In this document: positions 1-64,000 of the stretch, piece by piece
Layout of the letters: every line of letters begins with the position of its first letter
How positions within the stretch are numbered: position 1 is the first letter of the stretch
Virus record (IMG/VR): IMGVR_UViG_3300050120_000230
Location: 1-64,000 of that record
Length of the DNA: 64,000 nt
Reading direction: 5' to 3' (one strand)
Made by a program: the position numbers and the translations under genes
Notes under the pieces: generated by a model
Told to the model about the DNA's origin: nothing
The model's input: only the letters and a program-made list of their open reading frames with translations
Database searches by the model: none

Positions 1-2
1 GT

Positions 3-2093
3 GCTGGCGATAGCTCCATCAAGTCGCTCTATGCGACACTCGATCAAATTCCGACCGTGACGATTGCTGAGAGCGGTGTCACGGCTGGCTTCAACATCAA
101 CAGCGTCGAGATCGACCAGTCGTGTGGACCGGGTTGGCGGAATGCCAGTTCGTATATGACTGGGATCAACATGACGATCACCGAACCGTTGGGTTCGAGC
201 CTCGTCGAAGCGATGATGAACGCCGCTATCGCGCTGAATGTCCAAGACTTCGGGAAGATGTGGTATTTCCTCGAACTCGTTTTCCAAGGCTACGACGAAG
301 ACGGAGACATCGAAACGACGCCGTTGTCTTCCTTGAACTTGGAGAACGGTGGCCGGTGGGTCTATCAGATCGCCATCACCAACATGGAAGTCAACATGAA
401 TGAGAGCGGGGCGAGCTACAAGCTCACCTGTATGCCTTATTCCATGCACGCTTTCGACGATCAGACCTGTGGCCGTGTGCCTGAAGTTCTCAGCGTCAAC
501 GGTGGAACCATCCAAGATTTCTGCAACGACTTCGCGACCAAATTGACCAAGTCTTGGACGGATCGCTATCTCGGCGAAATCTACACGTTCAAAATCAACA
601 TTCGCCCGCTGGTCGATGACAATCGGATTGCCGGTGGGTTCAAGCTCGCGCAAGGCGATTACGACCCGATCCGCAACCTGTCTCTAGACGCTGGTGACGG
701 CAAGACTCCGCACGCCCAAATTCCCGCCGGAACGACGATCAGCGATCTGATTATGTTCCTCTACTGCCACTGCGAAGACGCGCAGAAAATGATGCTGGAC
801 ACCACATCGCCACAGAACCTCGAAGACGGCGATGGCGAGACGGTCACCTACAACAAGAAGCAATATCGCGTGCCCATCGTTCCGCACGTCGAAGCGGACG
901 TGAAAGTCACCGGCTACGACCCGATCACCGGGCTCTACATGAAGGAAATTACCTACCACGTCTGGGGGTATCGTTCCTACACGACCAATCTCTCGAACAA
1001 ACAATACACGACGATGAAGGCCGATCCTTCGATCTCGGTGAAGATCGCGGATGAGCTTCGCACCCGAGGTTATCTCCGCAAGCGTTACGAGCACCGGTTC
1101 ACCGGTCTCAACACCGAAGTGCTGCGTTTCGACCTCGACTACAACTTCGCCTTCTCCACAGTCCTTCCGAAAATCACCGGCTGGCGCGAAGGGATCAACC
1201 AGACTTCAGATCATGCCAAACGTAACCCGGCGCTGACCGCGAACGCCGCGATGAATACGGCCGCTTTCCCGAACGAGACCACTGCCGGGACACCCGATGG
1301 CGATCCGCTCACGCAAGCACAATCAACGTTGGTCGCGGCGAACGATGGCATTTCGGAAGCCGAAGGCGTTGTGAACGATGAAACGGCCACTCCGGCTCAG
1401 AAGAATGCTGCGAACTCCGTGATCGCGGCGGCTAATCGTTCGAAGCAGGCAATTCAAGAACAGGTCGGTCGCATCCGTGCGAACGATCTTGCTGCACAGA
1501 AAGCATCTCGCGAACAGATCGAAGCTCAGGGTCCGGTCAACATCTATGCCGAAGACGCCGTCGTCGGCGACTCTCCGTTCAAACTGACCTACGTCCAAGG
1601 CCACGGCGAAGCATCGTCTGCTGCCGGAACGGGCTTCTTGGGTCAATGGCACCGTGGCGCCAGTCTGGCGGGGGCTGTGCTCAACCAGTTGCACGAGCCG
1701 CTCACCGAATCTCTCGCGAACATCACTCTCGAAATTCGCGGCGATCCCTACTGGATCGGATATTCGCACCTCGAACGCCGGTCCATCCTAAACGACGGTC
1801 TGAAGCACAACGCAGACTCACCGATGCCCAACTACACGGAAGGTGACTCGACGCTCGCTTTGATCCTGCGTTTCCCAAGCGGCATTGACCCAACGAGTGG
1901 CGCTCCGATCATCCGCGAAGACGATGTCTTCAACGGTCTCTATCGCGTGACTTCGATCAAGAGCGCGTTCAGCGGCGGTGAGTTCAAGCAGACGCTCGAA
2001 GCTTTCAAGCTCGAACTCATCACGATGATCCAGTCGAACAACAAGACAGGCGCCCAGCCTGCTCCCGGCGATGGGAGCACAGGCCAGCAATGA
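3..2093 (+). CDS. Virion tail/baseplate hub-like protein, 5' end outside window
   Basis: Frame is open from position 3 to TGA at 2093. C-terminal IRGDPYW and FNGLYRVTSIKSAFSGGEFKQTL resemble hub proteins; it overlaps the gp5-like gene (ATGA). Confidence 0.6.
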   Translation, partial: AGDSSIKSLYATLDQIPTVTIAESGVTAGFNINSVEIDQSCGPGWRNASSYMTGINMTITEPLGSSLVEAMMNAAIALNVQDFGKMWYFLELVFQGYDEDGDIETTPLSSLNLENGGRWVYQIAITNMEVNMNESGASYKLTCMPYSMHAFDDQTCGRVPEVLSVNGGTIQDFCNDFATKLTKSWTDRYLGEIYTFKINIRPLVDDNRIAGGFKLAQGDYDPIRNLSLDAGDGKTPHAQIPAGTTISDLIMFLYCHCEDAQKMMLDTTSPQNLEDGDGETVTYNKKQYRVPIVPHVEADVKVTGYDPITGLYMKEITYHVWGYRSYTTNLSNKQYTTMKADPSISVKIADELRTRGYLRKRYEHRFTGLNTEVLRFDLDYNFAFSTVLPKITGWREGINQTSDHAKRNPALTANAAMNTAAFPNETTAGTPDGDPLTQAQSTLVAANDGISEAEGVVNDETATPAQKNAANSVIAAANRSKQAIQEQVGRIRANDLAAQKASREQIEAQGPVNIYAEDAVVGDSPFKLTYVQGHGEASSAAGTGFLGQWHRGASLAGAVLNQLHEPLTESLANITLEIRGDPYWIGYSHLERRSILNDGLKHNADSPMPNYTEGDSTLALILRFPSGIDPTSGAPIIREDDVFNGLYRVTSIKSAFSGGEFKQTLEAFKLELITMIQSNNKTGAQPAPGDGSTGQQ

Positions 2094-4036
2094 AGCCGTC
2101 GTTCAACCCCAAAGTCTTGCCGCGTGGCTATCGCCGCGACTCGCACATGGGTCGCGTGCGGGACAGCAACATCTATGTCGGCGTAGTCAAGCGCAACGAC
2201 GACGGACAACGCATGGGCCGTCTGGCCGTGTGGATTCCAGAAATCGGCGGCGATCCGAACAATCCGCAGAACTGGTTCATCGTCAGTTACGCGAGCCCGT
2301 TCGCCGGTGTGACGAACCCCAACGCTCTCGTCGAAGATGCCACGAACCTCGACGGCACCCAGCAGTCGTATGGCTTCTGGATGAATCCGCCGGACCTTGA
2401 GAACCAAGTTCTGGTGTGCTTCGCCAATGGCGACACCGCCTTGGGATTCTGGTTCGCCTGCCTCTATCAGCAGAACATGAACCACATGGTGCCCGGCATC
2501 GCGACCGGCACTCCGACCGAAGATGGCAACTACTGTTCCAGTCAGCCGCCGGTGGCGGAATACAACAAGTGGAGCAAAGAGAACCCAGACAAGCCGAAGA
2601 GGGCTGCCTACACACCTCTGGCCAATGGTCTATCCGAACAAGGTCTTTTCTCTGATCCTGAACGTGGCCCGGCCGATTCGTCTGCTCGCCGCGAAGCACC
2701 GTCGAAGGTCTACGGCTGGCTGACGCCGCGTGGCAATCAAGTCTACGTCGATGACAACCCGGCCAACGAGTTCATCCGTATGCGAACTCGTTCCGGCGCC
2801 CAAGTGCTGGTCAACGAAACGACGGGCTTCGTCTACATCAACTCGAAGAACGGCAACTCGTGGGTCGAGATTTCCGACAAGGGTGTGGACATCTATTCCA
2901 AGGGTGCAGTCAGCCTGCGCTCTGAAGGTTCGCTGAACCTGCACGCCGATGGCTCCCTGAACATCGAAGCCGATGGTAACCTGAACCTGCGCGCCGGAGG
3001 CAACCTGACCCTTCAGAGCGCCCACCATTCGCACTTCGCGGGCAACGGCGATCTCGTTCTCGATTTCGGTGGAACTGCCAGCACCAAGGCTGGCGGAAAC
3101 ATTTTGCTGGCGGCTACTGGCGCTGTGCGCTCTGGCGCCGGTGGCGACATCACGGCTTCGTCCGGTGGTTCGAACATCCGCTCCGCTTCGGTCATCTTCG
3201 ACAATGCTTCGACAGCGGCCCCGCCTGCGAACGCTCCGTCTGCCAAGGTTGAGCAGCCGCGCGATCTACCGGAAGTGAACGGTTCGGCTCCCTGCTACCA
3301 ACAGAGCACGCGTAAAACGATCACGCGCCGGATGCCGACGCATGAACCGTTCGTCAACCACCCGAAGGCTGGGGGCTCTGGCGATCAATCGAACAACCCG
3401 GACCTTAAGAAATCCGACGAATACGCTTCAGCGGCGGACGCCAATTCGGTCGCCAATTCGAGCACCGTTCCGAACGACGACAACACGAGCTTCACGGATG
3501 ACGACGTGTCGTGGCTGACGGTCTGCCTGCTCACCGAAGCCGGTGGTCTTGGCGATGACATGCTGGCCGCTGTTGGACAGGTAGTGATGAACCGTTCTTC
3601 AGTCGGCTTCGCAGGCAATGTGCGAAACGATGCGTGGTCGGGCATCAAGAAATACGTGCTGGCCTATGCCGCATTCTCGTTTTTCTGGTCATCCAATGGC
3701 CGTAGCCTCGACGTGGGCGGTGGCAAGCCTGCTCGCTCTGGTTCGCCGCCCCGCCTGACGATCCCGCCCGCATTGTTCGCGGCCGGTGAGAAGAAGGGCA
3801 TCGATAAGATCAAGTCGTCGCAGGGCTCAACCGAATGGAACCACTGCAAGCAGATCGCGACGCAGCTTCTCGCAGGCACCTACAACGCCAGCACGGCTGT
3901 GGCGCCGATCAAAGCCAACAAACGGTGCACGATGTATGTGAACGCTAGCACGGCTTCGCCGGTGTGGGCTGTGCCGAGCAAGTTCGTCACTCAGGTCGGC
4001 CATCCGCGTCTGTCACACAGTTTCTACCTGCAATAA
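2090..4036 (+). CDS. Baseplate central spike (gp5-like) with C-terminal SleB/Hydrolase_2-type cell wall hydrolase
   Basis: N-terminal OB-fold motif (GVVKRNDD..RMGRLAVWIP, SYGFW..PP), beta-helix repeats (GSLNLHADGSLNIEADGNLNLRAGG), PTHEPF, then LTVCLLTEAGG..AVGQVVMNR. Confidence 0.85.
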   Translation: MKPSFNPKVLPRGYRRDSHMGRVRDSNIYVGVVKRNDDGQRMGRLAVWIPEIGGDPNNPQNWFIVSYASPFAGVTNPNALVEDATNLDGTQQSYGFWMNPPDLENQVLVCFANGDTALGFWFACLYQQNMNHMVPGIATGTPTEDGNYCSSQPPVAEYNKWSKENPDKPKRAAYTPLANGLSEQGLFSDPERGPADSSARREAPSKVYGWLTPRGNQVYVDDNPANEFIRMRTRSGAQVLVNETTGFVYINSKNGNSWVEISDKGVDIYSKGAVSLRSEGSLNLHADGSLNIEADGNLNLRAGGNLTLQSAHHSHFAGNGDLVLDFGGTASTKAGGNILLAATGAVRSGAGGDITASSGGSNIRSASVIFDNASTAAPPANAPSAKVEQPRDLPEVNGSAPCYQQSTRKTITRRMPTHEPFVNHPKAGGSGDQSNNPDLKKSDEYASAADANSVANSSTVPNDDNTSFTDDDVSWLTVCLLTEAGGLGDDMLAAVGQVVMNRSSVGFAGNVRNDAWSGIKKYVLAYAAFSFFWSSNGRSLDVGGGKPARSGSPPRLTIPPALFAAGEKKGIDKIKSSQGSTEWNHCKQIATQLLAGTYNASTAVAPIKANKRCTMYVNASTASPVWAVPSKFVTQVGHPRLSHSFYLQ

Positions 4037-4048
4037 TCGACTCGGTAA

Positions 4049-4396
4049 TTGCGGTGCGGTATAAGCACTGTAGTGAAAATCTTCACCAATCATTCGGGGA
4101 CGACGCAGGATACGTTCAGTATCGGCAAGCGTGGGGTCGAGCTTATTCGTGGCTATGGTTCGCCACATCAGCACCATGCTCACGCTACGGTCGGCAGTCT
4201 CTACTTCCAGACCGAACTAGGTATCTTGTTGGTGAAACGCCCATCCGGTGAATGGGACGCCATGGCCACCCAAGCGTCAGTTCAGCTTTCGATGGTCATG
4301 GTCTCGCAGACCATCGAGCGATGCGTTCGCATGGCACTCTGGACCATGGCAGGACTGGTGGTCTTCGTGACGCTGATGCTCGTGTTTACTCGGTGA
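4049..4396 (+). CDS. Hypothetical protein with C-terminal transmembrane helix
   Basis: ORF follows gp5 and has a hydrophobic C-terminus; the start may be the GTG near 4073. Confidence 0.5.
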   Translation: MRCGISTVVKIFTNHSGTTQDTFSIGKRGVELIRGYGSPHQHHAHATVGSLYFQTELGILLVKRPSGEWDAMATQASVQLSMVMVSQTIERCVRMALWTMAGLVVFVTLMLVFTR

Positions 4397-4790
4397 ACTC
4401 GTGCTGGAACAGAAGTAGCAGCACCCAGTCTTTTTGGAACTGGCCGAGATCGCCGCTCACTTTCTTGATCTGGAAGATGCCCGCACGCACATGGTCCTTG
4501 AAATCGACGGCTCCCCACCCACCGGCATGAACTTGCGGGTGATAGTCGCAGATCAGCGTGTCGGTCGAGAGTTGGATGTGCTGCGGGGCAAGCCAACGAC
4601 TGTGGACAAGATGAAACTCCAAACTCCACATGACGCCCTCGGAGAGATGCTCTCCGAGTAGGCGTTCGAGTTTGAAATTGTTCGCGTGATGGGCCGTGAG
4701 CCTCAGACCGGCGATCATACCGGTCTGACGAGGTTGCTTCCAGACGTGGTTGTAGATAGCCGCTACGTCTTTCGAAGTGGCGGCGACCAT
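4386..4790 (-). CDS. Hypothetical protein
   Basis: ATG overlaps the stop of the upstream minus-strand gene. Confidence 0.5.
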   Translation of the reverse strand: MVAATSKDVAAIYNHVWKQPRQTGMIAGLRLTAHHANNFKLERLLGEHLSEGVMWSLEFHLVHSRWLAPQHIQLSTDTLICDYHPQVHAGGWGAVDFKDHVRAGIFQIKKVSGDLGQFQKDWVLLLLFQHEFTE

Positions 4791-5002
4791 CAGACCAGAT
4801 CGTGCTTCCGCAGCGCCGGGCGAATGACGAGGAAGTAGATCGGCATCAGCGAGAAACCGACGAACTGGTAGGTCCCGGCCATGTCGCCAGCCATGTATTT
4901 GTGGTCGGCGCCGATGACGAAGAACGCGAACACGGCGACTTGAATCAGCGGGAACGCCCAGAAATCGCACGCCTTGTTGAAGAGTCGTTGGAAGGTGCTC
5001 AT
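4790..5002 (-). CDS. Small membrane protein
   Basis: Two hydrophobic segments; AGGAG upstream of the ATG at 5002. Confidence 0.6.
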   Translation of the reverse strand: MSTFQRLFNKACDFWAFPLIQVAVFAFFVIGADHKYMAGDMAGTYQFVGFSLMPIYFLVIRPALRKHDLV

Positions 5003-5013
5003 GGTTTGTGCTC

Positions 5014-5355
5014 CTAGTTTTCGGATTGCCAAATCAGGTCTTCGTATTTCTCGATGAGATCGGGATTTCCCAGACGCATCATCTGCACGAGCTTGCGGAG
5101 GCGAACGATGTCGTCGTCGGTGTCGATCATTTCGAACTCGGCCCACCCCACGGTATTGCCCGCTTCGTCGGTGAGGCGCTTCATCGGCCACTTGCCCTTG
5201 ACCAGTAGATTGGTCGGGCTCAGCGGAAGTTGATCGTCCCCCAGACGACGGAGGATGCGGCCGACTTCCATGCCCGCGATATCAACGCCGTTGGCGTTCT
5301 TGAAGGCCGGGCTCTCGCATTCGATGCTGAGCGTGAAGGTAAGGCGCTTGCCCAT
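5014..5355 (-). CDS. Hypothetical protein
   Basis: Starts MGKRLTFTLSIECESPAF; coupled to the upstream stop. Confidence 0.65.
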   Translation of the reverse strand: MGKRLTFTLSIECESPAFKNANGVDIAGMEVGRILRRLGDDQLPLSPTNLLVKGKWPMKRLTDEAGNTVGWAEFEMIDTDDDIVRLRKLVQMMRLGNPDLIEKYEDLIWQSEN

Positions 5356-5564
5356 CAGTTCACCTTGGGGAGGATTTGCGAGCCGTCTTCCGGCACGGGG
5401 ACGATTTGCAGGAGACCTTTGGCGTGCAGGCGGCCGAACATGCCGCCCGTGCCACCGCTCTCGGCCCACGTATCGGCGTCGATCTGCTGGACAGCGAAGG
5501 TCTGACCACGGCCAGCGGCGCCGAGGGCTACAGCGGCGATGAAGCCTTTGCGTTGACGAGCCAT
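5355..5564 (-). CDS. Hypothetical protein
   Basis: AGGAG SD and a TTGACG promoter-like sequence upstream. Confidence 0.6.
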   Translation of the reverse strand: MARQRKGFIAAVALGAAGRGQTFAVQQIDADTWAESGGTGGMFGRLHAKGLLQIVPVPEDGSQILPKVN

Positions 5565-5666
5565 GCGTGATCTCCTGTGCAGTTCAGAATGTCATTCTCT
5601 CATCAAAGTCGAATCCGTCAACAATACTTTAGTGCATGGGTCCATGCATTAGGCTACGGTGCGGAA

Positions 5667-5792
5667 ATGAGAACCAATTACCCCATCCCGCCCGCACCGA
5701 AGCCCGGCATGTCCGACCCCCGTTCGACTGGGCGGCCTACGCCGACTCGGATTCGCCGACCGCAAATGTCTGACCCTCGGAGCACGCGTTAA
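5667..5792 (+). CDS. Small Pro/Arg-rich peptide with duplicated MSDPRST
   Basis: The heptapeptide occurs twice with different synonymous codons. Confidence 0.45.
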   Translation: MRTNYPIPPAPKPGMSDPRSTGRPTPTRIRRPQMSDPRSTR

Positions 5793-6090
5793 GCTCGTCG
5801 AGGATGTCCTGAAAGTCGTTGTTCGTCCAATCGAGTGGTTGGTAGTAGCGAAGGTAATTGTTCGTCACGTCGAACCCACCACGGCGGGGCCAAGGGCGAA
5901 GGCTACACCCTTGAGCACTTCAAGGAGCTAAAGAGCCGCCCGCCGGGCCTGATGGCCGAGTTGGATCGCCTTCACAGAGTGTTTTCCACTCTGCGTCGGT
6001 TAGTCGCCAGAAATATCCGAACTGCCCAACGTATACGTATCTGCTCTGAGTCTGCTTGGGCTCGGTGTATCGCCTGCGTCTGCGTGTCAT
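5737..6090 (-). pseudogene. Gene disrupted by an internal 80-bp inversion (5887-5966)
   Basis: AGGAGG SD and ATG at 6090, in-frame TGA at 5920-5922 inside the segment. Flipping the segment gives a stop-free 117-aa ORF. Confidence 0.7.
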
Positions 6091-6187
6091 GAGAAAGTGC
6101 CTCCTACCTATAATGGGGTCGCGAGAAGGCCATTATGTGCAGGCCATTTTTCAACTTTCTCGGAGTGTGGATTTTTCGTCACAGTAT

Positions 6188-6203
6188 TTTTGGTTGACCA
6201 AAA
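6188..6203. promoter_or_regulatory. Palindromic TTGG-N4-CCAA site overlapping a TTGACC -35-like box
   Basis: TTTTGGTTGACCAAAA; related sites at 14666, 51204, 54666 and 60804. Confidence 0.5.
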
Positions 6204-6225
6204 TCTCGAAATCACTACAAAGGCG

Positions 6226-7260
6226 ATGATGAACAGTGTTGTCAAACCCGCGAAGTTTCTGATCGCTATAGTGACGCTTTGCTTCGCGACGATGGCGGCT
6301 GCTCAGAACACTCCGAGGGCTACAGCGTCACAAGGACAGTGGGCTCACTATTCGTCGGCTCAACCATTGATCGCCGTGGCGCCCACGCCAGAGGTCCCCA
6401 AGCCCGTTCCGGTGGTAGTTCCCGCACCTCACATCCAAAATCCCATCGAGCACGCGTTGCAAGTGGCCTTGGACGATTATCGCGCTGGCAAAACCAGTGA
6501 CGACGTGATCGCACGATATGGCGGAACACCATCCGCTTATGGCCACATGCTGGAATTGAACGTCGCCCGCGCACGGGCGCTGCCTTCGGTGTTCCCAGAA
6601 CGCTACGTCGTGGTGAACATCCCCTCGCAAACACTTGATCTTTACGTCGATGGCAAACGTGCCTTGACCATGCGGGTCATCACTGGTCGGCCGGATGCTC
6701 CTACGCCCACGATGGTGACCAACATCACCACGGCCATCTACAATCCCTACTGGAACGTCCCGTGGGAAATGGTGCGTGACACCTATTCGAAACGGGCCAT
6801 GGCCAACTCGCATTACCTGAAGTTGATGCACATGGAAGCACTCGACGGTTGGGGCGCGGACGCCAAGGTCATCCCAGAATCACAGGTTCCGTGGAAGGAC
6901 GTGGCGGCGGGGACGATCTACCAACGCGTTCGGCAGCGTCCGGGTGACGATAACATGATGGGCATCGTCAAGTTCGAGTTGGCGGACAACAGCAAGGGCA
7001 TCTATCTTCACGACACCCCGTTGCGGAAAAACTTCAACGGCACATGGGTTGTGCTTCACGCGATGAGTTCCGGTTGCATCCGTCTCTTCGACGCCAAGAC
7101 ACTCGCCAATGCCTTGATGGGAACGCAGCCCGCGTTTGCCGACACGGAACATCGCGTTCTGCTGACGAAGCCGGTGCCGATTTTCATCACCTATTTCACA
7201 GCGATGCCCAGTGAAACAGGATTGGTCTTCTACCATGACGGCTACGACGCCGATAAATAA
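6226..7260 (+). CDS. L,D-transpeptidase (YkuD domain, YcbB-like), secreted
   Basis: Signal peptide; VVVNIPSQTL, VITGRP..PTP, NPYWNVP, RQRPG..NMMGIVKF, catalytic IYLHDTP...SSGCIRL. Confidence 0.9.
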   Translation: MMNSVVKPAKFLIAIVTLCFATMAAAQNTPRATASQGQWAHYSSAQPLIAVAPTPEVPKPVPVVVPAPHIQNPIEHALQVALDDYRAGKTSDDVIARYGGTPSAYGHMLELNVARARALPSVFPERYVVVNIPSQTLDLYVDGKRALTMRVITGRPDAPTPTMVTNITTAIYNPYWNVPWEMVRDTYSKRAMANSHYLKLMHMEALDGWGADAKVIPESQVPWKDVAAGTIYQRVRQRPGDDNMMGIVKFELADNSKGIYLHDTPLRKNFNGTWVVLHAMSSGCIRLFDAKTLANALMGTQPAFADTEHRVLLTKPVPIFITYFTAMPSETGLVFYHDGYDADK

Positions 7261-7263
7261 TCA

Positions 7264-7737
7264 GTGCGCGAATACATCGACATTCTGGCCGAAGCTCAGA
7301 GCCAAATCCCACCCGAGCTTGCTGCCCAAATCCTTTCAGACCGGCTTTGCAAGCACGGGGTGAAACTGGCGCCGAGCGCACGTCTGTGGCGTGGCGAGGG
7401 TTCTGAAGGCGGAAGCGGGTTCGCCACCTATGGCCGAGGGCTCTACTTCACCGCTGATCGCAAAGTCGCGGCCGAATATGCCGGAGACGATGGCGAGATC
7501 GTCGAAATCGCTCGGGCCTATCTTCCCGACAATGCGCTGCGTTTCGACACCACAAATGATTTCCAGATTTGGAAGCAGAGGGCTTACACGCTGCTGGGCT
7601 TCAGAGGCCCGCAGGAGTTCGCAGCCGCATACGATGATCTTGGCGTTTTCATCCGCACCCTTGATCCGACCATCGACGGCATCCAGATGTTCACGGGCAA
7701 AGACTCCGTCTTCGTCCTCTACGGAATGGACGAGTAA
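7264..7737 (+). CDS. ADP-ribosyltransferase-like late protein with N-terminal tag
   Basis: LWRGE...YGRGLYFTADRKVAAEYA resembles the ART core; TAAATA 4 nt upstream. Confidence 0.55.
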   Translation: MREYIDILAEAQSQIPPELAAQILSDRLCKHGVKLAPSARLWRGEGSEGGSGFATYGRGLYFTADRKVAAEYAGDDGEIVEIARAYLPDNALRFDTTNDFQIWKQRAYTLLGFRGPQEFAAAYDDLGVFIRTLDPTIDGIQMFTGKDSVFVLYGMDE

Positions 7738-7782
7738 TATCCTTGACCGGATAGCGTTCCGTGGGATCATGCCTCAACAGTT

Positions 7783-8052
7783 ATGGAGGCTCCTATGTGG
7801 TTCATGAAGCCGAAGGTCGTGCCGGTTCCTCCGCGTCGAGTTGAACTGCGTCCCGAAGAGAAGACCGTCATCGCGAAGTTCGCCGAAGGCGATGAAGACA
7901 TGAAGCCCCACGCCATTGCGTGCTATCGTCGCAACATCGGCCGGGTGCCGAAGACGACTGCCGAGATGGGCTTCATGGCTGAAATCGATACGCGTTCGCC
8001 CGATCTGGCGATGCGTTCGTATTTCCGCCGCCGGGTGCTCGGCCAAGCATGA
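7783..8052 (+). CDS. Hypothetical protein
   Basis: TTGACC promoter-like sequence upstream; GGAGG suggests a start at ATG 7795. Confidence 0.6.
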   Translation: MEAPMWFMKPKVVPVPPRRVELRPEEKTVIAKFAEGDEDMKPHAIACYRRNIGRVPKTTAEMGFMAEIDTRSPDLAMRSYFRRRVLGQA

Positions 8053-8285
8053 AATCATCTCGTCCCAAGATCGCCCGAATGACCGGAGACGAATTTCGCG
8101 ATTTCAACGCGGAGTTTCCTTATCGTGCTCGCATCCCTATGGGCGAACACGGGACCGACCCGGAACGGGGGCTGATCGAACGCTTTTTTCGAAGCATCAA
8201 TTCGCCCGTGGCGACCAGCACTAATCTCGTCTATCTGACAACGGTCTCCGATCTCACGCTCCTGAAACTGGGAATGTATCGGTGA
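8049..8285 (+). CDS. Hypothetical protein
   Basis: ATGA-coupled to its neighbours. Confidence 0.6.
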   Translation: MKSSRPKIARMTGDEFRDFNAEFPYRARIPMGEHGTDPERGLIERFFRSINSPVATSTNLVYLTTVSDLTLLKLGMYR

Positions 8286-8548
8286 TCCTTCGTGATGTCC
8301 CATGGTCTGATCTGAAGATCGGCCAAGGGGTTTCCGTCACGAGCACCACCGATGTGATGCTCGGCACCATCGTCCGACTCGAACGCGAACCCATGATCTG
8401 GATCGCGTGGAAAGACGGCAACCACCAAGAATATCACCAATCAGTTCTTCCGCATGTGGAATTGCTGGATGAAGTTGAACACGCCGGATCGCACGATTTT
8501 GATAAAATCTTGACCGACCGCGAATTTATTGACGCCGAAGGGGAATAA
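8282..8548 (+). CDS. Hypothetical protein
   Basis: GTGA-coupled ORF. Confidence 0.6.
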   Translation: MILRDVPWSDLKIGQGVSVTSTTDVMLGTIVRLEREPMIWIAWKDGNHQEYHQSVLPHVELLDEVEHAGSHDFDKILTDREFIDAEGE

Positions 8549-8602
8549 ATCTCGGGCGAGGCGGGTCATATAAATATGAAGTCTGTTCGGAGCCCCCGCC
8601 CC

Positions 8603-9160
8603 ATGGAAATGCGTCGCCTCATTGACCTGTCCACCCCGAGAAAACTCACCGAGAGTGAGCAACGAACCATTTTGAAACCCAAGCGCGGTAAAAATGGTCT
8701 TTTCATCGAAGTGAAAGATGCCAGCGCGGAGCGCGAGACGATTGAAAATCACAATCGCGAACGGTTCGCCAATCACTTCCACTACGCAGACAAATTCGCA
8801 GGGAATACGAACACCTTCGATGCCGAGGGCGACTACAACTGCGGGCGCTGCAACCAAGCGGACGACAAATATTGCCTGCTGCTGGATATCAAGTCCATCG
8901 ACCCGGCGGCTGGTAGCTGCGGAGATTGGGAGAACATCGACGCGGGCGATCCCGAGATGATGCTCAATGAGAAATCCCCGGAAGAAGCCGCCTATGGTGT
9001 TGCCGCGAACGGCAAGGGATTCGGATGCCATCGGTGCCCGTTCGCCAGTCGCGCGTTCGAACCCGACAGCCGAGGCCGGGACAAATATTGCGGCAAGGGC
9101 GATTTCCGGGTGTTCGACAATGCGTGCTGCTCTCTGAATGGCGCCGAACTCAAGAAATAA
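8603..9160 (+). CDS. Cys-rich protein with two HiPIP-like CxxC...C...C modules
   Basis: CGRC..C..IDPAAGSCGDW and CHRC..C..CC; TATAAATA at 8569-8576. Start uncertain (8576, 8603 or 8609). Confidence 0.6.
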   Translation: MEMRRLIDLSTPRKLTESEQRTILKPKRGKNGLFIEVKDASAERETIENHNRERFANHFHYADKFAGNTNTFDAEGDYNCGRCNQADDKYCLLLDIKSIDPAAGSCGDWENIDAGDPEMMLNEKSPEEAAYGVAANGKGFGCHRCPFASRAFEPDSRGRDKYCGKGDFRVFDNACCSLNGAELKK

Positions 9161-9215
9161 GTCGTTGACCAAATCCTTGACTTTCTAGCGATCACCGATA
9201 GGTTGCCCCTACACT

Positions 9216-9596
9216 ATGTCGCGGGGTATCATGTCCAAAATCGGTTTCGCCACTGTCGCTCTCGCCGCCTTGCTGCTCACAAGCTGTGAGGCCCCGGACA
9301 ACGGCCCGGAGAATGCCATGGGGCGAGCCAAAGGCTTCGTTGAAGGCATGGGTTGGAAGCCCACTCAAGTCGAGGTGCTCGCCGAGGGCAAGCCCTGCGC
9401 GAAAGCCGAATATGGCGTTCTGGTTCGCGAAGAGAAAGCCCCCATCGACCGGGTCGCGCTGGTGTGCGTGCCGCAAGCGTCCTACACGGTGACCACGGAC
9501 GGTGGTGTGCCGGTGCCCCGCGCGGTGCAATTCTCCGTCCCGGCGAACGTGGCTCCCGCGCCGCCGGAACCGGCTCCGGCCGAAGTCAGCAAGTAA
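9216..9596 (+). CDS. Putative lipoprotein
   Basis: Hydrophobic stretch ending in LLTSC lipobox. Confidence 0.65.
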   Translation: MSRGIMSKIGFATVALAALLLTSCEAPDNGPENAMGRAKGFVEGMGWKPTQVEVLAEGKPCAKAEYGVLVREEKAPIDRVALVCVPQASYTVTTDGGVPVPRAVQFSVPANVAPAPPEPAPAEVSK

Positions 9597-9597
9597 G

Positions 9598-10671
9598 ATG
9601 GCCACATCCACCCAATACAACCCGCAAGTCGAACTCAACAAGGTGCTGCTGAGCGCCGGGGTGAGCAAGACCGTCTACGCTCTCGTCACGCCGGAAACGG
9701 AAGCGACGAAGGCCGTGGCGTTCGGGGATGCGGGTAGCGCCGAGCGCGAGGAATATCTCGACCAGTTTCGGGATGCGTGGACCGGCAAGCAGGATCGTTT
9801 CCACGAAGAGTTCTTCGAAACTTGGGCCGAATGGTCGAAGCCGATGGTCGATCTCGACCGCAAGCTGTTCCCGTTCTTCTATCCGACCGCTGGGGCCAGC
9901 GAGCCGCTTCGTCATCTGATCTACGAGTTCGCCGCCCGGCGATACAAGCAGGGTGCTCTCGAACCGTTCATTCACGTCTTCGAGGGTGAATACGAAGGCT
10001 ACAAGGCTATGGCCGAAGCCGCCGGGCTCGAAGTGATCGAACATGATCGCGCCGACTGGGAAAATGTCGCCGATATTATGGGGCGGGCTGACGACAACCA
10101 CCTCTTCTTCCTGAGCCAGCCGTCCGCCATCGACGGCAACATCTGGGAAGACGCCCCGAAGTTTCTGGCGAAGATTTCCGAGCACATGGCGTGGAGCCAA
10201 TGGCCGGTCGATCCGAGGGTCGTGATGGACCTGACCTATGTCGGCGCCGTCGCCGATGTGAAGATGAAGTTCAACATGAACGAACCCTGCGTCCGCAACG
10301 TGGTGTTCAGTCTCTCCAAGCCGTTCGGCACCTATTACGACCGCATCGGCGGCGTGTTCTGCCGGTGGGAAGACGCGGGTCTGTTCGGCAACAAGTGGTT
10401 CAAAGGTCTCACCGGCCTTCGGATCGGCACGCTGATGATGCAGCGCCATCATGTGTTCGAACTGCCGCGCAAATATCTGCACTATCAGCACCTCGCCGCC
10501 GCGCACGCGAGCAAGGCTCTGGGATTTGAGTTCACCCCGGCCGATGTGTATCTTCTGGCCACGGCGCCTGCCGGAGGCGACTTGCCAATGGCCAACTACC
10601 TTCGACGGGCGGGAAAACTTCGAGTGTGTGTCACGCCCGCGATGGCCAAGATGATCGCGGAGAACGCGTAA
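9598..10671 (+). CDS. PLP-dependent aminotransferase-like enzyme (fold type I)
   Basis: TAGASE, SQPSAIDG, MDLTY, FSLSKPFG..RIG (PLP lysine) and LRVC motifs. Confidence 0.75.
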   Translation: MATSTQYNPQVELNKVLLSAGVSKTVYALVTPETEATKAVAFGDAGSAEREEYLDQFRDAWTGKQDRFHEEFFETWAEWSKPMVDLDRKLFPFFYPTAGASEPLRHLIYEFAARRYKQGALEPFIHVFEGEYEGYKAMAEAAGLEVIEHDRADWENVADIMGRADDNHLFFLSQPSAIDGNIWEDAPKFLAKISEHMAWSQWPVDPRVVMDLTYVGAVADVKMKFNMNEPCVRNVVFSLSKPFGTYYDRIGGVFCRWEDAGLFGNKWFKGLTGLRIGTLMMQRHHVFELPRKYLHYQHLAAAHASKALGFEFTPADVYLLATAPAGGDLPMANYLRRAGKLRVCVTPAMAKMIAENA

Positions 10672-11012
10672 TGGCTTGGCTCCTGACCGCCGACATGGAC
10701 ACCGAAGGCCACGGACGAGAAGGCTTCTTGGACGGATGGCATGTCGTTGCCTTCAGCCGGAAACCGGCCGCGCTCAAAGCCAAGGCGAAAATCGAGGCGC
10801 TGATTTCTGAGATCAATGCAGCGGTTCACGATCTACAACCCTATGAGCGCGGAGAGGCAGTCGTCGAAACTCCGCAGTGGCGTGAACTCGTCGCCTCGTT
10901 CCCGAAAGCGTTCGGAGAATATCCCACCGCCTATTTCAATGAACACGATTTTTCGACGGACAGGGACTTCAACGTCCTGCTCGATGTCGTCCCCTTGGAG
11001 GTTCGTCGATGA
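10671..11012 (+). CDS. Hypothetical protein
   Basis: TAATG-coupled to the PLP enzyme gene. Confidence 0.6.
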   Translation: MAWLLTADMDTEGHGREGFLDGWHVVAFSRKPAALKAKAKIEALISEINAAVHDLQPYERGEAVVETPQWRELVASFPKAFGEYPTAYFNEHDFSTDRDFNVLLDVVPLEVRR

Positions 11013-11845
11013 AGAACATTCAGTGCATCGCCGACAAGGCGGAAATCCACACGTTCGTCATGCGCTTGTGGAAAACGGATATGTTCCGTGAGTCTCATAG
11101 GGCTGGCGGGTTCATCTTCCGAGCCGTCGAGCGGTTCGCATGGCTTCCGCGCGTGTTCGCGGAGATGTCGAACGATCATCTGGAACGGGCTCACTTCTCG
11201 TCATGGTGGGGCGTGACGATGCTGCGCGAGGATTACACCAACCCGGTCATCCACGATCTCTATCTTCTGCACGAATTCTACCACGCCGCCCACATGCCCT
11301 ACATCCCGAACATCGGGAAGGCGGCCTTCGACGACAAGATGCAACGCAACGAACTCGAAGCGAGCGTCCTGTCCGAAATCGCGGTCTACTTCGAGATGCC
11401 CGGCCTACGCGAAGTGTCCTTCGATCACGACATCTACGCGGATCGGTTCCTCAACGACCCGGTCATGAACGTGCTCTGGAAGACCAACAAGGACGTGGCC
11501 GTCGAGACCATTCGCTCGATGCGTCGGGACGTGATGGTCAGCAAGCCCGAACACCTCATGGACCTGACGGAAAGCTGGATTCGTCGGTTTGCCGAGCAGA
11601 ACGCCATCTACTCGATTACGTGGTCGGATCGCTATCTGGAAGTCGAACGCCGGATGGCGGACTTGCAGACGCAGGCCGCCGCCGACCGGAACGATGCCCT
11701 GAAGTACCACGTCGATTGGATCATTCGCGAAGCCGAACGTGATCCACTGGACAACGTGCCTTTCCGTCAAGAGGCCGAACTGTTCGCTACGTTCTATTGG
11801 GCGAACAAGGAAAAATATTCGGTGGCAATGGCGAAGAACAAATGA
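11009..11845 (+). CDS. HExxH-motif protein (putative metalloenzyme)
   Basis: LLHEFYHAAH with downstream NELEAS; clean 278-aa ORF. Confidence 0.65.
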   Translation: MKNIQCIADKAEIHTFVMRLWKTDMFRESHRAGGFIFRAVERFAWLPRVFAEMSNDHLERAHFSSWWGVTMLREDYTNPVIHDLYLLHEFYHAAHMPYIPNIGKAAFDDKMQRNELEASVLSEIAVYFEMPGLREVSFDHDIYADRFLNDPVMNVLWKTNKDVAVETIRSMRRDVMVSKPEHLMDLTESWIRRFAEQNAIYSITWSDRYLEVERRMADLQTQAAADRNDALKYHVDWIIREAERDPLDNVPFRQEAELFATFYWANKEKYSVAMAKNK

Positions 11846-12033
11846 CCCGTTCCGAGGAATACCGCGCCAAGGCGGCCGAGATGCGCGACGAGGCGGCGAA
11901 GACGAACCTGCCGCTGGTGCGTCAACAGCATCTCATTGCCGCCAAGGTGTGGGACAGCATGGCCGACCGCGAAGATCATGCGATCCGCCAAGCCGACGAC
12001 CGTCGCGCGAGCATTCAAAAGGAACCGGGATGA
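11842..12033 (+). CDS. Small helical hypothetical protein
   Basis: Starts MTRSEEYRAKAAE; coupled ORF. Confidence 0.6.
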   Translation: MTRSEEYRAKAAEMRDEAAKTNLPLVRQQHLIAAKVWDSMADREDHAIRQADDRRASIQKEPG

Positions 12034-12052
12034 CGTTTATGGTCACCGTCTG

Positions 12053-12514
12053 ATGGGAATGCCCTACGCCCTTCTGAAGCAAGACAAGCCCGAGGTTTTC
12101 GACCTTGGGAAGGGCGTTCGCATGGTCGGTTGGACCGAAGTGTTCGAACGCCGCTACGGGCCTCCCTTCAGCAATACCCCGGCGGACATTTTCAACATCT
12201 TCGGGTCGGACGACAAGGGCAATTTCTTGGAGCCGTTGCAGTCGCTCGATTTGGCGCTCCTGACCAAACGTCTCGAAAAATTCGATCACGGATATTCGGG
12301 CGAGGCGGCGGTTGTCGCCAAGCGGATCATCGACTGGATGGGTGACGATGTCTGCTATCTTTGCAACTACTGGGAAGAGCTTTCCGGCTGCATCGAGAGC
12401 CGCATGAGCGCGAAGAAAATCGCTGCCGAGTTCAACGATCTCGCCGTGAAACTTTCGGTCCCCATGGCCAAATACAAGGAAACCGGCGACGTGTGGGGCT
12501 CGGACCATGACTGA
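12053..12514 (+). CDS. Hypothetical protein
   Basis: ORF in a co-oriented cluster. Confidence 0.55.
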   Translation: MGMPYALLKQDKPEVFDLGKGVRMVGWTEVFERRYGPPFSNTPADIFNIFGSDDKGNFLEPLQSLDLALLTKRLEKFDHGYSGEAAVVAKRIIDWMGDDVCYLCNYWEELSGCIESRMSAKKIAAEFNDLAVKLSVPMAKYKETGDVWGSDHD

Positions 12515-12902
12515 AAAACTTCAGCGCACAAAATTCGCGATCTATGATCCCACGACGAAGCTCTTCGTTTCGAAGAAACGTGGCTATCTCCAAAACATTT
12601 GGACTGACCAGTTCGAAAACATTCAGAGCTATGCCATTCCGAGCAACGCACTCGAAATACAGCAGTGGGCGAAGTCCATGGCGCCTGCGGCCGAGATCAT
12701 CGAATTGACGATCACACTGGAATGGACCACTGCAAAGTCCGACTTCTCAATCGAAGACACGTCACAGTTCAAGAAGCACAAGGCGTTCTACGACAAGTTC
12801 CTTCCGGCGGTTGAGAAGGACGTGGACTCGCTGAGTGACGCCGACTGGAAGCGTTTCAAAAACGCTCGATATTTCCTTCAACGGGCAAAGGTCATCCCAT
12901 GA
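12507..12902 (+). CDS. Hypothetical protein
   Basis: Overlap-coupled ORF. Confidence 0.65.
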   Translation: MTEKLQRTKFAIYDPTTKLFVSKKRGYLQNIWTDQFENIQSYAIPSNALEIQQWAKSMAPAAEIIELTITLEWTTAKSDFSIEDTSQFKKHKAFYDKFLPAVEKDVDSLSDADWKRFKNARYFLQRAKVIP

Positions 12903-13276
12903 GTTTCGCATCCGTGGCCTGTCCCGAGACCGATAAACCGTGTTCGGCTATCTCATGCGTAAATGCGGGAATTCCACTCTCGACGTGCATTCACCGTGGT
13001 GTCGAGCAGTTCGTCGGCCGCTCGCACGGTGATCCCCGGACGGAGATCATCTGGAAGAGCCTGCCCTACTATCCGCACGGCTTCATCGTGCCCGCGCTGA
13101 ACACACAGAATACGCCAACAGCGATCCTGAACTGGCTGGACGAAAACTGCGAGTTCGGCGACTGGGTGCGCTATTTCGGGACGTTCCGTTTCAAGTCGAA
13201 ACAAACGTCCGACTCGTTTCGTCTCTGGCTTCTCGAACAAGCTCGCCCTGACTTGAAGAAAGTTCTCGCAGCCTGA
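12899..13276 (+). CDS. Hypothetical protein (WL...F.F.....F.L family)
   Basis: NWLDENC...FRFKSKQTSDSFRLW. Confidence 0.6.
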   Translation: MSFASVACPETDKPCSAISCVNAGIPLSTCIHRGVEQFVGRSHGDPRTEIIWKSLPYYPHGFIVPALNTQNTPTAILNWLDENCEFGDWVRYFGTFRFKSKQTSDSFRLWLLEQARPDLKKVLAA

Positions 13277-13420
13277 TGTTCATGCGCTGGCGCCTTCCCA
13301 AGCGGTTCTGGGGTCATCCTGACAACTGGAACGATGCGGCGTGGGACGAATACATGGATCGCGGCATGAGCGGTCACTGGTATGATCGGCTCGTATGCTG
13401 GTGGAGAGGGTGGGAAAAGA

Positions 13421-13630
13421 GTGTCTAGGCCAGAACTGCATCTGCAAGTCGTTCGCGAAGCGGTTGTCGAGAAACTGTCGCTGGGCGGCGAAGTAGTATC
13501 CGACGCGGGCGTTGATCGGATCGTCGATCAAGTGATGACAATGCTGGAAAGCAAAGCTATCGGGACCATTGCCGAGTTGCACGCCGGTATTGACGCAGCC
13601 ATCGCGAAAGAACTCGGGCGCGGCAACTGA
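13421..13630 (+). CDS. Hypothetical protein
   Basis: GTG start in a co-oriented cluster. Confidence 0.5.
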   Translation: MSRPELHLQVVREAVVEKLSLGGEVVSDAGVDRIVDQVMTMLESKAIGTIAELHAGIDAAIAKELGRGN

Positions 13631-13686
13631 TATTGTTGACAGCATGGAAACCTGTGAGATCATCTGATCTCACATAGGAGCCCTGC

Positions 13687-13956
13687 ATGACCAAATCCGT
13701 TTCTTACATGCCGAGCGTTTTCTGGGTCGCCACGGTTCACCGCGACTCCGAGACGATTCCGATGAGCCTCTGTTCGATGATTTCTGATCTTTGGGGCCGA
13801 GACATCGAAACGGTGAAAACGGACGTGGCCGAGCGGATCGTCATTCTCCGTAAGCGCCACCGCGCGGTGGAAATCGCCCATCATGAAGAAATCTCGTTCG
13901 GTGTTGCCGAACGGCGTGCGGAGCAGGAAGCCAACACGAAGGTCGAATTCGCATGA
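13687..13956 (+). CDS. Hypothetical protein
   Basis: TTGACA promoter-like sequence and AGGAG SD upstream. Confidence 0.65.
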   Translation: MTKSVSYMPSVFWVATVHRDSETIPMSLCSMISDLWGRDIETVKTDVAERIVILRKRHRAVEIAHHEEISFGVAERRAEQEANTKVEFA

Positions 13957-14243
13957 ATACCTGCAACATTGAGCAAGGCGCCGAAGGTCCGGTGTTCGCC
14001 TGTGCCTATGAGAACATGGGCAAGGCGCTCTATGAGACTTCGAGCCGACTGACGCCGCGCATCGTGGTCGCCGACAAGATCGGCGACGGTAGTGCTGGTG
14101 TCGAGATCGCCATCGAGTATTCGGAAAGGTCCGATCACACCAACAAGCACATCGTCTTGGCACCGGTTTTCACCCCCGCCATGGCCCGGCAATTCGCAGC
14201 GCGCCTGATGGAAGCTGCCAATGAAGCTGAACAGGTGGTCTGA
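13953..14243 (+). CDS. Hypothetical protein
   Basis: ATGA-coupled ORF. Confidence 0.6.
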   Translation: MNTCNIEQGAEGPVFACAYENMGKALYETSSRLTPRIVVADKIGDGSAGVEIAIEYSERSDHTNKHIVLAPVFTPAMARQFAARLMEAANEAEQVV

Positions 14244-14656
14244 TGATCGTATGCGTAGAAGAATGCACCGAAACTAAGATCGGCCAAACCCCCGGCACGC
14301 CCGAGGGCTGGCGTGACTCGCGCGACTATGCGCGAGACTCTTCCACTAGTTTCATCCGCGTTGATCGGCTTGCCGCCAACAACCCGCTGCGTGTGGCTAT
14401 CGAACACGCCATTGCATGGCAACGGGAGATGGGTGACGAGCGGATGAACTACGACTATGACGGCGAACTGCCGTATCCCTATTCGTCTTCAATTTACGCG
14501 AACACCAACGGCGCGAGCGACTCCGAGGTGTTCGTGGAAGACCACGAGTTTCCCCTGATGGTGGAAGCCAGCATTCGTCTCTGCATCGAGGAAGATGGGG
14601 CAGTCGTTCGCCAGTTGCGCGAAGCTGACGTTCGCAAGTGCATCGAGAACGGTTGA
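14243..14656 (+). CDS. Hypothetical protein
   Basis: TGATG-coupled ORF. Confidence 0.6.
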   Translation: MIVCVEECTETKIGQTPGTPEGWRDSRDYARDSSTSFIRVDRLAANNPLRVAIEHAIAWQREMGDERMNYDYDGELPYPYSSSIYANTNGASDSEVFVEDHEFPLMVEASIRLCIEEDGAVVRQLREADVRKCIENG

Positions 14657-14706
14657 CTTAATCTCTTTGGTCAACCATTCTCCCATAGCTTAGCTTGGGG
14701 GTTCAA

Positions 14707-14979
14707 ATGGCTAAATGGCGGGATATTTTCAAAGGCATCGGAACATGTATTCTACTGCTTTTCGCTTTCCTGATACTTCGGTCGTGTGATCCAGACGTAG
14801 AGATCAAGCGGGCACAGGCACGAGCCGATGATGCATATGCCCTAGCGGACGAAGCACGAGTAAAGCAAGAAGACGCTGAAAATCGGTTGGCTGATACTGA
14901 GACAAAGCTAAAGGATGCAGATGACCGATTAACGGCTATCGAGCAAAAAATCTGCGGAGGGAGCACCTGTGATGAGTAA
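14707..14979 (+). CDS. Membrane-anchored coiled-coil protein
   Basis: N-terminal TM segment followed by a heptad-rich region. Confidence 0.6.
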   Translation: MAKWRDIFKGIGTCILLLFAFLILRSCDPDVEIKRAQARADDAYALADEARVKQEDAENRLADTETKLKDADDRLTAIEQKICGGSTCDE

Positions 14980-15502
14980 TCGGATGTTCAAGACAATTCT
15001 CATCGCCGGTGCGGTTCTGATGCTCGCGGCCCCAGTCCATGCGTTAGAACGCGATGGCTTCCGTGTCGGAATGACGTTTGACGAGGCCCAAAAAACTGTG
15101 CCGCTTGGCTACTCTCTCAAGCTTCTTCCGAATGCCACTTCTATTTTCCAAGCCTACATTCCCATAAATGATAGGCAAGACGTGTTTGGTAGCCTCGCGT
15201 TTTGTCGTGGCCATTTGATTTCCTATGCCAGCCCAAATATTAACGTGGACGGCGAATACATCAACGAAGTTGAGAGGGCGATTTCTATCTATGGCTCCCA
15301 GCCCAGAACAAAAGTAATTAGTTCTTCGTGGTCTGGTAGAGGCGGCGGCACGATCCAAACTATGTCGTTGACTTGGACTCTGGTTTCCGGCGAGCAATAT
15401 GAAATTGATCTACTTCCCCAAGGCCACGATTCATATGGTAACGTTAGTCACATAGCGTCGGCCTTCGTCCGCATCGCTGCACAAAATACCCGTTGTAGCT
15501 GA
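14972..15502 (+). CDS. Secreted/periplasmic hypothetical protein
   Basis: Signal peptide ending PVHA; GFRVGMTFDEA; lower GC than neighbours. Confidence 0.65.
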   Translation: MSNRMFKTILIAGAVLMLAAPVHALERDGFRVGMTFDEAQKTVPLGYSLKLLPNATSIFQAYIPINDRQDVFGSLAFCRGHLISYASPNINVDGEYINEVERAISIYGSQPRTKVISSSWSGRGGGTIQTMSLTWTLVSGEQYEIDLLPQGHDSYGNVSHIASAFVRIAAQNTRCS

Positions 15503-15566
15503 AAATATTGACCACGGTTGGGCGAACAGGTAACTTGAGAGCATAGCTCATCAAGGATATATTCAA

Positions 15567-15698
15567 ATGACTACCTCTAAAAAAGATGCCAGCAAAGCTG
15601 GCAAAATCCTGCGCGAAAGCAAGGATAAAGACATGAAGAGCGTCGCGGCTTCTGATTTGGCCCAGACGAAACGAAATACCACGAAGAAAAAGAAATGA
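15567..15698 (+). CDS. Small basic protein, not in ORF track
   Basis: AAGGA SD; MTTSKKDASKAGKILRESKDKDMKSVAASDLAQTKRNTTKKKK. Confidence 0.6.
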   Translation: MTTSKKDASKAGKILRESKDKDMKSVAASDLAQTKRNTTKKKK

Positions 15699-15952
15699 TC
15701 GGTTCGCGCATCACAACTCTCTTGGGTGTGGGTTCCATCCAAAAGATTAACGGAAGCATCGCAACCGTGAAATTGGACGAAGCCATGAAAGTCATGGCGA
15801 CCCAAGAAATCTTTGACACGGTTGATGTGAATACCGCCGAAGAACCTCGTGTGGGAATTTATATGGCCGTGCTACCGGTCTTAAATAATCCGCCGCCCGG
15901 TGACCTTGGCGATCAACTCTATCATAAGGCCAGTCTCCGGCGTCTCGCGTAA
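15695..15952 (+). CDS. Hypothetical protein
   Basis: ATGA-coupled ORF. Confidence 0.5.
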   Translation: MIGSRITTLLGVGSIQKINGSIATVKLDEAMKVMATQEIFDTVDVNTAEEPRVGIYMAVLPVLNNPPPGDLGDQLYHKASLRRLA

Positions 15953-15978
15953 GGAAACCCCTTTTCATAAATACTCGT

Positions 15979-16473
15979 ATGCGCGAGTTCATGAATATCG
16001 TCAACGAAGGTCTGGCCGGAGAGGACGAGATGCTCAGTGAGGCAACACCGCGAAACTTCGGAAAATGGGCGGCGAGCATGGCCGGAGCAGCCGCGCTGGC
16101 GGCGGGGCTCAGTGGCTGCTCTGACACAACGTCTGGCAGTCCTACACCGGTTGTGAGCAAGGCAGATTGCGAGAGTGATGGCGGTGCCGGGTGCGAAACG
16201 GAAGCCGACAGTCCAGAAGGCGCCGAGGCTATCGACTATAAGAACGAGTGGAACAGGCGCCTTTGCCTTGCACAAGGTGGTGACTGGGACTCAAGTTCCA
16301 TGATACCCACCAAAATTGCCGATCACCCGCTCCGTGGGATGTGTAGCAATATAAGACAAAGAGATGCTTGTGCCGATGTTGGGGCCTGTCCCGAACTGGA
16401 TGATAAGGGCATGAAACAATGGGACAGGGATTGGTGGAAAGCGCACCCGAATCTCATCCAACCGAAACCGTGA
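15979..16473 (+). CDS. Late protein with N-terminal tag, internal lipobox and Cys-rich body
   Basis: TAAATA 5 nt upstream; MREFMNIVNE...LSEA...AAALAAGLSGC. Confidence 0.65.
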   Translation: MREFMNIVNEGLAGEDEMLSEATPRNFGKWAASMAGAAALAAGLSGCSDTTSGSPTPVVSKADCESDGGAGCETEADSPEGAEAIDYKNEWNRRLCLAQGGDWDSSSMIPTKIADHPLRGMCSNIRQRDACADVGACPELDDKGMKQWDRDWWKAHPNLIQPKP

Positions 16474-16514
16474 CCAATTTCCGATAATGCATCATGTGCG
16501 CGTAAGGGATCGCG

Positions 16515-16718
16515 ATGGAACCTAAACTGACCGTGAAATTCTACGTTTCGGCATATGACGAAAGCGGCTACGGGGACAATCGATCAAAAGATTTCGACAG
16601 TGGTGACGCCGCCGTAGCGTATGCCGAATCTTTGGAGGCCCGGTTCCACGCGTCGGTCTATAAGCGGATCACGATGGAGCCCATGAGCATCCAAATTTGG
16701 CCGATCCGCGAACCTTGA
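16515..16718 (+). CDS. Hypothetical protein
   Basis: AAGGGA SD; short ORF. Confidence 0.55.
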   Translation: MEPKLTVKFYVSAYDESGYGDNRSKDFDSGDAAVAYAESLEARFHASVYKRITMEPMSIQIWPIREP

Positions 16719-17025
16719 TGTCCACTGCGCGAGCTTCTCGCGCATCGTATGCATTCCATCGCATCCGGGCGATCACGATGTTCGCGTCGGTGACTGATCC
16801 AAGTTCGAAATGCTGGGTCACTGGTTGGTTCGGCCAATGCACAGCGTGGCCCAATCTCTGCAACTTATAAACCTCGTTGCGTTCCGGCATAGGCTTGGCA
16901 TCGAACTCCTGCCAATCGGATTGGTAGAACTGCGAGCCGAGATAGTGCCAACCGGGATGATGCTCGTCCAACCAGTCGTGAACCTCTGCCGTTTGACGGT
17001 AGAGGATCGGAAACGTCATAATCAT
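16669..17025 (-). CDS. Hypothetical protein
   Basis: Coupled to the upstream minus-strand ORF. Confidence 0.5.
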   Translation of the reverse strand: MIMTFPILYRQTAEVHDWLDEHHPGWHYLGSQFYQSDWQEFDAKPMPERNEVYKLQRLGHAVHWPNQPVTQHFELGSVTDANIVIARMRWNAYDAREARAVDIKVRGSAKFGCSWAPS

Positions 17026-17183
17026 TTGGCGCGCAGACGTTCGATCTCGTCGGCCGCTTCGTCCAGTAGATCGGCGATACGATCCCGCTGGCCTTCCTGA
17101 ACGGATTTTCGACTCGGTATTTGGCGCCTGATTTCCGCACGTTTGCGGAGCCGGTAGACCAGATCGGTTTCATCCTCAATCAT
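17022..17183 (-). CDS. Small hypothetical phage protein, not in ORF track
   Basis: MIEDETDLVYRLRKRAEIRRQIPSRKSVQEGQRDRIADLLDEAADEIERLRAK; ATGA overlaps at both ends. Confidence 0.7.
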   Translation of the reverse strand: MIEDETDLVYRLRKRAEIRRQIPSRKSVQEGQRDRIADLLDEAADEIERLRAK

Positions 17184-17707
17184 TTCGTTCCACGATTTGG
17201 CTCAAGGCCAACCCACGTCAAAATTGTTTCCAGCCCGGCCCAGAAGCCGATCCCGTCGAGGATCGGGTTCAGGATGTTCGTCAACGGGCAGTAGCGACGA
17301 TCCTCATGCCTGTGATGACCATTGTGGTGGTTCGGAGACTGGATGATCCCGATCTCCTGCAACATCAAAAATCTGCCCGGCCGGTGCGTGAGAACATGCA
17401 CTTCGTTCAACAGCAGGCCACCCAAAGTGGCGAAGAACCATACGAACGACGGACCCGCGAGACCAAACCAAACGGCGCTCACGATGCTGACGGCAACCCA
17501 CGTTTCGATATTGCGATAGATCAGAGAGTTCCCGAGGAAAGACTGTGGATCAGAATGATGTAGGCGATTGGCCTTGATGACCATCGGCCCGATCAGCGGC
17601 ATGTCTTCTCGTCCCACACGGTCTTCCCACCAGTGAAAAACGCCACCCGCAAAATCTGCGATGAGCCAACCGAGCAATGATTGGCCAAAAATTCGGAAAT
17701 CGTCCAT
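17180..17707 (-). CDS. CarF/TMEM189 (Kua-B) family lipid desaturase
   Basis: ADFAGGVFHWWED, RLHH, NEVHVLTH, LQEIGIIQSPNHHNGHH..YC histidine pattern; TM helices. Confidence 0.85.
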   Translation of the reverse strand: MDDFRIFGQSLLGWLIADFAGGVFHWWEDRVGREDMPLIGPMVIKANRLHHSDPQSFLGNSLIYRNIETWVAVSIVSAVWFGLAGPSFVWFFATLGGLLLNEVHVLTHRPGRFLMLQEIGIIQSPNHHNGHHRHEDRRYCPLTNILNPILDGIGFWAGLETILTWVGLEPNRGTK

Positions 17708-17723
17708 GTCTCCTATTTATGGG

Positions 17724-18062
17724 TCAGACCATCTTTAACATCAGAGCGAACTTCTCGCGGGCTGCGACAAGCTCAGCCGAGAGTCCTTTGATCTGTTCGA
17801 CCAATTCTTCGGCTTCTTCCAGAGTTTCGACCCGTTTCACGACATGCTTCATCTCGACTTCGTATTGGCCGGGGTTTCGAGATTGAAGGACCGCCGGATG
17901 AATAGCGCGCGTCCAAGTGTATTGCGGAACAGTGACCAGCCCTCGTCCCAAGGACGCCAGACTTCGGCCGATATAATTGCCGTTGTTCGATTCCCGCCAA
18001 AAGCTCCGAACCTCGAAGACATTCCACACGCCGTTTTCGTCGGAGACGAGGACGTAGCTCAC
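17724..18062 (-). CDS. Hypothetical protein
   Basis: GTGA-coupled ORF. Confidence 0.55.
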   Translation of the reverse strand: MSYVLVSDENGVWNVFEVRSFWRESNNGNYIGRSLASLGRGLVTVPQYTWTRAIHPAVLQSRNPGQYEVEMKHVVKRVETLEEAEELVEQIKGLSAELVAAREKFALMLKMV

Positions 18063-18247
18063 TGGTAGTCTTCCGGGTAGAGATGCATCACCGCGCCGTT
18101 GTAGCGCGACAGCCACGTCATGAGCGCCTTATCCATGGCTACGGCACGAACAGAGTTGCCATGATGCAAGGCAACTCGCTTGGCGCGGCCGTAACGGCGC
18201 CATTTGCGTTCGCACTTTCGCATAAACTTGTAGAGCTTGTGATCCAT
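18059..18247 (-). CDS. Hypothetical protein
   Basis: Short ORF in a minus-strand cluster. Confidence 0.5.
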   Translation of the reverse strand: MDHKLYKFMRKCERKWRRYGRAKRVALHHGNSVRAVAMDKALMTWLSRYNGAVMHLYPEDYQ

Positions 18248-18265
18248 TGGACCACCGTATCGTAA

Positions 18266-18529
18266 TCAGATGCCGAAGAACATTTTGAAAAGCGTCGCTG
18301 CTTCCTGATCCTTGAAGAACGCGCACTTCATGCTCGGGTGCGGGGCCTCGTTCGGAGCACAGATCGTATACCATCCATCGCCTCGCCCGTTTTCACAGAC
18401 GCCGACGTTCTCTCGCAACCATTTGAAGCCTTCTCTACTCAGCCAATGGCCTTCGAGATGATCCGGTGATATTGCAACCCGGTAGGGATGATACCCGGAA
18501 CTGTCTTTCTTTGTCGAAGTAGGATGCAT
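18266..18529 (-). CDS. Hypothetical protein (WL...F.D..A..FK family)
   Basis: KWLRENVG...AFFKDQEAATLFKMFF. Confidence 0.6.
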   Translation of the reverse strand: MHPTSTKKDSSGYHPYRVAISPDHLEGHWLSREGFKWLRENVGVCENGRGDGWYTICAPNEAPHPSMKCAFFKDQEAATLFKMFFGI

Positions 18530-18566
18530 CCCACATTATGCCCTCTAATGCTGCATGGGTCCAACA

Positions 18567-18950
18567 ATGACGTTCTATCACGCCACCTATCGACATCGTC
18601 TGGATTCCATCCGCCGACATGGGCTGACGCCCACGGTGGCTGATCCCAATTTCCCCGGCGCGGAGCCCGGCGTCTATTTGGCGTCCGATCCGATGATTCC
18701 GGTGGCGTTTTTGCTCGAACACAGCATCGAAAACGCAAATGAGAAGGATAATCCGAGCCAAATCGTCGAAAACTTCGTGGTTATCGTCATCGACGACTCG
18801 CGGCTGGACAAACGGAAGCTAGGTCCCGACCCACAACTGTCAGAGCAAGAAGGCTTGTGGTGCTATCGCGGTGTGATCGATGTGACGAACATGCCAATAT
18901 TGGATATCGCGACCTTGCAACTATCCCACTTGCCTGCCGACCACAGTTGA
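18567..18950 (+). CDS. ART-fold protein (Tpt1/KptA- or DUF952-like)
   Basis: FYHAT...LDSIRRHGL.P...GVYLA motif. Confidence 0.6.
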   Translation: MTFYHATYRHRLDSIRRHGLTPTVADPNFPGAEPGVYLASDPMIPVAFLLEHSIENANEKDNPSQIVENFVVIVIDDSRLDKRKLGPDPQLSEQEGLWCYRGVIDVTNMPILDIATLQLSHLPADHS

Positions 18951-18980
18951 GCTACGGATTGGGTGAGCAGGAGAACCCTC

Positions 18981-19382
18981 ATGAAGACTTTCTACACCTC
19001 GAACTATGAACGCAGCAGCACGAGCCCCCTCGCCGTGTCCATCAGCAACCCCGCCGATGTGCCCGCGACCTACGAAGGCGCCCGCGATGCCGACCTGTCG
19101 CCGACCGACGACCTTCTGGAACGCTACCACGCCCGCGACGTGAGCCATGAAGGCTACGCCGCCGCCTACATCGCGCTGCTCGGCGAGCGCGGCATCACGC
19201 CGCAAAGCATCGCCGACAAGTTCGAGGAAGGCACGATCTTCGTGTGCTACGACTACGAGGACGGCGCCAGCGGTTCGGAAGATGCCGACACCGGCACGGC
19301 CGACGACCTGAGCATCTGCCACCGGGTGTTCCTGTCCAAGTGGCTGAACGATTCCGGCGTGGTCACGATCTCCGAAATCTAA
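18981..19382 (+). CDS. DUF488-like protein
   Basis: LSPTDDLL..Y, FVCY and CHRVFLSKWL motifs; AGGAG SD. Confidence 0.65.
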   Translation: MKTFYTSNYERSSTSPLAVSISNPADVPATYEGARDADLSPTDDLLERYHARDVSHEGYAAAYIALLGERGITPQSIADKFEEGTIFVCYDYEDGASGSEDADTGTADDLSICHRVFLSKWLNDSGVVTISEI

Positions 19383-19486
19383 CGCTCCGAGAGGGCTCTG
19401 TGAGGCTGTCAGGACGTTTGTTCTGAGAATAGCACCACGGAGCCCCCGGTAGTGCTAAGAGCCGCCCACGGCCCGGAAAATGGCCT

Positions 19487-20131
19487 CTACGCGGCCATTG
19501 ACGCGCGCTTGGCGCCTGTCATCAGATCGGCGATCTGTTTCGTGAGAACCGGATCGAGCACGACTATGCTGCCGTCTGCCTTTTGCATGAAGTTCGACAG
19601 GCCGAGATCGAAGTGGAAATCTTCGGGATCGGGGTCCTTCTTCTTCACGAACTGCATCAAGTCGTAGAGGATGTGGCCCTCGAAGTCGCCGAACGAGCGC
19701 ACGAACGCTTGCAGCGACATTTTCTCCATGAAGAAACCGCGTTTCTCGGAGTGGGTCAGGAACTTGTGGTAAATTTGGTTGAAGGTCGTGATGATCTTCT
19801 TGACCATGCGCTCGTTGTCTTGATCGAGCCGTTCGTATTTCGGCATCTCGAAGATGTAGATCGGGAGCGCCTTGAACTTTGCGATCTTGTGCGAGCCTGA
19901 CTGGTATTCTCCCAGACGCTTTGCGATACCGAGGTGATCCAGCCATTCACCCTTCATCTTGTCGCGAGTGAGCAGGATGACGTTGCCGTCACCTTTGTCC
20001 AGCGCCAGACTGCTGACGCCTTGGCCAAGCACCCGCAATCCCTTGAACTGCTCTGGTACTTCGTCCTGCTGAACGCCGACCCATTGATGTTCCGGCGCCT
20101 CGCGGAGAATGGCGAAATCGCTGATCTTCAT
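19487..20131 (-). CDS. Protein kinase-like protein
   Basis: Gly loop VLGQGVSSLA, catalytic HFDLGLSNFM, VVLDP; start MKISDFAILRE lies just after the upstream stop. Confidence 0.65.
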   Translation of the reverse strand: MKISDFAILREAPEHQWVGVQQDEVPEQFKGLRVLGQGVSSLALDKGDGNVILLTRDKMKGEWLDHLGIAKRLGEYQSGSHKIAKFKALPIYIFEMPKYERLDQDNERMVKKIITTFNQIYHKFLTHSEKRGFFMEKMSLQAFVRSFGDFEGHILYDLMQFVKKKDPDPEDFHFDLGLSNFMQKADGSIVVLDPVLTKQIADLMTGAKRASMAA

Positions 20132-20135
20132 AGAA

Positions 20136-20702
20136 TCAGGGGCGGGGAATACGGGGCGACGCGGGGGCTGCTTGCGGAGTTTGCTGCTGTTGAGCCGCAG
20201 CGCGAGCGGCTGCACGTTCTGCATCGGCCTTGCGCTGCTCGATAGCGTCCCATGCTTCTTCTTCGGCTTCGTCTTCGCTGTGCCATGCACCCGACCACGT
20301 CTCTTCACCGGTCAGACGGAAGTAGTAGCCTTCGCCAGCACGATCTTCTTCACCGTCCGGGTCATCGTAGAAGAACTCGATCTCGAAAGGATCGTCTTCC
20401 ATCTTGGAAGGCCAGCCGGTGTTGGATTCGGTCATGACGGGCTCGATGTCGTCGAGGGTGAGGCGTGCAACATATTGCTCGCGACCATCTTCCTGTTCGT
20501 CATCGAATGCAACGAACACGTCAGGAGCATAGTCACTGCCGTGGTGACTGGGTTCGGAGCCGACCATGACACCTTCGCGGCCGGTCGCAGTTTCGCGAAC
20601 ACGCGCACCGTCTTCAGGGGCATCGTATTCGGTGTGGTGCACTTCGCCGTTGGGGTAACGAAGCTCGTTCGCTTCGTTGATGATGTCGATATACTTACGC
20701 AT
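20136..20702 (-). CDS. Acidic late protein with N-terminal tag
   Basis: AAGGAG SD; starts MRKYIDIINEA. Confidence 0.65.
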   Translation of the reverse strand: MRKYIDIINEANELRYPNGEVHHTEYDAPEDGARVRETATGREGVMVGSEPSHHGSDYAPDVFVAFDDEQEDGREQYVARLTLDDIEPVMTESNTGWPSKMEDDPFEIEFFYDDPDGEEDRAGEGYYFRLTGEETWSGAWHSEDEAEEEAWDAIEQRKADAERAAARAAAQQQQTPQAAPASPRIPRP

Positions 20703-20711
20703 GGTGTCTCC

Positions 20712-21968
20712 TTAGAGCTTCATGATGTAGGCGAGGGCGTAGAACGCGGGCCGATTGTCGAACGACAATGCGTGGCTGTGCGTCGTCGCGTTCGCGGCGG
20801 TCACGACGTGAGTGTGAACCCCGTCAGCAGAAATTGGGTGGGTGTGGGCAACACTGTTGCCGATAGGATCGGTCGCCGTCAGCGCGACGCCTGTGACGCC
20901 AGCGGTGCTTCCAGAAGCATAGCCAAAACCGGTGCCGATGCGCGGCACGCCGCCAGAGGATGCGGCCAGACCGTGGGTGTGGGGCGGAAGTTCAGCGACC
21001 GACAACGAATGGCCGCCGGTGCCGCCGTGATTGTGCCCACCAGCCGTGGCGGCGGTGATGACGTGAGTGTGGCCGCCGTCTTGAGCAGTTGAAATGTTGA
21101 GCGTGTTGTTGCCGCCGCTGAGACCATCGGTCATGTCGCCGAAGCCAGACGATGCGACGACGAAACGTCCGCGCAGATTGGGGGTGCTGTTGGTGCCGTC
21201 GCAGATCGCCCAGCCGCCGGGGACAGCCGTCGAGTTACCGCTCCACATCACGATGACGCCGCGCGGGATCAGATCGAATCCACCTTCTTTGAGCTTACCG
21301 GAACCCGTGACGTTCACGTTGGCATTGGCTACCAACAGGGCGCCGGTCATCGTGCCACCAGTGTTCTGCACCGAGTTGGCGAGATTGGCCGGGACATAAC
21401 CCAACGCGGCGATCACCGCAGCTTGGTCAGCCGTCGAAGCCGGGGAAGGATTAGCAGCCGAGGAAATGCGGCCGGAACCATCCACGACGATGATCGGGGC
21501 AAAGTACGTGCCAGCCGCAACGCCGGTGTTGGATAGTGAAACGGGGATCGAGATGTTGGCGGTGCCGTCGAAGGGCGCGGTGCCAGTCGCATCGCCGGAC
21601 ACGGCGATATTCACGGCATTGGCGAGGCCAACCGCAAGTCCAGTGCCGCCGACGTTGTAGAAGCCTTGCGGATTGCTGCCGATAGTCGGCTGGAAGACCT
21701 TCATCGTGTTGGAGGTCTTGTCGTACCAGAGTTGGCCGATCAGCGCGTTCGCCGGAGCCGAATCGTCAGCGAAGTTTTCCAGAAGATGAACGAAGTTTTC
21801 GGAGGTCGCCTCGGAATACGAACGCGCACCACGACGCAGAAGTTGGAGAGAAGTCAGGGACGTATCAACAATCGAGTTGGACACTTGTCCGACATCCAGC
21901 ACCAAAGTGCCATCGCCGCCAAGAACAACGTCGTTTGTCAGCCTGATTTCATAACCGTTCTGGGCCAT
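20712..21968 (-). CDS. Tail fibre with collar and His-rich tip
   Basis: NFVHLLENFA..GQLWYD, collar PRGVIVMWSG..P.GWAICDG..TPNLRGRF, HxH tip motifs, PAFYALAYIMK. Confidence 0.85.
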   Translation of the reverse strand: MAQNGYEIRLTNDVVLGGDGTLVLDVGQVSNSIVDTSLTSLQLLRRGARSYSEATSENFVHLLENFADDSAPANALIGQLWYDKTSNTMKVFQPTIGSNPQGFYNVGGTGLAVGLANAVNIAVSGDATGTAPFDGTANISIPVSLSNTGVAAGTYFAPIIVVDGSGRISSAANPSPASTADQAAVIAALGYVPANLANSVQNTGGTMTGALLVANANVNVTGSGKLKEGGFDLIPRGVIVMWSGNSTAVPGGWAICDGTNSTPNLRGRFVVASSGFGDMTDGLSGGNNTLNISTAQDGGHTHVITAATAGGHNHGGTGGHSLSVAELPPHTHGLAASSGGVPRIGTGFGYASGSTAGVTGVALTATDPIGNSVAHTHPISADGVHTHVVTAANATTHSHALSFDNRPAFYALAYIMKL

Positions 21969-21999
21969 CGGGGGTTACTTTCCAGCGAGTGTCCAGTAT

Positions 22000-23022
22000 T
22001 TATGCGAGGGGTCCGCGCACATCTCCGTAAACTTGCCACGTCACGAAGCTCGCGCCTTCCACGGCAGAGCCCGCAGGACCACCGTTTAGACCCGGTCCAC
22101 CAGCACTTGCGGTGCTCGCCAAGCCCGGTTGGCCTTCATCGCCACCGGCGCCACCAGCGGTGGCTTGAGCCCATTCCTTGGAGCCTTGGTTCGAAAGCGT
22201 CCCCGCCGCACCACCGTGACCGATGCTTCCCGGCTGACCGAGAAACGATCCAGAACGGAAGCTGCCGCCACCCGGACCTTGCGTGATGCCCGCGCCGCCG
22301 CCGCCACCGGTGCCGGGGTCATCGAAGCCTTGCGACGGTCCAGCGCCAGCACCGCCGCCGCCACCACCACCACCGCCGCCGATAATGCCGTTGTTGTAGA
22401 TCGTGGTCGCGACTCGCGCCTTGACAGCCACGCCACCAATGGAACCCGGCGTCGGAGCATCGACGGCCGCGTGTGAGTCGTCGTAGAGCCCGCCGTAGCC
22501 ACCGGCGCCACCTGAACCGATGATACCGGTTCCTGAGTTGACGAAGAGGTTGACCACGGAGCCCAAAGGCAACAGGCCCGTGTCGAACGATGGGAGGGCC
22601 AGATTGTAATCGAGGATGCGGCCTTCGGCTTGGCCACCATGCGAATAGTGCCACTGGGCGTAGGAGATCAAGCCCCTAGCCCAACCTGCTCCGGCCGAGA
22701 CCACGTCCGGGTAACGGTCGAGGTAGGCTTGCCAATTGATGGTAGATGCCGTCGAGGACCCGAGATTGCCGACGACGGTGATGTTGGCCACGACAGGCGT
22801 CAGCCCATCCCATTGGCCGGTAGCCGTTACCGAGTTGAAGACGTTGTAGTTGAAACCCGAAATGTTGTCGGTGAACTGGAAGCTCTTGCTGAAGACAAGA
22901 CGCCAGACGCCTTGGTCCTTGACCCACACTTCTTTCGAATCCACCCAGCTACCGCCGTTGTGGATGAAAATTTGTTTGGCCTTACGCCACTGGCCGGAGA
23001 ATGCATATGTCTCAGCGACCAT
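22000..23022 (-). CDS. Gly-rich adhesin (gp38-like) fibre tip
   Basis: Trp-rich N-terminus (QWRK..WVD..WRLVF) and polyglycine loops. Confidence 0.7.
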   Translation of the reverse strand: MVAETYAFSGQWRKAKQIFIHNGGSWVDSKEVWVKDQGVWRLVFSKSFQFTDNISGFNYNVFNSVTATGQWDGLTPVVANITVVGNLGSSTASTINWQAYLDRYPDVVSAGAGWARGLISYAQWHYSHGGQAEGRILDYNLALPSFDTGLLPLGSVVNLFVNSGTGIIGSGGAGGYGGLYDDSHAAVDAPTPGSIGGVAVKARVATTIYNNGIIGGGGGGGGGGAGAGPSQGFDDPGTGGGGGAGITQGPGGGSFRSGSFLGQPGSIGHGGAAGTLSNQGSKEWAQATAGGAGGDEGQPGLASTASAGGPGLNGGPAGSAVEGASFVTWQVYGDVRGPLA

Positions 23023-23025
23023 GGA

Positions 23026-23919
23026 TCAGTACCTATACCAGACATCCCCGTCTTGGCCGCCGGACGGTGCGAAGGACGAAACAGTCACGTTGCGCGACGC
23101 GGGCAGGACGCCTTGCAAATAGGAGAGATTGACCGGGTCACCACCAGAAATTGGCGACTGAAGACCGGTGATGCGGTTGCCGTTCATGTTGAGCGTGCCG
23201 GACATCGTGTCACCAGCCTTGTGCACGACGGCCGCATCGTTGGCCGGGGTGTAGCCCAGCGCCGAAGTGATCTGCGAAGAATTGATCCCGGTGATGCCGT
23301 TGGCCGTAGGCGTGAAGCCAAGCGCCGCAACAACATCGGCCGAGGTGAGCGTGACGGCGCCCGAGCGAGTGACCGCACCGGTGAAAGAACTGACGTACTG
23401 CGACGGACCAGCGCCATCGCCGCCCGAGTTCGTGAGGCTGGTGATCCGACCTTTGGAGTCCACGACGATTGCGGGAGAGTTGTAGACAACACCCGGAATG
23501 TTCGCGGCGCTGTTGGCCGTCGAGCCGACGCCGGTCATCAGGGTTGCGAGCGTTACAGCGATGCTGACGTTCGTCGAACCATCGAACGAAGTCGTGCCGG
23601 TGGCGTCACCGCTGATTGCAATGTTTACCGCATTGGCGAGCTTCTTCGCGCTCTGACCAATGGCGGTCCACGCGGAGTCACGCGTGTCCCAAACCTTGAT
23701 GACTTTGTTGGCCGTGTCATACCACACTTGGCCAGTGCGTCGCTTCGAAGGTTGGGTATCTGATGCGAAATTTTCGAGAAGGTGCGTGAAGTTGTTGGCG
23801 TAGGGTTCGCCCCAACCCATGAAGTTCTTACCAGCCAGCGCAAGCGCGGTATTGGCGGTGTTGATTGTCTGTGCGTCGATGGTGAAATTGCCATCGAAGG
23901 AGGTAACTGTATAGGGCAT
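23026..23919 (-). CDS. Tail fibre protein
   Basis: NFTHLLENFA..GQVWYD, KAGDTMSG repeat, APSGGQDGDVW end. Confidence 0.8.
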   Translation of the reverse strand: MPYTVTSFDGNFTIDAQTINTANTALALAGKNFMGWGEPYANNFTHLLENFASDTQPSKRRTGQVWYDTANKVIKVWDTRDSAWTAIGQSAKKLANAVNIAISGDATGTTSFDGSTNVSIAVTLATLMTGVGSTANSAANIPGVVYNSPAIVVDSKGRITSLTNSGGDGAGPSQYVSSFTGAVTRSGAVTLTSADVVAALGFTPTANGITGINSSQITSALGYTPANDAAVVHKAGDTMSGTLNMNGNRITGLQSPISGGDPVNLSYLQGVLPASRNVTVSSFAPSGGQDGDVWYRY

Positions 23920-23933
23920 ACTCTAGTCCTCCC

Positions 23934-24557
23934 TTACGACATGAAAATACGGATCGTGTAGACGATCTCGATTGTGCGGTTCAGGGACTTTTGGACCGGG
24001 TGGAAGATGACGTGCGTCAACAGCTTCCCGGTGCCTTCGATGGGCGAGAACGCCTTCAGGCCGATTTCGTCGAACACGAATGTGCCTTCGACATCGGTCG
24101 TGTTGTCGAACGACAACTGGCCGGGCGGCTCGCTCGTTTCGAGTGTGCAAGTCACGACGATGTCGGTGTAGGTGGCGTTCTGTGTGTGCTGGACGCGCAG
24201 ATTGTTGTCCACGACGTTGACGTTCAACGGGGACATGTCGTCCACCACCTTGGCGTAGGTCTGGTTGTAGAGTTGAGCGGACTGGCCGGTAGCGTTCGGC
24301 GGGAAGTAGGTCACAGCACCGGTGCCGGAAACGGTCGATGCACCGTTGCCGAAGACCATCTGGTGAATGTGGCCAGTCGGGCGGTTCGACAGGCTCAGAG
24401 CGAGAGCTTCGGACATGTTCTCGAAGTGAATCGCGTTGTTCTTGTCCACGAGCACTTCGCCGGTGTCGCGGTCGCGAACCAGAACGTGTCCAACAAATTT
24501 GGCTCCAAGCTTATCGTGCATTTTTGTTTCCCAAAGTATCCTGTTGAACAAAATCAT
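23934..24557 (-). CDS. Virion structural protein
   Basis: GHVLVRD...VFDEIGL...LLTHVIFHPVQKSLNR; two TAAATA upstream; start may be 24521. Confidence 0.7.
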   Translation of the reverse strand: MILFNRILWETKMHDKLGAKFVGHVLVRDRDTGEVLVDKNNAIHFENMSEALALSLSNRPTGHIHQMVFGNGASTVSGTGAVTYFPPNATGQSAQLYNQTYAKVVDDMSPLNVNVVDNNLRVQHTQNATYTDIVVTCTLETSEPPGQLSFDNTTDVEGTFVFDEIGLKAFSPIEGTGKLLTHVIFHPVQKSLNRTIEIVYTIRIFMS

Positions 24558-24705
24558 CGCGCTGATTAAGTAGAACCTCCTGTGTATCCTTGTCTCGGAT
24601 CAGCATATGGCCAATCATGTTGACTTGAGACTTGTCATCTACAGGTGGTTTTTCTTCGCGTTCCATAATTCTGCCCGTATTTACTGTCGTATTTATCTGC
24701 TGACA

Positions 24706-27700
24706 TTACGAGTAGAAGGTCTCGCCTCCGAACACGCGATCCGGTCGAATATCCAGTTTGCGGCGGCCGTCGTGCACATCGCTGCCGTTCGGGTGGATGA
24801 GACCCTTGGATGTGGATAGGTAGACAGTGGCGCCAGCGGGCGGCGGGACTGCGAATGTCGCGATCAGATTCCCGTTGACCACAGTCGGCGTATAGTCGTG
24901 CTGGATCGTGCCCAGAGTATTCGTCTGACCGCTGCTGAACTTCGGAACGAGCACGCTGTAGCCGGTGTAGCCGTCGCTGCGAATCGGCTGCCCATCGGCA
25001 TAGGAGAGCGGTTCAAACACACTGACCGACAAGTCGTTGACCACCGTCTCGCCGGGCAGAGCGAATGCAGTCGCAGAACCATCGGCGGTGTAAGAAACGA
25101 GGTGACGTTGTTCCGTGCAAATGCGGGTATTATGCGTTCCGCGACGAAGCTCACTCAACACGACATTGGTGTTGCCGACGATCTCATAGGCGAAGAACTC
25201 GATGCGCTCATCGTTCAACCAGATCACACCGGGCTTGGTGATGATCCTGTGGTGATCGCTGGCGTCAAACTCGCTCAGCGTGACTGCGGAATTGGTGCTC
25301 AGTTCTTCGGCCACTGGCAGGCTGAACGGCATGACACCGAGTGTGCTCGGAACCACGGTGATGGTGTTGCTGGTCGGTGTCAGATCGCCGACCAATGTCG
25401 CATCCGGCACACCCCAAGTGACGAACTCGTAGGCGTCGCTGCGGATGACGAAGATGTCGCGGGTTTCGCTTTCGGGATCGATCCCCGTGTCGCCAACGCG
25501 ACCCACGTCATAGAGCGTGGTGTCGTGCGGCCGGGCGTCGTAGTCGCCGACTTCTTTCGGCGCCATGAGATCGGTCGAGGGCCGATTCATCGAGATGAGC
25601 CACGAGGCACGCGACAACGGTTGGCCACGGAAATTGGTGATGACGACCTTCTCTTGTCCGGTAGGCAGGGTCTTCGGAGCCGGGATGGTCGGATCGTGAT
25701 AGACGCCGTTGACGGTCATCCACACGTAGCTGAGACCGAACGGGCTATCGAAGGTGTAGAGACCATTGACGGTCGCATTCACGATGCTGGTTTCGAGGCC
25801 GAGTTGGTCCTTGTCACTGAACGTGGTTGCAGCGATCCGCGAGTTCGCGTCCACCGTTTTGGTGATGTGCAAGACACCGTTCGAGATGCTGTAGTCAGTG
25901 GTCGGGAGCAGACGCAGGCCATCGACTTCGATGATCGAAGATTCGTCTTCATCGGTGAACGGCTTGGACGGATTTGTGAGCGTCCAAATCTGCGAACCAT
26001 TGTAGGTCAACGTTTCGTTGAACACCTTCGAGCCCATCGGCTGGCCCATGACCGAGGGATTGCCTTGAGCCAGTAGGACGATGCGCGACGGTTGCGACGG
26101 CGTGTTCGCCAACGTCAGCGAATTGGCTGTGAGGGTGTAGTCGCTCGACTGAAGGAACTCACCGTTCAGCGTGATCGAGATGACGTAGGGAGTGACATCC
26201 TTCAGCAACGTGAACGTCGGGGTTCCCGTGGTGTATTCTAGGACTTCCAAATCTTCGACGGAGGTATACGAAGAGATGCCGAAAGCCTTGACGATGACTT
26301 CGTTCACTTGCACGCTATTTGCGACAAGCTGCACGGTCACTTCGTTGGTTTCCAGATTGACGGTGTAGTCAGTGCCTTCTTCAGCGCGGACACCATCGCG
26401 GAACACAGCGACCCCGTCGTTGTATTGCATCAGGATGTCGCCGAAGTAGAGAACGGCTGCCGACGTAGCGGTGTTGGACGTGTCGAACTTACGGAAAGAC
26501 TCCGGCGGGGTGCCGAGGTTGAAGTTCGTCTGCACGACCATCTTCAACGATTCGCCTGTGCCGGTGACGACCAGTTCTTGCGGTCGCCCAGCATCAAGCT
26601 CCGGGTCAGCAAAGCCGAAGTAACGTTCGTTCGGATTGATCGTCTCAACGTCTTCCGCAGCGTTGCTCAGCGGAGCGTTTCCATCGATGTCGTAGTCACG
26701 ATTGGTGTTGTCGCCGAGCGACCCACCATCCATCACGTTGCCCTTGAATTGGAGGCCCATGAGGACTTCCAAGTTCTTCTCGGCCGCCTCCGCATTTTCG
26801 GGATCGTAGAACCGCTGGATGCGATCTCCCGCGAGCCCGGAGGTGAGGTTCTGCTTGACGTTGATAGTGACGATGTCGCCATCGTTCGGCATCACGTCGA
26901 TGGTTACCGAGTCGGTGTCGGAGGTGAACTGCGCGTCGGTCAGCCGTGTAGAATTGACGAACACTTCTACGATTTCTTCACGCATGTCGATGATGCTGGG
27001 ATCGATACCCGCCATCACGAAACCAAGCGGGTTCGGACGGTCGGAGATGAATGTGAATTGTTGGCTTGCCAGCAACGGCATGTGGTCAACACGGTCGAAG
27101 TTCAGACCGATGTTCATGTGGCGAACACCGTTCCAGCCAGACGCGATGTAGAGGTCAGGATCGCTGATCGGATTCTGATAGTTGGCGAACCATTCTTTCC
27201 ACGGCGACTGCGTCGTGATGATGCTCATGTCCAGCGCGCTGGTCAGATCGAGATTGCGGTAGCGGCCGGTGGTCGGGTCCAGATAGACCGGGAAATCGAA
27301 GTCAGTGGACGACGCGTTCGCGATATCGGTTTGCGGTGTGACGAGGCGTGTAAACTCGCGCGTCTTGACGCGATAAGGCTTCACCTCATCCAGATAGTTG
27401 AGCAGGTTTTGCGTGTTGTCGATGGGCTGCACGGGCGTCTGCGTGAGCGCCTCATTGTATCCACCAACGTTCAGGAACGATGTCTTGAACGCCCACGGCA
27501 CTTGGTCCTGTTGGGCGTGCACAAAGTGCATGATGCTGAAGAAGAGTTCGTTGACTTCGAGGGGCTCCAACGCCGGTGCATCTTGCAACAAGTTGAAGAG
27601 AACTTGGAACTCCCAACTGCCGTCACGATTGCCGATCTTGGCGAGATCGTTCGCGCTGATGGGATCGAGGCCGATGGTCGGGCGAGACGGATCATCGTAG

Positions 27701-28653
27701 AACGATGAGGAGAAGGCGATGGTCCCGTTCTGCCGTGCGACCACGTTCCAAGCACCATCGGTATATGCGGTCCACACCCACGAGCCGGTGCCGTCGTCAT
27801 CGACGCGCACGAAGGTTGTCGTGGGATTGGGGTTCTCGGCGAGGTCACGGGCTTTGGCCGTGGCGTAGCGAACGACGGGCGGGTTGGTCGCGATGTAGCC
27901 GGTCGCATACCAGTCGATGTAGTCCCAAAAATCTCGCGTGCGATAGGTCTGATAGCGAAGCAGTTTGAAGCCTGCTGCATCCACGTCCGCGTCGCTGGAA
28001 ATACCGACGAACTCCCAGACGGTCCAGAAGCCAGAAGTCGTGCTCACGCCGTCCACGAGCACACGGGTGCCCACGGCAATCGGCGTAGAGCCTTGGGTCA
28101 GAAGATCGCGATCATGGAAAGACGTGACGTGGTGATCGTAGCCGGATGCGATGCTGAAAACTTCTTGCGGATTGGCGGCGATATGTTCGGGGGTCGGACC
28201 ACCGGCCGGGATGCTCGCGACGTAGACGCTCCATTGAGGGCCTTCTTGGTTTCCGAGACCGTTGACGAGAACGCTGGGATGTCCGCCAGCCAAAATCTCG
28301 GCAACGAACGCCGGATCGACCAACAGGCTGTCACGCTCTTGCAGCGAAAAAACTTGATAGTCCCACATGGTATTGGGTGGGGTGGCTTCGATCTGCGTCG
28401 TGCCCGGAGCCACGCGCCAGATGAGCGATTCTTGGACGGGAGTCTGTGCATCCATCAGGGCAACTGCCGAGGCGCGTTCGAGCGCCACCGGATTACGAGC
28501 AAAGATGATGTTGAGCATTCGCACAAAGGACGACCGCGCATCGAACAAGCCGGTGCGTGTGGAGTCCGTCACGAACATATTTTGGCCCGGCATGATACCA
28601 ACCGGGCCACCCTTGTAATATTTCGCGAGGGTGCCTGAAGAAGACTGCGTCAT
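24706..28653 (-). CDS. Large virion structural protein, probable C-terminal part of a split giant protein
   Basis: WAFKTSF, YLDEVKPYRVKTREF, PGVIWLNDERIEF..LRRGT; own TAAATA. Confidence 0.75.
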   Translation of the reverse strand: MTQSSSGTLAKYYKGGPVGIMPGQNMFVTDSTRTGLFDARSSFVRMLNIIFARNPVALERASAVALMDAQTPVQESLIWRVAPGTTQIEATPPNTMWDYQVFSLQERDSLLVDPAFVAEILAGGHPSVLVNGLGNQEGPQWSVYVASIPAGGPTPEHIAANPQEVFSIASGYDHHVTSFHDRDLLTQGSTPIAVGTRVLVDGVSTTSGFWTVWEFVGISSDADVDAAGFKLLRYQTYRTRDFWDYIDWYATGYIATNPPVVRYATAKARDLAENPNPTTTFVRVDDDGTGSWVWTAYTDGAWNVVARQNGTIAFSSSFYDDPSRPTIGLDPISANDLAKIGNRDGSWEFQVLFNLLQDAPALEPLEVNELFFSIMHFVHAQQDQVPWAFKTSFLNVGGYNEALTQTPVQPIDNTQNLLNYLDEVKPYRVKTREFTRLVTPQTDIANASSTDFDFPVYLDPTTGRYRNLDLTSALDMSIITTQSPWKEWFANYQNPISDPDLYIASGWNGVRHMNIGLNFDRVDHMPLLASQQFTFISDRPNPLGFVMAGIDPSIIDMREEIVEVFVNSTRLTDAQFTSDTDSVTIDVMPNDGDIVTINVKQNLTSGLAGDRIQRFYDPENAEAAEKNLEVLMGLQFKGNVMDGGSLGDNTNRDYDIDGNAPLSNAAEDVETINPNERYFGFADPELDAGRPQELVVTGTGESLKMVVQTNFNLGTPPESFRKFDTSNTATSAAVLYFGDILMQYNDGVAVFRDGVRAEEGTDYTVNLETNEVTVQLVANSVQVNEVIVKAFGISSYTSVEDLEVLEYTTGTPTFTLLKDVTPYVISITLNGEFLQSSDYTLTANSLTLANTPSQPSRIVLLAQGNPSVMGQPMGSKVFNETLTYNGSQIWTLTNPSKPFTDEDESSIIEVDGLRLLPTTDYSISNGVLHITKTVDANSRIAATTFSDKDQLGLETSIVNATVNGLYTFDSPFGLSYVWMTVNGVYHDPTIPAPKTLPTGQEKVVITNFRGQPLSRASWLISMNRPSTDLMAPKEVGDYDARPHDTTLYDVGRVGDTGIDPESETRDIFVIRSDAYEFVTWGVPDATLVGDLTPTSNTITVVPSTLGVMPFSLPVAEELSTNSAVTLSEFDASDHHRIITKPGVIWLNDERIEFFAYEIVGNTNVVLSELRRGTHNTRICTEQRHLVSYTADGSATAFALPGETVVNDLSVSVFEPLSYADGQPIRSDGYTGYSVLVPKFSSGQTNTLGTIQHDYTPTVVNGNLIATFAVPPPAGATVYLSTSKGLIHPNGSDVHDGRRKLDIRPDRVFGGETFYS

Positions 28654-28693
28654 GATCCTATTTATGAGCCGCCATAACTGCGGGTTTTACTCA

Positions 28694-29446
28694 TCAGTAG
28701 GAGATTTGCACGAAGCCTTGAACGCCAGAGCCGCCGACGAACCAGCTTGGGCCGGATCGATCATAAGAACCGCCACCGCCCCCGCCGGAACCATAGCCTG
28801 TGCCATCTTGGCCAGTGGTGCCGGGGCCAGCGTTGCCACCAGCGCCGCCAGCCGCACCGGCCAGAGGACCAGCGCCGCCCGGTGCACCCGGTGTGCTTGC
28901 AAAGTCGCTTGTGCCTGCCGGGCCGGTCTGTCCTGCATTGCCGTTAGGAGACCCGGAGAGGCCACCGGGAGCGGTGAGGCTGCCGTGGTTCACATTGGGG
29001 CTGCCGGAGCCTCCTTGGCCCCCAGAGGCCGTATAAACGTCGCTTCCGTGGGTGATAGTCGTGTCCCCGCCCGGATTGCCGTTTCCATCGACCGGATTGT
29101 GGTCGCTATTACCCGGAAGGTTGCCCGAACCGGGAAGGCCGATGTGAATAGTCAGCACGTCGCCGGGCGCGCAGGCGATGGGCACATTCTGTTGCCAGCC
29201 GCCGGAGCCGCCGCCGCCGCCGCCACCACCGGAACCGATCTGCGTCCCAGCGCCACCACCGGCGCCAGCACCAATCAGCCAGTCGATATTGACCGAGAAA
29301 ACACCGGGAGGAACGGTGAAGGAACCATCCGCAGTGAATTGCAGAGTGCCGGATGCAGCACTCGTCGTCGTGATAGAGAAAATTCGTTCGACGGGCGGGT
29401 TGACGCCATCCGATACCGAGACCGTAAACGAGGAGACTTGATCCAT
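28694..29446 (-). CDS. Gly-rich virion tip protein beginning with a partial Ig repeat
   Basis: FTADGSFTVPPGV..GAGAGGG Gly-rich domain; TAAATA 4 nt upstream. Confidence 0.75.
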   Translation of the reverse strand: MDQVSSFTVSVSDGVNPPVERIFSITTTSAASGTLQFTADGSFTVPPGVFSVNIDWLIGAGAGGGAGTQIGSGGGGGGGGSGGWQQNVPIACAPGDVLTIHIGLPGSGNLPGNSDHNPVDGNGNPGGDTTITHGSDVYTASGGQGGSGSPNVNHGSLTAPGGLSGSPNGNAGQTGPAGTSDFASTPGAPGGAGPLAGAAGGAGGNAGPGTTGQDGTGYGSGGGGGGSYDRSGPSWFVGGSGVQGFVQISY

Positions 29447-29453
29447 CCTCTAT

Positions 29454-32267
29454 TTACGTTTTCGTCAACGACGAGTTGAACGTATCGAGGACCGCACTAC
29501 CATCCGAGGTATTGATGACCGTGAATACAACGCTGGTGGTATGGTAACCACCGAAACGGAAGAGCACGACATCGCCGTTGACCACGTCGAAGCTTACATT
29601 AGTGCCACCTTGGATGATGCTCGCCGTTGAGAGTGTGCCGTTGATGTAAACCGCCAGATTTTCCCCGGCAGCCAACGTGCGATTACACGCAATATTCAAC
29701 GTGATGTGGGTGTTGATCCCAGTGATGCCTTGGGTGTTCGTGTTGCCACCAATGGACACGCCGGGGATGAAGCTATCGTCAGTCGGGCCGGTCGCGGAAG
29801 TGTCCGTCCAGTTCACTGGATCGGGTGTGCGGTCAAACTGGTGCGTTCCGGTAATCAGGCCGCCAGAGGTCATCGAGAAACCGGCCGGAAGAGCCGTGTT
29901 CGCAAAGAAGGTCAACGGATCGCCTTCGGGGTCGTGTGCGACCAATTGGAAGCTATTCGTATCGCCGGGGAAACCGGTCAGGGCCGGAATATCACCTGCG
30001 GGAGTGTCCCACACTGGCGGTAGATTGGCGGCTGCCGCGATGACGTTCATCTGGAACGAACGGTCAGTGGTTTTCGCACCGTCGCTCGCCGTGACCGAGA
30101 ACACAGTGTTCGTTGCGATATTCGCGATGTTGCCCGTGATGAGACCGCCGCCTGTCAGAGACAAACCGACCGGAAGCGTGGTCGAGTTGGCCAACGAATA
30201 GGTGACCGGCTTACCCTCTGGATCGTGAGCCAAGAGTTGTTGGTGAGCGGCAGTGTTGCCGACAAACGTTCCGAGCGATCCGGCGGGCGTGTCCCAAACC
30301 GGAGGAGCATCGACATGCTGAATCGTCAGATTGAAGTCACGCGATACGGTGTATTGACCATCCGACGCATTGACCGTGAAATCGTAAACCGAGAGATCGT
30401 TCTGTTGAAGAAGCGTGCCACGCATCTCGTAGATGGAGTTCGAATACGGCGGGCCATCCTTACGGCGGGTGAGATCGGAATAGGGTGGGCCACCATTGTC
30501 GAAGGCGGCGCGGTTCAAACGAATGCGGCCACGGATTGCGACGTAGGGAGAAGGGTCGGGGAGCGTGAACTCTGCGCTGATCGTATACCATTGGTTCAGC
30601 GTCCACAGCGACGTGTCGAAGAGATCGTAGCCGACATTATTCGGATCAGAGACATACCCGGCGCCGGAGCGTTGGCCTTGAATGGTGATGACGCCGTTGG
30701 CGAAGAAACAGTCGAACGCCGGGCGAACGAAACCCTTCTGTGAGTTGTCGTCTTGAGTCTTGCGAATGGAATATTTGATGACGTAGCGCGCACCCGGCAT
30801 CGGGGTGGTTTCTTGGTTGTCGGAGACGAATGTCGTCTGTGCAGCTTTCGACCGGAAAACGTGCGTGCCGTCGCTATCGACAGCCAGATAAGAAGGCCCG
30901 GCAAGGGTGGAATTAAGGCCAGTCGGATCGACGATATACCAAACTGTGTTGGCGTTCGCGATCTCTTCGTCACCAACAGAGAAAGCCTGTGGAATGCCGG
31001 TGAGCACACCGGTGTTTGAGACCGACGAAATTGACATGCCGATAACGTCAATGCCCGACAATGCGATACCGTTTGCGGACACGTTGGAGATCGAATAGGT
31101 CAACGGGTCTTGGTCTACGTCCGTCGCAATGAACGTGATCGGAGACATGGACGTGTTCTCAAGGAACAGACCGACGTTGCCTGTCGCCGGAGACTGGAAG
31201 ATCGGGGGAACGTTGACGTTCTTGACGCGCAGACTGAACGTGCGCGGAACATCGAACTCACCATCGTAGGCGAACACTTGGAACGGGAAATCTCGGTGCA
31301 TGTTGCGCGCCGATCCCACAAAGGGACTTTCCGGCACGATCTGGTCGGCGACAGGCGGAAGGCTGCCGGTCAGCACGCCGTTCGCGTTCAGGGCGAGCGT
31401 CGAGTTGGCGATCTCGCCATTGAACAGCGAACCGTTGGCGCGGAACACGAGTGGTGCATTGACTTCCGGGTTGGGGTTGAAGTCGATCTCGGGGTCGTCC
31501 ACGCCGAGGACTTTGTAGCCCACAGCATTGTTTCCCACGGCCGGGTTGCCGAACGAGTCAACGGCTTCAATCGACGTGATGCCAGAGACACGCAGCGTGC
31601 GAATATCACCGGTGGTGATGCTGTGCAGTGCAGGCGTGCCAGCCGGGGACGTGATCTTGAAATACGCCCCGCCTTCGTAGGATGCCCCGTAGTCCACCGG
31701 GCTGCTGTGAAAGGTATTGACCGAGGCAATGATATCTTGCGTCGTCTGGGCGATGGAATTGTTGAACGGAATCGTCGCGGAGATCAGGATACCGTTGGCC
31801 ACCAGCGTCGCGTTGCCGGTGGTTCCGGTGAACATCCACAGGTCGGTGACCGTCGCTTGCGCGATGTCTTGACCCTCGAACATTTCAAGGATCAGGCCAC
31901 CACTGGAAACAGACCAGACCGGCGGCAAGTTGATGTGTTTGACAGTGATCGAGAACGGCTGGTCCTTGATGTTCACACCGTCGAAGGCGCCGACGTTGAA
32001 ATACCAAGTGTGGTCGCCTTTGAGCGTTTCGCCGGTGTCGTAATGCTTGAGGTCCAGAGTTCCCGTGATCGTGCCTTCGGACGGATCAAGGAAAGCGCCA
32101 TCAGGCAGGCTGCCACTCGTCAACAGATAGGTGACATCCTGCATTTCAGGGTCACGAGCGGACAGCCGGGCGAGGAACGAATCACCTTCGTAGCAGACAC
32201 CATTGGTCATATCCGGCCGGTGCTTGCTCTGGATTTCGTTCAGTAGAGGGAAAGCATTGTCGATCAT
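29454..32267 (-). CDS. Virion protein with tandem putative Ig (He_PIG-like) repeats
   Basis: Repeated PPVW...A.DPEG.P.TY...LP.GLSL...G.ITG...F.V.ASDG..R.F units. Confidence 0.8.
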   Translation of the reverse strand: MIDNAFPLLNEIQSKHRPDMTNGVCYEGDSFLARLSARDPEMQDVTYLLTSGSLPDGAFLDPSEGTITGTLDLKHYDTGETLKGDHTWYFNVGAFDGVNIKDQPFSITVKHINLPPVWSVSSGGLILEMFEGQDIAQATVTDLWMFTGTTGNATLVANGILISATIPFNNSIAQTTQDIIASVNTFHSSPVDYGASYEGGAYFKITSPAGTPALHSITTGDIRTLRVSGITSIEAVDSFGNPAVGNNAVGYKVLGVDDPEIDFNPNPEVNAPLVFRANGSLFNGEIANSTLALNANGVLTGSLPPVADQIVPESPFVGSARNMHRDFPFQVFAYDGEFDVPRTFSLRVKNVNVPPIFQSPATGNVGLFLENTSMSPITFIATDVDQDPLTYSISNVSANGIALSGIDVIGMSISSVSNTGVLTGIPQAFSVGDEEIANANTVWYIVDPTGLNSTLAGPSYLAVDSDGTHVFRSKAAQTTFVSDNQETTPMPGARYVIKYSIRKTQDDNSQKGFVRPAFDCFFANGVITIQGQRSGAGYVSDPNNVGYDLFDTSLWTLNQWYTISAEFTLPDPSPYVAIRGRIRLNRAAFDNGGPPYSDLTRRKDGPPYSNSIYEMRGTLLQQNDLSVYDFTVNASDGQYTVSRDFNLTIQHVDAPPVWDTPAGSLGTFVGNTAAHQQLLAHDPEGKPVTYSLANSTTLPVGLSLTGGGLITGNIANIATNTVFSVTASDGAKTTDRSFQMNVIAAAANLPPVWDTPAGDIPALTGFPGDTNSFQLVAHDPEGDPLTFFANTALPAGFSMTSGGLITGTHQFDRTPDPVNWTDTSATGPTDDSFIPGVSIGGNTNTQGITGINTHITLNIACNRTLAAGENLAVYINGTLSTASIIQGGTNVSFDVVNGDVVLFRFGGYHTTSVVFTVINTSDGSAVLDTFNSSLTKT

Positions 32268-35200
32268 CGAAGACTCGGGTCAATAGGAACATCATCAGCA
32301 TCGGGGCCAGTATACCAAACCGGTGGCTTATTTACCGAGGTAACAGCCGAAGGCAGAACAAGCACAGGCGGGAGCAACATCTTCGTTTGGTCGAAACCAA
32401 CCAAACTGTCGCGCAGCTTCTCCCACAGCCATTCCGGCGGCAGGGAGCGTTCGTCTTGCGGACGAAGCAGGAGCCATTGATCGTGCACGACGCCTTCGTC
32501 ATCATCGCTGACTTCGATTTGCAGCACGGTGCCGGACGATGCAGACTCCGTGGACTCGTCAAACGTGTCGTCCAAGAACGGATTGACACCGCCGACCAGC
32601 ACACCGTTCGGCATGACCGGAGCGATCCACGGCTGATCTTCGATCATCGGATTGGTGATGAAGTTCGAAACCGTGGCGACCGACATCTGACGGCCAACGT
32701 TGGCCGGGATGTTCAGGCGGTTTTTGACCCAGAAATAGAAGTAGGTGGCGATCACACCGCCCACGGACTCTTCTGCCTCAACCCAGCTAGGATTTTCGGA
32801 GTTGTAGACAACACCGTCGATGGTGCCGGTGGTGTCCGTCAGAACAGCGGCTTCATACTCAAGCGGATGCAGAGTGGAACGCGTCCATTCGTAAACATCG
32901 ACTGACGTGCTTGGGGCGATCTGACCCCAGTGCCCGATACGGTATTGGACTTCTTGGTTGTAGCGGCTGCTGCTGGTCAGACCAAAGCTGACGTTGTCGG
33001 TTTCGGTCTCAAGGAAGCGAACCGTCTTGAGGTCCCACCACACGCGGCCGACTTGTGCCGGACCCCAAGGTCCAACAGCTTGACCGGTGGACGAGAACGA
33101 CGGCGTGCCATCTTCGTCGAAGGAACTCGGTACGACGTTATAGTTCGCCGGATCGTAGTCCACGATGTAGTCAATCTCGGCCTTTGCGCGGCCGGGAATG
33201 ATGCCGGTCAACGGCGTCACGACGGTCAGGTGGTCGAGCGACAGAGGCTCGGGTTCCAACGACGTGGTGGTGACTTTGGTCTTCAGGTTGTAGATCAGCG
33301 ACGACGCAATTCGAGCGCCATCCATGCGGGTCGGTTGTGACCGCACGACGTTCCAGAACTTGAAGGTATCCGTCCGGCGATTGTTGTCGTCGGCGATGGT
33401 GATTTGGTTGTCCGGCTGCACTTCGCCGTCTGCATAGTCGTCAAGAATTTCGGTGATCGAACCACGCTGATAGACACGCCACGGCGAGCCATCGACGTAG
33501 GCGATGTCCCCATCCAAAACGCCGACACGATTCTTGAAGGAATTGAACTCGTCGAGATTGGTGAAGTGGATCGTGCGGAGCACACGCAGCGCCGGGCCGA
33601 TCTGACCTTTGGAGACGAACTCGTAGCCCTTCTTGCCGGTGGTCAGGATGTCGATCCAGTTATCGCCGAGGTCCCAAACACGCTGCACACCTTGCAACAG
33701 AGGATCAGAGAAAGTGTCGCCGTCGATGACGATGAACAGGCCGCGATCCGTGCTGACCAACCCGTGAGGATTGACCGTGTAGATGCGAGTCGTCGTGTTC
33801 GACAACGTAATGTCTTCGGCGTTGGTCACCACGTTGGCGACGGTGTTCGTGTTGCCGTCTGCGCTGAGATTGTAGACTTTCAACGCATCCCAAACCGGAC
33901 GCTTGGAAACGACCATTTCCTGAGACATGACTTCGAAGATCGCATCGGAATACGGGGTCGTGACCAAGTCATCGGGATAGGAGCGATTGACGCGCAGACG
34001 CGAGCGAGCTTCGGTGAACGGTGGGGAGATCGGAACCGTCCATTCGCACTCGACATCATACCAACGGTCGAGCACCCAATTCGAAGTGTCGATCATATCC
34101 GTCTGCTTCGTGAAGCCGAAGCCAGACTTCGTTCCAAGCGCCGGAGCATCGGAGCCATCGGCCTTGAAGGCGTCGAACGCCGGGCGAACGAATGCCTTGA
34201 TGCCGTTAGTCTCGCGCAGAGTTTTACGCACGCTGAACGACACATTGTAGGTCTCGCCGGGAACCGGCACGAAACTATCGTCGCTGCTGATGTAGGGCGC
34301 TTCGCCAGCCGTAGATTGGAAGACCCGCGTACCATCGTCGAGGACCGTTGTTTGGTCGTTGGCGAGCGTCCGGGCGTTAGACGTTCCGTCCCAGTGGCCG
34401 GAGCCTAGAGCGATACCGAGTTCATACCAGTCGGTCGCACTGACCTGAGAGATTTCACGGCTCTCAAGATTGTTGTGAACCCACACGACTTCGCCGAGCG
34501 GCAAGGTCACGCCAGCGTTTGCATCGTAGACCGTGAGCACGTCATCGACCGAAAAGACAGTATGATCGACTTCGGTCAGACGCACATAGCCGGAGACCGG
34601 AAGATCGCCCGGCAACGGCTTTGCGTTCGGCCGCTGCGGGAAAGTGCTGAGCGGATTGTTCGGACGTTCGACCCATTTCGAATCGACGCCAGTGATCGTG
34701 CTGTCCGCCAGTTCGATCCAGTCCGGCTGTTGAGAAACGACCGGAGAGTTTGCGTCAGTGACGCGGAATTCGATGTATTGCGGATCGCGTTTGACGGTCG
34801 ATTGACCGAACAGGAATGCGACACGGTTGCGGTTTTGAATCGCACCATATTCATCGATCTTGATCGCCCACTCTTCGAAGAATTGTAGGTCGCGGCTTTG
34901 CTCGATGAAGTCGGAGCGCAGCAGCTTGTTGAAGGCGCCGGGCGCCCCCTTCTGGTGGATCAAGCCTTGGTAGAACTCGAACTGTTCCACTTCCGAAAGC
35001 ACGAGGCTGGCCAGATAGTCTCGGCTATCGTAACCGATGCTATGACGAGCGTGATCGCGTAGTGTTGCGTTGTCCGCCTTTTCGATGTCCCACATCGTCA
35101 GAAGATCAGTCGCAGCCTTGTCGAAGTTCGACTTGATGACGTTGTCGATGAGCACGTAGCCCGGAATGTCGAGGCGGCCGTTCCAGTCCATGGCGCGGTT

Positions 35201-38200
35201 GCCAATCAGACGAAGACGAGGCTGACGCAGATTGAACAGCGGCGCGTAAATGATGTCGTTGAAAATCGTCGTATTGTTGAAGATCAAGACGTGCTCGATC
35301 TCACCGATGTTCACGCGCGAACCGAACACATCGGAGTTCTTCGACAACAGCATGGCTTCACCGTCGATACGGTTAACCACGACGTTCTCACGCTTGATCG
35401 GCATACCCGCGCGATCTAGCATTCCGTAGACGCCGTTGATCGGGCTGAGAACGTCCAGAACCATACCGTGATCGGTGTTGAATTTCAGGCCACTAGCGCC
35501 GGGCGACAGGGCGATGAAGTTGCCGGGCTGCCAGTTGACCTGAGACCACGCGAGGAACTCGCGTACAGCCAAGGACCAGTCGAGCGGCTCTTGGGTGTCG
35601 GGATTGACCTGATCGAACACCCAGCCGTGGGCCACGAGGTAACGCTCGTAGCTGAGCAGGAAATCGGCAACTTGTTGGAAGGTCGCGAAGACCGTTCCGT
35701 AGGCAACTTGCTGCGTGTCGGGGCCGCCACGTCCGTAGGTGACAACGCGCGGCGCCTGTTGCGGAATGGCAGAGACCACCGACCAGAAAGTCTGATCGAA
35801 AACCGCACTGCTGGTGTGCCCCTTGATCGCCGAATAGACTGTGCTCTGGTAGGCAACGTTCGTGCCGCTCGGATAATAGGTATTCGGTCGCCATGTGTTG
35901 ATGACGGGCTCCGGCGTTGAGGCCAGACTGATGAGACCCTTCGGGCCATTTTCGAGGCCGGGGATCGTCGTGAAGAACGGTGTGCGAGTGTCGTAACCGA
36001 TCACGCGCCAGCCTTGGCCCGTCCATTCGATGACAACGCCGCTATAGACTTCTTCGCGTGTCGAAGGCGAATGATAGAGTTGCACGTCAACGTCTTCGGC
36101 CGGGAGCAGACCGAAGTTGTCGGCGAGCACGCGCAGGTTGTCAGACGTGGTGAAACCCGCCACCTTGTGGGCGAGCTTGACAGTGAGGCCACGGATAGCC
36201 GAACCGAAGTTCGACGGTGCTTGACCACGCGAAACCATGTAGTCGCTGATCCACTGCTGAACGCCTTCGGCGACGACCTTCGTGCCGGTCAGATCGAGTT
36301 CGCCATGCACGTAGATCGTGCTGTCCAAAGGACGGTTGCCGGTGGGTCCGTAAATCCATTGGCCGGTGTCGTCTTGAATCAGATTAGTGGTGTCCCAACC
36401 TTGCTCAACGAAACGAGCGGGCTTGATGAGGAAACCGATCTGAGCTTGCGCGAAGCAGAACGATTGCGACAGACGCCACAGGGCTTCCACGGGACCGATG
36501 TCTCCGGCCTGCCAAGGTGCAGTCGCCTGCTGATAGGTCGGTGCGTCGGGGATGATGCCACACTGGATGGGATCAAGCAGATTGCCTTCTTCATCGACCG
36601 GAAGAACGAGGTCGAGATCGGCGCGTGCATAACGCACATCGGTGCCAGCACGAGGTCCGCCACGGATCAAACCGTCGCGCAAATCTTCCCACAGTTTGGT
36701 GTTGCCGCTCGTGTAAGGAGCCGGGCCATATTCACCCTGCCACCACGTCGGCTTATCCACAAAGCCGAGCATCTCCCACGGCGCCACATGCGGTCGGAAG
36801 GTATCGTAGTAGAGGATGTAGATGCCGCGCCAATTACCCGGAACCGGGTTAGATTCCCGATCCACGCTGGACGAGAAATTCCATGTGAACGGGTTGGATG
36901 GATCGTAGCTATTATTCGCTCGATAATCGAGACGATTGATCTGAGCCCAGCGTTGGAAATAGGGCGAATACATCGCGTCGATTTCGGCGCTGGTATAGTT
37001 CAGATCGGTAGCCGTTACGAACTTCGTGGCCACGTAATGTTGGAGATCGAACAACGGGCGAGCTTCGGTCTTGAAGCGGGCGTTGATGTTGTCGAAAATG
37101 CGCTGTTCGAGCGCCAGCATGATCGGATCACGCATGTCGCCAAACGCGGGGACTGCACTGCCATCGTGGCCGCGAACCAACGTCACCGGTGAACTGAAAC
37201 TATTGTCCACATAGATGACCGGCTGGCTTACCGAGGCCAGACCCATTGATGCCGGGGTGGGCGGAATGAAGAACTGGCCACCAGCCATCGTGCTCCCCGA
37301 GAACGGGAAGTCACTGGTCTTGTTGAGACGCAGTTGATTGAGGATTGCGGTGACCCACAGTTCAGGAGCGTCGGTGTCCACCAACGTGCCAGCCGCACGG
37401 AAATCGAGGATCGTTTGAACGAATTTGTTGCGGAAACGTGAGTATTCTTGCTCGGCGTAGCGCAGAGAAGACGGTAGATCGTAGTTCGCATTCGCAGAGA
37501 TCAACATCGTCTTCAGGAGCGGAGAACGGTGTTGGAGAATCTTGTTGCCGTTACCCAGAACCTTGGCGGTGTCGCGCCAGTTGTTCACACTGTAGGGGTG
37601 GCCGGTGAACCCAACCTGTTGGGTCATGATCTCGCTAAAATGGTCGAACCATTCGTTGCGGCTGATCGTATCGACTTGCAGATTGCCGGGGTTGGCTTGC
37701 AGGTTCAACGGGATTTCGTAGACACCATTGACCAACGCCTGTGTGCTCGGTGTCGCCACCGGGAACCAGTTGTTGGAGAACGAGCCATTGTCGGTCTCCG
37801 ACAGGAAGTGGTGATAGTAGAAACCACTGACGGTCCCACCAACGTAAGTGACCCGATTGACGACGGGGTCGATCTCGAAGAGCGGCTGTGCAAACGAATT
37901 GACGATGATCGGGAAACCGAGCACTGCGTCCGGTGTGCCCGTGCCAATCTTGTAACCGAACAGACGGCTGCCAGCGAAGTCAGTACCTTGGTAGACGTTG
38001 TCGTCGTTGAGCGCATTCTCCGACGAATCGTAGAGCATGAACAACGGATTTGAAGCGCCAGTCTGAGCGATCTGCCATTCGATACCGTCGAACCAATATT
38101 CCACGGGATCGGTGAACACGCTGTCGGTCGGGTGACCCACGCGAATGATGTCGCCACGTACCGGCTGACCTTCGAGCACGAGTTCGATCACGTCGGCTGT

Positions 38201-39751
38201 GGCGCCGGACGGAAGCGGGGTGTCGGGGTTCGACACGACGCGATAGATGAGGTTGTTCAGCGCGGGTTCGGTCGAGTTGGATTGATGCACGAACAGGCGG
38301 TCGTTTGGTTGCAGAACATAACCATCGTCAACGACCACAGAGCCCACGATGGTGCCGTCCGGCATGTGTGCGAAGAACTGCCCGTTGACCCGCGATAGCG
38401 CGATCTTACCGGTGTCCCAGACGTTGTCGTCGTTGGGGTTCAGGTCCCAATTGTCGATGACATCGACGGTCGAGTTCGAGAGCACGCCTTGCACGTCCGC
38501 AAGACGGCGGGTGCCATAGTTGAACAGTTCGATGTTCGGAAGGAACTCGATGATCGGCCGGGTGGCGCGACGAGAGGCGAAATCTTGACCGGTCCAATCG
38601 AGAGAAGCTTCGTGGACCCAGAGGTTGCGGCGTGTCCACGGGCTATCGTCGCGCGAACGGCGGTCGATCACCACGTATTGGGGCGTAGAACCGCCTGTGT
38701 CGCCCGAGTAGTCGGGTGTTAGATTGATTGCTTGCCCAACGCCGTCGAGGATGAAAGGCCGCCCAGTGGCCACGGTAGTGCCGATTCCGTCGATCAGACG
38801 CACGCGCGAACCCGATGTCGCCATCTGGGCATTGATCGCAGGTTCCCACTTCAGGATGTCGAGCAGGAACCGCACCGATGCGGTGTGTGCGGTGACACAG
38901 GTCCAGACCATCGGGCTGCCGTGCTCATCTTCCGCGAAGGTGAGTTCGCCCACTTCGTAGGTGCGCGGCAGGTTCACATAATCGTTGCTGTCGTTGAGAC
39001 CCGGAAACACCGATTGCCATGCCAAGAACGGCGAGTAATCCAGCGTGACCAGACCGTCGAGAACGGCGGTCATATCGCCATAGCGAATGGTTTCGATGTA
39101 GTCGCCCACCGACAGGCCAGAGGTCGAGATGACCGCATCGCCGTGCGTGGTGACGTTGTTCGCGACTGGCACACCATTGACGAGGACGACCGGCACTTCA
39201 CCTTCGCCGACGAACACGGGATCGGCGGGCGGCAGAGCGTAGGCCGTGGTGGCGGCGTTGCCGTCGTAAACGTAGACCGCGCGTTCAGCGCGCAGGTTGA
39301 TGATCGAGTTCGCAGTCTCGTCGTCGGTGAGCGAACCCATCCAGACGTATTGCAGATAGTTGTTCAGCTTATCGAGATCGACCGGCGGCGCCCACGAGTA
39401 GTAGTCGCCTTCGAACATACGGCTGTGGTTGTTCACGGCCGCGCCCTGCGAACGCAGGTAGTTGATGAGATCGTCGTAGCACAGGCTGTCCGTCAGAACG
39501 CCACCTGTGTTCGACGAGATCATCGCGGGTTCAAGCTGATAGGCAGTGCGCGACGGAGACGGTTCGGCAAGGTAAAAATCCTTGTCCGGGTTGTAGTAAA
39601 CGGGCTTTTGGCCGACGTAACCACTAATCGCTTCCGACTCACCCGGCTGGAACAGTTGATCGACTGTCGCAGCAAAGAAGTTCTTCAGCGTATCCGTTTG
39701 CAGGACAGCCGGAAGCTGGGTGATTAGACGACGCTTGGGAGTCTTGGCCAT
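32264..39751 (-). CDS. Giant virion structural protein (2495 aa)
   Basis: Long clean ORF in the baseplate cluster with TAAATA 4 nt upstream; internal W.P..Y..G..V.Y CBM-like motif. Confidence 0.85.
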   Translation of the reverse strand: MAKTPKRRLITQLPAVLQTDTLKNFFAATVDQLFQPGESEAISGYVGQKPVYYNPDKDFYLAEPSPSRTAYQLEPAMISSNTGGVLTDSLCYDDLINYLRSQGAAVNNHSRMFEGDYYSWAPPVDLDKLNNYLQYVWMGSLTDDETANSIINLRAERAVYVYDGNAATTAYALPPADPVFVGEGEVPVVLVNGVPVANNVTTHGDAVISTSGLSVGDYIETIRYGDMTAVLDGLVTLDYSPFLAWQSVFPGLNDSNDYVNLPRTYEVGELTFAEDEHGSPMVWTCVTAHTASVRFLLDILKWEPAINAQMATSGSRVRLIDGIGTTVATGRPFILDGVGQAINLTPDYSGDTGGSTPQYVVIDRRSRDDSPWTRRNLWVHEASLDWTGQDFASRRATRPIIEFLPNIELFNYGTRRLADVQGVLSNSTVDVIDNWDLNPNDDNVWDTGKIALSRVNGQFFAHMPDGTIVGSVVVDDGYVLQPNDRLFVHQSNSTEPALNNLIYRVVSNPDTPLPSGATADVIELVLEGQPVRGDIIRVGHPTDSVFTDPVEYWFDGIEWQIAQTGASNPLFMLYDSSENALNDDNVYQGTDFAGSRLFGYKIGTGTPDAVLGFPIIVNSFAQPLFEIDPVVNRVTYVGGTVSGFYYHHFLSETDNGSFSNNWFPVATPSTQALVNGVYEIPLNLQANPGNLQVDTISRNEWFDHFSEIMTQQVGFTGHPYSVNNWRDTAKVLGNGNKILQHRSPLLKTMLISANANYDLPSSLRYAEQEYSRFRNKFVQTILDFRAAGTLVDTDAPELWVTAILNQLRLNKTSDFPFSGSTMAGGQFFIPPTPASMGLASVSQPVIYVDNSFSSPVTLVRGHDGSAVPAFGDMRDPIMLALEQRIFDNINARFKTEARPLFDLQHYVATKFVTATDLNYTSAEIDAMYSPYFQRWAQINRLDYRANNSYDPSNPFTWNFSSSVDRESNPVPGNWRGIYILYYDTFRPHVAPWEMLGFVDKPTWWQGEYGPAPYTSGNTKLWEDLRDGLIRGGPRAGTDVRYARADLDLVLPVDEEGNLLDPIQCGIIPDAPTYQQATAPWQAGDIGPVEALWRLSQSFCFAQAQIGFLIKPARFVEQGWDTTNLIQDDTGQWIYGPTGNRPLDSTIYVHGELDLTGTKVVAEGVQQWISDYMVSRGQAPSNFGSAIRGLTVKLAHKVAGFTTSDNLRVLADNFGLLPAEDVDVQLYHSPSTREEVYSGVVIEWTGQGWRVIGYDTRTPFFTTIPGLENGPKGLISLASTPEPVINTWRPNTYYPSGTNVAYQSTVYSAIKGHTSSAVFDQTFWSVVSAIPQQAPRVVTYGRGGPDTQQVAYGTVFATFQQVADFLLSYERYLVAHGWVFDQVNPDTQEPLDWSLAVREFLAWSQVNWQPGNFIALSPGASGLKFNTDHGMVLDVLSPINGVYGMLDRAGMPIKRENVVVNRIDGEAMLLSKNSDVFGSRVNIGEIEHVLIFNNTTIFNDIIYAPLFNLRQPRLRLIGNRAMDWNGRLDIPGYVLIDNVIKSNFDKAATDLLTMWDIEKADNATLRDHARHSIGYDSRDYLASLVLSEVEQFEFYQGLIHQKGAPGAFNKLLRSDFIEQSRDLQFFEEWAIKIDEYGAIQNRNRVAFLFGQSTVKRDPQYIEFRVTDANSPVVSQQPDWIELADSTITGVDSKWVERPNNPLSTFPQRPNAKPLPGDLPVSGYVRLTEVDHTVFSVDDVLTVYDANAGVTLPLGEVVWVHNNLESREISQVSATDWYELGIALGSGHWDGTSNARTLANDQTTVLDDGTRVFQSTAGEAPYISSDDSFVPVPGETYNVSFSVRKTLRETNGIKAFVRPAFDAFKADGSDAPALGTKSGFGFTKQTDMIDTSNWVLDRWYDVECEWTVPISPPFTEARSRLRVNRSYPDDLVTTPYSDAIFEVMSQEMVVSKRPVWDALKVYNLSADGNTNTVANVVTNAEDITLSNTTTRIYTVNPHGLVSTDRGLFIVIDGDTFSDPLLQGVQRVWDLGDNWIDILTTGKKGYEFVSKGQIGPALRVLRTIHFTNLDEFNSFKNRVGVLDGDIAYVDGSPWRVYQRGSITEILDDYADGEVQPDNQITIADDNNRRTDTFKFWNVVRSQPTRMDGARIASSLIYNLKTKVTTTSLEPEPLSLDHLTVVTPLTGIIPGRAKAEIDYIVDYDPANYNVVPSSFDEDGTPSFSSTGQAVGPWGPAQVGRVWWDLKTVRFLETETDNVSFGLTSSSRYNQEVQYRIGHWGQIAPSTSVDVYEWTRSTLHPLEYEAAVLTDTTGTIDGVVYNSENPSWVEAEESVGGVIATYFYFWVKNRLNIPANVGRQMSVATVSNFITNPMIEDQPWIAPVMPNGVLVGGVNPFLDDTFDESTESASSGTVLQIEVSDDDEGVVHDQWLLLRPQDERSLPPEWLWEKLRDSLVGFDQTKMLLPPVLVLPSAVTSVNKPPVWYTGPDADDVPIDPSLR

Positions 39752-39755
39752 ACTG

Positions 39756-39761
39756 TATTTA
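39756..39761 (-). promoter_or_regulatory. Late promoter TAAATA (representative copy)
   Basis: Same hexamer at +7254, +8571, +15968, -17714, -21997, -24678, -24690, -28659, -29451, -46018, -47886, -49993, +52401, +54764 and +56657, each before a gene; resembles T4 TATAAATA. Confidence 0.85.
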
Positions 39762-39843
39762 CTAGCTCGATAAAGGTCGTATATTTAGCTTGACGAAAAA
39801 CACGTTCATGAGAAACTTCAGCTAACAACGCAGGAGGTTTTCG

Positions 39844-40302
39844 ATGAATGCTCTCGTTCTTACCGCCGTGCTCATCACGCAGACCTTCGGTGGTCAGATG
39901 CACGTTCAGGAAAACCTCAGCGAGGGCGCCTGCATTCAAGCTTCCTGCCTCGCCACCGAGCAAATGACGTGTGAAGCGGCCGACAAGCGCGATGCCGAAC
40001 TCGTTCGACAGAACGTCATTCGCATCCAGCAGCACAATCTCGCCGTCGCCCAATGGCGGGTGATCCATCCCAAGGAAGCCGCCAACTGCGACGCCCTCTG
40101 GGATCGTGAAGTCGCCGAATTCCGCGCCGCACAGACGAAAGATCATTCTGGTCCGACCGTGAACGTGGTCGAACTGCCGGAAGTCTGCTCCAACAACCGG
40201 GAAGAATCCCCCAACTCGAACTCGAATACCAGCCGCCAAGTCTCCAACAACGACATCCGCGAAGCGTTCTGCGTCAGCGGCGGCATCATTCATCGTCGGT
40301 AA
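39844..40302 (+). CDS. Putative secreted Cys-containing protein
   Basis: AGGAGG SD, TTGACG upstream, hydrophobic N-terminus. Confidence 0.65.
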   Translation: MNALVLTAVLITQTFGGQMHVQENLSEGACIQASCLATEQMTCEAADKRDAELVRQNVIRIQQHNLAVAQWRVIHPKEAANCDALWDREVAEFRAAQTKDHSGPTVNVVELPEVCSNNREESPNSNSNTSRQVSNNDIREAFCVSGGIIHRR

Positions 40303-40305
40303 ACG

Positions 40306-40572
40306 ATGAACGCCGTTGTCATCGCCACGGTCTTGCTCATTCAAACGCTGGATGGGCAGACCCACACGGTTTCCATGCTCGACAACAAGTCATGCGTGGC
40401 CGTCGTGTGCGACGGCGCCGACAGTTGCGGGATCATCGCCAAAGGTCTGGATTTTTTCCCGATGGGCGCGCAGTCAGCGAAGTGCGTCGCGGTCGCTGAC
40501 AACGATCAGAACGACGTTCCGAAGTTCTTCACGTTCAATCGGCCGCACGGTCGCACCAAGCACCGGCGTTAG
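40306..40572 (+). CDS. Paralog of the upstream gene
   Basis: MNAVVIATVLLIQTLDGQ versus MNALVLTAVLITQTFGGQ. Confidence 0.65.
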   Translation: MNAVVIATVLLIQTLDGQTHTVSMLDNKSCVAVVCDGADSCGIIAKGLDFFPMGAQSAKCVAVADNDQNDVPKFFTFNRPHGRTKHRR

Positions 40573-40904
40573 CCGAAGCGGAGCTTGAAGACCAAGGCTT
40601 CACCGGGCGTCTTGAAGAAAAACTCCCAGACGAAATTATCCGTCTTCTGTCCAAGCTGATAGGTCACATGGCGAACGGTGCCGGTGCAATCGCTCGCGAT
40701 CCATTCGCGGATTTCTTTCTTCAGCGGAGCATCGAGCACGCGGTGGACTGGCTTATCCCAACCGGTGATCCCGAATCGGCGGAAAAACAACCATTGGTCG
40801 TGGCTGAATTTCAGCGCAACTCGGCGATCACCGAAAACGCCGTTGGGTATTCCATGTCGTAGAGTGGCCATCAGAGTAACAACACAATCCAAAAAATGAT
40901 GCAC
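40569..40904 (-). CDS. Hypothetical protein (W...F.F...A..FKL family)
   Basis: REWIASDCTG...FFFKTPGEALVFKLRF. Confidence 0.6.
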   Translation of the reverse strand: MHHFLDCVVTLMATLRHGIPNGVFGDRRVALKFSHDQWLFFRRFGITGWDKPVHRVLDAPLKKEIREWIASDCTGTVRHVTYQLGQKTDNFVWEFFFKTPGEALVFKLRFG

Positions 40905-41077
40905 ATGAACAGCATCGCGATGGCCAAGACCACAATGATGACGCTCAACACCATCATTAATACCAGTGGATCGACGAAACGTTCTAATTGTTTCGCGCGC
41001 GCATCTGCACGGGCATGACGCCTTACTGTCTGAATGAGTGGCGATTCACGGTATGTATACTCATCGAACCTACGCAT
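40871..41077 (-). CDS. Small membrane protein
   Basis: Long hydrophobic C-terminus. Confidence 0.4.
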   Translation of the reverse strand: MRRFDEYTYRESPLIQTVRRHARADARAKQLERFVDPLVLMMVLSVIIVVLAIAMLFMCIIFWIVLLL

Positions 41078-41084
41078 AACCGCA

Positions 41085-41843
41085 TCAGCGGATACGGAGG
41101 TTTGTCGCCGTGTTCGAGAGGATGATGTTCACGTCCGTGACTTGTGCCGTGGAAATGAAAATCTCATCCGAGCGTGACCGGACTTCGAATCCGTCACCGA
41201 AATTGGAATCGCCGAACGTCGGCACTACAACGACTGAGGCCACGATGTTCGCAAGCTGCTGGTGAATGTAGGCGGCCAGTTCTGTGTAATAAAAAGTCTC
41301 GCCAAAATCCCAGTTTTTCACGTCGAAATAGTTGTTCACGGCACGAATGACTTGGCTGCTGATTTCACCATCGCTGAGCGTCGAGTTCGCGACCTTGACG
41401 ACCTTGAACTTGGCCTTCAGTTGGTCGTCCGCTCCGTTGCCGAACAGGAACTTGTATTTCGCAGGGCGCCAGACGATCTGATCGCTGAACATGCGGAACT
41501 CTTCGAACTGTTCGAAAGCTAGACGAAGGTCCAGTTCGGTCGGGGGAGTCGGCAGGTTGGCAGGATCAGCGCCGCTCTTGATCCACAGGCGGGTGAGATA
41601 GTCGTATTCGGACGTGAGGACGAAGAGATCATGCACGTTGGTCCGCGCCGGGTCGATGCGTTCATCGTTTGAAGCGTAGTGCTTCCACTGGAACTTGAGC
41701 GGAGGCACAGAGGTAGGAGACGTGGTTTCAACGCCGTCAGCCGGGGACGTTCCGGTGACTTTCAGACGATAATACCGGCCGTTGCTGGTCACGATGGTGC
41801 CAACCGGAGAGTATTGCGATGCGGGAGTCCAAGCAGCGACCAT
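41085..41843 (-). CDS. Baseplate wedge (gp6-like) C-terminal fragment
   Basis: LKFQWKHY..RIDP, WDFGETFYYTELAAYIH, DEIFISTA. Confidence 0.7.
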   Translation of the reverse strand: MVAAWTPASQYSPVGTIVTSNGRYYRLKVTGTSPADGVETTSPTSVPPLKFQWKHYASNDERIDPARTNVHDLFVLTSEYDYLTRLWIKSGADPANLPTPPTELDLRLAFEQFEEFRMFSDQIVWRPAKYKFLFGNGADDQLKAKFKVVKVANSTLSDGEISSQVIRAVNNYFDVKNWDFGETFYYTELAAYIHQQLANIVASVVVVPTFGDSNFGDGFEVRSRSDEIFISTAQVTDVNIILSNTATNLRIR

Positions 41844-41850
41844 GAATGCC

Positions 41851-44800
41851 TTAAGTTACTATAGTGATTGAGAAATCTTGATCGGTGTGATTGTCGGAAG
41901 TAGGCGATCCATACGACGCCCGAAGGGTGTAATGGATGACTGTGCCGTTCGACACACCGGTAACGACCGGCGAGAACAGCACACCTTCGGTAACCAATGT
42001 CGGAGGCGAAGACGGCAGCGTCACGGTGTTTCCGCTATTGAACATGCCGTTCGCGAAATAGATGTTCGCGGCAGCCAAAGCAGATTGCCCAGCAACAATA
42101 GTCTGGTAGATGCCGTTGAATGAACCATCCGAACTGGCCAATGTGACCGCCGGACCAAGCGACGTTCCCAGTCGCGGATTGTATCCGATACCGGCCACGC
42201 CGTTGGCTGTCACGACTTGCCAGACCGGCGGGGAGTGCGCGGTCAGCACGAGTGTGAATGCACGATCTTCGAAGGACAGGCCATTAGATGCACGCAGAGT
42301 GAACGCGTAGTTTTGCGGGTCCTGTGCCGGATCGACCGGCGGGAAGGTGCCGGAAAGCACGCCATCCGGGGTGAGGAAAATACCAGACGGGAAGCTCCCA
42401 GACGATTTCGTATAGGTGATCGGGAAACTGCTGGGGTCGATAGCCGTGAACTGCTTCGAGATGACCGTACCGGGGACATACGCGCCCAAGGAGCCCGGAT
42501 TGGTAGTCCACTCCGGCGCCGGGGTTGCGTCTGTGCCGCGCATCGTAAAGTTGCGAGGAGAGGACAACACGCCGTTTGTAGCCACAACGTCGAACGACCA
42601 AATCTGTTCGCCGAGCACTTCGGGCATCCGGCCGGAGAACACACCCGTGTTCGCGTCGAGGATGATGCCGTTGCCGACATCGCCACCCGGAAGGAGAGCC
42701 GCGTTCGTTTGATAAGTGAGCGGGAGCCCTTGGGGATCGGTTGCGAACAACGTCCCATAGATGAGAGTGCCTTCGTTGACGTTGGCCAACGAGCCGCCGG
42801 GCGTAATCCACACCGGCGGGAGAATTTCTTCCCACGTCTGTTCCCAATCGGGGCTGTTACCCAGCGGGTTACCCGGTTGTTGGGTGTTCGGGGCTCCGGT
42901 CCAAGTAGCCGCAACGTTGGGGCCTCGACCGATGCCATAGGTATAGGCGCCCTGACGTTGGATGACCCAGCCGTTTTCTTCGTCTGTGGCGTCTTCTGTC
43001 GTCTTCACCCAGAAAGTATTTTCGCGGGTGGCGATGGCGTTTGCCGAAATCTGGAACGCGACGGCGCCGAGATCGTAGCTATCGCCACCGAGTTCACGAC
43101 GCAGAGCTTCGGTTTCGAAGACGTTCACCGCGCCGACCAGCGGCACGTAACCAACGTCGCTGTTCTGCCAGAACAAATATCGGCCTTGGTCACGCGGATC
43201 GGTCACGGACTCAAAAGTCGTCGGATCGTCGGGGAAACCATTCAGATTGTAGTCTGCGAAACTAACGGTGACGCGGGTCGGGTCGGCCGAACCGTCGCGG
43301 TTGATGTAGATGCGATTGACCGCGAGGTCGTAGTCCTTCGGCAGGGCTTGGCCTTCTTCGCCCGCCGCCAAGTTTTCGTTGATCTTCAAGACGCGGACGT
43401 AATCCATCGTCTCGACACCGGTTTCGGAATCGACAGTCTTGCGGCCGTCGTTATACCACTGAACTTTCTTCAGGCTCTCGAAGACATAGCGCAATCCATT
43501 GGCGATGATCGACCACACGCCACCGGCGCCATAGGTCACGGTCATGACTTCGAAACTGGTCGCAGTCGGTGTCTCCGGGCTCAACACCCAAGACGGAACG
43601 TTGGTGGACGGATCGATGGCGTAGTCGAACCACAGCGTGAACGATTGATTGTTGCGGATGAAAGTCTGCATCGCCGTCGAGGTCGCGGCATCCAAGCCGG
43701 AATTGAACCTCGGGATGACGCGAGAGATGGTCGCACCGTCCGGCACGCTCAACGACAAGGTCACAGGACCAGCCGTTCCGGCCGGGGGCGGATCGGTTTC
43801 AGTGCCGGTGATGTTGGAGATTGTGGCCCACAGAAGGGTGCCGTTCGAGTCGAACTCGACGATGGCGCCTTCCACGAGATACAGGTTGGCATCCGAGAAA
43901 TAGCCGGTGCTGCTGAAGCTTACGTCAGAGTCCGCCCGGTTCCAGATGATCCCGAACGGTGCATTCACGTCGGCCATGATGGCGTCGGACTGGTGCAACA
44001 AATAGTCCTGCGCGTAATTCAGCACCTCTTGACGAGTGAGCACGGGCTGAATGTAGAGCGAGACGATATCTCCCGCCGAGGGCGCGAGCGACATGGGAAC
44101 TTCAGTGTAGATGTCGTAGGGTTCACGGAAGAAAAGGCCGTCATCAGCGAAGACATCCACGTCCTGATAGGTGCCGGTCGGGTCGTTGAGATCGATGAAG
44201 CGAGAATGGCCGGAATAGATGCGGTTGATCGCCTTCAGCTTCACAGCCAAATTGCTTTGCAGCGGGAACGTGTTGTAGTCCTCGCCGGAGACCATGCGGT
44301 TCTGCGTCGCGTAGACGGACGGGGCGCGAGCCTTGATCTGATCGTCGGTTTCGCGCGGAGTCGAGTTCGAGACGGCTGATTGCAGCGAGAACGTGAGGGT
44401 GAGGGTCTTCTTGACGCCTGCACGATTGTAGTAGGGCAACGACAGTTTCACCCGGTTCATGTCGGTCGGGCGAATCTGATATTGCTGCCCGTTGGACACA
44501 CGATAGAAGACGCGGATGTTGCCGGTCGGAACGGTGCCGAAGCGGCCATCCGAGAAGCGCACGCTGATTGCATCGTCGGTGCGGGTGATGACCGAGAAAA
44601 TGTCTCGGATCGTCGGGTCAAAGTTGTTGTAGGTGATGTTCTCGTTGAACAGCGCCGGGACCTTACTCCACGATTGCAGGACATTGCCGCTATCGGTGAC
44701 GGTCTGCACCCACACGTCGGTGTCGTTGACGTTCAGTGCGTCGATGTCGAGGACGTTGTTTTCGACGGGCGTGGGCAGGCTGAACACGTTCCGCTGAAGC

Positions 44801-45582
44801 GTGCCCTGCTTGAACATCATGAAGAAACCGGTCTGGCCGCTCGAATTGCCGTTGCCGTCATTCCGGTAGAACATGTGGAAAGCGTTTTGATAGTCGGGTT
44901 CGCGCTCCGAGAAACCACCGCCATCGTCGAAATCACCGTTGACGACTTCGAAGTCCATCGACGAACCATTGACCTTGGCCGCGAAGCCTAGGTTGGCTTC
45001 GGACATCAGGTTGTTCACGCGATAGAGTTGGGTATCGATGCCACTCACGTCGCCGTCTTTGAGCGGCACACCGAATGGATTGGTCGAGATGTAGGCGCTG
45101 TTGAGCACGAGCACGAAGCGTTCGAACCAATCCGGGTCATCCGGGTTGTCCCACTGAATCGTGCTGCCGTTGAGGTTCGTGCCAAAACCGTCGAGCACAT
45201 CATCGTCGGTCATCACTTCGACCAGCTTGACGAGGCCCTGTGCGGTTTGGTTGCGGCGCGGGTTGTAGGAGATGAAACGAGCAAGACGAAGGATGCTCAG
45301 GCGGCTTTCGGCCGTCTCAAGGAAGCTCTCACGAGCATTGAGGTCAGTCTTGAACGCCAGCGTACCCGCGAGCCACGACAACAGGTCAATGAGCGCCACG
45401 AACTCAGACGACTCGATCCAGTCGTTGAAGTTTTCCGGGTAGTTCTGTTGGATATAGTCGCGCAGAGCACGGTTGATCGACGGCGGATCACTCGCGTTGA
45501 AGTTCACATCGGTGAATGCACGGTAGAGAACCTGCCAGTCTTGACCGGCAAACAACTCACTCTGGCGGATACTCTGCGACAA
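41851..45582 (-). CDS. Baseplate wedge (gp6-like) N-terminal part fused to Ig repeats
   Basis: YPENFNDWIESSEFVALID, NARESFLETAE, FSDGRFGTVP, ETDDQIKARAP..QNRMVSGEDY; follows gp25. Confidence 0.85.
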   Translation of the reverse strand: MSQSIRQSELFAGQDWQVLYRAFTDVNFNASDPPSINRALRDYIQQNYPENFNDWIESSEFVALIDLLSWLAGTLAFKTDLNARESFLETAESRLSILRLARFISYNPRRNQTAQGLVKLVEVMTDDDVLDGFGTNLNGSTIQWDNPDDPDWFERFVLVLNSAYISTNPFGVPLKDGDVSGIDTQLYRVNNLMSEANLGFAAKVNGSSMDFEVVNGDFDDGGGFSEREPDYQNAFHMFYRNDGNGNSSGQTGFFMMFKQGTLQRNVFSLPTPVENNVLDIDALNVNDTDVWVQTVTDSGNVLQSWSKVPALFNENITYNNFDPTIRDIFSVITRTDDAISVRFSDGRFGTVPTGNIRVFYRVSNGQQYQIRPTDMNRVKLSLPYYNRAGVKKTLTLTFSLQSAVSNSTPRETDDQIKARAPSVYATQNRMVSGEDYNTFPLQSNLAVKLKAINRIYSGHSRFIDLNDPTGTYQDVDVFADDGLFFREPYDIYTEVPMSLAPSAGDIVSLYIQPVLTRQEVLNYAQDYLLHQSDAIMADVNAPFGIIWNRADSDVSFSSTGYFSDANLYLVEGAIVEFDSNGTLLWATISNITGTETDPPPAGTAGPVTLSLSVPDGATISRVIPRFNSGLDAATSTAMQTFIRNNQSFTLWFDYAIDPSTNVPSWVLSPETPTATSFEVMTVTYGAGGVWSIIANGLRYVFESLKKVQWYNDGRKTVDSETGVETMDYVRVLKINENLAAGEEGQALPKDYDLAVNRIYINRDGSADPTRVTVSFADYNLNGFPDDPTTFESVTDPRDQGRYLFWQNSDVGYVPLVGAVNVFETEALRRELGGDSYDLGAVAFQISANAIATRENTFWVKTTEDATDEENGWVIQRQGAYTYGIGRGPNVAATWTGAPNTQQPGNPLGNSPDWEQTWEEILPPVWITPGGSLANVNEGTLIYGTLFATDPQGLPLTYQTNAALLPGGDVGNGIILDANTGVFSGRMPEVLGEQIWSFDVVATNGVLSSPRNFTMRGTDATPAPEWTTNPGSLGAYVPGTVISKQFTAIDPSSFPITYTKSSGSFPSGIFLTPDGVLSGTFPPVDPAQDPQNYAFTLRASNGLSFEDRAFTLVLTAHSPPVWQVVTANGVAGIGYNPRLGTSLGPAVTLASSDGSFNGIYQTIVAGQSALAAANIYFANGMFNSGNTVTLPSSPPTLVTEGVLFSPVVTGVSNGTVIHYTLRASYGSPTSDNHTDQDFSITIVT

Positions 45583-45595
45583 TTTCTATATCCTC

Positions 45596-45997
45596 TTACT
45601 GGAAGCCGAGTTCGGCATCTTGGCGAGCATCAAAGTCAACGTAGAAAGTCTCCGACACGGAGAATGGATCGTAATTCAGAGTCATTTCGACCCGAATACC
45701 AGACCCCATCTGGAAGACTTGAACATCGTTGACGCTAACTCGACTATCCATTTCACAAATTCTCATGGTTTCCGCGACGATGAGGTCACGAATTCCAGTC
45801 GTAAGGGGCTCCATCATGTAATCCCAGATTTTGCACCCAAAATCAGGACGCATTACCCGTTCACCCACCCGAGTATTGAAGTGGTTCATCAAGTCCCGCT
45901 TGATGAGTTCAATATCGTAGTAGGTCCAGTCTTTCGTCAGGGACTCACCAGCGGTGCTGAACCCTTTGAAAATATTTTGACTATCACCGGTGGCCAT
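45596..45997 (-). CDS. Baseplate wedge subunit gp25-like
   Basis: DIELIKRDLMNHFNTRVGERVMRPDFGC..EP, DSRV. Confidence 0.9.
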   Translation of the reverse strand: MATGDSQNIFKGFSTAGESLTKDWTYYDIELIKRDLMNHFNTRVGERVMRPDFGCKIWDYMMEPLTTGIRDLIVAETMRICEMDSRVSVNDVQVFQMGSGIRVEMTLNYDPFSVSETFYVDFDARQDAELGFQ

Positions 45998-46060
45998 GAG
46001 AAACCTTACTTTAGATGTATTTATTTGAGCAATAACTCCCGCCTTTATTGAGACGAACCT

Positions 46061-46444
46061 ATGAAGTTACAGTCCTATGTCGTATCTATTCTGAAGAGGG
46101 ACGGTTCTATGTCTTTCTTGCGGTGGATGGCGACTTCCACGAAGCGCACAACCAGCAACAGTGGTCTCACGCACGACCCGTCCATGGCCCGGCGGTTCGA
46201 ATTGGATATCGACAAGGCAGAGGTTCTCGAATGGATCGAGTCGGAGCGTGGCAAGATCGCCCGCTATGCTGATCCCGACACCATGAAGATCATGATCTTC
46301 GAGCAAACGCTCATTCCCGTGCCCGACAACGACATCGAATGGAAAACGAGCCTTCAACGCAGTGGCGTTGCGAAGCTTTCTAAGCTAGAGATCGAAGCTC
46401 TTGGCTTGGAGAAATATGAAATTGAGCGCCGCCTCAGTAAATGA
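46061..46444 (+). CDS. Hypothetical protein
   Basis: 127-aa ORF inserted opposite the structural genes. Confidence 0.55.
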   Translation: MKLQSYVVSILKRDGSMSFLRWMATSTKRTTSNSGLTHDPSMARRFELDIDKAEVLEWIESERGKIARYADPDTMKIMIFEQTLIPVPDNDIEWKTSLQRSGVAKLSKLEIEALGLEKYEIERRLSK

Positions 46445-46575
46445 ACTCGATGCTCTGATCTATTTTGAAGATCGCAACGGCTACCCTTACTACATAGTGA
46501 CGGGGCCGGATGGGCAGAGTCATGGCTTCTGGCATCGCGAACTTGCGAGGGCGGTGGCTCAGACGGTAATAGACC

Positions 46576-47880
46576 TTAAGACTTCGGCGGAAGACGATCT
46601 TTGATGTCTTCGATTTCAGCGCGCAGTTCTTTGACGGCTTCGATCAACAATGCCGCGAGGTTGCCGTAGGCGACCGACAGCAAGCCGTTCGTTTGTTCGT
46701 GAACGACTTGCGGCATGATTTCCTGCATTTCTTGCGCGATAACACCGATTTGCTCGGGGTTGCCAGCAATATCAGCGCGCTTGAAGTAAGTGCCGCGCAG
46801 CATATCGACCTTGTCGAGAGCATTCTCGATAGTGCGGATGTCATACTTGATGGTCACGTCGGACAAGCTGGTGATTTCACCCACGGCCGTGATCTGGCCG
46901 CCGACGAACAGATCACCGCCAATGTTGGCATTGTCTGCGACGATCAAATTGTTGTTGATCGTCAGTTGGCCCGACATCGTGTCGCCGGTCTTCTGAACAG
47001 CGTTGGCGTCAGAGCCGGTGGCATTGGCCAACAGGGCGGACAGGCCGACGACGTTGTTTGCGACGGTGTAGACATTGGAGACACCACCGTGGTCGGTGAT
47101 GCTCGTGTTCGAGATAGCGTATGCGAAATCGGAGCGGATCATGGCATCGTTGGCGATGCGATCCGTGATTTCCTGATTGAGTGCATTGGCCGTGAACGTT
47201 GCGGTCGTCAGCGCATTCGCGGCATCGGCGGAAGCATTTGCTGAATCGGCCACGGCGTTGTCGATCAAGCTGCCGAACATACCCACGGTGTTCGCGAGGT
47301 CGTTCAAGGCGTCTTGGTTGACGAAAATGTTGTCGATCTCAGCTTGCAGCGCGGTATCTGCGTTCGCACGCAGGGTTTCTTCGGTGCTCAGTGCACCCGC
47401 AAGTGACGACAGAGCCGAGTTGGCGATGGCAAACTGTCCAGTGACGTAGCTCAACGGCACGGCATCGGTAGGCAGAGTCGGAGAATAGCCCAGTGTCAGC
47501 TTCGTGGTGATCGTCATGGTTGAGAGCGTGACGAGACCGGCCGCATCCTTAAAAATGCCCGAACGCCAGCCAGAACCATTGTAGAATTGAATGCCGGTAG
47601 ACGGATCGTAGCGGATCATGCCGGTGAGCGGCGTGCCGGGATCACCGATGGGCAAAACCAGTCCGTTGTCCTTGTAGGACCCGGTCAGGATGACATCGGC
47701 GCCGGACATCGTGGCCGCCAGTGCAACGATGCTGTTCGCATCGCTGTGCATGATTTGCAGACGTTCGACAGCGGTTTTGATGATCGCGAAGTTGTCGCGG
47801 AACTGCTGTGACGACTGATCCACGTTCGGCAGGGGGAAACCTGCGCTGAAAACAATATTTTGGCCGCTGTCGATACCCAT
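46576..47880 (-). CDS. Tail fibre with C-terminal intramolecular chaperone (peptidase S74) domain
   Basis: SDVTIKYDI..IENALDKV..LRG, IGVIAQE, LSVAYGNLAALLIEAVKEL; KTGDTMSG. Confidence 0.85.
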   Translation of the reverse strand: MGIDSGQNIVFSAGFPLPNVDQSSQQFRDNFAIIKTAVERLQIMHSDANSIVALAATMSGADVILTGSYKDNGLVLPIGDPGTPLTGMIRYDPSTGIQFYNGSGWRSGIFKDAAGLVTLSTMTITTKLTLGYSPTLPTDAVPLSYVTGQFAIANSALSSLAGALSTEETLRANADTALQAEIDNIFVNQDALNDLANTVGMFGSLIDNAVADSANASADAANALTTATFTANALNQEITDRIANDAMIRSDFAYAISNTSITDHGGVSNVYTVANNVVGLSALLANATGSDANAVQKTGDTMSGQLTINNNLIVADNANIGGDLFVGGQITAVGEITSLSDVTIKYDIRTIENALDKVDMLRGTYFKRADIAGNPEQIGVIAQEMQEIMPQVVHEQTNGLLSVAYGNLAALLIEAVKELRAEIEDIKDRLPPKS

Positions 47881-47902
47881 GAGGATATTTATCCGCGACG
47901 GG

Positions 47903-49987
47903 TCAGGTGCTCGTGGTGTTGAACTTCGCTCTATTCATGCGGAAGAACTTGCCTTCGGTGAACACCAGCGTGTCGAGACGAACCGTGTTCTGATCGAACG
48001 TGGTAGTTGCACCATCAAACGTCGTCTGGATGCCCATGGTCTGGAAAATCATGAAATATTGGTCGAACTCAACTTCGTGACCATCGCGAACTGGATCGCT
48101 GCTGTCAGTTGCCCGTGCGGCCGGAACTGAACGCAGGGAGATACGGTCGAGCACGCCTTGCCCGGTTCCCGGTTGCAGATAAGCCAGCACCACAGCCGGA
48201 ATGTAGCCTAGAGCCGTGGACGCATCGGTTCCGGTCTGCGGGCACGTCATCCACAGCGGGAGGTTCTCAGGGCCTTTGAGGCTCATGTCGTGAGTTTCAG
48301 TCGGATCGAGCGCCGGGAAGCCCAATGCATTCACGAACTCGGCGCGGATGTTGTTGATGCTGGACGGATGAATGAACGTCGTATTCGACGGCGTAGATTG
48401 CGGGTAGCGAACAGGAGACTCGACGGGCACACCGTCTGTCACGGTCCAACCGCCAGCGTGTTCCAGAGGATCAACCACTTCGCGATAGAGCACCTCGTAA
48501 ATCACCACGCCGTCGATCTTGGCAAATGCGATCTTGTGATCTCCCAGTCGAAGTTTGACCGGACCATCGAGATTTGACGCACGAACTGTCTGCTCAAGCA
48601 CGGAAGCATTTCCTTGCAGGCCACCGGCCAAGAAAATGCTCATGCTCGAAGTCACACCGGCCGGGCCGTAGTTCGGGTCCTGCTGGCGGAAATATTCTTC
48701 TGCGTTGATGACCGACGAATAGTAGGTCGTCAGCGGTGTGGTCGTCTTCACACGGACCTTGAACGTCATGTTGAAGAAGGTCTCAACGCTGTAGCGGCTC
48801 AGAACCTTGATCGAGAATTGGCGATCTTGGAACGTGTCGCTCACCTGTGCGCGGATCGTGAACGTAAACGTCTGGTCAGCCGGGATATGGGCCAAAATGC
48901 CTTCGATGTCGCCGGTTGCCGTATTCAACGACAAGCCGGGCGGCAAGGGAGAATTGTTGGAGGCCAGTGAATAGACCACAGGTTCGCCGGTGGTGCAGGT
49001 TGCCCGCACACCAATCGGAAACGCTTGTGCTTCGGGCAATGTGGCCAGCAGCCCGGCAGGCGTGACCCACAGGATGAAGCGCAGCGGCTCCAAGGCGCTG
49101 AAGGGCGGCGAAATCTCGATCATGAACGTCTTCGGCGTGGCGCCGGAACCCGTCGTGATCGGGTTGCCCCGGTTGTCGAGCATTTCAATCGTGAAGAAGT
49201 ATTTCCCAAGCTGGGCATCGGCCGCGATGGTGCCGCTCACGACTCCCGTGTGCGGATCGACGCTCAAGCCCGGAGGAAGCGTGTTGAACGGCGAAACGAT
49301 GTCGGTCGCACCGATGAACGTTTCGACAACCAACGTAGGCGGCAGGCCGCCCGGTTGAGAGATTGCGATCTGATATACAAAGGGCGTTCCACGGGTCGTT
49401 GCACCAATTGGAACGAAATCAAACGCCGATGGTTGTGCTTGTTGAGTCTGCTCCGGCGGCAGGCTGCCCCATGACGGGGGCGCCGCTTGAACCGTAGCCG
49501 GGTCAGCTTCGATGGAGAAACTGCGATCTCGCGAGTAGGTTCCATCGGAAATACGCACGGCAAAGCTATAGGTCAGAGACGGACCATCTGTCGGAAGCAC
49601 ACCGACTTTACCCGAAATCTCACCCGTCGAAGACAACGACAGGCCGGGCGGCAAATTGTCGTGCAGCATGGAATACGAGATGGGCTCCGACGTGGTCAGG
49701 TCAACGACATCGGTGTTGCTCAGAGCATTATGAAACTCAATCGCATTGGCGATCAAGGTATAGGCAGTATTTGCCAAAGACTGACTGTTGAGTTGCACCT
49801 CGGTGAGGAAGGACACACTTGGGCCAATGTGAACGATGGTGTTACCAAATGCTAGGATAGCATCGGAATCATCGCCCATGAACTTAGCTTTACGGGAGGC
49901 CGCAAGCGTTTGGGACACCAAATCGTTCTCGGTAACGGGAGTCAAAGCGCCCGCAAGTGTCGTCCAAACAGGGTAAAAGGTGACCAT
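47903..49987 (-). CDS. Virion protein with putative Ig repeats
   Basis: Three LPPGLS(L/V) units; TAAATA 5 nt upstream. Confidence 0.8.
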   Translation of the reverse strand: MVTFYPVWTTLAGALTPVTENDLVSQTLAASRKAKFMGDDSDAILAFGNTIVHIGPSVSFLTEVQLNSQSLANTAYTLIANAIEFHNALSNTDVVDLTTSEPISYSMLHDNLPPGLSLSSTGEISGKVGVLPTDGPSLTYSFAVRISDGTYSRDRSFSIEADPATVQAAPPSWGSLPPEQTQQAQPSAFDFVPIGATTRGTPFVYQIAISQPGGLPPTLVVETFIGATDIVSPFNTLPPGLSVDPHTGVVSGTIAADAQLGKYFFTIEMLDNRGNPITTGSGATPKTFMIEISPPFSALEPLRFILWVTPAGLLATLPEAQAFPIGVRATCTTGEPVVYSLASNNSPLPPGLSLNTATGDIEGILAHIPADQTFTFTIRAQVSDTFQDRQFSIKVLSRYSVETFFNMTFKVRVKTTTPLTTYYSSVINAEEYFRQQDPNYGPAGVTSSMSIFLAGGLQGNASVLEQTVRASNLDGPVKLRLGDHKIAFAKIDGVVIYEVLYREVVDPLEHAGGWTVTDGVPVESPVRYPQSTPSNTTFIHPSSINNIRAEFVNALGFPALDPTETHDMSLKGPENLPLWMTCPQTGTDASTALGYIPAVVLAYLQPGTGQGVLDRISLRSVPAARATDSSDPVRDGHEVEFDQYFMIFQTMGIQTTFDGATTTFDQNTVRLDTLVFTEGKFFRMNRAKFNTTST

Positions 49988-50220
49988 GCCCTTATTTATG
50001 GAACTGGAAAAATCCTCGTATTCCTAATTTTGGTTTCCCACTTGCTCGTAAACCAAATTAGGCGTAAACAGTCCCGTTGCTCCAAGGTAACTCCATCTTG
50101 GATGGCTATAATGAATGCATTTTCACCACTCGCTTTATCCAAGATGGAAAACCCCGCTGTGGGGCTTTCTCGGCACCCCCGATGCCTAAAGGCACGGGCA
50201 AGAAAGGATGAGGTTCAGCG

Positions 50221-51123
50221 ATGAATTTCAAACTGACGTTCAATAGGCCAGCCGTCCGGCAATTCATCGAAGGTGGTGAAGGGCGAGGGCTGAAGATCAA
50301 GATCGAGAACGGCACCGTGATGTTCATGCCGTCGAATGTCGATGGCGATGACACTGCCTCTCTCAACCCTCGAACACGCGGTGGATATGAGTCCATCGTG
50401 GAAGGTTCCGGCGCTGACGAGGTGCTCAAGCATCTCAACAACCCCTCCGGTCCCTTCTTCGTCCTTCGCCGCGTCGGCAAGGACTGGGTCGCCGCCGAGC
50501 CGTATCACGGCAAGGACGCTCCCCCGAAGTTCGAACCCCACGTCCGGGTTTGGCACTCTTCTCAACCCAAGCACGTCACCAAGAAGACTTCGGCTCCCAA
50601 ACGAGCCACCCCGAAAGCTCAAGTCGTCGCTGCCGAGCCGATGGACATCGCCGACCGCGTTCGGTGGGCCTACACCAAGCTCGGCGAAGAACGCCGCCCC
50701 GGCCGCCCTTCCCGCGAGTTCATGGAAGCCCGGCAGATCAAAGACTCTTTCGAAGCTGTCGCCGTGGAGTTCATCTCCGATCTCGGCACGAAGATCGACG
50801 TGAAGGCGGCTGTCGAAGCTCACCGTCAACTCACGGCTTTCCTCGCCATCGCGGCGCCGGAAGCCTTGCTGCAAGGTGATGCTCCGATCAAGAAGCGCGC
50901 GCCTCGCAAGGCGAAAGTCGTCGAGGAAGCCAAGATCGTCGAACCGGCGGCCGAGATGGTCCGCACCAACGGCAAGACCGACGACGAAGAATCGGAAGGT
51001 CAAATCCGCGAAGCCTTGCAGAAGCTCGGCCTCGAAGAAAAGCCCGGCCCGCGTTCCAAGCGTATCCGTGGCCGCGTCCAAGTCGATGCGTTCAACGGCG
51101 TCCACGATCTGGCCACCGCTTAG
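50221..51123 (+). CDS. Basic Lys/Ala/Pro-rich hypothetical protein
   Basis: Strong codon bias, GAGG SD, terminator downstream. Confidence 0.75.
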   Translation: MNFKLTFNRPAVRQFIEGGEGRGLKIKIENGTVMFMPSNVDGDDTASLNPRTRGGYESIVEGSGADEVLKHLNNPSGPFFVLRRVGKDWVAAEPYHGKDAPPKFEPHVRVWHSSQPKHVTKKTSAPKRATPKAQVVAAEPMDIADRVRWAYTKLGEERRPGRPSREFMEARQIKDSFEAVAVEFISDLGTKIDVKAAVEAHRQLTAFLAIAAPEALLQGDAPIKKRAPRKAKVVEEAKIVEPAAEMVRTNGKTDDEESEGQIREALQKLGLEEKPGPRSKRIRGRVQVDAFNGVHDLATA

Positions 51124-51147
51124 TCTTCTCTACCCTGCGAACGGATG

Positions 51148-51174
51148 CGGCGTCCCATCACGGGGCGCCGTTTT
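51148..51174 (+). terminator. Intrinsic terminator
   Basis: CGGCGTCCC-ATCAC-GGGGCGCCG followed by TTTT. Confidence 0.75.
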
Positions 51175-51229
51175 CGTTTGACCAAGACTCGTCACTGCCT
51201 ATATTTGGTTTCCCAAATTGGAGCCTGTT

Positions 51230-51937
51230 ATGAGTCACGCCTTTTACAACGTCGGCGGCCTACGTTTTTGGACGGAGCGGGAAATCCGCGTCCGCGAGCA
51301 AGCAATCGCCACGCTGCACGGGGAACTTAGTGCTGCGCTCCTGTCGCTGAACTCGGCTTGGACCTTTCATCGCATGGAAGGCCCTTTGCTGACCCCCAGA
51401 TCGTTCATAAGCCCTGCTTACGACGATAGTGACATCTTCCTGCTCGAAGCCAAGTTGGGCGACCAGCAAGGCTCCCTGCGTGCGGAGACGACTGCATCGA
51501 GCTATCTCTACGCCGAACATCTCCTGAAGACCGGCACCCGGCCGCCGGTGTGCGTCTGGCAGGCGGGCAAGTCCTTCCGCCGGGAAACCAACGACGGTGC
51601 GCGAGCGTCCGAACTTCGGTTCAACGAGTTCTACCAGATCGAGTTTCAGTGCATCTACAAGGTGGACACTAAGGCCGACGTGCGCGGCTGTGCTGAAGAG
51701 GCGGTCAGCAAGGCGATCAAGAACATTACGCGGGCTAGCTATCTCCGAATGGTGGACAGTGACCGACTTCCTGCCTACTCGCAGAAAACCAACGACGTGG
51801 AAGTGCTCTACGGCGACAAGTGGAAAGAGATGTGTTCGATCTCCACCCGCACAGACTTCCCGGTCGAAAATATGTTGGTGCTCGAAGTCGCCGTTGGCCT
51901 TGATCGGCTGGTGGTCGTGGAGAGTGAGGCGGCCTGA
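51230..51937 (+). CDS. Minimal class II aaRS catalytic core, GlyRS (alpha2 type)-like
   Basis: LRAETT, QAGKSFRRE (motif 2), LRFNEFYQIEFQ, WKEMCSIS.RTDF, VLEVAVGLDRL (motif 3); no anticodon domain. Confidence 0.8.
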   Translation: MSHAFYNVGGLRFWTEREIRVREQAIATLHGELSAALLSLNSAWTFHRMEGPLLTPRSFISPAYDDSDIFLLEAKLGDQQGSLRAETTASSYLYAEHLLKTGTRPPVCVWQAGKSFRRETNDGARASELRFNEFYQIEFQCIYKVDTKADVRGCAEEAVSKAIKNITRASYLRMVDSDRLPAYSQKTNDVEVLYGDKWKEMCSISTRTDFPVENMLVLEVAVGLDRLVVVESEAA

Positions 51938-52230
51938 TGGCCTATGGTGAATTGAAGCAGAACCTTGCAGTCGGCCAGTTTGTTCGAATTGGCCAGACTG
52001 GGAGCCCAGAACTCGATGGGATGATCTGCCGAGTTCTCGGGATATCGAACAGCGAAGCTACCTGCGATTTCTATATCGTGCTGTTTTCGAAGAAACTCTC
52101 ATTCACGAATGACATGGCCGGTGTCATCATTGAAAGCTGTTTGGAGCCTGCGGATGTTGAATGCCGGAGAATGGGTGCGGCTGGAACAGGCCCTCTCGGA
52201 AGTGACTGTGCATCACGAGCATTTTCCTGA
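51937..52230 (+). CDS. Hypothetical protein
   Basis: TGATG-coupled ORF. Confidence 0.5.
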   Translation: MAYGELKQNLAVGQFVRIGQTGSPELDGMICRVLGISNSEATCDFYIVLFSKKLSFTNDMAGVIIESCLEPADVECRRMGAAGTGPLGSDCASRAFS

Positions 52231-52400
52231 ATGCTTGCGCTACCGGAAACAGTTCAGTGCCATGGTATGGGATCAACTTTCTCTCAATGATCGCGTGGGA
52301 CTTGCGGCAGAGCATCTCTTCCATTGCGGGGTGATGGGCGGCGCGGCCAAAATCATCCACCAAGCCTACATTAAACTTTGCACTGGCCGGTGAGTAGTGC

Positions 52401-52406
52401 TAAATA
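52401..52406 (+). promoter_or_regulatory. Late promoter TAAATA driving the leader peptide-tRNA unit
   Basis: Same motif and 5-nt spacing as at other late genes. Confidence 0.75.
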
Positions 52407-52411
52407 GAGGC

Positions 52412-52459
52412 ATGTCCCACTCGGTGCACATTTCGAGACGCAACAGGCGAAGAGCCTAA
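52412..52459 (+). CDS. Candidate leader peptide MSHSVHISRRNRRRA
   Basis: TAAATA 5 nt upstream of the ATG; Arg codons AGA CGC (AAC) AGG CGA AGA. Confidence 0.65.
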   Translation: MSHSVHISRRNRRRA

Positions 52460-52487
52460 CTTGCTTGACGCCGCAAGGCGTCCTCAT

Positions 52488-52559
52488 GTGCCCGTAGTTC
52501 AGTGGAAGAACGCCTTTTTTCTAAATTGGTCGTCGCAGGTTCGAACCCTGCCGGGCATT
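52488..52559 (+). tRNA. tRNA-Arg(UCU), imperfect anticodon stem
   Basis: Acceptor GTGCCCG/CGGGCAT, D arm GTTC/GAAC, T arm GCAGG-TTCGAAC-CCTGC, anticodon TCT at 52520-52522; two U-U mismatches; no encoded CCA. Confidence 0.8.
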
Positions 52560-52563
52560 CAAT

Positions 52564-52639
52564 GATCCTTTAGCTCAACAGGAAGAGCGCATCTTTCCTA
52601 AAGATGAGGTTGCTGGTTCGAGCCCAGCAAGGGTCGCCA
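52564..52639 (+). tRNA. tRNA-Arg(CCU)
   Basis: Full cloverleaf, anticodon arm CATCT-TTCCTAA-AGATG, A20, discriminator G, encoded CCA. Confidence 0.95.
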
Positions 52640-52849
52640 CTAACTCAGCGGATAGTAGCGCGGAGGATTGTAATCCTTGCCGCCGAATGTTTTGAGAATG
52701 GCTGCCTCATCGGCCGCAAGGCGAAAGACAAATCCCTCGCCGTTGAGACGATGGACATGTTTCTGTTGAAGCTGATCCACCATTGTCCCAAGCGCAGGCG
52801 AAGCATCATATTCTTCAAACGAAACGAAGATGTCGAACTTCTCAGTCAT
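52640..52849 (-). CDS. Hypothetical protein
   Basis: Short ORF ending a minus-strand operon. Confidence 0.5.
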   Translation of the reverse strand: MTEKFDIFVSFEEYDASPALGTMVDQLQQKHVHRLNGEGFVFRLAADEAAILKTFGGKDYNPPRYYPLS

Positions 52850-52996
52850 AGTCGAAGGGATTCCAACCACCACGAATACGGTCGCGCTCGGCGTCCTCGT
52901 GATTGTCCTGACAACCTATGCACCGGCTATCGACCAGCAAGTCTGGATCGAAAGTTTCGAAATCACAATCGACACAGTAGTAAGTCAGACCGAGCA

Positions 52997-53317
52997 TCAG
53001 ACGCTTTCGAGCTTGACCCCAAGGATCATGGCCATGGCCTGCATGATGTCGCCGCCATAGCAATGACCGCTACCGTAGCCACCATCACCGAGCTTGGGAG
53101 AGAACGTGTCGCTCGAACTAGCGAGTTCGTTCTTCTTCTCCCACTTGTCGTAGTTCTTCCAGAGCTTTTCCTGCTCACGCTCCGGCACGTCCGTATCGTC
53201 GATGTCGAAAGGATTTTCTGACGGATGCACTCGGTAGAGCCGCCAGTAGTCGTTATCGATGATGGCGACGCAACCGGGGTTGTCCTTCAGAATCTTGATG
53301 AGATTCCGCTTAGCCAT
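52997..53317 (-). CDS. Hypothetical protein
   Basis: Starts MAKRNLIKILKDNPGC; overlaps the peptidase stop. Confidence 0.65.
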   Translation of the reverse strand: MAKRNLIKILKDNPGCVAIIDNDYWRLYRVHPSENPFDIDDTDVPEREQEKLWKNYDKWEKKNELASSSDTFSPKLGDGGYGSGHCYGGDIMQAMAMILGVKLESV

Positions 53318-54620
53318 TGAGTGCAGCCGCCACCAACGAGGTATAGTCCTTGGGGGCGGCGTTCCCGGCGACGACCACGGTGGTCTTGCCGGTGACCAGT
53401 TGCTTCGCGGCGGCGATGATATCGTCCTTGGTGAGCGAGGTGTATTTCTGCACCGTTTCGCCCATCGTGATGACATTGCCGTCGTTGAAGAACATGTCGG
53501 TGGCCGCTTGGATGCCGACCGAACGAGTCGCTTCGGAGCGCATGACGATCTGGCGGACGACTTGGTTCTTGGCTCGCGTGAGATCGGTGTCGTCGAGTTC
53601 GCCGTTCGCGACCTTCTTCAGTTCGCCAACCGCGACGGTCAGGAACTCATCGACGTTCTCGGCGGCGGCCGATCCGCCGATCAGGAAAATGCTCCCATCG
53701 GCTTGCGGCGACATTCCGCAGCTAACCGAGTAGCAGAGGCCGCGCTTCTCGCGAACGTTCTGGAAGAGCGGCGAGGACATACCACTGCCGAGAACGTCGC
53801 TCAGCAGATCATAGGCAGCGAAATTGGCGTCGTAGTTGCCCGGCGCCGGGAGGCCGACGTAGAGATGGGCCTGTTCGAAACGACTGTCCTGCACGACGGT
53901 CTCGCCGCCGACGTAGTTCGAGGGCACCGAGGGGATCACGGTCTTGCCTTCGACATCGCTGAAACGCTTGGTGACTTCCGCCAAGAACTCGGCGTGGTCC
54001 ACGGCGCCGACTGCCAGCACGATCATGTTGTTCGCGTGGTAGTGCTTGTCCATGTAGGCGTCGAGGGCTGCCTTGTCGAAGCCCCGGACGTTTTCCTTCG
54101 GGCCGAGGATCGGGCGGCCCAGAGGTTGGTTCGGATAGGCCGTGCGGACCATCGCCTCGTAGGCGATGTCATGGATGTCGTCGTTGCTCTCGTTGATCTC
54201 TTCGACGACCACGCCCTGTTCGCGCTTCAGTTCTTCAGCCGGGAACGTGGAGTTCTTCAGAACGTCCGAGAGAATGTCCAGCGCCGGGACGATGTGATCC
54301 GGCAGGCCCATGACGTAGTAGGCGGTCATGTTGGAACTGGTGAAGGCATTGGGCGCCGCGCCGAGGTATTCCACCTCCAAGCTGATCTGCTTGGTGTTGC
54401 GGCTGGTCGTGCCCTTGAAGGCCATGTGTTCGAGGAAGTGAGAGATGCCGTTCTCCGCTTCGGTCTCGGAACGCGAGCCCACGCGGTTGAAAACGGACAC
54501 CATCACGGTGTGGATCGGACGCTTGACTGTGGCCACCCTCAACCCGTTGGCCAAGGTGGTGATCTCGACTGCTTCTGCGGCCGATTCGGATGCGGTGTGA
54601 TCCAGACTGAAATTGTGCAC
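53310..54620 (-). CDS. M16 (pitrilysin/MPP-like) zinc peptidase
   Basis: GSRSE...GISHFLEHMAFKGT (HxxEH), NAFTS, LGSGMSSPLFQNVREKRGLCY; AAGGAG SD. Confidence 0.95.
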   Translation of the reverse strand: MHNFSLDHTASESAAEAVEITTLANGLRVATVKRPIHTVMVSVFNRVGSRSETEAENGISHFLEHMAFKGTTSRNTKQISLEVEYLGAAPNAFTSSNMTAYYVMGLPDHIVPALDILSDVLKNSTFPAEELKREQGVVVEEINESNDDIHDIAYEAMVRTAYPNQPLGRPILGPKENVRGFDKAALDAYMDKHYHANNMIVLAVGAVDHAEFLAEVTKRFSDVEGKTVIPSVPSNYVGGETVVQDSRFEQAHLYVGLPAPGNYDANFAAYDLLSDVLGSGMSSPLFQNVREKRGLCYSVSCGMSPQADGSIFLIGGSAAAENVDEFLTVAVGELKKVANGELDDTDLTRAKNQVVRQIVMRSEATRSVGIQAATDMFFNDGNVITMGETVQKYTSLTKDDIIAAAKQLVTGKTTVVVAGNAAPKDYTSLVAAALNG

Positions 54621-54773
54621 GAAAACTCCTTTAACTGAATGCTCCCAAGGTAGGACGGTTAACCATTTTGGTCAACCAAATTATTTCCGCGCCAAATCCA
54701 TATCTGGATCAGAGATTAAGTCCTACCACCGAAGCGGTATTCGTCAACAAAAAGCGCCCCGCATAAATAAGGG

Positions 54774-55373
54774 ATGCCTCTCGATCTCGAAAAAATCCAA
54801 GACAGCCCTCACCTTCTGGACATCTTGCTTCAGATGGAAGACGTGCTCGACTCGCTCGACGTTTACGTCTTCAAGAACTGGTATCTCGGCGAGATCGCCG
54901 AGGGGCCGACTGTTCGCCGTTACTGGCTCGATTTCACGCTGAAATATCCTTACGATAAGATGCCCGACCCGAAAGCGGCCCTGCGGCTGCTCAAGCACGG
55001 CATCCGTGTGGACTTCTGGAAGGCGAAACTCGAAGACGGCGAGTTCAAAGACGCCGATCAGATGGAGAAAGAAGCCACGGCCGAAGAAGGCACTGAATCC
55101 GATCCGGCCAAAGACCCGGTGGAAGACACAGTCTGGATGGTCCGCATCAGCATCCCGCGCCGCCTTGCCGCGCAGATGTCCTCCGAAGAGATGGACTTCT
55201 ACGATGACGAAGTGGACGTGGACGACGTTGAAGACGCCAAGGACACCGGCATCGACGACGAGAGCGCCTACATGTCGGGTGAAGATGGTCAGCAGGCTCC
55301 GGGTGACCCGAATGCCCCGCCGCCGGGATCGCCTGACGATCAGCAGCAACCGCCGCCCGGAGGCCCCGCCTAA
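54774..55373 (+). CDS. Acidic late hypothetical protein
   Basis: TAAATA 4 nt upstream; YVFKNW..GE...GP...RYW, MPDP. Confidence 0.75.
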   Translation: MPLDLEKIQDSPHLLDILLQMEDVLDSLDVYVFKNWYLGEIAEGPTVRRYWLDFTLKYPYDKMPDPKAALRLLKHGIRVDFWKAKLEDGEFKDADQMEKEATAEEGTESDPAKDPVEDTVWMVRISIPRRLAAQMSSEEMDFYDDEVDVDDVEDAKDTGIDDESAYMSGEDGQQAPGDPNAPPPGSPDDQQQPPPGGPA

Positions 55374-56149
55374 TGGCTACGCTCAACGAGGGTATGCGGC
55401 CCGGTGACCTTGAGGACTTGGTCCTACCGATGCTCACCATCGACGAATATGAGAGCAAGCTCGATGACGACGCCATCGTGATGGGCTTCTACGTCAGCGA
55501 CAAGGATGCCGCTGGTGATCTGAATCGTTACATCCAAAAATCGCCTGTGCAGATGTTGGACACCGAGGTCTCCCCGGCGCCGGATCAGCACGGCTACTAT
55601 ATCGTGTTCATCGAACTCCTCAACGACATTCGTATCGTGGACAACATGGAGGCCATCCTCGAAGAGGTGAGCCCGCTCACGGCCACTGAAGAATGGCAGA
55701 TGCGTCTACGCGGGAATGAAGAAGGCGTGATGCCTTTTTCGTCCAAAGTTCTGAGCCATCGGTTCGCTGAACTCCGTTCGGAAAACGTGGATGGCGAACC
55801 GGGCGGCGGACACGCCGAACACCCTGAGACAGAAAGTCGCGTAATGGAATTCTTCCAACCCAGCGATCTGAAAAACGTGGTCATCGAAGGTCATCGTTTG
55901 GTTCTCACTGGACATGACAGTGAGTTTCGGGCAGAAATTGTTGCGTTCGGTGAAGCAGAATCCCTATTGGATTCATATAACCTCTCCGAGAGTGCATTCT
56001 CTCTGAACCTCACCGACATCGCAAAGTCTCTGAAAATGACGCGTTTGCTCGGTGATGGCTGGATGTCTAGCCGCCTCGGAGAACACTCTATTCTTCAGCA
56101 CGTTGGCTCCGATTCGGCGCTTTTGCTGCGGAACGCGCGCTTCGTTTAA
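55373..56149 (+). CDS. Late hypothetical protein
   Basis: TAATG-coupled; LTIDEYESKL, DTEVSP. Confidence 0.75.
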   Translation: MATLNEGMRPGDLEDLVLPMLTIDEYESKLDDDAIVMGFYVSDKDAAGDLNRYIQKSPVQMLDTEVSPAPDQHGYYIVFIELLNDIRIVDNMEAILEEVSPLTATEEWQMRLRGNEEGVMPFSSKVLSHRFAELRSENVDGEPGGGHAEHPETESRVMEFFQPSDLKNVVIEGHRLVLTGHDSEFRAEIVAFGEAESLLDSYNLSESAFSLNLTDIAKSLKMTRLLGDGWMSSRLGEHSILQHVGSDSALLLRNARFV

Positions 56150-56272
56150 GTCAAGTTAGGAATTATGGCCAAGCTCTAATTTTGACGTGGCTGAACTCCG
56201 TGGGCCGTGGTTAGTTCCCTCCATCGACCGGGCGATTACCACCCGGCGACGTTATAAAAGTCGGAGGGGAAA

Positions 56273-56617
56273 TTGGGCGTCGAAGTCTTGGAAATTCTCT
56301 GCAATTGGAGAGGCATCAACAACCTGAGAAGCGCCAAACAGGAGACCCTATGGCCGAGCATCGAAAGCTTGCGTCATCAAGGGGTCGTTCCCTGTGAGAA
56401 GCCTACCAGCGTTTTGCTAGCACTTCCCCAACGAGACGACATTGACATCATGGAACTGCGCGATTGGCTCGACCTGAACGCGAAGGGCCACTTCAAGATG
56501 TTCAATCGTTTCAACTATGACGAGCAACGATATCAGATCAAGCGAGCTTACGTCGGTGTGAACTTCCGTTTCACTGACCCGAAAGAGGCTTGTCTTTTCA
56601 AGTTGTTCTGGACCTGA
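56273..56617 (+). CDS. Hypothetical protein (WL...F.F.D..A..FKL family)
   Basis: GGAGG SD 5 nt before TTG; DWLDLNAKG...FRFTDPKEACLFKLFW. Confidence 0.6.
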   Translation: MGVEVLEILCNWRGINNLRSAKQETLWPSIESLRHQGVVPCEKPTSVLLALPQRDDIDIMELRDWLDLNAKGHFKMFNRFNYDEQRYQIKRAYVGVNFRFTDPKEACLFKLFWT

Positions 56618-56688
56618 TCGAGTAAAAACCACTCAAGACCCCTACTCGGCGCTCGCTAAATATAGCGAGGGTCAGAGTAGGTGTTCTT

Positions 56689-56937
56689 GTGGACGGAGTA
56701 ATTGGGTCGATTTTGCAAGTTATGACGAGCGGGAATGGAGCGCAAGCTCTCCCGATCATCATGGGCTTGATTATCTGGCATCTGCTAGAAGAGAATAAAA
56801 AACTCAAAGCAGAGAACCAGAAAAAAGATGAACGCATCGACAAAATCGTTGATGACTATCATCGTGGTAATTTGACGCTGACGGAAGCGTTGAACTCGTT
56901 GAAGCTCGTGCTCTTCGAGATCAAGGGCAAAATCTAA
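56689..56937 (+). CDS. Small membrane protein with coiled coil
   Basis: One TM segment; TAAATA at 56657-56662. Confidence 0.65.
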   Translation: MDGVIGSILQVMTSGNGAQALPIIMGLIIWHLLEENKKLKAENQKKDERIDKIVDDYHRGNLTLTEALNSLKLVLFEIKGKI

Positions 56938-58151
56938 TGCGTTGGCCGTTTAGCAATAGCAAACGGCTACAAGAAGCGCGTGCCCGAGAGGTCATGCGCG
57001 ACCTGATGGTGCTTGAGAGCCAAGAGGCTCTTCTGGAAGCCGCCGTCACCACCGCCGACGCGGCCAACTTCGTCACCAACCGCCTTCGATCCAAGCTGCA
57101 AGACAGCGTCGATCAGATCGAATCGACGGCGCGCATCCTGAACGACGCACTGGTCATTTGCGACGACAGCGGTCACATTCAAGCGTTCAACCCGGCTGCC
57201 GAGGCCATGTTCAACACCACGGCCGAAGCCGCTATCTCGACCTTTGTCGGTAGCCTGCTTCAGAGCACAAACCACGCGATCACCGAAGCCGATGATATCT
57301 GGACCATGCTCGATCATATCGACGAGGCCGAGGAAGAGCACGATTTGCACGGGCGGCGCGGGGACGTTCTATTCCCACTGGACGTGAACCACACGCGGCT
57401 CGACCGTTCAGATGGCACGACCATCTTCCTGCTCATCATGCGCGACACGTCGCGTGCCCACGACGGAGTGAAGCTGAAAGGCTATCGCTCCATTTTTGAA
57501 TCCAGCTTCGACGGCATCCTTGTCCTTAAGGACGGGGCCATTGTCGCCGCAAATCCGGCCGCTACGACGGTCTTTGGCTACAACGTCGAGGAACTGCTCT
57601 CTAAGAGCCTTGAGGCGCTGTTCATGTGCGGACGCGAACATACGCCGGTCCCGCTGACGGGTGGCGAAGTTGAGGTGATGGTCGAAGGCAAGCACCGCGA
57701 TGGCCACCTCATGGAAATGTTCTTCACCACCACGACGATCTGGTGGAACGGCGAGTCAGCCACGCTCATCACGATCAAGGACATCACGCCCGTCAAGGCG
57801 CTCGGCGCCGAAGATGCCGAAGCGATGATCTGCTGCTTTGACTCCGACTACCGCATCACGTTCGTGAACAGCGCCTACGCCACGTTCTACGGCCAGAAGC
57901 GCGAGAACCTGATCGGCGAAGACATTCGCACGCTGCTCCCGGCAAACGAGTGCAGCCCCTTCCTCATCCACATCAACAGCCTGACACCGACCGAGCCCAC
58001 TCGCCGTATGCAGCTTCGTTCGACAGATGAGAACGGCGAACATCGCCTTCAGGTTTGGACTGACCACGCATCGTTCGATGACGACGTGGTGGAGTATCAG
58101 CGGATCGGCCGCGATATCTCAAATACGATCACGACCACAACCCGGTCCTGA
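56937..58151 (+). CDS. Triple PAS-domain protein without output domain
   Basis: DALVICDDSGHIQAFNPAAEAMF, DGILV..IVAANPAATTVFGY..EELL, ICCFD..RITFVNSAY..FYG..E.LIG. Confidence 0.85.
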   Translation: MRWPFSNSKRLQEARAREVMRDLMVLESQEALLEAAVTTADAANFVTNRLRSKLQDSVDQIESTARILNDALVICDDSGHIQAFNPAAEAMFNTTAEAAISTFVGSLLQSTNHAITEADDIWTMLDHIDEAEEEHDLHGRRGDVLFPLDVNHTRLDRSDGTTIFLLIMRDTSRAHDGVKLKGYRSIFESSFDGILVLKDGAIVAANPAATTVFGYNVEELLSKSLEALFMCGREHTPVPLTGGEVEVMVEGKHRDGHLMEMFFTTTTIWWNGESATLITIKDITPVKALGAEDAEAMICCFDSDYRITFVNSAYATFYGQKRENLIGEDIRTLLPANECSPFLIHINSLTPTEPTRRMQLRSTDENGEHRLQVWTDHASFDDDVVEYQRIGRDISNTITTTTRS

Positions 58152-58875
58152 TCGTCATCAACCGTTCAAGCATGGCTTGATCCTGAGCATCGTAGAAATC
58201 GGAAGTCTTTCGTATTTTCTCGTGTGCGTCTTTCGTCCCCTGATCTCGTCGGTTCAATATTTGAAGGCCGACGCTCTTATCGACACCTTCCCAGATACGA
58301 TAGTCATGGCCGACATCGCACCGACACGGGCGGTGGTCTTTCCACCAGAGATATAGGTCGCGAGCAATCACCGCTTGCTCGGACTGTTGCGGCGACATCA
58401 TTTGAATCTCGGGATCGGTCGCTTCCCACTCTAGGTAGGCCAATCCCGCGACGCGGCCATGTTTGCGAGGCCAGCGATCAGCGACGAACTTCGGAAGACC
58501 TTTGGGCACACGTTCATCGTGCCATTGCCAGTTACGAGCCGACAGGCCGACTTCGATATGCATGACCAAAAGATCGAAGTTTGCGTAAAGCATGAGGCGG
58601 TCAATGTCATGATTGCCCGGCCCCAACGACTTCACGTTGATGATGTGCGTGCGATTGGTCGTGCGGTTTCGAATCCAATTGACGCCGTTTTTGTAAATCC
58701 TGATCCAGCGACGGATACGGCTAGGCACGGTTTGTTGCAGGAAGACACGCACTGGGAAACGATGGCGCTGGGAGGTTTTGATCCGTTCCCATACTTCCCA
58801 CGTCGCGGCCGTGGGACTGGTCAATAGGAACCAACCAAGCCCTCTCGGCTTGGAACTACGACGAAGGCGGGTCAA
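58129..58875 (-). CDS. Hypothetical protein
   Basis: 248-aa ORF in a minus-strand operon. Confidence 0.6.
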   Translation of the reverse strand: MTRLRRSSKPRGLGWFLLTSPTAATWEVWERIKTSQRHRFPVRVFLQQTVPSRIRRWIRIYKNGVNWIRNRTTNRTHIINVKSLGPGNHDIDRLMLYANFDLLVMHIEVGLSARNWQWHDERVPKGLPKFVADRWPRKHGRVAGLAYLEWEATDPEIQMMSPQQSEQAVIARDLYLWWKDHRPCRCDVGHDYRIWEGVDKSVGLQILNRRDQGTKDAHEKIRKTSDFYDAQDQAMLERLMTIRTGLWS

Positions 58876-59357
58876 AGGATTTCGAAGTCCGGGCCGACCA
58901 CGCGAAGGTTGACGGGTTTACCGCGAAAACGAAAATAATCTCGTCCACCATCGACCATTGCGGATTGGTCGCGGCTCACCCGGCTGTCGTGGCGATACCG
59001 ACTGAAGATGATCTCGCCATCTTCCGCTTCGGCGCCTTCCCAAGTTCCATCAACGACGCTGTGGGCACTGACGATCATGACCGTTCGCATACGAATGAAG
59101 AGGCCAAAATAGTTGCTGAAGTTCGGTTGTGGGGGAGTTTCTTGCCAGAAAACGGAAAAAGGTTCTTCGGAAAAGCCACCATTCGGGCTCTTCAAGCACA
59201 AATCTGCCACATATTCGGCATTATACTGCCGCTCAGCCTTGCTGATATCGATGTGGACGATCTGTTGTCCTTTATTGATCCATCGATTAGGCAAATTTCC
59301 CACCATCCACACGTAGACTTGCACCCACGAGCTTCTCCGTCTCGCGGACCTGTTCAA
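58872..59357 (-). CDS. Hypothetical phage protein
   Basis: IFSRYRHD...MVDGGRDY motif; start uncertain. Confidence 0.6.
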   Translation of the reverse strand: MNRSARRRSSWVQVYVWMVGNLPNRWINKGQQIVHIDISKAERQYNAEYVADLCLKSPNGGFSEEPFSVFWQETPPQPNFSNYFGLFIRMRTVMIVSAHSVVDGTWEGAEAEDGEIIFSRYRHDSRVSRDQSAMVDGGRDYFRFRGKPVNLRVVGPDFEIL

Positions 59358-59517
59358 CCAGTGCTAGGTTCCTAGCGATGATCTGCCCGATAGCGGCGGC
59401 CAACTCGTAGCCTTCCGGCATCGGGATACGAAGCTCTTTGGAGCCCAAGCGAGACGCCTGTCTAGCACGGGCCATGAAGCTTTCGAGAACTTCAGTGTTG
59501 ATCGTATCCTTGGCCAT
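59287..59517 (-). CDS. Small hypothetical protein
   Basis: AGGA SD; ends VDGGKF. Confidence 0.6.
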   Translation of the reverse strand: MAKDTINTEVLESFMARARQASRLGSKELRIPMPEGYELAAAIGQIIARNLALVEQVRETEKLVGASLRVDGGKFA

Positions 59518-59525
59518 GGCAAGTC

Positions 59526-60752
59526 CTAAGCGTAGGCGGCGTTGAGATAGGCTGCGTGATCCGTCGCTTCTTTAGCAAGCGCCGGAAGACCATTTCGATC
59601 ACAGAAGCGAAGAAAATGGATACCGACGTTACCCACCGGCTCTTTTTGAACCGCTTGCACGATCACGGCGTCCATCAAAGCTTTGATGTTTTCCGGTTGC
59701 TGCGTGAGGTCAATGAGGCTCTCGTTGAACTTGTATTCGTCGAGCACCCTCACCTCTTGCGTGATGGCGTTGCCATTGGAATCGGAGCCAGTCAGCTTCT
59801 CCCAACGTTGCAGCATGAAGTTGTTCCAGTTGTAGCCCTGCGTTGCGCGATCTTCCCACGCTTCACTGATGCCGACCTTGTTCTTAGAGCCCTCGTAGCG
59901 CACACCGGGATAGGCCGAGAAAATACCGTCGCCGGTATCACCCCGGACCAGTTTCACGAAGAGAGCTTTTCGCCACCACTCCGGCTCCGGCGTAAATGAA
60001 AACTCTTCCCAAACGTAGTCACAGGCGGCGAACGGGATCGGCTTGTAGCCGGGTTCATCGAGCGCCTTTTGTTTCTGGAATGTTTCGAAAGATTTTTGCC
60101 GGTCGCGCTCAGCCACGTTGTGCTTGCGCTCCTTCTCCTTCTGCTCCTTGTCGTGCTTCACCTTCGCTTCGGCGATGGTCAACCCGACTTTGATCTTGCC
60201 GCTGTCGCCCTTGACGTTGAAGACCAACGGGCGCCCCCGGTCATCGAACACGCCATCGATAGTCAGGAGCCTCATATCCACGCCGTTGTAGATCGAGACG
60301 TTCGGGGCGATCAGTTGGATGAAGTCGGAGTCGCCGGAGAGAATGAAGTGCTCATCGTTCGGGTGAACTTGAATCCAGCGGGCAATGAAATCGTCGCCTT
60401 CGATGCCGGGGCTTTGGAGCACGGTGCAGCGCGTCTTCTCCGACATGTAATCTTGAAAATCGTTCATCACCGCATTGAAGGCTTCTTCCTCTTCCCGATC
60501 AGCGGGCGTTGAAGTGGCCACCATCCGGTCGAGCTTCCGCTTGGCCTTGTATTGCGGGAACACATCGTAGCGCCAGCTTTTGCCTTCGATACAGAGCACG
60601 ACGTGATCGGCCTTGAACTCGCGATGAAGCTTCTTCAGGCTGCGAAAAACGATGGACAGAGCCATACCCGCCTTGGTGTAGGCGTCGCCGCGCACCACAT
60701 GCCGGGCGCGATAAAACAGGTTGGCGACATCAACGATTGCGTAACGGGTCAT
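59526..60752 (-). CDS. rnh: RNase H / 5'-3' flap exonuclease (T4 Rnh-like)
   Basis: IVDVANLFYR, SWR...YK..R, EGDDFIA, ILSGDSDFIQL, GDTGDGI, NESLIDL. Confidence 0.9.
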   Translation of the reverse strand: MTRYAIVDVANLFYRARHVVRGDAYTKAGMALSIVFRSLKKLHREFKADHVVLCIEGKSWRYDVFPQYKAKRKLDRMVATSTPADREEEEAFNAVMNDFQDYMSEKTRCTVLQSPGIEGDDFIARWIQVHPNDEHFILSGDSDFIQLIAPNVSIYNGVDMRLLTIDGVFDDRGRPLVFNVKGDSGKIKVGLTIAEAKVKHDKEQKEKERKHNVAERDRQKSFETFQKQKALDEPGYKPIPFAACDYVWEEFSFTPEPEWWRKALFVKLVRGDTGDGIFSAYPGVRYEGSKNKVGISEAWEDRATQGYNWNNFMLQRWEKLTGSDSNGNAITQEVRVLDEYKFNESLIDLTQQPENIKALMDAVIVQAVQKEPVGNVGIHFLRFCDRNGLPALAKEATDHAAYLNAAYA

Positions 60753-60806
60753 GCATCCTCCGAGAAACCCATCATCGCTTTTCACGGAGGCTATGTCAAA
60801 ATGTGG

Positions 60807-61031
60807 TTAACCAAATTTACTGACGAATGCACGCACCGCATTTAGAAGTTCCGGCGTGAGGCGCGGGTAGCCGTCGAGAATTTCATCGTCGGGGACATTC
60901 GCTTCGATCATCCAGACAATCGTTTCGACTGTCAGGCGCGAATCAGTGAACGTCGGCCGACCGCCGCAGCGGCCGGGAACGCATTCAACTTCTGGGATCG
61001 TCAGAACGATCTCAAGAATATTCTGTGCCAC
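60807..61031 (-). CDS. DUF433 antitoxin-like protein
   Basis: PGRCGGRPTFTDSRLTVETI...EILDGYPRLT. Confidence 0.75.
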   Translation of the reverse strand: MAQNILEIVLTIPEVECVPGRCGGRPTFTDSRLTVETIVWMIEANVPDDEILDGYPRLTPELLNAVRAFVSKFG

Positions 61032-61737
61032 CGTTGTCACGCGGGATGCGGTTGATGACGCGGCCGGAATTGAACGGGACCGGCTGATTATCGTCAACGG
61101 GCGACTCGTCGGCTTGCGAACGACAGACATCAGAGAACCACTGCTCGACGATCTGTTCGTCAGTGGTGCCATGGTAGCCGTTTTTCTTCAGAAACTCGAC
61201 CCATTTTTCGTTCCAGTCGAGTTCGAAGTAGAGGCCGTTGACCCCTTGATCGGAATCAAAACCGTTGTCCACGATGCCGACCCACGGCTCACCTTTGGCG
61301 GTCGCGGCAGTCTTCTCGTATTCGAGAGTTTCGATCTTGCCGTGCTCATGGTCAGCTTGGAGGATAGCCAACTGGCGGTCCAGACTATCGAAGTCGGGAT
61401 AAGCGATCTCGGCGAGCTTCAGATCACGTTCGTAGCCGTCGATTTTCTTGAAGCTGAAATCGATGCGGACCTTGTCCTTCGGATCGAGCACATCATCATT
61501 GAGCAAAGTGGCTTCGGCGATCTCATAGGCATAGTCGTCGATCCGGCCCATGCGTTTCGCCAGCTTCATGTGCTCGTGCTTGTTCTCGATGCCCGTGAAA
61601 TTGATGTCGATCAAACGACGCTCAAGGTCTTCGCCTTCGAGTTCATAGTTCGCCTTGGCCTCGTCAAAGGGGCGGCCCTTGAGCCCCCAGCTTGCCGGAA
61701 GCCATTCGAACGGAATCAAGTTGTTTTTCTTACCCAT
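61012..61737 (-). CDS. Hypothetical phage protein
   Basis: AGGAGG SD; GEPWV...FELDWN..V..L...GY.G..DEQIVEQWF. Confidence 0.75.
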   Translation of the reverse strand: MGKKNNLIPFEWLPASWGLKGRPFDEAKANYELEGEDLERRLIDINFTGIENKHEHMKLAKRMGRIDDYAYEIAEATLLNDDVLDPKDKVRIDFSFKKIDGYERDLKLAEIAYPDFDSLDRQLAILQADHEHGKIETLEYEKTAATAKGEPWVGIVDNGFDSDQGVNGLYFELDWNEKWVEFLKKNGYHGTTDEQIVEQWFSDVCRSQADESPVDDNQPVPFNSGRVINRIPRDNGGTEYS

Positions 61738-61738
61738 A

Positions 61739-62098
61739 TCAATCCTCCTGTGCCATTCGAAGCATCATCATGAACCGATCCCACTCACTGGTGAGCATCA
61801 CGTCTGCTTTGATGGCAGTCATTAGTGTGTCAAAATCTTTGCCCATGACCACATACTTGGCGACGAGCTTTTCGATACCGGACCCTGCGGTTGGGACGTA
61901 AGGGATGCTACCATCTCTCTTACGAAGTTCGTTCATTACAGCGCGGCCAACCTCGGCGTAGGCTCTCTCGACGTTGAGTTGCTCTTGGAAACGAACATGC
62001 TGCTGGGCGAGTTTTTCGTCTATCCGGGCTTGGAATTGCGATTCCAATTTGTCGGCGGCGGTCTTCAGCGCACGGTCCATGATGGTGTCCTGAAACAT
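61739..62098 (-). CDS. SEW(D/E)RF family paralog 3
   Basis: Ends LTSEWDRFMMMLRMA. Confidence 0.7.
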   Translation of the reverse strand: MFQDTIMDRALKTAADKLESQFQARIDEKLAQQHVRFQEQLNVERAYAEVGRAVMNELRKRDGSIPYVPTAGSGIEKLVAKYVVMGKDFDTLMTAIKADVMLTSEWDRFMMMLRMAQED

Positions 62099-62601
62099 CA
62101 GTCTGCCTGTGCGAGGCGAAGGCTGAGCATGAAACGCTCCCACTCGCTCATCAGGAGAGGATTCTCCTTGATGGCCTGTAGGATCACTTCGAAATCTCGG
62201 CCCATATGAATGTAGGTGATGGTCGCATCGACGACTTCGGTCACCGCGTTGTCGTCGATGGCGGGCATCGTGGGTATACCGGCCGCAAAGGTTGCGGTGG
62301 CGGCGCCGTAGAGCGATGGGATCACGACGTTCTTGTTGTGCAAAGCACTCTGTGCAGCCTGCCCAATTTTGGCTTGGGCGACTTGCATGGGCTCGCGCGA
62401 CTCGAACTGCAAACGCAGTCGATCTTCTTGTTGGCGGAACTCTTCGAGCCATCGATTTTCGATAGCTTGTTCCCGTTCGAAGATTTGATCTTGGGTCATC
62501 GGGGTAGCGTCAATTTCCAACGCTTCCATGATTTCCTTAGTATAAACAGTCCTGCTCATGAGTCCTTTGGGGTAATGTGCGTAGTTATTTAGGCTCTTCA
62601 C
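62098..62601 (-). CDS. SEW(D/E)RF family paralog 2
   Basis: Ends LMSEWERFMLSLRLA. Confidence 0.7.
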   Translation of the reverse strand: MKSLNNYAHYPKGLMSRTVYTKEIMEALEIDATPMTQDQIFEREQAIENRWLEEFRQQEDRLRLQFESREPMQVAQAKIGQAAQSALHNKNVVIPSLYGAATATFAAGIPTMPAIDDNAVTEVVDATITYIHMGRDFEVILQAIKENPLLMSEWERFMLSLRLAQAD

Positions 62602-62848
62602 GCATTTTTAGAGCAATCGTAAACCGTTCCCACTCACTCATGAGGAACGGATCGTCATGAATAGCATCGATAATCACCTTGAAATGCAAGCCGAGTTGAA
62701 AAATATCGGAGGCGTTTTCAATAGAGACCTTGCCTATATTCGTGGGCCGATGCCAGTCGGCCATATTGTTGTGGCCGGAGATGATCCGTTTGAACTCTTG
62801 GGCAAAGAGAAGCTCGGTAAGTTCTTTGTCTTCCATTTTCCTATCCAA
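62585..62848 (-). CDS. SEW(D/E)RF family paralog 1
   Basis: Ends LMSEWERFTIALKM. Confidence 0.7.
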   Translation of the reverse strand: MDRKMEDKELTELLFAQEFKRIISGHNNMADWHRPTNIGKVSIENASDIFQLGLHFKVIIDAIHDDPFLMSEWERFTIALKMREEPK

Positions 62849-62850
62849 CG

Positions 62851-62882
62851 AAACGAGGGGCGAAGCCTCAGCCTCGCCCCTC
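62851..62882 (-). terminator. Probable intrinsic terminator downstream of the clamp gene
   Basis: GAGGGGCGA/TCGCCCCTC stem followed on the minus strand by GTTTCGTT. Confidence 0.55.
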
Positions 62883-62981
62883 TGGTCGCGTCAGGCCGAC
62901 TGTGAGCCCTCCTGTCGCTACCGCCACCCGCGTGTGATTGCTCACCTCCCTTTTTGGATGCTGGCAGAGCGGCAGATCAGG

Positions 62982-63713
62982 TTATCGGTTGGCCCGAATG
63001 AAATAGTTGTAGATGCCGTGCGGGGTCTCGACGGCGATACCCAGCACGCCTCGGTTGGTGATCTTCAGCGTGGTAGGGTGCTGGCCGGTCAGCTTCATGA
63101 TCGAGAGGAACTGATGGGTGTTCCACGTCAGGTTGCCCTTCAGGTCGCCCTTGACGCCAGCTTCGAAGACCATGCTCACCCGGTGGTTCGCGGACTCTTC
63201 GTCGCCGATGTAGAACTGAAGGTCACCGTTCTTCGTCCGGGCGCCAAAGCACTTGTCAACTTCGGCGTAGAGGCTGGCCAGTTGCGAGAACTCGGTGACC
63301 TTGGACTTGGTCGGAACGACCGTAACGTCCCACGGGATGTTCGGAATGGTGGCCTGATCGGGAATGTGCTTCGGGTCCATCATGCGGAAATCGGCGTCGT
63401 TGCCGGTCACCTTGTTGCGGAACTCGAACTGCTCGACGGTCATGAGACCATCGCGTTCCTTCTTCTTCACGTTGAAGGTCGCGTCGTCGGTCAGATAATT
63501 CGGGAAGTTCAACAGGCCGCTGAGCAGATTGATGTTGGTCACACCAAACTCGCCCTCGAACTCGGCCAACGGTTGCTTCAGCGTGGCTTCGATGAAAAGG
63601 GTCTTGGTTTCATCGCAACCCTTGATGACCGTTTCTTCGTTGGTGCCAGTGACACGCAGCGCCTCAGTCAGGCCGCCAGTCTGCTTGACCAAGTCAAGAA
63701 GAACTTCTCTCAT
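62982..63713 (-). CDS. DNA polymerase sliding clamp (gp45-like)
   Basis: About 243 aa with clamp-like strand/helix pattern (GEFGVTNINLLSGLL, GIYNYFI) in a replication context near rnh; GGAG SD. Confidence 0.65.
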   Translation of the reverse strand: MREVLLDLVKQTGGLTEALRVTGTNEETVIKGCDETKTLFIEATLKQPLAEFEGEFGVTNINLLSGLLNFPNYLTDDATFNVKKKERDGLMTVEQFEFRNKVTGNDADFRMMDPKHIPDQATIPNIPWDVTVVPTKSKVTEFSQLASLYAEVDKCFGARTKNGDLQFYIGDEESANHRVSMVFEAGVKGDLKGNLTWNTHQFLSIMKLTGQHPTTLKITNRGVLGIAVETPHGIYNYFIRANR

Positions 63714-63758
63714 AGGTATCTCCAATCAATATAGACAGTGTAAGGGGGTCAGTAAGGG

Positions 63759-63986
63759 TTAGACAATATCTTCGTGTAGGTCGCAGGTATTAAGTCGAGT
63801 AGTTGCTTTCAGGAAAGTGTGAAGGGCACACTTGCCCAATCCTGAAATAGATTTGTCTTCAGTTTCGCTGAAATGCACGCAGTCACCACAGCTTCCGGGG
63901 ATCACGCCGAAACGAATTGGGTTCTCGTGCTTGCGAAATCCAGCAAGCTTGCCCATGACAATGGAAGTATCGACTTGGACGGTCAT
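63759..63986 (-). CDS. Small Cys-containing protein
   Basis: CGDCVHF...KCALH...TCD. Confidence 0.5.
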   Translation of the reverse strand: MTVQVDTSIVMGKLAGFRKHENPIRFGVIPGSCGDCVHFSETEDKSISGLGKCALHTFLKATTRLNTCDLHEDIV

Positions 63987-64000
63987 ATTTGGAACAGCTT

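Follow-up and report, generated by a model that had tools for sequence, protein, structure and literature searches.

The open reading frame (ORF) 15979-16473 appears, with high confidence, to be a late gene that is probably expressed from a leaderless mRNA and in which a prelipoprotein is fused behind the standard 'MR' leader of its phage. As the best explanation of the whole arrangement we tentatively propose, with somewhat less than even confidence, a capsid-targeted precursor whose lipoprotein signal is masked by the N-terminal extension. The features on which this reading is built are collected in Table 1, where positions refer to the window, i.e. the whole 64-kb stretch of DNA that was analysed, unless the genome or a relative is named.

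Table 1. Positions of the lipoprotein-precursor gene, its parts and related features.
Feature	Position	Strand	Remarks
TAAATA element, T4-late-promoter-like	15968..15973	+	5-nt spacer, then ATG 15979
Lipoprotein-precursor ORF	15979-16473	+	164 aa
Leader decapeptide, residues 1-10, MREFMNIVNE	15979..16008	+	class A of the 'MR' leader family
Acidic linker, residues 11-21, ends L-S-E21	16009..16041	+	candidate gp21-type protease cleavage site
Shine-Dalgarno-like GGAGAGGA, 4 nt, in-frame ATG of Met18 (ATG 16030)	16018..16032	+	possible internal start
Lipoprotein-type signal peptide, residues 22-46	16042..16116	+	n-region R25/K29, Ala/Gly-rich h-region, L-S-G
Cys47 codon, predicted lipidated +1 cysteine	16117..16119	+	lipobox pattern match; +2 residue is Ser
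Mature region	16120..16470	+	low-complexity Ser/Thr/Pro/acidic tether, then Cys-rich domain from about residue 84
Leader-family gene, starts MREYIDILAE	7264..7737	+	TAAATA 4 nt before GTG start; no Pfam match
Leader-family gene, starts MRKYIDIINE	20136..20702	-	AAGGAG upstream instead of TAAATA
SleB-type hydrolase with leader	genome 102294-102932		orthologue at 406984 in G001

The window comprises the first 64 kb of a 415,409-bp IMG/VR virus record (G000), the completeness of which was estimated as 72% by CheckV. The source phage is a huge myovirus encoding T4-type baseplate, tail-fibre and virion proteins, and its nearest cultured relatives, judged by the baseplate protein, are Sinorhizobium phage Phosso and Agrobacterium phage Atu_ph07. 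Our best explanation, again a provisional one, is a huge T4-superfamily myovirus in which ORF 15979-16473 is a late accessory gene. A complete relative (G001; 578,292 bp with terminal repeats) has about 70% nucleotide identity to G000 over about 99 kb. The ORF sits in a hypervariable accessory island without counterpart in this relative. A tblastn search with 15 neighbouring ORFs of the window gave no match in G001, and there is consequently no orthologue in which conservation of the extension could be checked. Positions 12-20 kb of the window gave no megablast match to cultured phages. The standard genetic code sufficed for translation.

An acidic N-terminus placed in front of a basic stretch, a hydrophobic core and a lipobox had been described in the initial annotation; this layout was confirmed, and the translated peptide is identical to the one quoted there. 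Residues 1-21 hold one Arg and six Glu/Asp (net charge -5), the basic residues within 22-29 are R25 and K29, and residues 30-43 are rich in Ala, Gly and Leu. The mean Kyte-Doolittle hydropathy of W30-L44 is about 1.4 when counted by hand. Following the uncharged hydrophobic stretch A37-G43, L44-S45-G46-C47 matches the lipobox [LVI][ASTVI][GAS]-C in a PROSITE-style pattern search. The mature part has 118 amino acids with eight Cys. A twin-arginine (Tat) signal was also considered and rejected, there being no R-R.

The positional rules of PROSITE PS51257 place the Cys about 15-35 residues from the N-terminus and a Lys or Arg near the N-terminus. The form starting at Met1 lies outside these positions, having Cys at 47 and an n-region of net charge -3. 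A form starting at Met18 comes close to them, with Cys at 30, the first basic residue as the 8th and an n-region of net charge +1. A protein with Ala22 as its N-terminus, where Cys is at 26 and Arg at 4, is the sole form that agrees with both rules.

An exhaustive profile search, followed by a word search with the profile, gave three relatives of the mature domain at 35-46% identity. Each carries an export signal at the equivalent place, which is a type-I signal peptide in P0002, V-A-A-C in P0003 and L-A-G-C in P0005, and the signal-peptide region of the ORF aligns with the lipobox region of P0003. Homology to these proteins indicates that the gene is real and that its export signal is genuine. 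The N-terminal extension is absent from all three relatives. ORF 15979-16473 had no match in Pfam or PHROGs at E up to 0.01, the protein atlas held no usable match for the mature domain, and an AlphaFold2 model of this domain, made from the 4-sequence alignment, had a pLDDT of 50. The word search, the related-locus search and a search with residues 1-47 returned the ORF protein itself as the only match, and no similar N-terminus was found among 5.8 billion proteins. Within about 2.2 Mb of related phage DNA, leader and lipobox are combined in ORF 15979-16473 only; as the sole protein of this kind found, it could be an accident of cassette capture.

The TAAATA element upstream of the ORF resembles the T4 late promoter TATAAATA in its TAAATA core and in its location upstream of structural genes, the tail-fibre and virion-protein genes in the window being preceded by TAAATA as well. 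In Rak2-like jumbo phages, ATAAATA is found before structural genes (PMC5259590). The genome of the source phage has 140 TAAATA sites, 48 of which stand exactly 4-5 nt before an ATG or GTG that opens an ORF, and at any other spacing between 0 and 40 nt there are 0-7 sites each. No enrichment of TAAATA-N4-5-ATG was seen in Atu_ph07 or Phosso.

The distance to the start codon differs from that in T4, where the promoter is found about 20-30 nt upstream of alt, gene 22 and gene 24 with a Shine-Dalgarno site in between. A spacing of 4-5 nt is too short for a 5' untranslated region or a Shine-Dalgarno site. T4 late-promoter geometry would place the first transcribed base on the A of the ATG or beside it, so that the late mRNAs would be leaderless or nearly leaderless. 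The tight coupling of TAAATA and start codon points to the use of leaderless late mRNAs on a large scale in these phages. A homologue of T4 gp55 was not detected in G000 or G001 by tblastn.

All ORF starts of the genome were scored against the first ten residues of the precursor. Unrelated ORFs were found to open with the class A motif M-R-[DE]-[FYWL]-[IM]-[ND]-[LI]-[VI]-x-E, or in a broader description M-R-x-aromatic-I/M-N/D/E-hydrophobic-hydrophobic-x-E. With a PSSM made from the leader, the genome scan gave 13 ORF starts with scores of at least 16 bits. This score was also reached by four non-start windows, three of them beginning 2-3 codons behind an upstream ATG, and the remaining windows scored 14.6 or less; the extension is a feature beyond chance. 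The TAAATA-led genes include a larger class B, M-R-x-x-E-[IL]-hydrophobic-x-E. The leader family is present on about 29 ORFs of G000 (415 kb) and about 31 of G001, and in most of these genes TAAATA stands 4-5 nt ahead of the start codon. Nearly half of the 100 ORFs having TAAATA-N4-5-start in these two genomes open with M-R (48), and 45 of these 48 fit class A or B. An [LI]-x-E ending at residues 7-12 was seen in 37 of the 45 leaders and in 10 of the 55 other TAAATA-led ORFs, a comparison that is partly circular. Behind the leaders of other family members, too, acidic linkers are found.

The family extends well beyond the two genomes. A DNA pattern of TAAATA followed by M-R-E/D-F-I/M-N/K was matched in 22 other viral contigs with a GC content of 36-59%, and TAAATA followed by M-R-x-x-E-I in at least 117 stretches, many of these contigs being 300-600 kb long; altogether the leader family is present in more than 130 other viral contigs. 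We found no description of the family or of the coupling between TAAATA and start codon in the literature that was searched, which is not proof of novelty.

Several observations bear on what the leader is. Its wobble bases vary freely and its amino acids are kept, Arg2 being AGA or AGG in two genes, which argues for selection on the leader peptide and not on the RNA. Two members of the family are preceded by a Shine-Dalgarno site in place of TAAATA, so the leader is no by-product of the promoter; with AAGGAG upstream, the minus-strand member in the window shows that the leader also occurs outside the leaderless arrangement. In a weak pair of paralogues one member lacks the leader (18555-18950) and the other has it (genome 152724-153485), so the leader is a module of about 11-16 residues that is added on. 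Since the precursor gene has TAAATA at the fixed spacing of the family, 5 nt upstream, and residues 1-10 belong to this recurrent family, we take its first ATG to be real. The extension assumed by the initial annotation is accordingly upheld: it is a real module that is translated, and the start is not miscalled.

The ORF also has an internal ATG with a Shine-Dalgarno-like string ahead of it (GGAGAGGA, which may be a by-product of Gly-Glu-Asp-Glu codons). Shine-Dalgarno-like motifs stand before only 3.7% of 2113 internal ATGs in the genome, and AGGAG is 11-fold enriched before unambiguous starts, from which it follows that Shine-Dalgarno-led initiation is used in this genome. Initiation at ATG 16030 would give a conventional prelipoprotein, and dual initiation alongside Met1 may take place. 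Use of an internal start had been named in the initial annotation as something that would refute a masked signal; a candidate start does exist, and it may be used.

The internal ATG is one possible start in the main rival account of the gene, which sees the product as an ordinary late lipoprotein that the producer cell itself exports, either from ATG 16030 or from Met1 with an unusually long n-region. Its late role could be, for example, to mask receptors against the loss of progeny on cell debris, or to exclude other phages, and the leader would have arrived with a mobile late-promoter cassette and be merely tolerated. We consider this account rather unlikely. It agrees with the Shine-Dalgarno-like string 4 nt before ATG 16030, with the normal n-region and Cys position of the Met18 form, with the relatives, all of which are plain exported proteins without leader, and with a gene that sits in a hypervariable island and is the single leader-plus-lipobox case. 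A leaderless mRNA, however, offers Met1 first, and Gly-Glu-Asp-Glu codons by themselves yield a string like GGAGAGGA, in a kind of acidic linker that is also found behind other leaders. Furthermore, L-S-E is placed exactly at the edge of the n-region, and a SleB-type protein described below keeps the same design of leader plus hydrophobic segment with no internal start in G001.

For comparison with known capsid-targeting leaders, T4 sequences were read from NC_000866. T4 IPII and IPIII start with MKTYQEFIAE, Alt with MELITELFDE and gp24 with MAKINELLRE, and the IPI propeptide has 19 residues ending in I-T-E. For capsid targeting, residues 1-10 of IPIII are sufficient; within the capsid-targeting sequence, residues 4 and 7 direct targeting and residues 8 and 10 direct processing, gp21 cleaves after L/I-x-E, and the late-expressed Alt is trimmed by gp21 (PMC9026906). 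The internal proteins of T-even phages have nothing in common but the leader (PMC12373910, 2025).

The T4 capsid-targeting sequence and the MR leader are both N-terminal, 10-19 residues long and found on otherwise unrelated proteins of one phage. A gapless alignment of MREFMNIVNE with MKTYQEFIAE of T4 pairs M/M, R/K, F/Y at 4, I/F at 7, V/I at 8 and E/E at 10. Both begin with M-basic at 1-2, continue with an aromatic residue at 4 and hydrophobic ones at 7 and 8, have Glu at 10 and are followed by an L/I-x-E site. The starts of Alt and gp24 have an x-x-E-hydrophobic-hydrophobic-x-E build, which is the build of the class B leaders. Moreover, the 21-residue propeptide ending in L-S-E parallels the IPI propeptide, and L19-S20-E21 fits the gp21 rule; at the other candidate site, V-N-E10, P3 is Val and not Leu or Ile.

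Of the 308 ATG-ORF candidates in 41 kb of T4, a common pattern, M-x(2-4)-[ED]-hydrophobic-hydrophobic-x-E, picks out IPII, IPIII, Alt and gp24 and no others. In G000 the same pattern matches 11 of 4842 candidates, and 8 of the 11 are MR leaders; having been devised after both the T4 and the G000 set had been viewed, it is supportive and not independent. When a matrix was made from the leaders alone, neither the T4 internal proteins nor Alt came out on top, and homology to the T4 capsid-targeting sequence is therefore unproven. BLASTP of T4 Alt against all leader-bearing proteins was not significant (best E 0.023).

The two systems also differ. There are dozens of leader carriers per genome here and three in T4. 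The T4 ip genes have Shine-Dalgarno sites, in contrast to the predicted leaderless late mRNAs of most MR leaders. Some of the proteins carried here have export or membrane signals, and cargo of this kind is not known for T4. Packaging by the MR leader is, moreover, a putative step. On balance we regard it as about an even chance that the MR leader is a T4-like capsid-targeting propeptide that is trimmed by a prohead protease.

Such a protease is at hand in the relatives. PF03420 (gp21-type, Peptidase S77) was not found in the 72%-complete G000, because the head module falls beyond the contig break; by synteny, the contig ends exactly where G001 carries this module. A gp21-type protease is present in all three complete or near-complete leader-bearing relatives that were tested (G001, G002 and G003). 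In G001 the protease gene lies at 333863-334501 with a scaffold protein gene beside it, and L-L-E immediately precedes the conserved core of the gp23-type capsid protein. The initial annotation had proposed that cleavage in the capsid unmasks the lipoprotein signal. This proposal is supported in part, by the T4-like build of the leader, the fit of L-S-E21 to the gp21 rule and the protease and scaffold of the relatives; the packaging, cleavage, ejection and later export of the product are predicted steps.

A recognition tag for something other than the capsid would be another use of the leader. It could be recognised by the Clp machinery of the phage itself, by another chaperone or by a translocase, or could hold signal-bearing proteins in the cytoplasm until a protease removes it late in infection. 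The phage genome encodes ClpP (PF00574, E 1.6e-78) and a ClpX-like ORF that was recognised by eye, relatives of this phage group have several Clp proteins (PMC6102473), and a role of Clp ATPases as translocases of proteins packaged in the head has been suggested (PMC7824862). Also in keeping with a tag, about half of the TAAATA-led late genes have the leader, which is many for capsid cargo. The MR motif has, to our knowledge, no obvious fit to the N-terminal tags of ClpX. In addition, the build common to IPII, IPIII, Alt and gp24, together with the [LI]-x-E ending, is better explained by prohead processing, and we hold a tag of this kind to be decidedly unlikely.

The proteins that carry the leader fit the preferred reading of capsid targeting. 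Pfam and PHROG scans identified among them ADP-ribosyltransferases (ART-PolyVal and ADPrib_exo_Tox), a Tpt1-like protein, a GNAT acetyltransferase, a T7 gp0.7-like protein kinase, a virion structural protein family and a SleB-type cell-wall hydrolase. T4 Alt is a packaged and injected ADP-ribosyltransferase, and several of the leader-bearing proteins are ADP-ribosyltransferases too; the product of ORF 15979-16473, a lipoprotein, is unlike an Alt-type enzyme. By analogy with Alt, host-takeover enzymes expressed from late promoters would make most sense as cargo packaged for the next infection.

The SleB-type hydrolase is a parallel in design. In two genomes it has the leader, a short acidic linker ending in I-D-E or L-D-E, then R-K and an Ala/Gly-rich hydrophobic segment. 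The G001 orthologue has no internal Met, and the leader form is hence the sole product there. A protein on a further contig (L140) has the leader, L-E-E, R-D-K and a hydrophobic segment. In every such case of leader plus hydrophobic segment the candidate cut site directly abuts the basic n-region, as the model of the initial annotation predicts.

The catalytic domain of the SleB-type hydrolase matches annotated phage endolysins, and the enzyme is similar to SAR or secreted endolysins in its weakly hydrophobic, Ala/Gly-rich N-terminal segment after basic residues. SAR domains, however, are found at the very N-terminus, whereas here a 16-residue acidic leader stands ahead of the hydrophobic segment. 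The more likely endolysin is a second SleB-type enzyme of G001, whose gene has a Shine-Dalgarno site and whose signal peptide is an ordinary one. No member of the T4-lysozyme, SLT or Amidase_2 families was found in G000 or G001.

The mechanism that we propose for ORF 15979-16473 would run as follows. From the TAAATA late promoter an mRNA would start at or next to the first AUG and be translated from Met1. The resulting precursor would consist of four parts: the MR leader of 10 residues, the acidic linker of 11 with L-S-E at its end, the lipoprotein signal peptide and the Cys-rich domain to be exported. As the counterpart of the T4 capsid-targeting sequence in this lineage, the leader would dock the precursor on the scaffold core of the prohead, where a gp21-type prohead protease would cut after Glu, at V-N-E10 and/or L-S-E21. 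As long as it is uncut, the acidic extension, with its net charge of -5 and the Cys at 47, would keep the weakly hydrophobic signal a poor Sec substrate; the cut at E21 would leave a textbook prelipoprotein signal with Arg at 4 and Cys at 26. The trimmed protein would then be ejected with the DNA and arrive unfolded, and the newly infected cell would export, lipidate and oxidise it, after which it would act on the envelope.

The cleavage sites, the ejection and the envelope function of the product are steps that we infer. We judge the complete chain to be unlikely, namely that the prelipoprotein, once trimmed, is ejected and that its export and lipidation wait until the next host, and we know of no precedent for an ejected protein that is exported by Sec. 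A protease-unmasked signal peptide would, if true, be a new viral route into the envelope of the next host at entry, and would extend the 'expression-packaging-processing' idea of T4 to exported cargo.

If the leader is a capsid-targeting signal, the N-terminal pattern together with TAAATA would identify the injected proteins of a whole clade of uncultured phages of 300-600 kb, and the approximately 30 proteins per genome would form a catalogue of candidate host-takeover and anti-defence effectors. A still wider reading is that huge T4-superfamily phages use the conserved MR leader to fill their heads with effectors, a large and rapidly evolving set that would in part have export or membrane signals. 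The leader would silence these signals and the prohead protease would arm them. A prelipoprotein and a membrane-targeted cell-wall hydrolase would come ready-made with the virion, and Sec, Lgt and LspA of the next host would install both in the envelope of this host before any expression of phage genes. We think it quite unlikely that all of this holds.

The lipobox and the late expression would also suit the outer-membrane lipoprotein of a two-component spanin, a phage complex by which the outer membrane is disrupted during lysis. In a lysis cassette the gene for this lipoprotein adjoins, overlaps or is embedded in the gene for the inner-membrane subunit. A possible partner is the product of ORF 14695-14979, which has an N-terminal membrane segment, a coiled coil, C-terminal cysteines and a weak match to phrog_5328. 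Three ORFs, however, separate this gene from position 15979, and a mature part of 118 amino acids with eight Cys is unlike a spanin. The relative P0002 has a type-I signal peptide and no lipobox, and its gene lies beside a repressor-like gene, not in a lysis cassette. A spanin is therefore very improbable, and was rejected on the gene order and the signals of the relatives.

Llp of T5 and Cor of phi80 and N15 are small phage lipoproteins of the envelope that act in exclusion or receptor masking; proteins of this type are made early or from a prophage and have plain signal peptides. ORF 15979-16473 resembles them as a small phage-encoded lipoprotein and differs from them by its late promoter, its leader and the lack of a Pfam or PHROG family match. 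A role of its product in superinfection exclusion, suggested in the initial annotation, is speculation. Weak contextual support comes from the gene of P0002: in a prophage-like contig it directly follows an HTH gene of repressor type, and exclusion genes are typically found in such a place.

The start codons of 48 ORFs in G000 (the whole 415,409-bp record) and 51 in G001 (its complete 578,292-bp relative), counted genome-wide, lie exactly 4-5 nt after a TAAATA sequence, and tail-fibre and virion genes are among the ORFs so arranged. This fixed distance between TAAATA and the start codon suggests that phages of this lineage make their late mRNAs leaderless on a large scale. The arrangement was not found in Atu_ph07 and Phosso, the closest cultured relatives by baseplate protein. 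Within this set, the window ORF starting at 39751, with its 2495-aa product, presumably codes for a giant protein of the tail or its fibres.

The surroundings of the lipoprotein gene were compared with the complete G001 genome using tblastn, and 0 of 15 ORFs (window 7264-7737 and 12.9-20.7 kb) gave a match. The tail modules flanking window positions 12900-20000 are kept at 65-79% nucleotide identity. Based on the ORFs without a G001 match and the position between conserved tail modules, this stretch is, judged from sequence, a hypervariable accessory island. Within it, the 94-aa ORF overlaps the start of the 177-aa ORF, and these two together with the lipoprotein gene are predicted to be a small cluster of envelope-directed genes. 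The desaturase-domain gene, with TAAATA 6 nt upstream of its ATG, is a possible auxiliary membrane-lipid gene.

The ORF at window 18555-18950 (+) has a weak paralogue (E 0.003) at G000 152724-153485 (-). Both carry the N-terminal core 'F-Y-H-x-T ... H-G-L', as in ADP-ribosyltransferase/Tpt1-like folds; the MR leader, a motif of about 10 N-terminal residues common to many late proteins, is present on the latter and absent from the window paralogue. Y-H-G-T or Y-R-G-D motifs occur in many MR-leader proteins, suggesting that effectors resembling ADP-ribosyltransferases have multiplied greatly.

Cell-wall hydrolases of the SleB type were found in both genomes, and neither contained members of the T4-lysozyme, SLT or Amidase_2 families. 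The 333-aa acidic protein of G001 has a leader-like N-terminus (M-R-S-I-L-E-Q) and no match in PHROG; it may correspond to the core proteins gp67/gp68 of T4.

Features of the window, G000, G001 and contig L005.
Feature	Location	Strand	Remarks
TAAATA-led starts	window 54774, 15979, 7264	+	
TAAATA-led starts	window 49987, 47880, 39751, 29446, 28653	-	
2495-aa ORF	window 32264-39751	-	TAAATA 4 nt before ATG; conserved in G001
94-aa protein	window 14695-14979	+	N-terminal membrane segment, coiled coil, C-terminal cysteines; inner-membrane-spanin-like
177-aa protein	window 14969-15502	+	ordinary signal peptide
Lipid desaturase-domain protein	window 17180-17707	-	PF10520, E 2.4e-30; also FA_hydroxylase
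SleB-type cell-wall hydrolase	G000 102294-102932; G001 406984	+; +	MR leader, acidic linker, Ala/Gly-rich membrane segment
Second SleB-type copy	G001 95449-95985	+	Shine-Dalgarno site, plain signal peptide
333-aa extremely acidic protein	G001 332742-333743	+	directly upstream of prohead protease
ClpP	G000 406512-407051 (outside window)	+	PF00574, E 1.6e-78
Putative ClpX-like N-terminus	G000 393844-395163 (outside window)	+	zinc-finger motif recognised by eye
P0002, HTH_3 and TnpB genes	L005 3616-4391 and 5403-6476		

Two Clp entries are listed for G000, and several Clp genes have been reported in relatives such as Atu_ph07 (PMC6102473). P0002, a relative of the mature lipoprotein domain, begins where a repressor-like gene of the HTH_3 type ends, at its stop codon, on the prophage-like contig L005, and the same contig carries an IS605 OrfB/Cas12f-like TnpB gene.

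What the first reader, a model, noticed from the sequence alone, without database searches (positions are those of the whole stretch)
28694..32340. Ig repeats cut across gene boundaries: candidate strand-complementation chain
Seen: intact repeats run PPVW...A.DP...TY...LP.G..L...G.ITG...F.V.ASDG...R.F. The 2495-aa protein ends with an orphan VNKPPVWYTG, and the 937-aa protein starts with a repeat lacking PPVW (RLSARDPEMQDVTY..SLPDG..GTITG). The last repeat of the 937-aa protein stops after GGLITGTHQ (~29840) and runs into another domain. The missing strands, SSFTVSVSDGVNPPVERIFSIT, begin the next, separately promoted 250-aa Gly-rich protein. Established: chaperone-usher pili polymerise by donor-strand complementation of incomplete Ig folds. 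Inference: three polypeptides lock into a branched appendage the same way; recoding into fused isoforms is the alternative.
Basis: partly seen in the sequence, partly recalled or inferred. Interest (0 to 1): 0.75.

Follow-up and report, generated by a model that had tools for sequence, protein, structure and literature searches.

The report
Phage tail protein split inside Ig domains
In a giant soil phage, one very long tail-baseplate fibre protein has been cut into three genes at points that lie inside small Ig-like domains, and the pieces most likely snap back together by lending each other the missing beta-strands, which shows how phages can build branched fibres from one ancestral chain.

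Summary
A profile built from 22 intact repeats of relatives places P0002 residues 750-810 on positions 1-60 and P0003 residues 2-30 on positions 65-92. The P0001 tail PPVWYTG fits positions 1-7, and the first P0002 domain fits 13-93.

Relatives carry the same parts as one chain or as two:
- One chain of 3110-3418 aa.
- Two chains, giant plus a 1006-1084 aa fibre ending in the Gly-rich domain.

Junction 1 (after strand A) is old and widespread. 19 of 25 motif-bearing giants end there, nearly all with a P-V/I-W/F tail.

Junction 2 is seen only in this genome. A 127-residue beta-sandwich, a stop, 7 nt and an ATG sit in the loop before the last two strands. The nearest relative is unsplit.

A complex prediction puts P0003 residues 4-30 onto P0002 748-812. 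Score 0.77, best control 0.02; the mark was reached by 51 of 78 solved complexes and 2 of 108 mismatched pairs.

Recoding, an intron, a frameshift error and misassembly are rejected.

Strand complementation is the best reading but is not proven. It is not a chaperone-usher system. This is a new variant of a known principle.

The parts
32264..39751 (-). P0001, 2495-aa giant baseplate structural protein (phrog_10938)
   Evidence: 47% identical over about 2500 aa to the first 2500 aa of the fused 3418-aa relative P0032.
32267..32335 (-). C-terminal tail of P0001: VNK, then PPVW (strand A of the next domain), then a 16-residue acidic and proline-rich end. The VNK codons GTA AAT AAG hold a TAAATA motif 62 nt before the P0002 start.
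   Evidence: The tail motif is conserved in 5 close and more than 10 distant split lineages, with synonymous codon changes. GTAAATAAR is invariant in the 5 close ones and absent from the fused relatives.
29454..32267 (-). P0002, 937-aa fibre protein with He_PIG (cadherin-like Ig) repeats
   Evidence: Relatives of 1006-1084 aa carry He_PIG and Gly_rich_2 in one chain.
31929..32198 (-). First Ig domain of P0002 (residues 24-113), lacking strand A
   Evidence: Fits profile positions 13-93 only. The AF2 model has 7 strands between 24 and 110, and residues 1-22 are of low confidence. Cadherin EC domains are the best PDB matches.
29838..30020 (-). Truncated last Ig domain of P0002 (residues 750-810: strands A to E, ending GGLITGTHQ)
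   Evidence: Fits profile positions 1-60. Residues 748-812 form the predicted interface with P0003.
29457..29837 (-). Inserted 127-residue 'TPDP' beta-sandwich domain (P0002 811-937), followed by TAA
   Evidence: Absent from the unsplit relatives. 57-66% identical to three tandem copies at the end of the L009 giant. The model is an 8-strand sandwich. No PDB family by fold or by sequence.
29447..29456 (-). TAA stop of P0002 overlapping a TAAATA motif, then GAGG, directly before the P0003 ATG
28694..29446 (-). P0003, 250 aa: an orphan half-Ig followed by a Gly_rich_2 domain
   Evidence: No other stand-alone protein of this kind appeared among the 150 listed of 248 hits from 1.84 billion representatives.
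29357..29443 (-). Residues 2-30 of P0003: the last two strands (F and G) of the Ig domain begun in P0002
   Evidence: Fits profile positions 65-92. Residues 4-30 form the predicted interface.
24706..28653 (-). P0004, 1315-aa next baseplate protein. Its homologues in L003 and L008 carry Baseplate_J.
41085..45582 (-). Second split in the same module: the baseplate wedge protein (DUF8360, phrog_10646) as P0165 (1243 aa) plus P0166 (252 aa), with a He_PIG array and a stop inserted

Best explanation
The window belongs to a 415-kb jumbo phage from peat. P0001, P0002 and P0003 are three pieces of a giant baseplate-fibre protein that some relatives make as one chain.

Cut 1 lies just after strand A (PPVW) of the first cadherin-like Ig domain. 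It is an old and widespread gene boundary. The C-terminal tail of the giant most likely lays its Trp-bearing strand A onto the strand-A-less first domain of the fibre, and so docks the fibre on the baseplate.

Cut 2 is seen only in this genome. A cassette made of a 127-residue beta-sandwich, a stop, a promoter-like and ribosome-binding stretch and an ATG landed in the loop before the last two strands of the last Ig domain. P0002 therefore ends in a new tip domain. P0003 carries strands F and G at its N-terminus, and these most likely re-form the Ig domain in trans. That tethers the Gly-rich distal domain and gives a two-headed fibre end. Tight stop-start spacing (ATGA overlap; 7 nt) would favour production of the partners together.

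Shown: the gene anatomy, the homology to fused forms, the conservation of the tail, and compatibility of the junction-2 halves in a controlled model. Inferred: that the pieces really bind in the virion, and the direction of evolution at junction 1.
For: Complementary halves:
- The profile coordinates of the pieces complement each other at both junctions.

Fused and unsplit relatives:
- P0032, P0043 and P0048 hold giant, intact first Ig, Ig array and Gly-rich domain in one chain.
- Two-gene relatives have the last Ig intact and continuous with the Gly-rich domain.
- The nearest relative (L007 lineage, 74% identical in the giant) is unsplit at junction 2.

Junction 1:
- The tail motif VNK[AP]PVW[YF]..P..D..PI[DN]P is conserved while the linker before it varies.
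- Synonymous codon changes within the motif point to constraint on the protein.
- 19 of 25 motif-bearing giants end 15-55 aa after the W.W..VGF motif, nearly all with a P-V/I-W/F strand.
- In a distant subgroup (L017) the next gene also starts with an Ig that has no strand A.
- The AF2 model of P0002 1-125 has no confident strand A of its own.

Junction 2:
- Complex prediction: score 0.77, best of 3 controls 0.02. The mark was reached by 51 of 78 solved complexes and 2 of 108 mismatched pairs.
- The interface is chain 1 residues 748-812 and chain 2 residues 4-30.

Other support:
- A second baseplate protein in the same module (by analogy with T4 wedge proteins presumably essential) is split in the same style, and that split has persisted in two lineages.
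- The sequence is confirmed by an independent contig.
Against: - There is no experimental or transcript or protein evidence.
- Junction 2 is a singleton. Conservation cannot show that the orphan strands still matter, because a recent insertion would leave them looking intact whether or not they function.
- The complex model may simply rebuild a familiar Ig fold from two chains.
- Junction 1 was never modelled as a complex.
- In L009 the fibre homologue P0010 has the same strand-A-less first domain, yet the giant before it ends in TPDP domains without a PPVW tail. A donated strand A is therefore not universal.
- Part of the tail conservation (VNK) is explained by a DNA motif rather than by the protein.
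- The tree nests fused forms among split forms, so fission versus fusion at junction 1 is unresolved.
Confidence: 0.6

Rival explanations
1. Junction 2 is a recent, neutral or damaging insertion. The half-Ig at the start of P0003 is a relic that no longer binds. P0003 is either not incorporated or is attached through its Gly-rich domain. The truncated P0002 domain acts only as a floppy linker to the new tip.
For: The split was found in no other genome. No stand-alone P0003-like protein appeared among the 150 listed hits, and no other P0002 with the insert turned up. The nearest relative is unsplit. The GC and GC3 of the insert match the gene, so its age is unknown.
Against: Both ORFs are intact. 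The start lies exactly at the half-domain, with stop-start coupling and a TAAATA motif. The Gly-rich domain ends this fibre in every complete relative examined, fused or two-gene, so it is probably needed. The controlled complex model places the halves together. A comparable split of the wedge protein has persisted in two lineages.
Confidence: 0.25
2. The conservation of the P0001 tail reflects signals in the DNA or RNA for expression of P0002 (a late promoter, translational coupling). The fibre docks through other surfaces, not through a donated strand A.
For: GTA AAT AAR (TAAATA) is invariant in the five close split lineages, although it uses codons that look atypical for this GC-rich genome (codon usage was not tabulated). 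It is absent from the fused relatives. TAAATA precedes many late-type genes. L009 lacks a PPVW tail.
Against: PVW, P, D and PI[DN]P are kept through synonymous codon changes. Distant lineages without VNK or TAAATA still keep a P-V/I-W/F strand in the tail. The fused forms show the same strand as part of the same domain.
Confidence: 0.2
3. Fused isoforms are made by recoding (frameshift, readthrough, hopping) or by RNA splicing across the junctions.
For: The stop and start are very close at both junctions. In L008 the two genes are in frame, separated by TAA GTG.
Against: Junction 2:
- TAA in the P0002 frame (29456-29454) and TAG in the P0003 frame (29452-29450) close both frames, so no single event can fuse them.
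- Removing the insert would need a 394-nt splice. There is no Rfam match and no unusual RNA fold (z = -0.46).
- The insert encodes a conserved protein domain.

Junction 1:
- Only 13 nt are open in both frames, and they hold no slippery heptamer.
- The frame relation differs among relatives: -1, +1 and 0.
Confidence: 0.03
4. A sequencing or assembly artefact (an indel or a chimeric join) creates false gene boundaries.
For: Such cases do exist. In L015 a one-base frameshift breaks an Ig-repeat gene.
Against: Junction 2 is a 127-codon in-frame domain with homologues in L009, not an indel. Junction 1 recurs in many independent assemblies. A Logan contig is identical over 3.8 kb at depth 19.3, with no variants.
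Confidence: 0.02

Closest known systems
Unsplit homologues of the same protein in other jumbo phages (P0032 3418 aa, P0043 3369 aa, P0048 3110 aa; two-gene forms in L002, L003, L007, L008)
   Same: Same giant body (47-74% identity), the same first Ig domain, the same Ig array and Gly_rich_2 end, and the same baseplate synteny (gp25-like, wedge, giant, fibre, Baseplate_J-type).
   Different: The window has one more chain break, inside the last Ig domain, and an extra TPDP domain. The fused forms have no break at all.
Chaperone-usher pilus donor-strand complementation and exchange (own knowledge)
   Same: An incomplete Ig-like fold that lacks its C-terminal strand(s) is completed by the N-terminal extension of the next subunit. 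That is the topology of junction 2.
   Different: There is no PapD-like chaperone or usher and no repeated self-polymerisation. Two strands are missing, not one. Assembly is cytoplasmic. The halves descend from one ordinary domain. Junction 1 has the reverse polarity: a C-terminal tail donates the N-terminal strand A.
Classical cadherin EC1 strand-swap binding through the Trp2-bearing A strand (own knowledge)
   Same: The domains are cadherin-like by fold. The donated element at junction 1 is an A strand with a conserved Trp (PPVW).
   Different: Cadherins swap A strands reciprocally between two complete domains. Here the acceptor has no A strand of its own and the donor is a tail on another protein. 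No calcium sites were examined.
Structural or enzyme genes of T4-like phages split by inserted DNA whose products reassemble, for example T4 topoisomerase gp39/gp60 and the Aeromonas phage Aeh1 NrdA split by mobE (own knowledge)
   Same: An insertion with a stop and a restart splits a gene, and the fragments are thought to, or are known to, reassemble into a working protein.
   Different: The insert here is a surface beta-sandwich domain fused to the upstream fragment, not a homing endonuclease gene or a bypass element. The cut lies inside a small Ig domain.
Engineered split Ig-like domains (SpyTag/SpyCatcher from CnaB2, split FN3) (own knowledge)
   Same: A short strand-bearing peptide completes a truncated beta-sandwich on another chain.
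   Different: This case is natural, non-covalent as far as can be told, and involves two strands. Affinity is unknown.

Membership tests
He_PIG (PF05345), dystroglycan or cadherin-like Ig domain | Match to the family model above the gathering score | tested here: met
   P0002 scores 62.2 bits against a cut-off of 24. The fold of domain 1 is nearest to cadherin EC domains.
He_PIG (PF05345), dystroglycan or cadherin-like Ig domain | One domain is one contiguous stretch of about 94 residues on one chain | tested here: not met
   The last domain is positions 1-60 on P0002 and 65-92 on P0003. The first domain is positions 1-7 on P0001 and 13-93 on P0002.
Gly_rich_2 (PF21722) | Match above the gathering score | tested here: met
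   P0003 residues 39-250 score 31.4 bits against a cut-off of 24.3. The match is seen again.
Chaperone-usher donor-strand system | A subunit with an Ig fold that lacks its C-terminal strand, completed by the N-terminal extension of the next subunit | tested here: inconclusive
   The topology is met at junction 2 in sequence and in a controlled model (0.77 against 0.02; 51 of 78 solved complexes and 2 of 108 mismatched pairs reached the mark). There is no physical evidence.
Chaperone-usher donor-strand system | A PapD-like periplasmic chaperone and an outer-membrane usher | tested here: not met
   PF00345 and PF00577 have no match in the 415-kb record, while the control genomes gave hits. The record is estimated to be 72% complete.
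Chaperone-usher donor-strand system | Head-to-tail polymerisation of like subunits | tested here: not met
   The three proteins are unlike each other, each gene is present once, and the pieces correspond to one ancestral chain.
Programmed frameshift or readthrough | An overlap open in both frames with a slippery site, conserved among relatives | tested here: not met
   At junction 2 both frames are closed. At junction 1 the 13-nt overlap has no slippery heptamer, and the frame relation varies among relatives.
Self-splicing intron or intein | A structured RNA of a known intron family, or an in-frame intein without a stop | tested here: not met
   No Rfam match at E <= 1. The RNA fold has z = -0.46. 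The insert ends in TAA and encodes a domain 57-66% identical to domains in L009.
Jumbo-phage giant baseplate protein (phrog_10938) | Match to the family profile and baseplate synteny | tested here: met
   P0001 scores 1258 bits. Its neighbours are gp25-like, a wedge subunit and GP38-like proteins. The synteny is the same in relatives.

The most novel reading that the evidence does not exclude
Jumbo phages of this group use Ig-strand 'tag and socket' pairs as a general way to build and remodel their baseplate fibres. Display cassettes (Ig arrays or TPDP domains that end in a stop plus a restart) insert into surface loops of structural proteins. They leave nicked proteins that re-form by strand complementation, and so add branches without loss of function. 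The conserved PPVW tail of the giant would be a natural, portable docking peptide for strand-A-less cadherin-like domains.
Probability: 0.3. Interest if true: 0.75.

Novelty: new variant of a known kind. Interest (0 to 1): 0.6.

Why it matters
If the pieces do reassemble, three things follow.

- This would be a natural case of protein-fragment complementation inside a roughly 94-residue Ig-like domain, and it arose twice in one fibre. It would explain how giant phage baseplate proteins can be broken into modules and branched without losing attachment.
- It would give a concrete, testable docking rule for a large group of uncultured jumbo phages: the PPVW tail onto a strand-A-less domain.
- It would offer small natural strand-and-domain pairs that could be tried as non-covalent coupling tags.

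It also warns annotators that an Ig repeat cut by a gene boundary is not always an error.

Tried and rejected
- **Near relatives in GenBank phages.** The DNA and P0002 found nothing. Only distant hits to Rak2-, PA5oct- and 121Q-type jumbo phages came up for the giant.
- **Collection scans with P0002 or its N-terminus.** The viral contigs and metagenome scans gave only the L007-lineage contig. One alignment was too diverse to search with.
- **The TPDP domain.**
  - No other copy in the own genome.
  - No homologue among proteins of 515-1640 aa.
  - No PDB relative by sequence.
  - Only weak, generic beta-sandwich fold matches.
  - No family is assigned.
- **Flanking repeats.** There are no direct repeats at the insertion borders, so the insertion mechanism is unknown.
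- **Sigma-70 promoter and terminator scan.** Not above the shuffled expectation.
- **P0040 and P0021 as further genes that start inside an Ig domain.** P0040 is a one-base frameshift and P0021 is cut by a contig end. Both were dropped.
- **Polarity at junction 1.** A 9-row tree suggested a single fission. The 25-row tree nests fused forms among split ones, so I withdrew that claim.
- **Loci in held genomes.** The genome search on the relatives' loci showed that they are not held.
- **Structure prediction.** It was unavailable twice before it ran.
- **Model of P0002 1-125.** It neither shows nor excludes an own strand A, because residues 1-22 have low confidence.
Full report
**What is there**

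The window is the first 64 kb of a 415-kb IMG/VR virus record. CheckV estimates it to be 72% complete. One peat metagenome run holds it.

Four large genes lie head to tail on the minus strand:

| Protein | Coordinates | Length |
|---|---|---|
| P0001 | 32264-39751 | 2495 aa |
| P0002 | 29454-32267 | 937 aa |
| P0003 | 28694-29446 | 250 aa |
| P0004 | 24706-28653 | 1315 aa |

- P0001 belongs to phrog_10938, the giant virion structural protein of Rak2-, PA5oct- and 121Q-type jumbo phages.
- P0002 carries He_PIG domains and P0003 carries a Gly_rich_2 domain.
- The neighbours form a baseplate module:
  - a gp25-like protein;
  - a wedge subunit;
  - a fibre with an S74 chaperone domain;
  - a GP38-like adhesin.

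To test it against chance, I built a 94-position profile from 22 intact repeats taken only from relatives.

| Piece | Profile positions | E-value |
|---|---|---|
| P0002 750-810 | 1-60 | 2e-18 |
| P0003 2-30 | 65-92 | 3.6e-5 |
| P0002 24-113 | 13-93 | 3e-19 |
| P0001 tail PPVWYTG | 1-7 | not significant alone |

Each junction therefore divides one domain into two complementary parts.

An independently built Logan contig is identical over 28600-32400 at depth 19.3. It may derive from the same sample.

**Relatives show what the pieces were**

A word-indexed search with P0002 found fibre proteins of 1006-1084 aa. They hold He_PIG and Gly_rich_2 in one chain. In them the last Ig domain runs without a break into the Gly-rich domain.

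Their loci have a giant of about 2520-2545 aa, then this fibre, and further downstream a P0004 homologue. The P0004 homologue directly follows the fibre in L002. In L003 and L008 several small genes lie between.

An exhaustive phmmer search with P0003 returned 248 hits. Among the 150 listed, the first residues of P0003 always align to the interior of longer proteins.

Three hits are 3110-3418 aa. P0032 is 47% identical to P0001 over about 2500 aa. It then continues into the P0002-type first domain, an Ig array and the Gly-rich end. In P0043 and P0048 the first domain is intact and contiguous, with PPVW followed by about 18 residues and then the strand-B motif.

The three window proteins are therefore pieces of what can be one chain.

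**Junction 1**

*Tail conservation.* The window and four close split relatives share the motif VNK[AP]PVW[YF]..P..D..PI[DN]P. The 19-residue linker before it varies freely. The codons of PVW, Y, P and PI[DN]P differ synonymously among lineages, which points to constraint on the protein.

*A DNA motif inside the tail.* VNK is always GTA AAT AAR, which is a TAAATA motif. The fused relatives lack it. The same motif sits 4-6 nt before the ATG of P0001, P0003, P0004 and five other long ORFs in the window. It also sits before the giant and the P0004 homologue in every relative locus. It is probably a T4-like late promoter element. That reading is an inference from the T4 consensus TATAAATA, which I know from memory. 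So part of the tail is conserved as DNA and the rest as protein.

*A wider sample.* Of the 120 best homologues of the P0001 C-terminus, 25 carry the W.W..VGF motif.
- 19 of them end 15-55 residues after it.
- Nearly all of those 19 have a P-V/I-W/F strand in the tail.

In a distant subgroup (L017) the next gene overlaps the stop, and it again begins with an Ig domain that has no strand A.

*Polarity.* A 25-row tree nests the fused forms among the split ones, so I cannot say whether fission or fusion came first. Either way, the boundary after strand A is long-lived.

*Structure.* The AF2 model of P0002 1-125 has seven strands between residues 24 and 110. It has no confident strand A of its own. 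Its best PDB matches are cadherin EC domains.

*Counter-evidence.* In L009 the fibre homologue P0010 has the same strand-A-less first domain. The giant before it ends in three TPDP domains and has no PPVW tail.

**Junction 2**

The nearest relative (L007 lineage, 74% identical in the giant) has an unsplit fibre.

In the window, a 127-residue domain (P0002 811-937) follows GGLITGTHQ. Then come TAA, 7 nt and the ATG of P0003.

This domain is 57-66% identical to three tandem copies that end the 3275-aa giant of L009. Those copies are likewise followed by a stop, TAAATA and the next start.

It models as an 8-strand beta-sandwich and could not be assigned to a family. Its GC and GC3 match the rest of the gene. 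No direct repeats flank it.

How it got there is unknown. Functionally it amounts to a domain inserted in the loop before the last two strands, together with a break in the chain.

**Do the halves bind?**

- Score 0.77; best of 3 controls 0.02.
- The mark was reached by 51 of 78 solved complexes and 2 of 108 mismatched pairs.
- Confident contacts are residues 748-812 of P0002 and 4-30 of P0003, which are exactly the two half-domains.

This supports compatibility. It does not show binding, because the model may simply rebuild a familiar fold.

**Alternatives**

*Recoding.*
- At junction 2, TAA in the P0002 frame and TAG in the P0003 frame close both frames.
- At junction 1, only 13 nt are open in both frames and they hold no slippery site. 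The frame relation differs among relatives: ATGA, TAATG, and in frame with TAA GTG ATG.

*Splicing.* There is no Rfam match and no unusual RNA fold. The insert is a conserved protein domain.

*Artefact.* This is excluded as described above. A true frameshift case (L015) looks quite different.

*Relic.* The reading that the P0003 strands no longer bind cannot be excluded, because the split is a singleton.

**A parallel case in the same module**

The wedge protein (DUF8360, phrog_10646) is a single ORF of 1091-1207 aa in seven relatives, and 1111 aa in L011.

In the window it is split into P0165 (1243 aa) and P0166 (252 aa). A He_PIG array, a stop and 7 nt are inserted between them.

The same split, with both ORFs intact, is present in L020. 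There P0166 is 87% identical and the inserted array 64% identical. A chain break with a display insert has therefore persisted in a baseplate protein that, by analogy with T4 wedge proteins, is presumably essential. This makes a working split at junction 2 more credible.

**Comparison with known systems**

The junction-2 topology is an Ig fold that lacks its C-terminal strands and is completed by the N-terminus of the next protein. It resembles chaperone-usher donor-strand complementation. There is, however, no chaperone, no usher and no polymerisation.

Junction 1 is a Trp-bearing A strand given to a cadherin-like domain. It resembles cadherin strand swapping, but it is one-way. Phage genes split by insertions whose products reassemble are known from T4-like phages (own knowledge).

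I rate this a new variant of a known principle. The confidence figures are:

| Claim | Confidence |
|---|---|
| The gene anatomy and the homology to fused forms | about 0.95 |
| Strand complementation holds the three proteins together | about 0.6 |

Noticed in passing
window 41085-45582 (-): The baseplate wedge protein (DUF8360, phrog_10646) is split into a 1243-aa and a 252-aa ORF. About 346 residues of He_PIG repeats, a stop and 7 nt are inserted, and the second ORF has a new CBM_5_12-like N-terminus. The protein is unsplit in L011 and L021-L027. The same split is present in L020.
   Followed up: partly
window, e.g. 39761, 29456, 28664, 49998, 47891, 17719 (-); 15968, 54764 (+): TAAATA followed by 4-6 nt and ATG precedes eight long ORFs of 164 aa or more (plus one 15-aa ORF, nine of the window's 20 TAAATA sites in all). 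It also precedes the giant and P0004 homologues in all relatives' loci. It looks like a T4-type late promoter placed so close to the start that the transcripts would be nearly leaderless.
   Followed up: partly
window 32327-32335 (-): The VNK codons before PPVW read GTAAATAAG. This DNA motif is invariant in five split lineages and absent from fused relatives, which suggests an internal promoter for P0002 inside the P0001 coding sequence.
   Followed up: partly
P0002 residues about 440-640 (window about 30350-30950) and P0001 residues about 1750-1950: A module of about 200 residues (..VFRSKA.. / ..VRPAFD.. / ..PYS..I[YF]EM) occurs both in the giant and in the fibre. It was seen in the P0032 against P0002 alignment and by eye in P0001.
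   Followed up: no
P0001 and P0004 (window 24706-39751): phrog_10938 (3324 positions) is matched by P0001 at positions 598-2090 and by P0004 at 2226-2479. In some phages these two proteins may also be one chain.
   Followed up: no
L009 7820-8983: Three tandem TPDP domains end a 3275-aa giant. The next gene starts after TGA and TAAATA. This is the only other place where the inserted domain was found.
   Followed up: partly
L015 5930-6060: An Ig-repeat plus Gly-rich gene is broken by a one-base frameshift inside a repeat (377-aa and 624-aa ORFs overlapping by 58 nt). It is either an assembly error or a pseudogene.
   Followed up: partly
G000:C1:131537-132178 (-), outside the window: A second Gly_rich_2 gene (open frame of 293 aa) lies elsewhere in the same phage genome.
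   Followed up: no
window 46576-49987 (-): A 694-aa He_PIG protein and a 434-aa fibre with a C-terminal Peptidase_S74 (intramolecular chaperone) domain lie upstream of the gp25-like gene.
   Followed up: no

Follow-up and report, generated by a model that had tools for sequence, protein, structure and literature searches.

A possible self-sensing leader ORF upstream of tRNA-Arg genes in giant Caulobacter-type phages

Known codon-sensing leaders and the phage locus

The usual explanation for phage tRNA genes is codon-usage matching or, in more recent work, the replacement of host tRNAs destroyed by defence nucleases; to our knowledge, next to nothing has been described of how phages control tRNA output. 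The closest described systems are the amino-acid operon attenuators (trpL, hisL, leuL, and pheL) and the pheST leader pheM, in which a short 5' ORF carries codons cognate to what the operon supplies. In trpL-type attenuators and pheM, ribosome dwell is the signal and RNA structure lies beside or over the end of the ORF. A decoding factor that senses itself is exemplified by prfB (RF2): a codon cognate to the factor, placed near the start of the prfB transcript, reports the factor's activity by a +1 frameshift, and the gene product is a protein. In Streptomyces, a few TTA sites become regulatory through the bldA tRNA-Leu(UAA), with regulation running from the tRNA to its targets and not back to the tRNA, and we know of no leader ORF before bldA. 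The bldA tRNA serves a codon that its genome almost never uses (PMC10732093). In Sinorhizobium meliloti, an alphaproteobacterium, a short trpL leader (14 aa) with an attenuator hairpin senses Trp, precedes trpE(G), and has a classical terminator (PMC7298713, PMC6614838). A precedent for the logic proposed here comes from mycobacteria, in which a leaderless short ORF with a polycysteine run of sensing codons is the first cistron and responds to cysteine; ribosomes that stall in it prevent the formation of an RNA duplex that would hide the RBS of the protein gene downstream (Canestrari et al., bioRxiv 10.1101/834739).

We analysed a stretch of phage DNA of 64,000 nt (the window) that resembles each of these systems in part. 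It contains a short ORF rich in AGA and AGG codons directly before tRNA-Arg genes, and, as in the trpL-type leaders and pheM, ribosome dwell would be the signal and RNA structure adjoins the ORF end. Of the features that define leader-peptide attenuators, a co-transcribed short 5' ORF and a cluster of cognate codons are found, whereas mutually exclusive terminator/antiterminator hairpins and an intrinsic terminator are not. Unlike its trpL-type counterparts, the ORF is phage-borne and probably leaderless, the regulated products would be the tRNAs themselves rather than biosynthetic enzymes or a synthetase, and the signal would be isoacceptor-specific decoding capacity instead of amino-acid supply. 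As in the mycobacterial attenuators, a short ORF with a run of putative sensing codons comes first, here probably leaderless; a duplex sequestering a downstream RBS is absent, and the analogous duplex consists of the codon tract and the tRNA 5' leader. The locus shares with S. meliloti trpL the short leader and hairpin but neither the Trp signal nor the classical terminator, with prfB the early cognate codon but not a protein product, and with bldA a tRNA for a codon that is almost never used. Full-text searching of the literature turned up no account of a leader ORF ahead of tRNA genes, which is an absence from the texts searched and not proof of novelty, and the idea of a self-sensing tRNA operon is apparently undescribed.

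The proposed transcription unit and its relatives

The segment 52378-52639 (plus strand throughout) is best explained as one transcription unit composed of a sigma-70-type promoter, a leader ORF, a stem-loop, and two tRNA-Arg genes. A -35-like hexamer read in the sequence, TTGCAC (52378..52383), lies 17 nt 5' of the -10-like element TAAATA (GCTAAATA, 52401..52406). The leader mini-ORF (MSHSVHISRRNRRRA, 52412..52459; 15 codons plus stop) begins 5 nt 3' of the -10 box and ends 28 nt 5' of the first tRNA, and reads ATG TCC CAC TCG GTG CAC ATT TCG AGA CGC AAC AGG CGA AGA GCC TAA, giving the Arg codon series AGA CGC .. AGG CGA AGA. AGA and AGG predominate in this Arg tract, which occupies the second half of the ORF. 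A predicted hairpin 1 (52440..52464; GCAA-C-AGGC / GAAGA loop / GCCT-AAC-TTGC), for which the minimum free energy and centroid structures are the same, holds AGG in its stem, AGA in its loop, and the stop codon in its 3' side. Hairpin 2 (GACGCC-GCAA-GGCGTC, 52467..52482) begins 7 nt past the stop codon and stops 5 nt short of the first tRNA, from which it is separated by the single-stranded spacer CTCAT (52483..52487), the tRNA start being placed by ARAGORN and Rfam; RNase P presumably cuts after this spacer, at the mature tRNA 5' end. The first tRNA-Arg (52488..52560; anticodon UCU; ARAGORN; Rfam RF00005, 54.6 bits) reads AGA, and AGG by wobble, and has two mismatched pairs in its anticodon stem in the RF00005 alignment. 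The second (52564..52639; anticodon CCU; ARAGORN; RF00005, 61.8 bits) reads AGG. These two are the sole tRNAs of the window, and the genes after them are convergent, so that no protein gene or RBS follows on the leader strand. The first-pass annotation, made from the sequence alone, had proposed the TAAATA element, ORF, hairpin, and both tRNA-Arg genes, and all of them were recovered where it had placed them.

Metagenome and genome loci were gathered through a neighbouring synthetase-like protein, and the unit proved to be kept in at least 14 lineages of related Caulobacter-type giant phages, which share ancestry and are not independent counts. Ten are metagenomic (the window, L001, L003, L015/L006, L016, L017, L018, L020, L089, and L090) and four are the cultured Caulobacter phages CcrBL9, CcrSC, C1, and BL47, in which the unit is unannotated; phages RB23, C2, and J4 and two 'Bertelyvirus sp.' records, known by BLAST alone, gave matches of equal extent. 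The conserved unit consists of a promoter, an ATG, an ORF of 10-15 codons with an Arg-codon tract, a stop codon, a stem-loop, and tRNA-Arg(UCU), the last 17-32 nt past the leader stop. In CcrBL9 the leader was located through its tRNA match and sits elsewhere in the genome than the synthetase-like gene, beside which neither CcrBL9 nor Marchewka has a tRNA. Other loci with the synthetase-like gene likewise lack a nearby tRNA (L008-L010, L013, L014, L019, L021, L091, and bacterial L058-L088). An exact-pattern scan of IMG/VR with the 5' half of tRNA-Arg(UCU) returned only unrelated phages with large tRNA arrays. A scan for the leader block TAAATA..ATG..AGACRNANCAGGCG matched the window and the L003 contig, along with seven unrelated background sites that have no tRNA close by, and revealed no additional IMG/VR lineages of that subtype. 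Pfam gave no matches for the neighbouring small proteins or for the 54-aa ORF of L017.

The first-pass annotation had named an unconserved ORF as grounds for abandoning its proposal; the ORF, its frame, its Arg tract, and its position before tRNA-Arg are kept in all 14 lineages. It had also suggested a search of related phages for mini-ORFs before tRNA genes whose codons match the anticodons; the relatives carry them with two tRNA sets, UCU+CCU and UCU+CCG.

Promoter context, reading frame and codon choice

The sequence TAAATA-N3-8-ATG occurs at nine sites in the window against 0.41 expected, and each of the other eight, all of the form TAAATA-N4-6-ATG, starts a long ORF of 164-2495 aa; because every other such site opens a long gene, the leader mRNA is likely to be leaderless. 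The same context between TAAATA and gene start is found in related loci. A TTGnnn hexamer at a spacing of 16-18 nt precedes nine of the ten metagenomic leaders, and the promoter of phage C1 reads TTGACG-17-TACGAG. In a simple consensus scan the leader promoter scored below the cut-off and was not called, and the hairpin was not picked out as a terminator. Given that the 5' nucleotide of the Caulobacter RpoD motif sits 34-37 nt before the transcription start site (PMC4287350), the arrangement TTGCAC-17-TAAATA-5 nt-ATG predicts a start at 52412-52415, and the transcript probably begins at the ATG or within a nucleotide or two of it. The ORF would therefore be translated from a leaderless mRNA, which is apparently the case for many other genes of the phage. 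Leaderless initiation in Caulobacter drops about 2-fold per added 5' nucleotide (PMC8459731), and this sensitivity means that translation of the leader would hinge on the exact start site.

The start context bears on a rival reading in which the tRNA precursor has an untranslated 5' leader that serves in processing, stability, or as an insulating hairpin, and the ORF is accidental and inherited, the outcome of a purine-rich stretch pairing with a tail rich in pyrimidines. We regard this as decidedly unlikely. Most lineages lack a classical Shine-Dalgarno motif at working distance, as such a leader would. Against it, 13 lineages keep a gap of 5-7 nt between the -10 box and the ATG, as at real gene starts, and in L090, where the ATG has shifted to 25 nt past the box and is not leaderless, a Shine-Dalgarno-like motif (AAAGG) has been gained 6-7 nt 5' of it. 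Moreover, tRNA genes of sister groups use the same promoter type with no leader at all: in the distant relatives L046, L039, L027, and L032, a TTGAC-N17-CTAAATA box is followed after 6-16 nt by tRNA genes, and no ORF intervenes, which suggests that the leader is an addition to a promoter-tRNA arrangement.

The reading frame provides further evidence against an untranslated leader. In nine short leaders, AGA/AGG triplets fall 26 times in frame, 2 times in +1, and 0 times in +2, and the seven distances from ATG to AGG (18, 21, 30, 33, 36, 39, or 147 nt) are all divisible by 3. The window and L001 leaders differ by a 3-nt deletion, and L017 contains a 39-codon (117-nt) expansion that is stop-free, in frame, and retains both the start context and the ending AAC AGG CGA AGA. 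Variation is partly synonymous: third-position changes (A/C/T) occur in the CGN codon that follows AGG or AGA, and the cultured subgroups differ by ACT/ACC and TTT/TTC. The AGG codon is invariant in all 14 lineages, although the invariance of AGGCG is confounded with the role of these letters in a stem. The location of AGGCG and GAGAC within predicted stems is what an untranslated structural leader would predict, and the roughly 3% rate of chance AGR-rich short ORFs would allow the ORF itself to be accidental. The leader ORF is probably translated, with indirect support from the start context shared with eight real genes, the preserved frame, and the synonymous third-position changes.

Codon usage was determined from 23 confident genes of the window (13,119 codons). 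Their Arg codons are 74% CGC+CGT, 1.0% AGA (6 codons), and 2.7% AGG, so that the preference for CGC/CGT claimed in the first-pass annotation holds and was even understated; a stringent gene set contains AGA at 2 of 12,126 codons. AGA makes up only 6 of 13,119 codons, yet the phage carries tRNA-Arg(UCU) and, right before it, a conserved mini-ORF with AGA/AGG codons. AGR codons are 3.7% of Arg codons in the window genes versus 60% in the leaders (AGA 18, AGG 10, CGA 8, CGC 7, CGG 2, and CGT 2). In the window leader, three of the five Arg codons are AGA/AGG, as the annotation had counted, and at window gene usage the chance of at least three AGR among five Arg codons is 5e-4. However, among ATG-ORFs of 8-25 codons in the window, 16 of 586 (2.7%) have at least three AGR codons. 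Against this non-coding background the leader in one sequence alone is weak and unremarkable, and it is the promoter/start context and the conservation in relatives that carry the observation beyond chance. That the ORF is a chance feature with no selected role, a reading that draws on this background frequency, is highly improbable: it is already disfavoured by comparative data on 14 diverged lineages with indels in multiples of 3, the skewed distribution of AGR triplets among frames, and the fixed promoter context.

The leader codons also vary with the tRNAs that follow. With UCU+CCU tRNA sets, the leaders carry AGA/AGG. In the cultured phages (genus Bertelyvirus), the set is tRNA-Arg(UCU)+(CCG) and the leaders read AGA .. 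AGG CGG CGG CGC; CGG makes up 14% of Arg codons in a CcrBL9 sample and 2 of 47 in the UCU+CCU leaders. As far as sequence comparison goes, leader codon content follows the downstream tRNA set. One half of the first-pass proposal, a leader ORF whose codons match the tRNAs it precedes, is thus supported by the 14 lineages, the start context, and the codon shift that accompanies CCG. The functional half, in which stalling would alter read-through or processing of the tRNAs and the loop would be homeostatic or answer to tRNA cleavage, is hypothetical.

A second rival reading places the function in trans: the product would be an Arg-rich micropeptide or the released leader RNA (65-77 nt), nothing would be regulated in cis, and the rare codons would tie peptide synthesis to the co-transcribed tRNAs as a timer or coupling device. 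We consider this unlikely, although it accounts for several observations. All leader peptides finish in a basic R-x-R-R-like tract, and in L015/L006, in which an endonuclease gene and a new promoter lie between leader and tRNAs, the leader is intact though uncoupled from them, which fits either a recent insertion or a tRNA-independent function. However, a peptide needing only arginines should use the codons preferred in the window genes rather than AGA/AGG, its N-terminal half is poorly conserved with lengths of 10-54 residues, and the appearance of CGG where the partner tRNA is CCG is not predicted by peptide function.

RNA structure and the proposed control of tRNA output

A stem-loop occurs in each lineage, either between the stop codon and the tRNA or across them. 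Two stem architectures occur, with one stem-loop (class A) or two adjacent (class B), and there is no single conserved structure. The AGGC-GAAGA-GCCT hairpin of the window is also predicted in L001 and L090, and hairpin 2 of L001 (GACGGCC-GCAA-GGCCGTC) has one extra base pair, the addition being matched on both arms. In L003, L016, L018, L020, L089, and BL47, the Arg-codon tract forms the 5' arm of the predicted stem, the loop contains or adjoins the stop codon, and the 3' arm is a pyrimidine tail that ends 1-3 nt before the tRNA. The window leader folds moderately better than its shuffles (z = -2.26), and folding z-scores across lineages are modest (-2.8 to +0.7). The near invariance of the 5' arm (AGGCG, GAGAC) leaves the stem no room for covariation. 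Folds of the window and its relatives contain no conserved alternative pairing of the mutually exclusive terminator/antiterminator kind, and Rfam searches at permissive E-values of the window segment and five related loci found tRNAs and no other family.

The window hairpin has no U tract, as the first-pass annotation had claimed; it is followed by CTCATGTG, with no terminator-like site reported. Classical intrinsic termination in the window is unlikely for this reason, and the L001 stem likewise lacks a U tract. Partial U-rich tails follow the stem in L020 (CGTTTTCTG), in L015 (ATTTTCT), and also in L018.

Our best reading, which we hold tentatively and at a little under even confidence, is that the leader is a ribosome-pausing ORF that senses decoding of the downstream tRNAs' own codons. 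Ribosome dwell time on the AGA/AGG tract would report the cell's AGA/AGG decoding capacity. A ribosome on the tract would keep open the stem-loop that takes in the tract, the stop codon, and the 17-32 nt ahead of the tRNA, and the stem would close once the ribosome had gone. The open state might favour tRNA output by letting RNA polymerase pass a weak terminator or pause, or by giving RNase P better access to the tRNA 5' leader. A shortage of tRNA-Arg(UCU/CCU), or damage to it, would then raise production of the phage's own copies of these tRNAs, a negative feedback. The regulated step, be it termination or RNase P access, is hypothetical, as is the feedback sign, and the leader geometry is compatible with either sign.

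The opposite sign would follow if control were of the pyrBI type, in which the end of the ORF overlaps or adjoins one stem-loop and there is no antiterminator. Here, fast translation would keep the ribosome close behind RNA polymerase, block the stem, and allow read-through, whereas a ribosome delayed on AGA/AGG would let the stem form and reduce tRNA output, making the leader a positive-feedback or commitment switch. The presence of one stem-loop that overlaps or adjoins the ORF end, also with no antiterminator, and the U-rich sequence directly after the stem in three lineages agree with this layout. We nevertheless regard it as improbable: the majority of AGA/AGG codons are in the 5' arm or no more than about 12 nt from it, where a stalled ribosome, given its footprint, would itself occlude the stem, and the window and L001 stems have no U-rich tail.

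The stem-loop also bears on the trans-acting product discussed above. Only 1-5 nt separate the hairpin from the presumed RNase P site; cleavage at the tRNA 5' end would set the 3' end of a small, hairpin-protected mRNA, and a 3' end so near the hairpin would be poorly open to exonucleases. There is alphaproteobacterial precedent in S. meliloti, where trans action is shown both by the 14-aa leader peptide (peTrpL) and by the attenuator RNA (rnTrpL) (PMC7298713, PMC6614838).

Three other mechanisms were considered and rejected. A T-box riboswitch or other direct codon-anticodon sensing does not suit a leader of about 62-77 nt, which is too short and gives no Rfam signal. A lambda bar-type minigene would be shorter than this ORF and would deplete tRNA, which the phage instead supplies. 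A degenerate tRNA remnant is not indicated, as there is no cloverleaf.

The self-sensing reading leads to a more specific proposal, which we put forward as possible but rather doubtful, namely that pausing in a leaderless mini-ORF switches on the phage tRNAs when host tRNA-Arg(UCU/CCU/CCG) is scarce, for example after cleavage by a defence system. If true, leader-peptide control would acquire a new class of target in which a decoder regulates itself, and the leader would be the first attenuator to act on the decoder itself. Phages would then monitor the decoding of single codons, and the leader would be a compact natural part that reports isoacceptor availability. The idea of a self-sensing tRNA operon is realistic and testable, and directly so because the element is present in cultured phages of the laboratory strain Caulobacter vibrioides CB15.

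Candidate look-alikes were seen in an unrelated phage contig (L094), where they precede tRNA-Glu and tRNA-Arg(ACG); given these, the arrangement of a leader before tRNA genes could be one case of a wider class.

Organization of the tRNA-Arg unit

The tRNA-Arg unit of the window opens with a -35-like TTGCAC and, 17 nt downstream of it, a -10-like TAAATA (52401-52406, +), both read from the sequence. These are followed by a 15-codon mini-ORF (52412-52459, +; ATG TCC CAC TCG GTG CAC ATT TCG AGA CGC AAC AGG CGA AGA GCC TAA), a hairpin (GACGCC-GCAA-GGCGTC; 52467-52482, +) that ends 5 nt before tRNA-Arg(UCU) (52488-52560, +), and tRNA-Arg(CCU) (52564-52639, +). ARAGORN and Rfam agree on both tRNAs, the only ones within the 64-kb window. 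The first-pass annotation had described the layout from TAAATA onward, with a hairpin without a U tract, and all of these elements were found where it placed them, including the absence of the U tract on inspection. The next genes downstream lie on the opposite strand, leaving the tRNAs as the sole same-strand products downstream of the mini-ORF. The window belongs to a 415-kb IMG/VR contig whose nearest cultured relatives at the DNA level are Caulobacter and Brevundimonas jumbo phages (Dolichocephalovirinae). The anticodon stem of tRNA-Arg(UCU) (52514-52530) has two U-U mismatches (CCUUU/AUUGG) flagged by Rfam; this stem is normal in the related loci L001 and L089. Two small ORFs without Pfam matches (51937-52230 and 52109/52154-52393, +), in different frames and overlapping by ~76 nt, lie between the synthetase-like gene (51218-51937) and the leader; L001 has the same arrangement, and in L003 this stretch contains an internal stop and one additional ORF.

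The spacing TAAATA-N3-8-ATG occurs at nine sites in the window, compared with 0.41 expected from shuffles. Eight of these sites, with spacings of 4-6 nt (15968, 17719(-), 28664(-), 29456(-), 39761(-), 47891(-), 49998(-), and 54764), open long ORFs (in order of length 164, 175, 199, 250, 434, 694, 1315, and 2495 aa), and the ninth is the mini-ORF; related contigs, too, have long ORFs that begin at this module. Many genes of the window phage thus appear to be expressed as leaderless or near-leaderless mRNAs. Most of the eight long-gene sites lack a TTGAC -35, and CA or GA often precedes the box as in T4-type late promoters (TATAAATA). In Caulobacter, transcription starts 34-37 nt downstream of the 5' nucleotide of the RpoD motif (PMC4287350); applied to TTGCAC, this spacing predicts a start at 52412-52415, the A of the ATG being 52412. 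Because leaderless AUG-first mRNAs are translated in Caulobacter, with initiation approximately halved per extra 5' nucleotide (PMC8459731), we infer that the transcript is probably leaderless and begins with the mini-ORF.

Among the 23 confident genes of the window (13,119 codons), AGA and AGG make up only 1.0% (6 codons) and 2.7% (16 codons) of Arg codons, and CGC and CGT together account for 74%, bearing out the earlier remark that long genes mostly use the latter two. A stringent gene set contains 2 AGA in 12,126 codons. AGA is almost never used by the phage, and codon-usage compensation does not explain the two tRNAs. Under phage coding usage, three or more AGA/AGG among five Arg codons has a probability of 5e-4; however, of the 586 ATG-ORFs in the whole window that are 8-25 codons long, 16 also contain at least three, so the mini-ORF is extreme against coding usage, ordinary against the non-coding background, and in one sequence only partly beyond chance. 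Most AGA/AGG codons of the window genes are concentrated in a handful of small ORFs, 15979-16473 (four of eight Arg codons) among them.

Leaders in related phages

By way of the neighboring class II synthetase-like protein (51218-51937), the tRNA locus with a leader was located in nine further metagenomic lineages (L-numbers denote compared loci or contigs; L015 and L006 count as one lineage). Every metagenomic lineage has the -10 box, with the ATG 5-7 nt after it except in L090, where the distance is 25 nt and an AAAGG Shine-Dalgarno-like motif precedes the ATG. The ORF ends in a tract of Arg codons and is followed by the stop, a stem-loop, and, 17-32 nt past the stop, tRNA-Arg(UCU). The peptides read MSHSVHISRRNRRRA in the window, MTNPVHISSNRRRA in L001, MNTQARNRLRQSRR in L003, METFAAIHLRRRQRS in L016, MMTRRATRHRRIRR in L015/L006, MSSYAHSRQRRSRR in L018, MSNARIRQRT in L020, MTNRATIRLRRNRR in L089, and MSNARTNRRRAS in L090. 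The L017 peptide has 54 residues (C-terminal ..ISNRRRPS), and its shared start context and AAC AGG CGA AGA end mark it as a 39-codon in-frame expansion.

The leader is also carried by cultured phages that infect a laboratory host. That of Caulobacter phage CcrBL9 was reached through a tRNA match, and BLAST with its leader region retrieved nine distinct cultured Bertelyvirus records matching from the ATG onward. The ORF was read in four of them, CcrBL9 (MTFTATIRTVSRRRR), CcrSC (MISTVTIRTVSRRRR), C1 (MTFSGTTRKTIRRRR), and BL47 (MTFSGTIRKTIRRRR); the BLAST matches of RB23, C2, J4, and two 'Bertelyvirus sp.' records extend as far as that of C1, at 87% identity. The ORF carries no annotation in cultured phage records except that of C1, in which a 45-aa hypothetical protein in GenBank (CcrC1_gp395c, L106:211-348) contains the 15-codon ORF in frame. 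In BL47 a TAG codon breaks the N-terminal extension of this protein, and the conserved part is therefore the 15-codon ORF only. The search for such mini-ORFs proposed in the first-pass annotation brought the total, with the window included, to 14 lineages with codons matching the downstream tRNAs.

A stem-loop is predicted in every leader, in two layouts. Class A (L003, L016, L018, L020, L089, and C1/BL47) has a single long imperfect stem whose 5' arm is the codon tract (e.g., GAGAC..AGGCG), with the stop codon within or beside the loop, and whose 3' arm is a pyrimidine-rich tail (..CGCCU..GUCUC, UUUCUG) ending 1-3 nt short of the tRNA. CcrBL9 and CcrSC have the inner stem only, its loop containing the stop codon. 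In class B (window, L001, L090, and L017) a small AGGC-GAAGA-GCCU hairpin carries AGG and AGA, and a separate GC hairpin, one bp longer on both arms in L001, follows the stop. Folding z-scores range from -2.8 to +0.7, the window (-2.26) being moderately better than shuffles. L020, L015, and L018 have U-rich sequence after the stem, which the window lacks.

Several loci show further features. A tRNA-like gene called by neither ARAGORN nor Rfam occupies the place of tRNA-Arg(UCU) in L003 (5582-5668), L015 (4718-4632, -), and likewise L006. Comparison of the two lineages shows compensatory changes that support the acceptor arm, the anticodon arm (loop CUUCUAA), and the T arm of this gene; it has no D arm and an extra region of ~28 nt. 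On the opposite strand between leader and tRNAs, L015 (4731-5186, +) and L006 contain an inserted PD-(D/E)XK endonuclease and HTH ORF that resembles a homing endonuclease; the tRNAs there have gained a promoter-like site of their own (TTGACT-16-TATGAT), and the leader ORF and hairpin upstream are still intact. Just upstream of the leader promoter lies a conserved non-coding element without an Rfam match (L020:5020-5130; L015:5350-5280, -; L090:2600-2665), in which a hairpin resembling a T arm, supported by compensatory changes (AGAGG..CCTCT vs TAGGG..CCCTA), is followed by CTACCTCC and GCACCTGWTCCWATCRTGCTGCT in that order.

Constraint on frame and codon identity

In the nine short metagenomic leaders, 26 AGA/AGG triplets are in frame, two are in +1, and none is in +2. 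Counted from the ATG, the invariant AGG stands at seven different distances (18, 21, 30, 33, 36, 39, and 147 nt), all multiples of 3, and the window and L001 leaders differ by a 3-nt deletion. The CGN codon after AGA or AGG can end in A, C, or T, and the cultured subgroups differ synonymously at leader codons 2 and 3 (ACT/ACC, TTT/TTC). The leader ORF is probably translated, and the frame data argue against a leader that serves tRNA processing untranslated. Within the same broad group, jumbo phages at a greater distance (L046, L039, L027, and L032) have the promoter, as TTGAC-N17-CTAAATA, 6-16 nt before tRNA genes and no ORF between; the leader is thus an addition that is not needed for tRNA expression.

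The Arg codons of the leaders comprise 18 AGA, 10 AGG, 8 CGA, 7 CGC, 2 CGG, and 2 CGT, and AGG is never synonymously replaced in the 14 lineages. In the cultured phages tRNA-Arg(UCU) is accompanied by tRNA-Arg(CCG) rather than CCU, and the leader tract runs AGA .. AGG CGG CGG CGC; in a CcrBL9 sample (5,077 codons) AGA, AGG, and CGG are 18% of Arg codons, so that four of five would arise by chance with a probability of ~0.005. Two reservations apply to this codon-level evidence: the lineages are related by descent, and AGGCG doubles as stem sequence. The leader is a real, conserved element with codons matching the tRNAs it precedes. Codon identity also argues against action in trans by the peptide or the leader RNA, as with peTrpL and rnTrpL of S. 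meliloti.

Putative regulation and neighboring genes

A regulatory function of the leader is likely. Given its anatomy, a translating ribosome must open the stem, and waiting for tRNA-Arg at AGA/AGG (or CGG) would prolong the opening. RNase P protein binds the 5' leader of its substrate, and single-stranded leader nucleotides are required. An open stem might favor tRNA output either through escape from a weak terminator or pause or by freeing the leader nucleotides that RNase P needs. The result would be negative feedback, responsive also to cleavage of host tRNA-Arg; the first-pass annotation had proposed a feedback loop set off by scarce or cleaved AGA/AGG tRNA. Sequence alone does not fix the sign, and a positive loop of the pyrBI type is the alternative.

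In this proposed mode of action the element resembles leader-peptide attenuators, but it does not belong to the classical family: neither a terminator/antiterminator pair nor a U tract was found at the window leader, and its regulated products would be tRNAs. The closest likeness is to the leaderless polycysteine short ORFs of mycobacteria, in which stalled ribosomes block an RNA duplex (bioRxiv 10.1101/834739). A T-box was rejected, as Rfam scans of the window segment and five related loci gave only tRNAs. The first-pass annotation knew of no phage example, and full-text searches of a literature library found no description of a leader ORF ahead of tRNA genes.

Look-alikes are present in L094, a 191-kb IMG/VR contig of an unrelated phage. 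There, tRNA-Glu(UUC) is preceded by a 16-codon ORF (4459-4509) that contains three Glu codons and has a hairpin spanning its stop, and tRNA-Arg(ACG) by a 27-codon ORF (4786-4869) that ends CGA CGG CGC TGA and is accompanied by a hairpin. These could be due to chance, because 86 tRNAs from outside the leader family were examined and gave three look-alikes.

The synthetase-like gene (+) that adjoins the tRNA-Arg pair encodes a 239-aa class II aminoacyl-tRNA-synthetase catalytic core with no anticodon-binding domain and weak matches to GlyRS, HisRS, and PheRS cores. In many jumbo phages that are more distant, the gene immediately follows an amber-suppressor-type tRNA (anticodon CTA); the loci listed with this observation are L029, L030, L032, L033, L034, L037, L038, L041, and L010. 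Homologs with 45-49% identity are present in Phenylobacterium, Devosia, and Caulobacter genomes.
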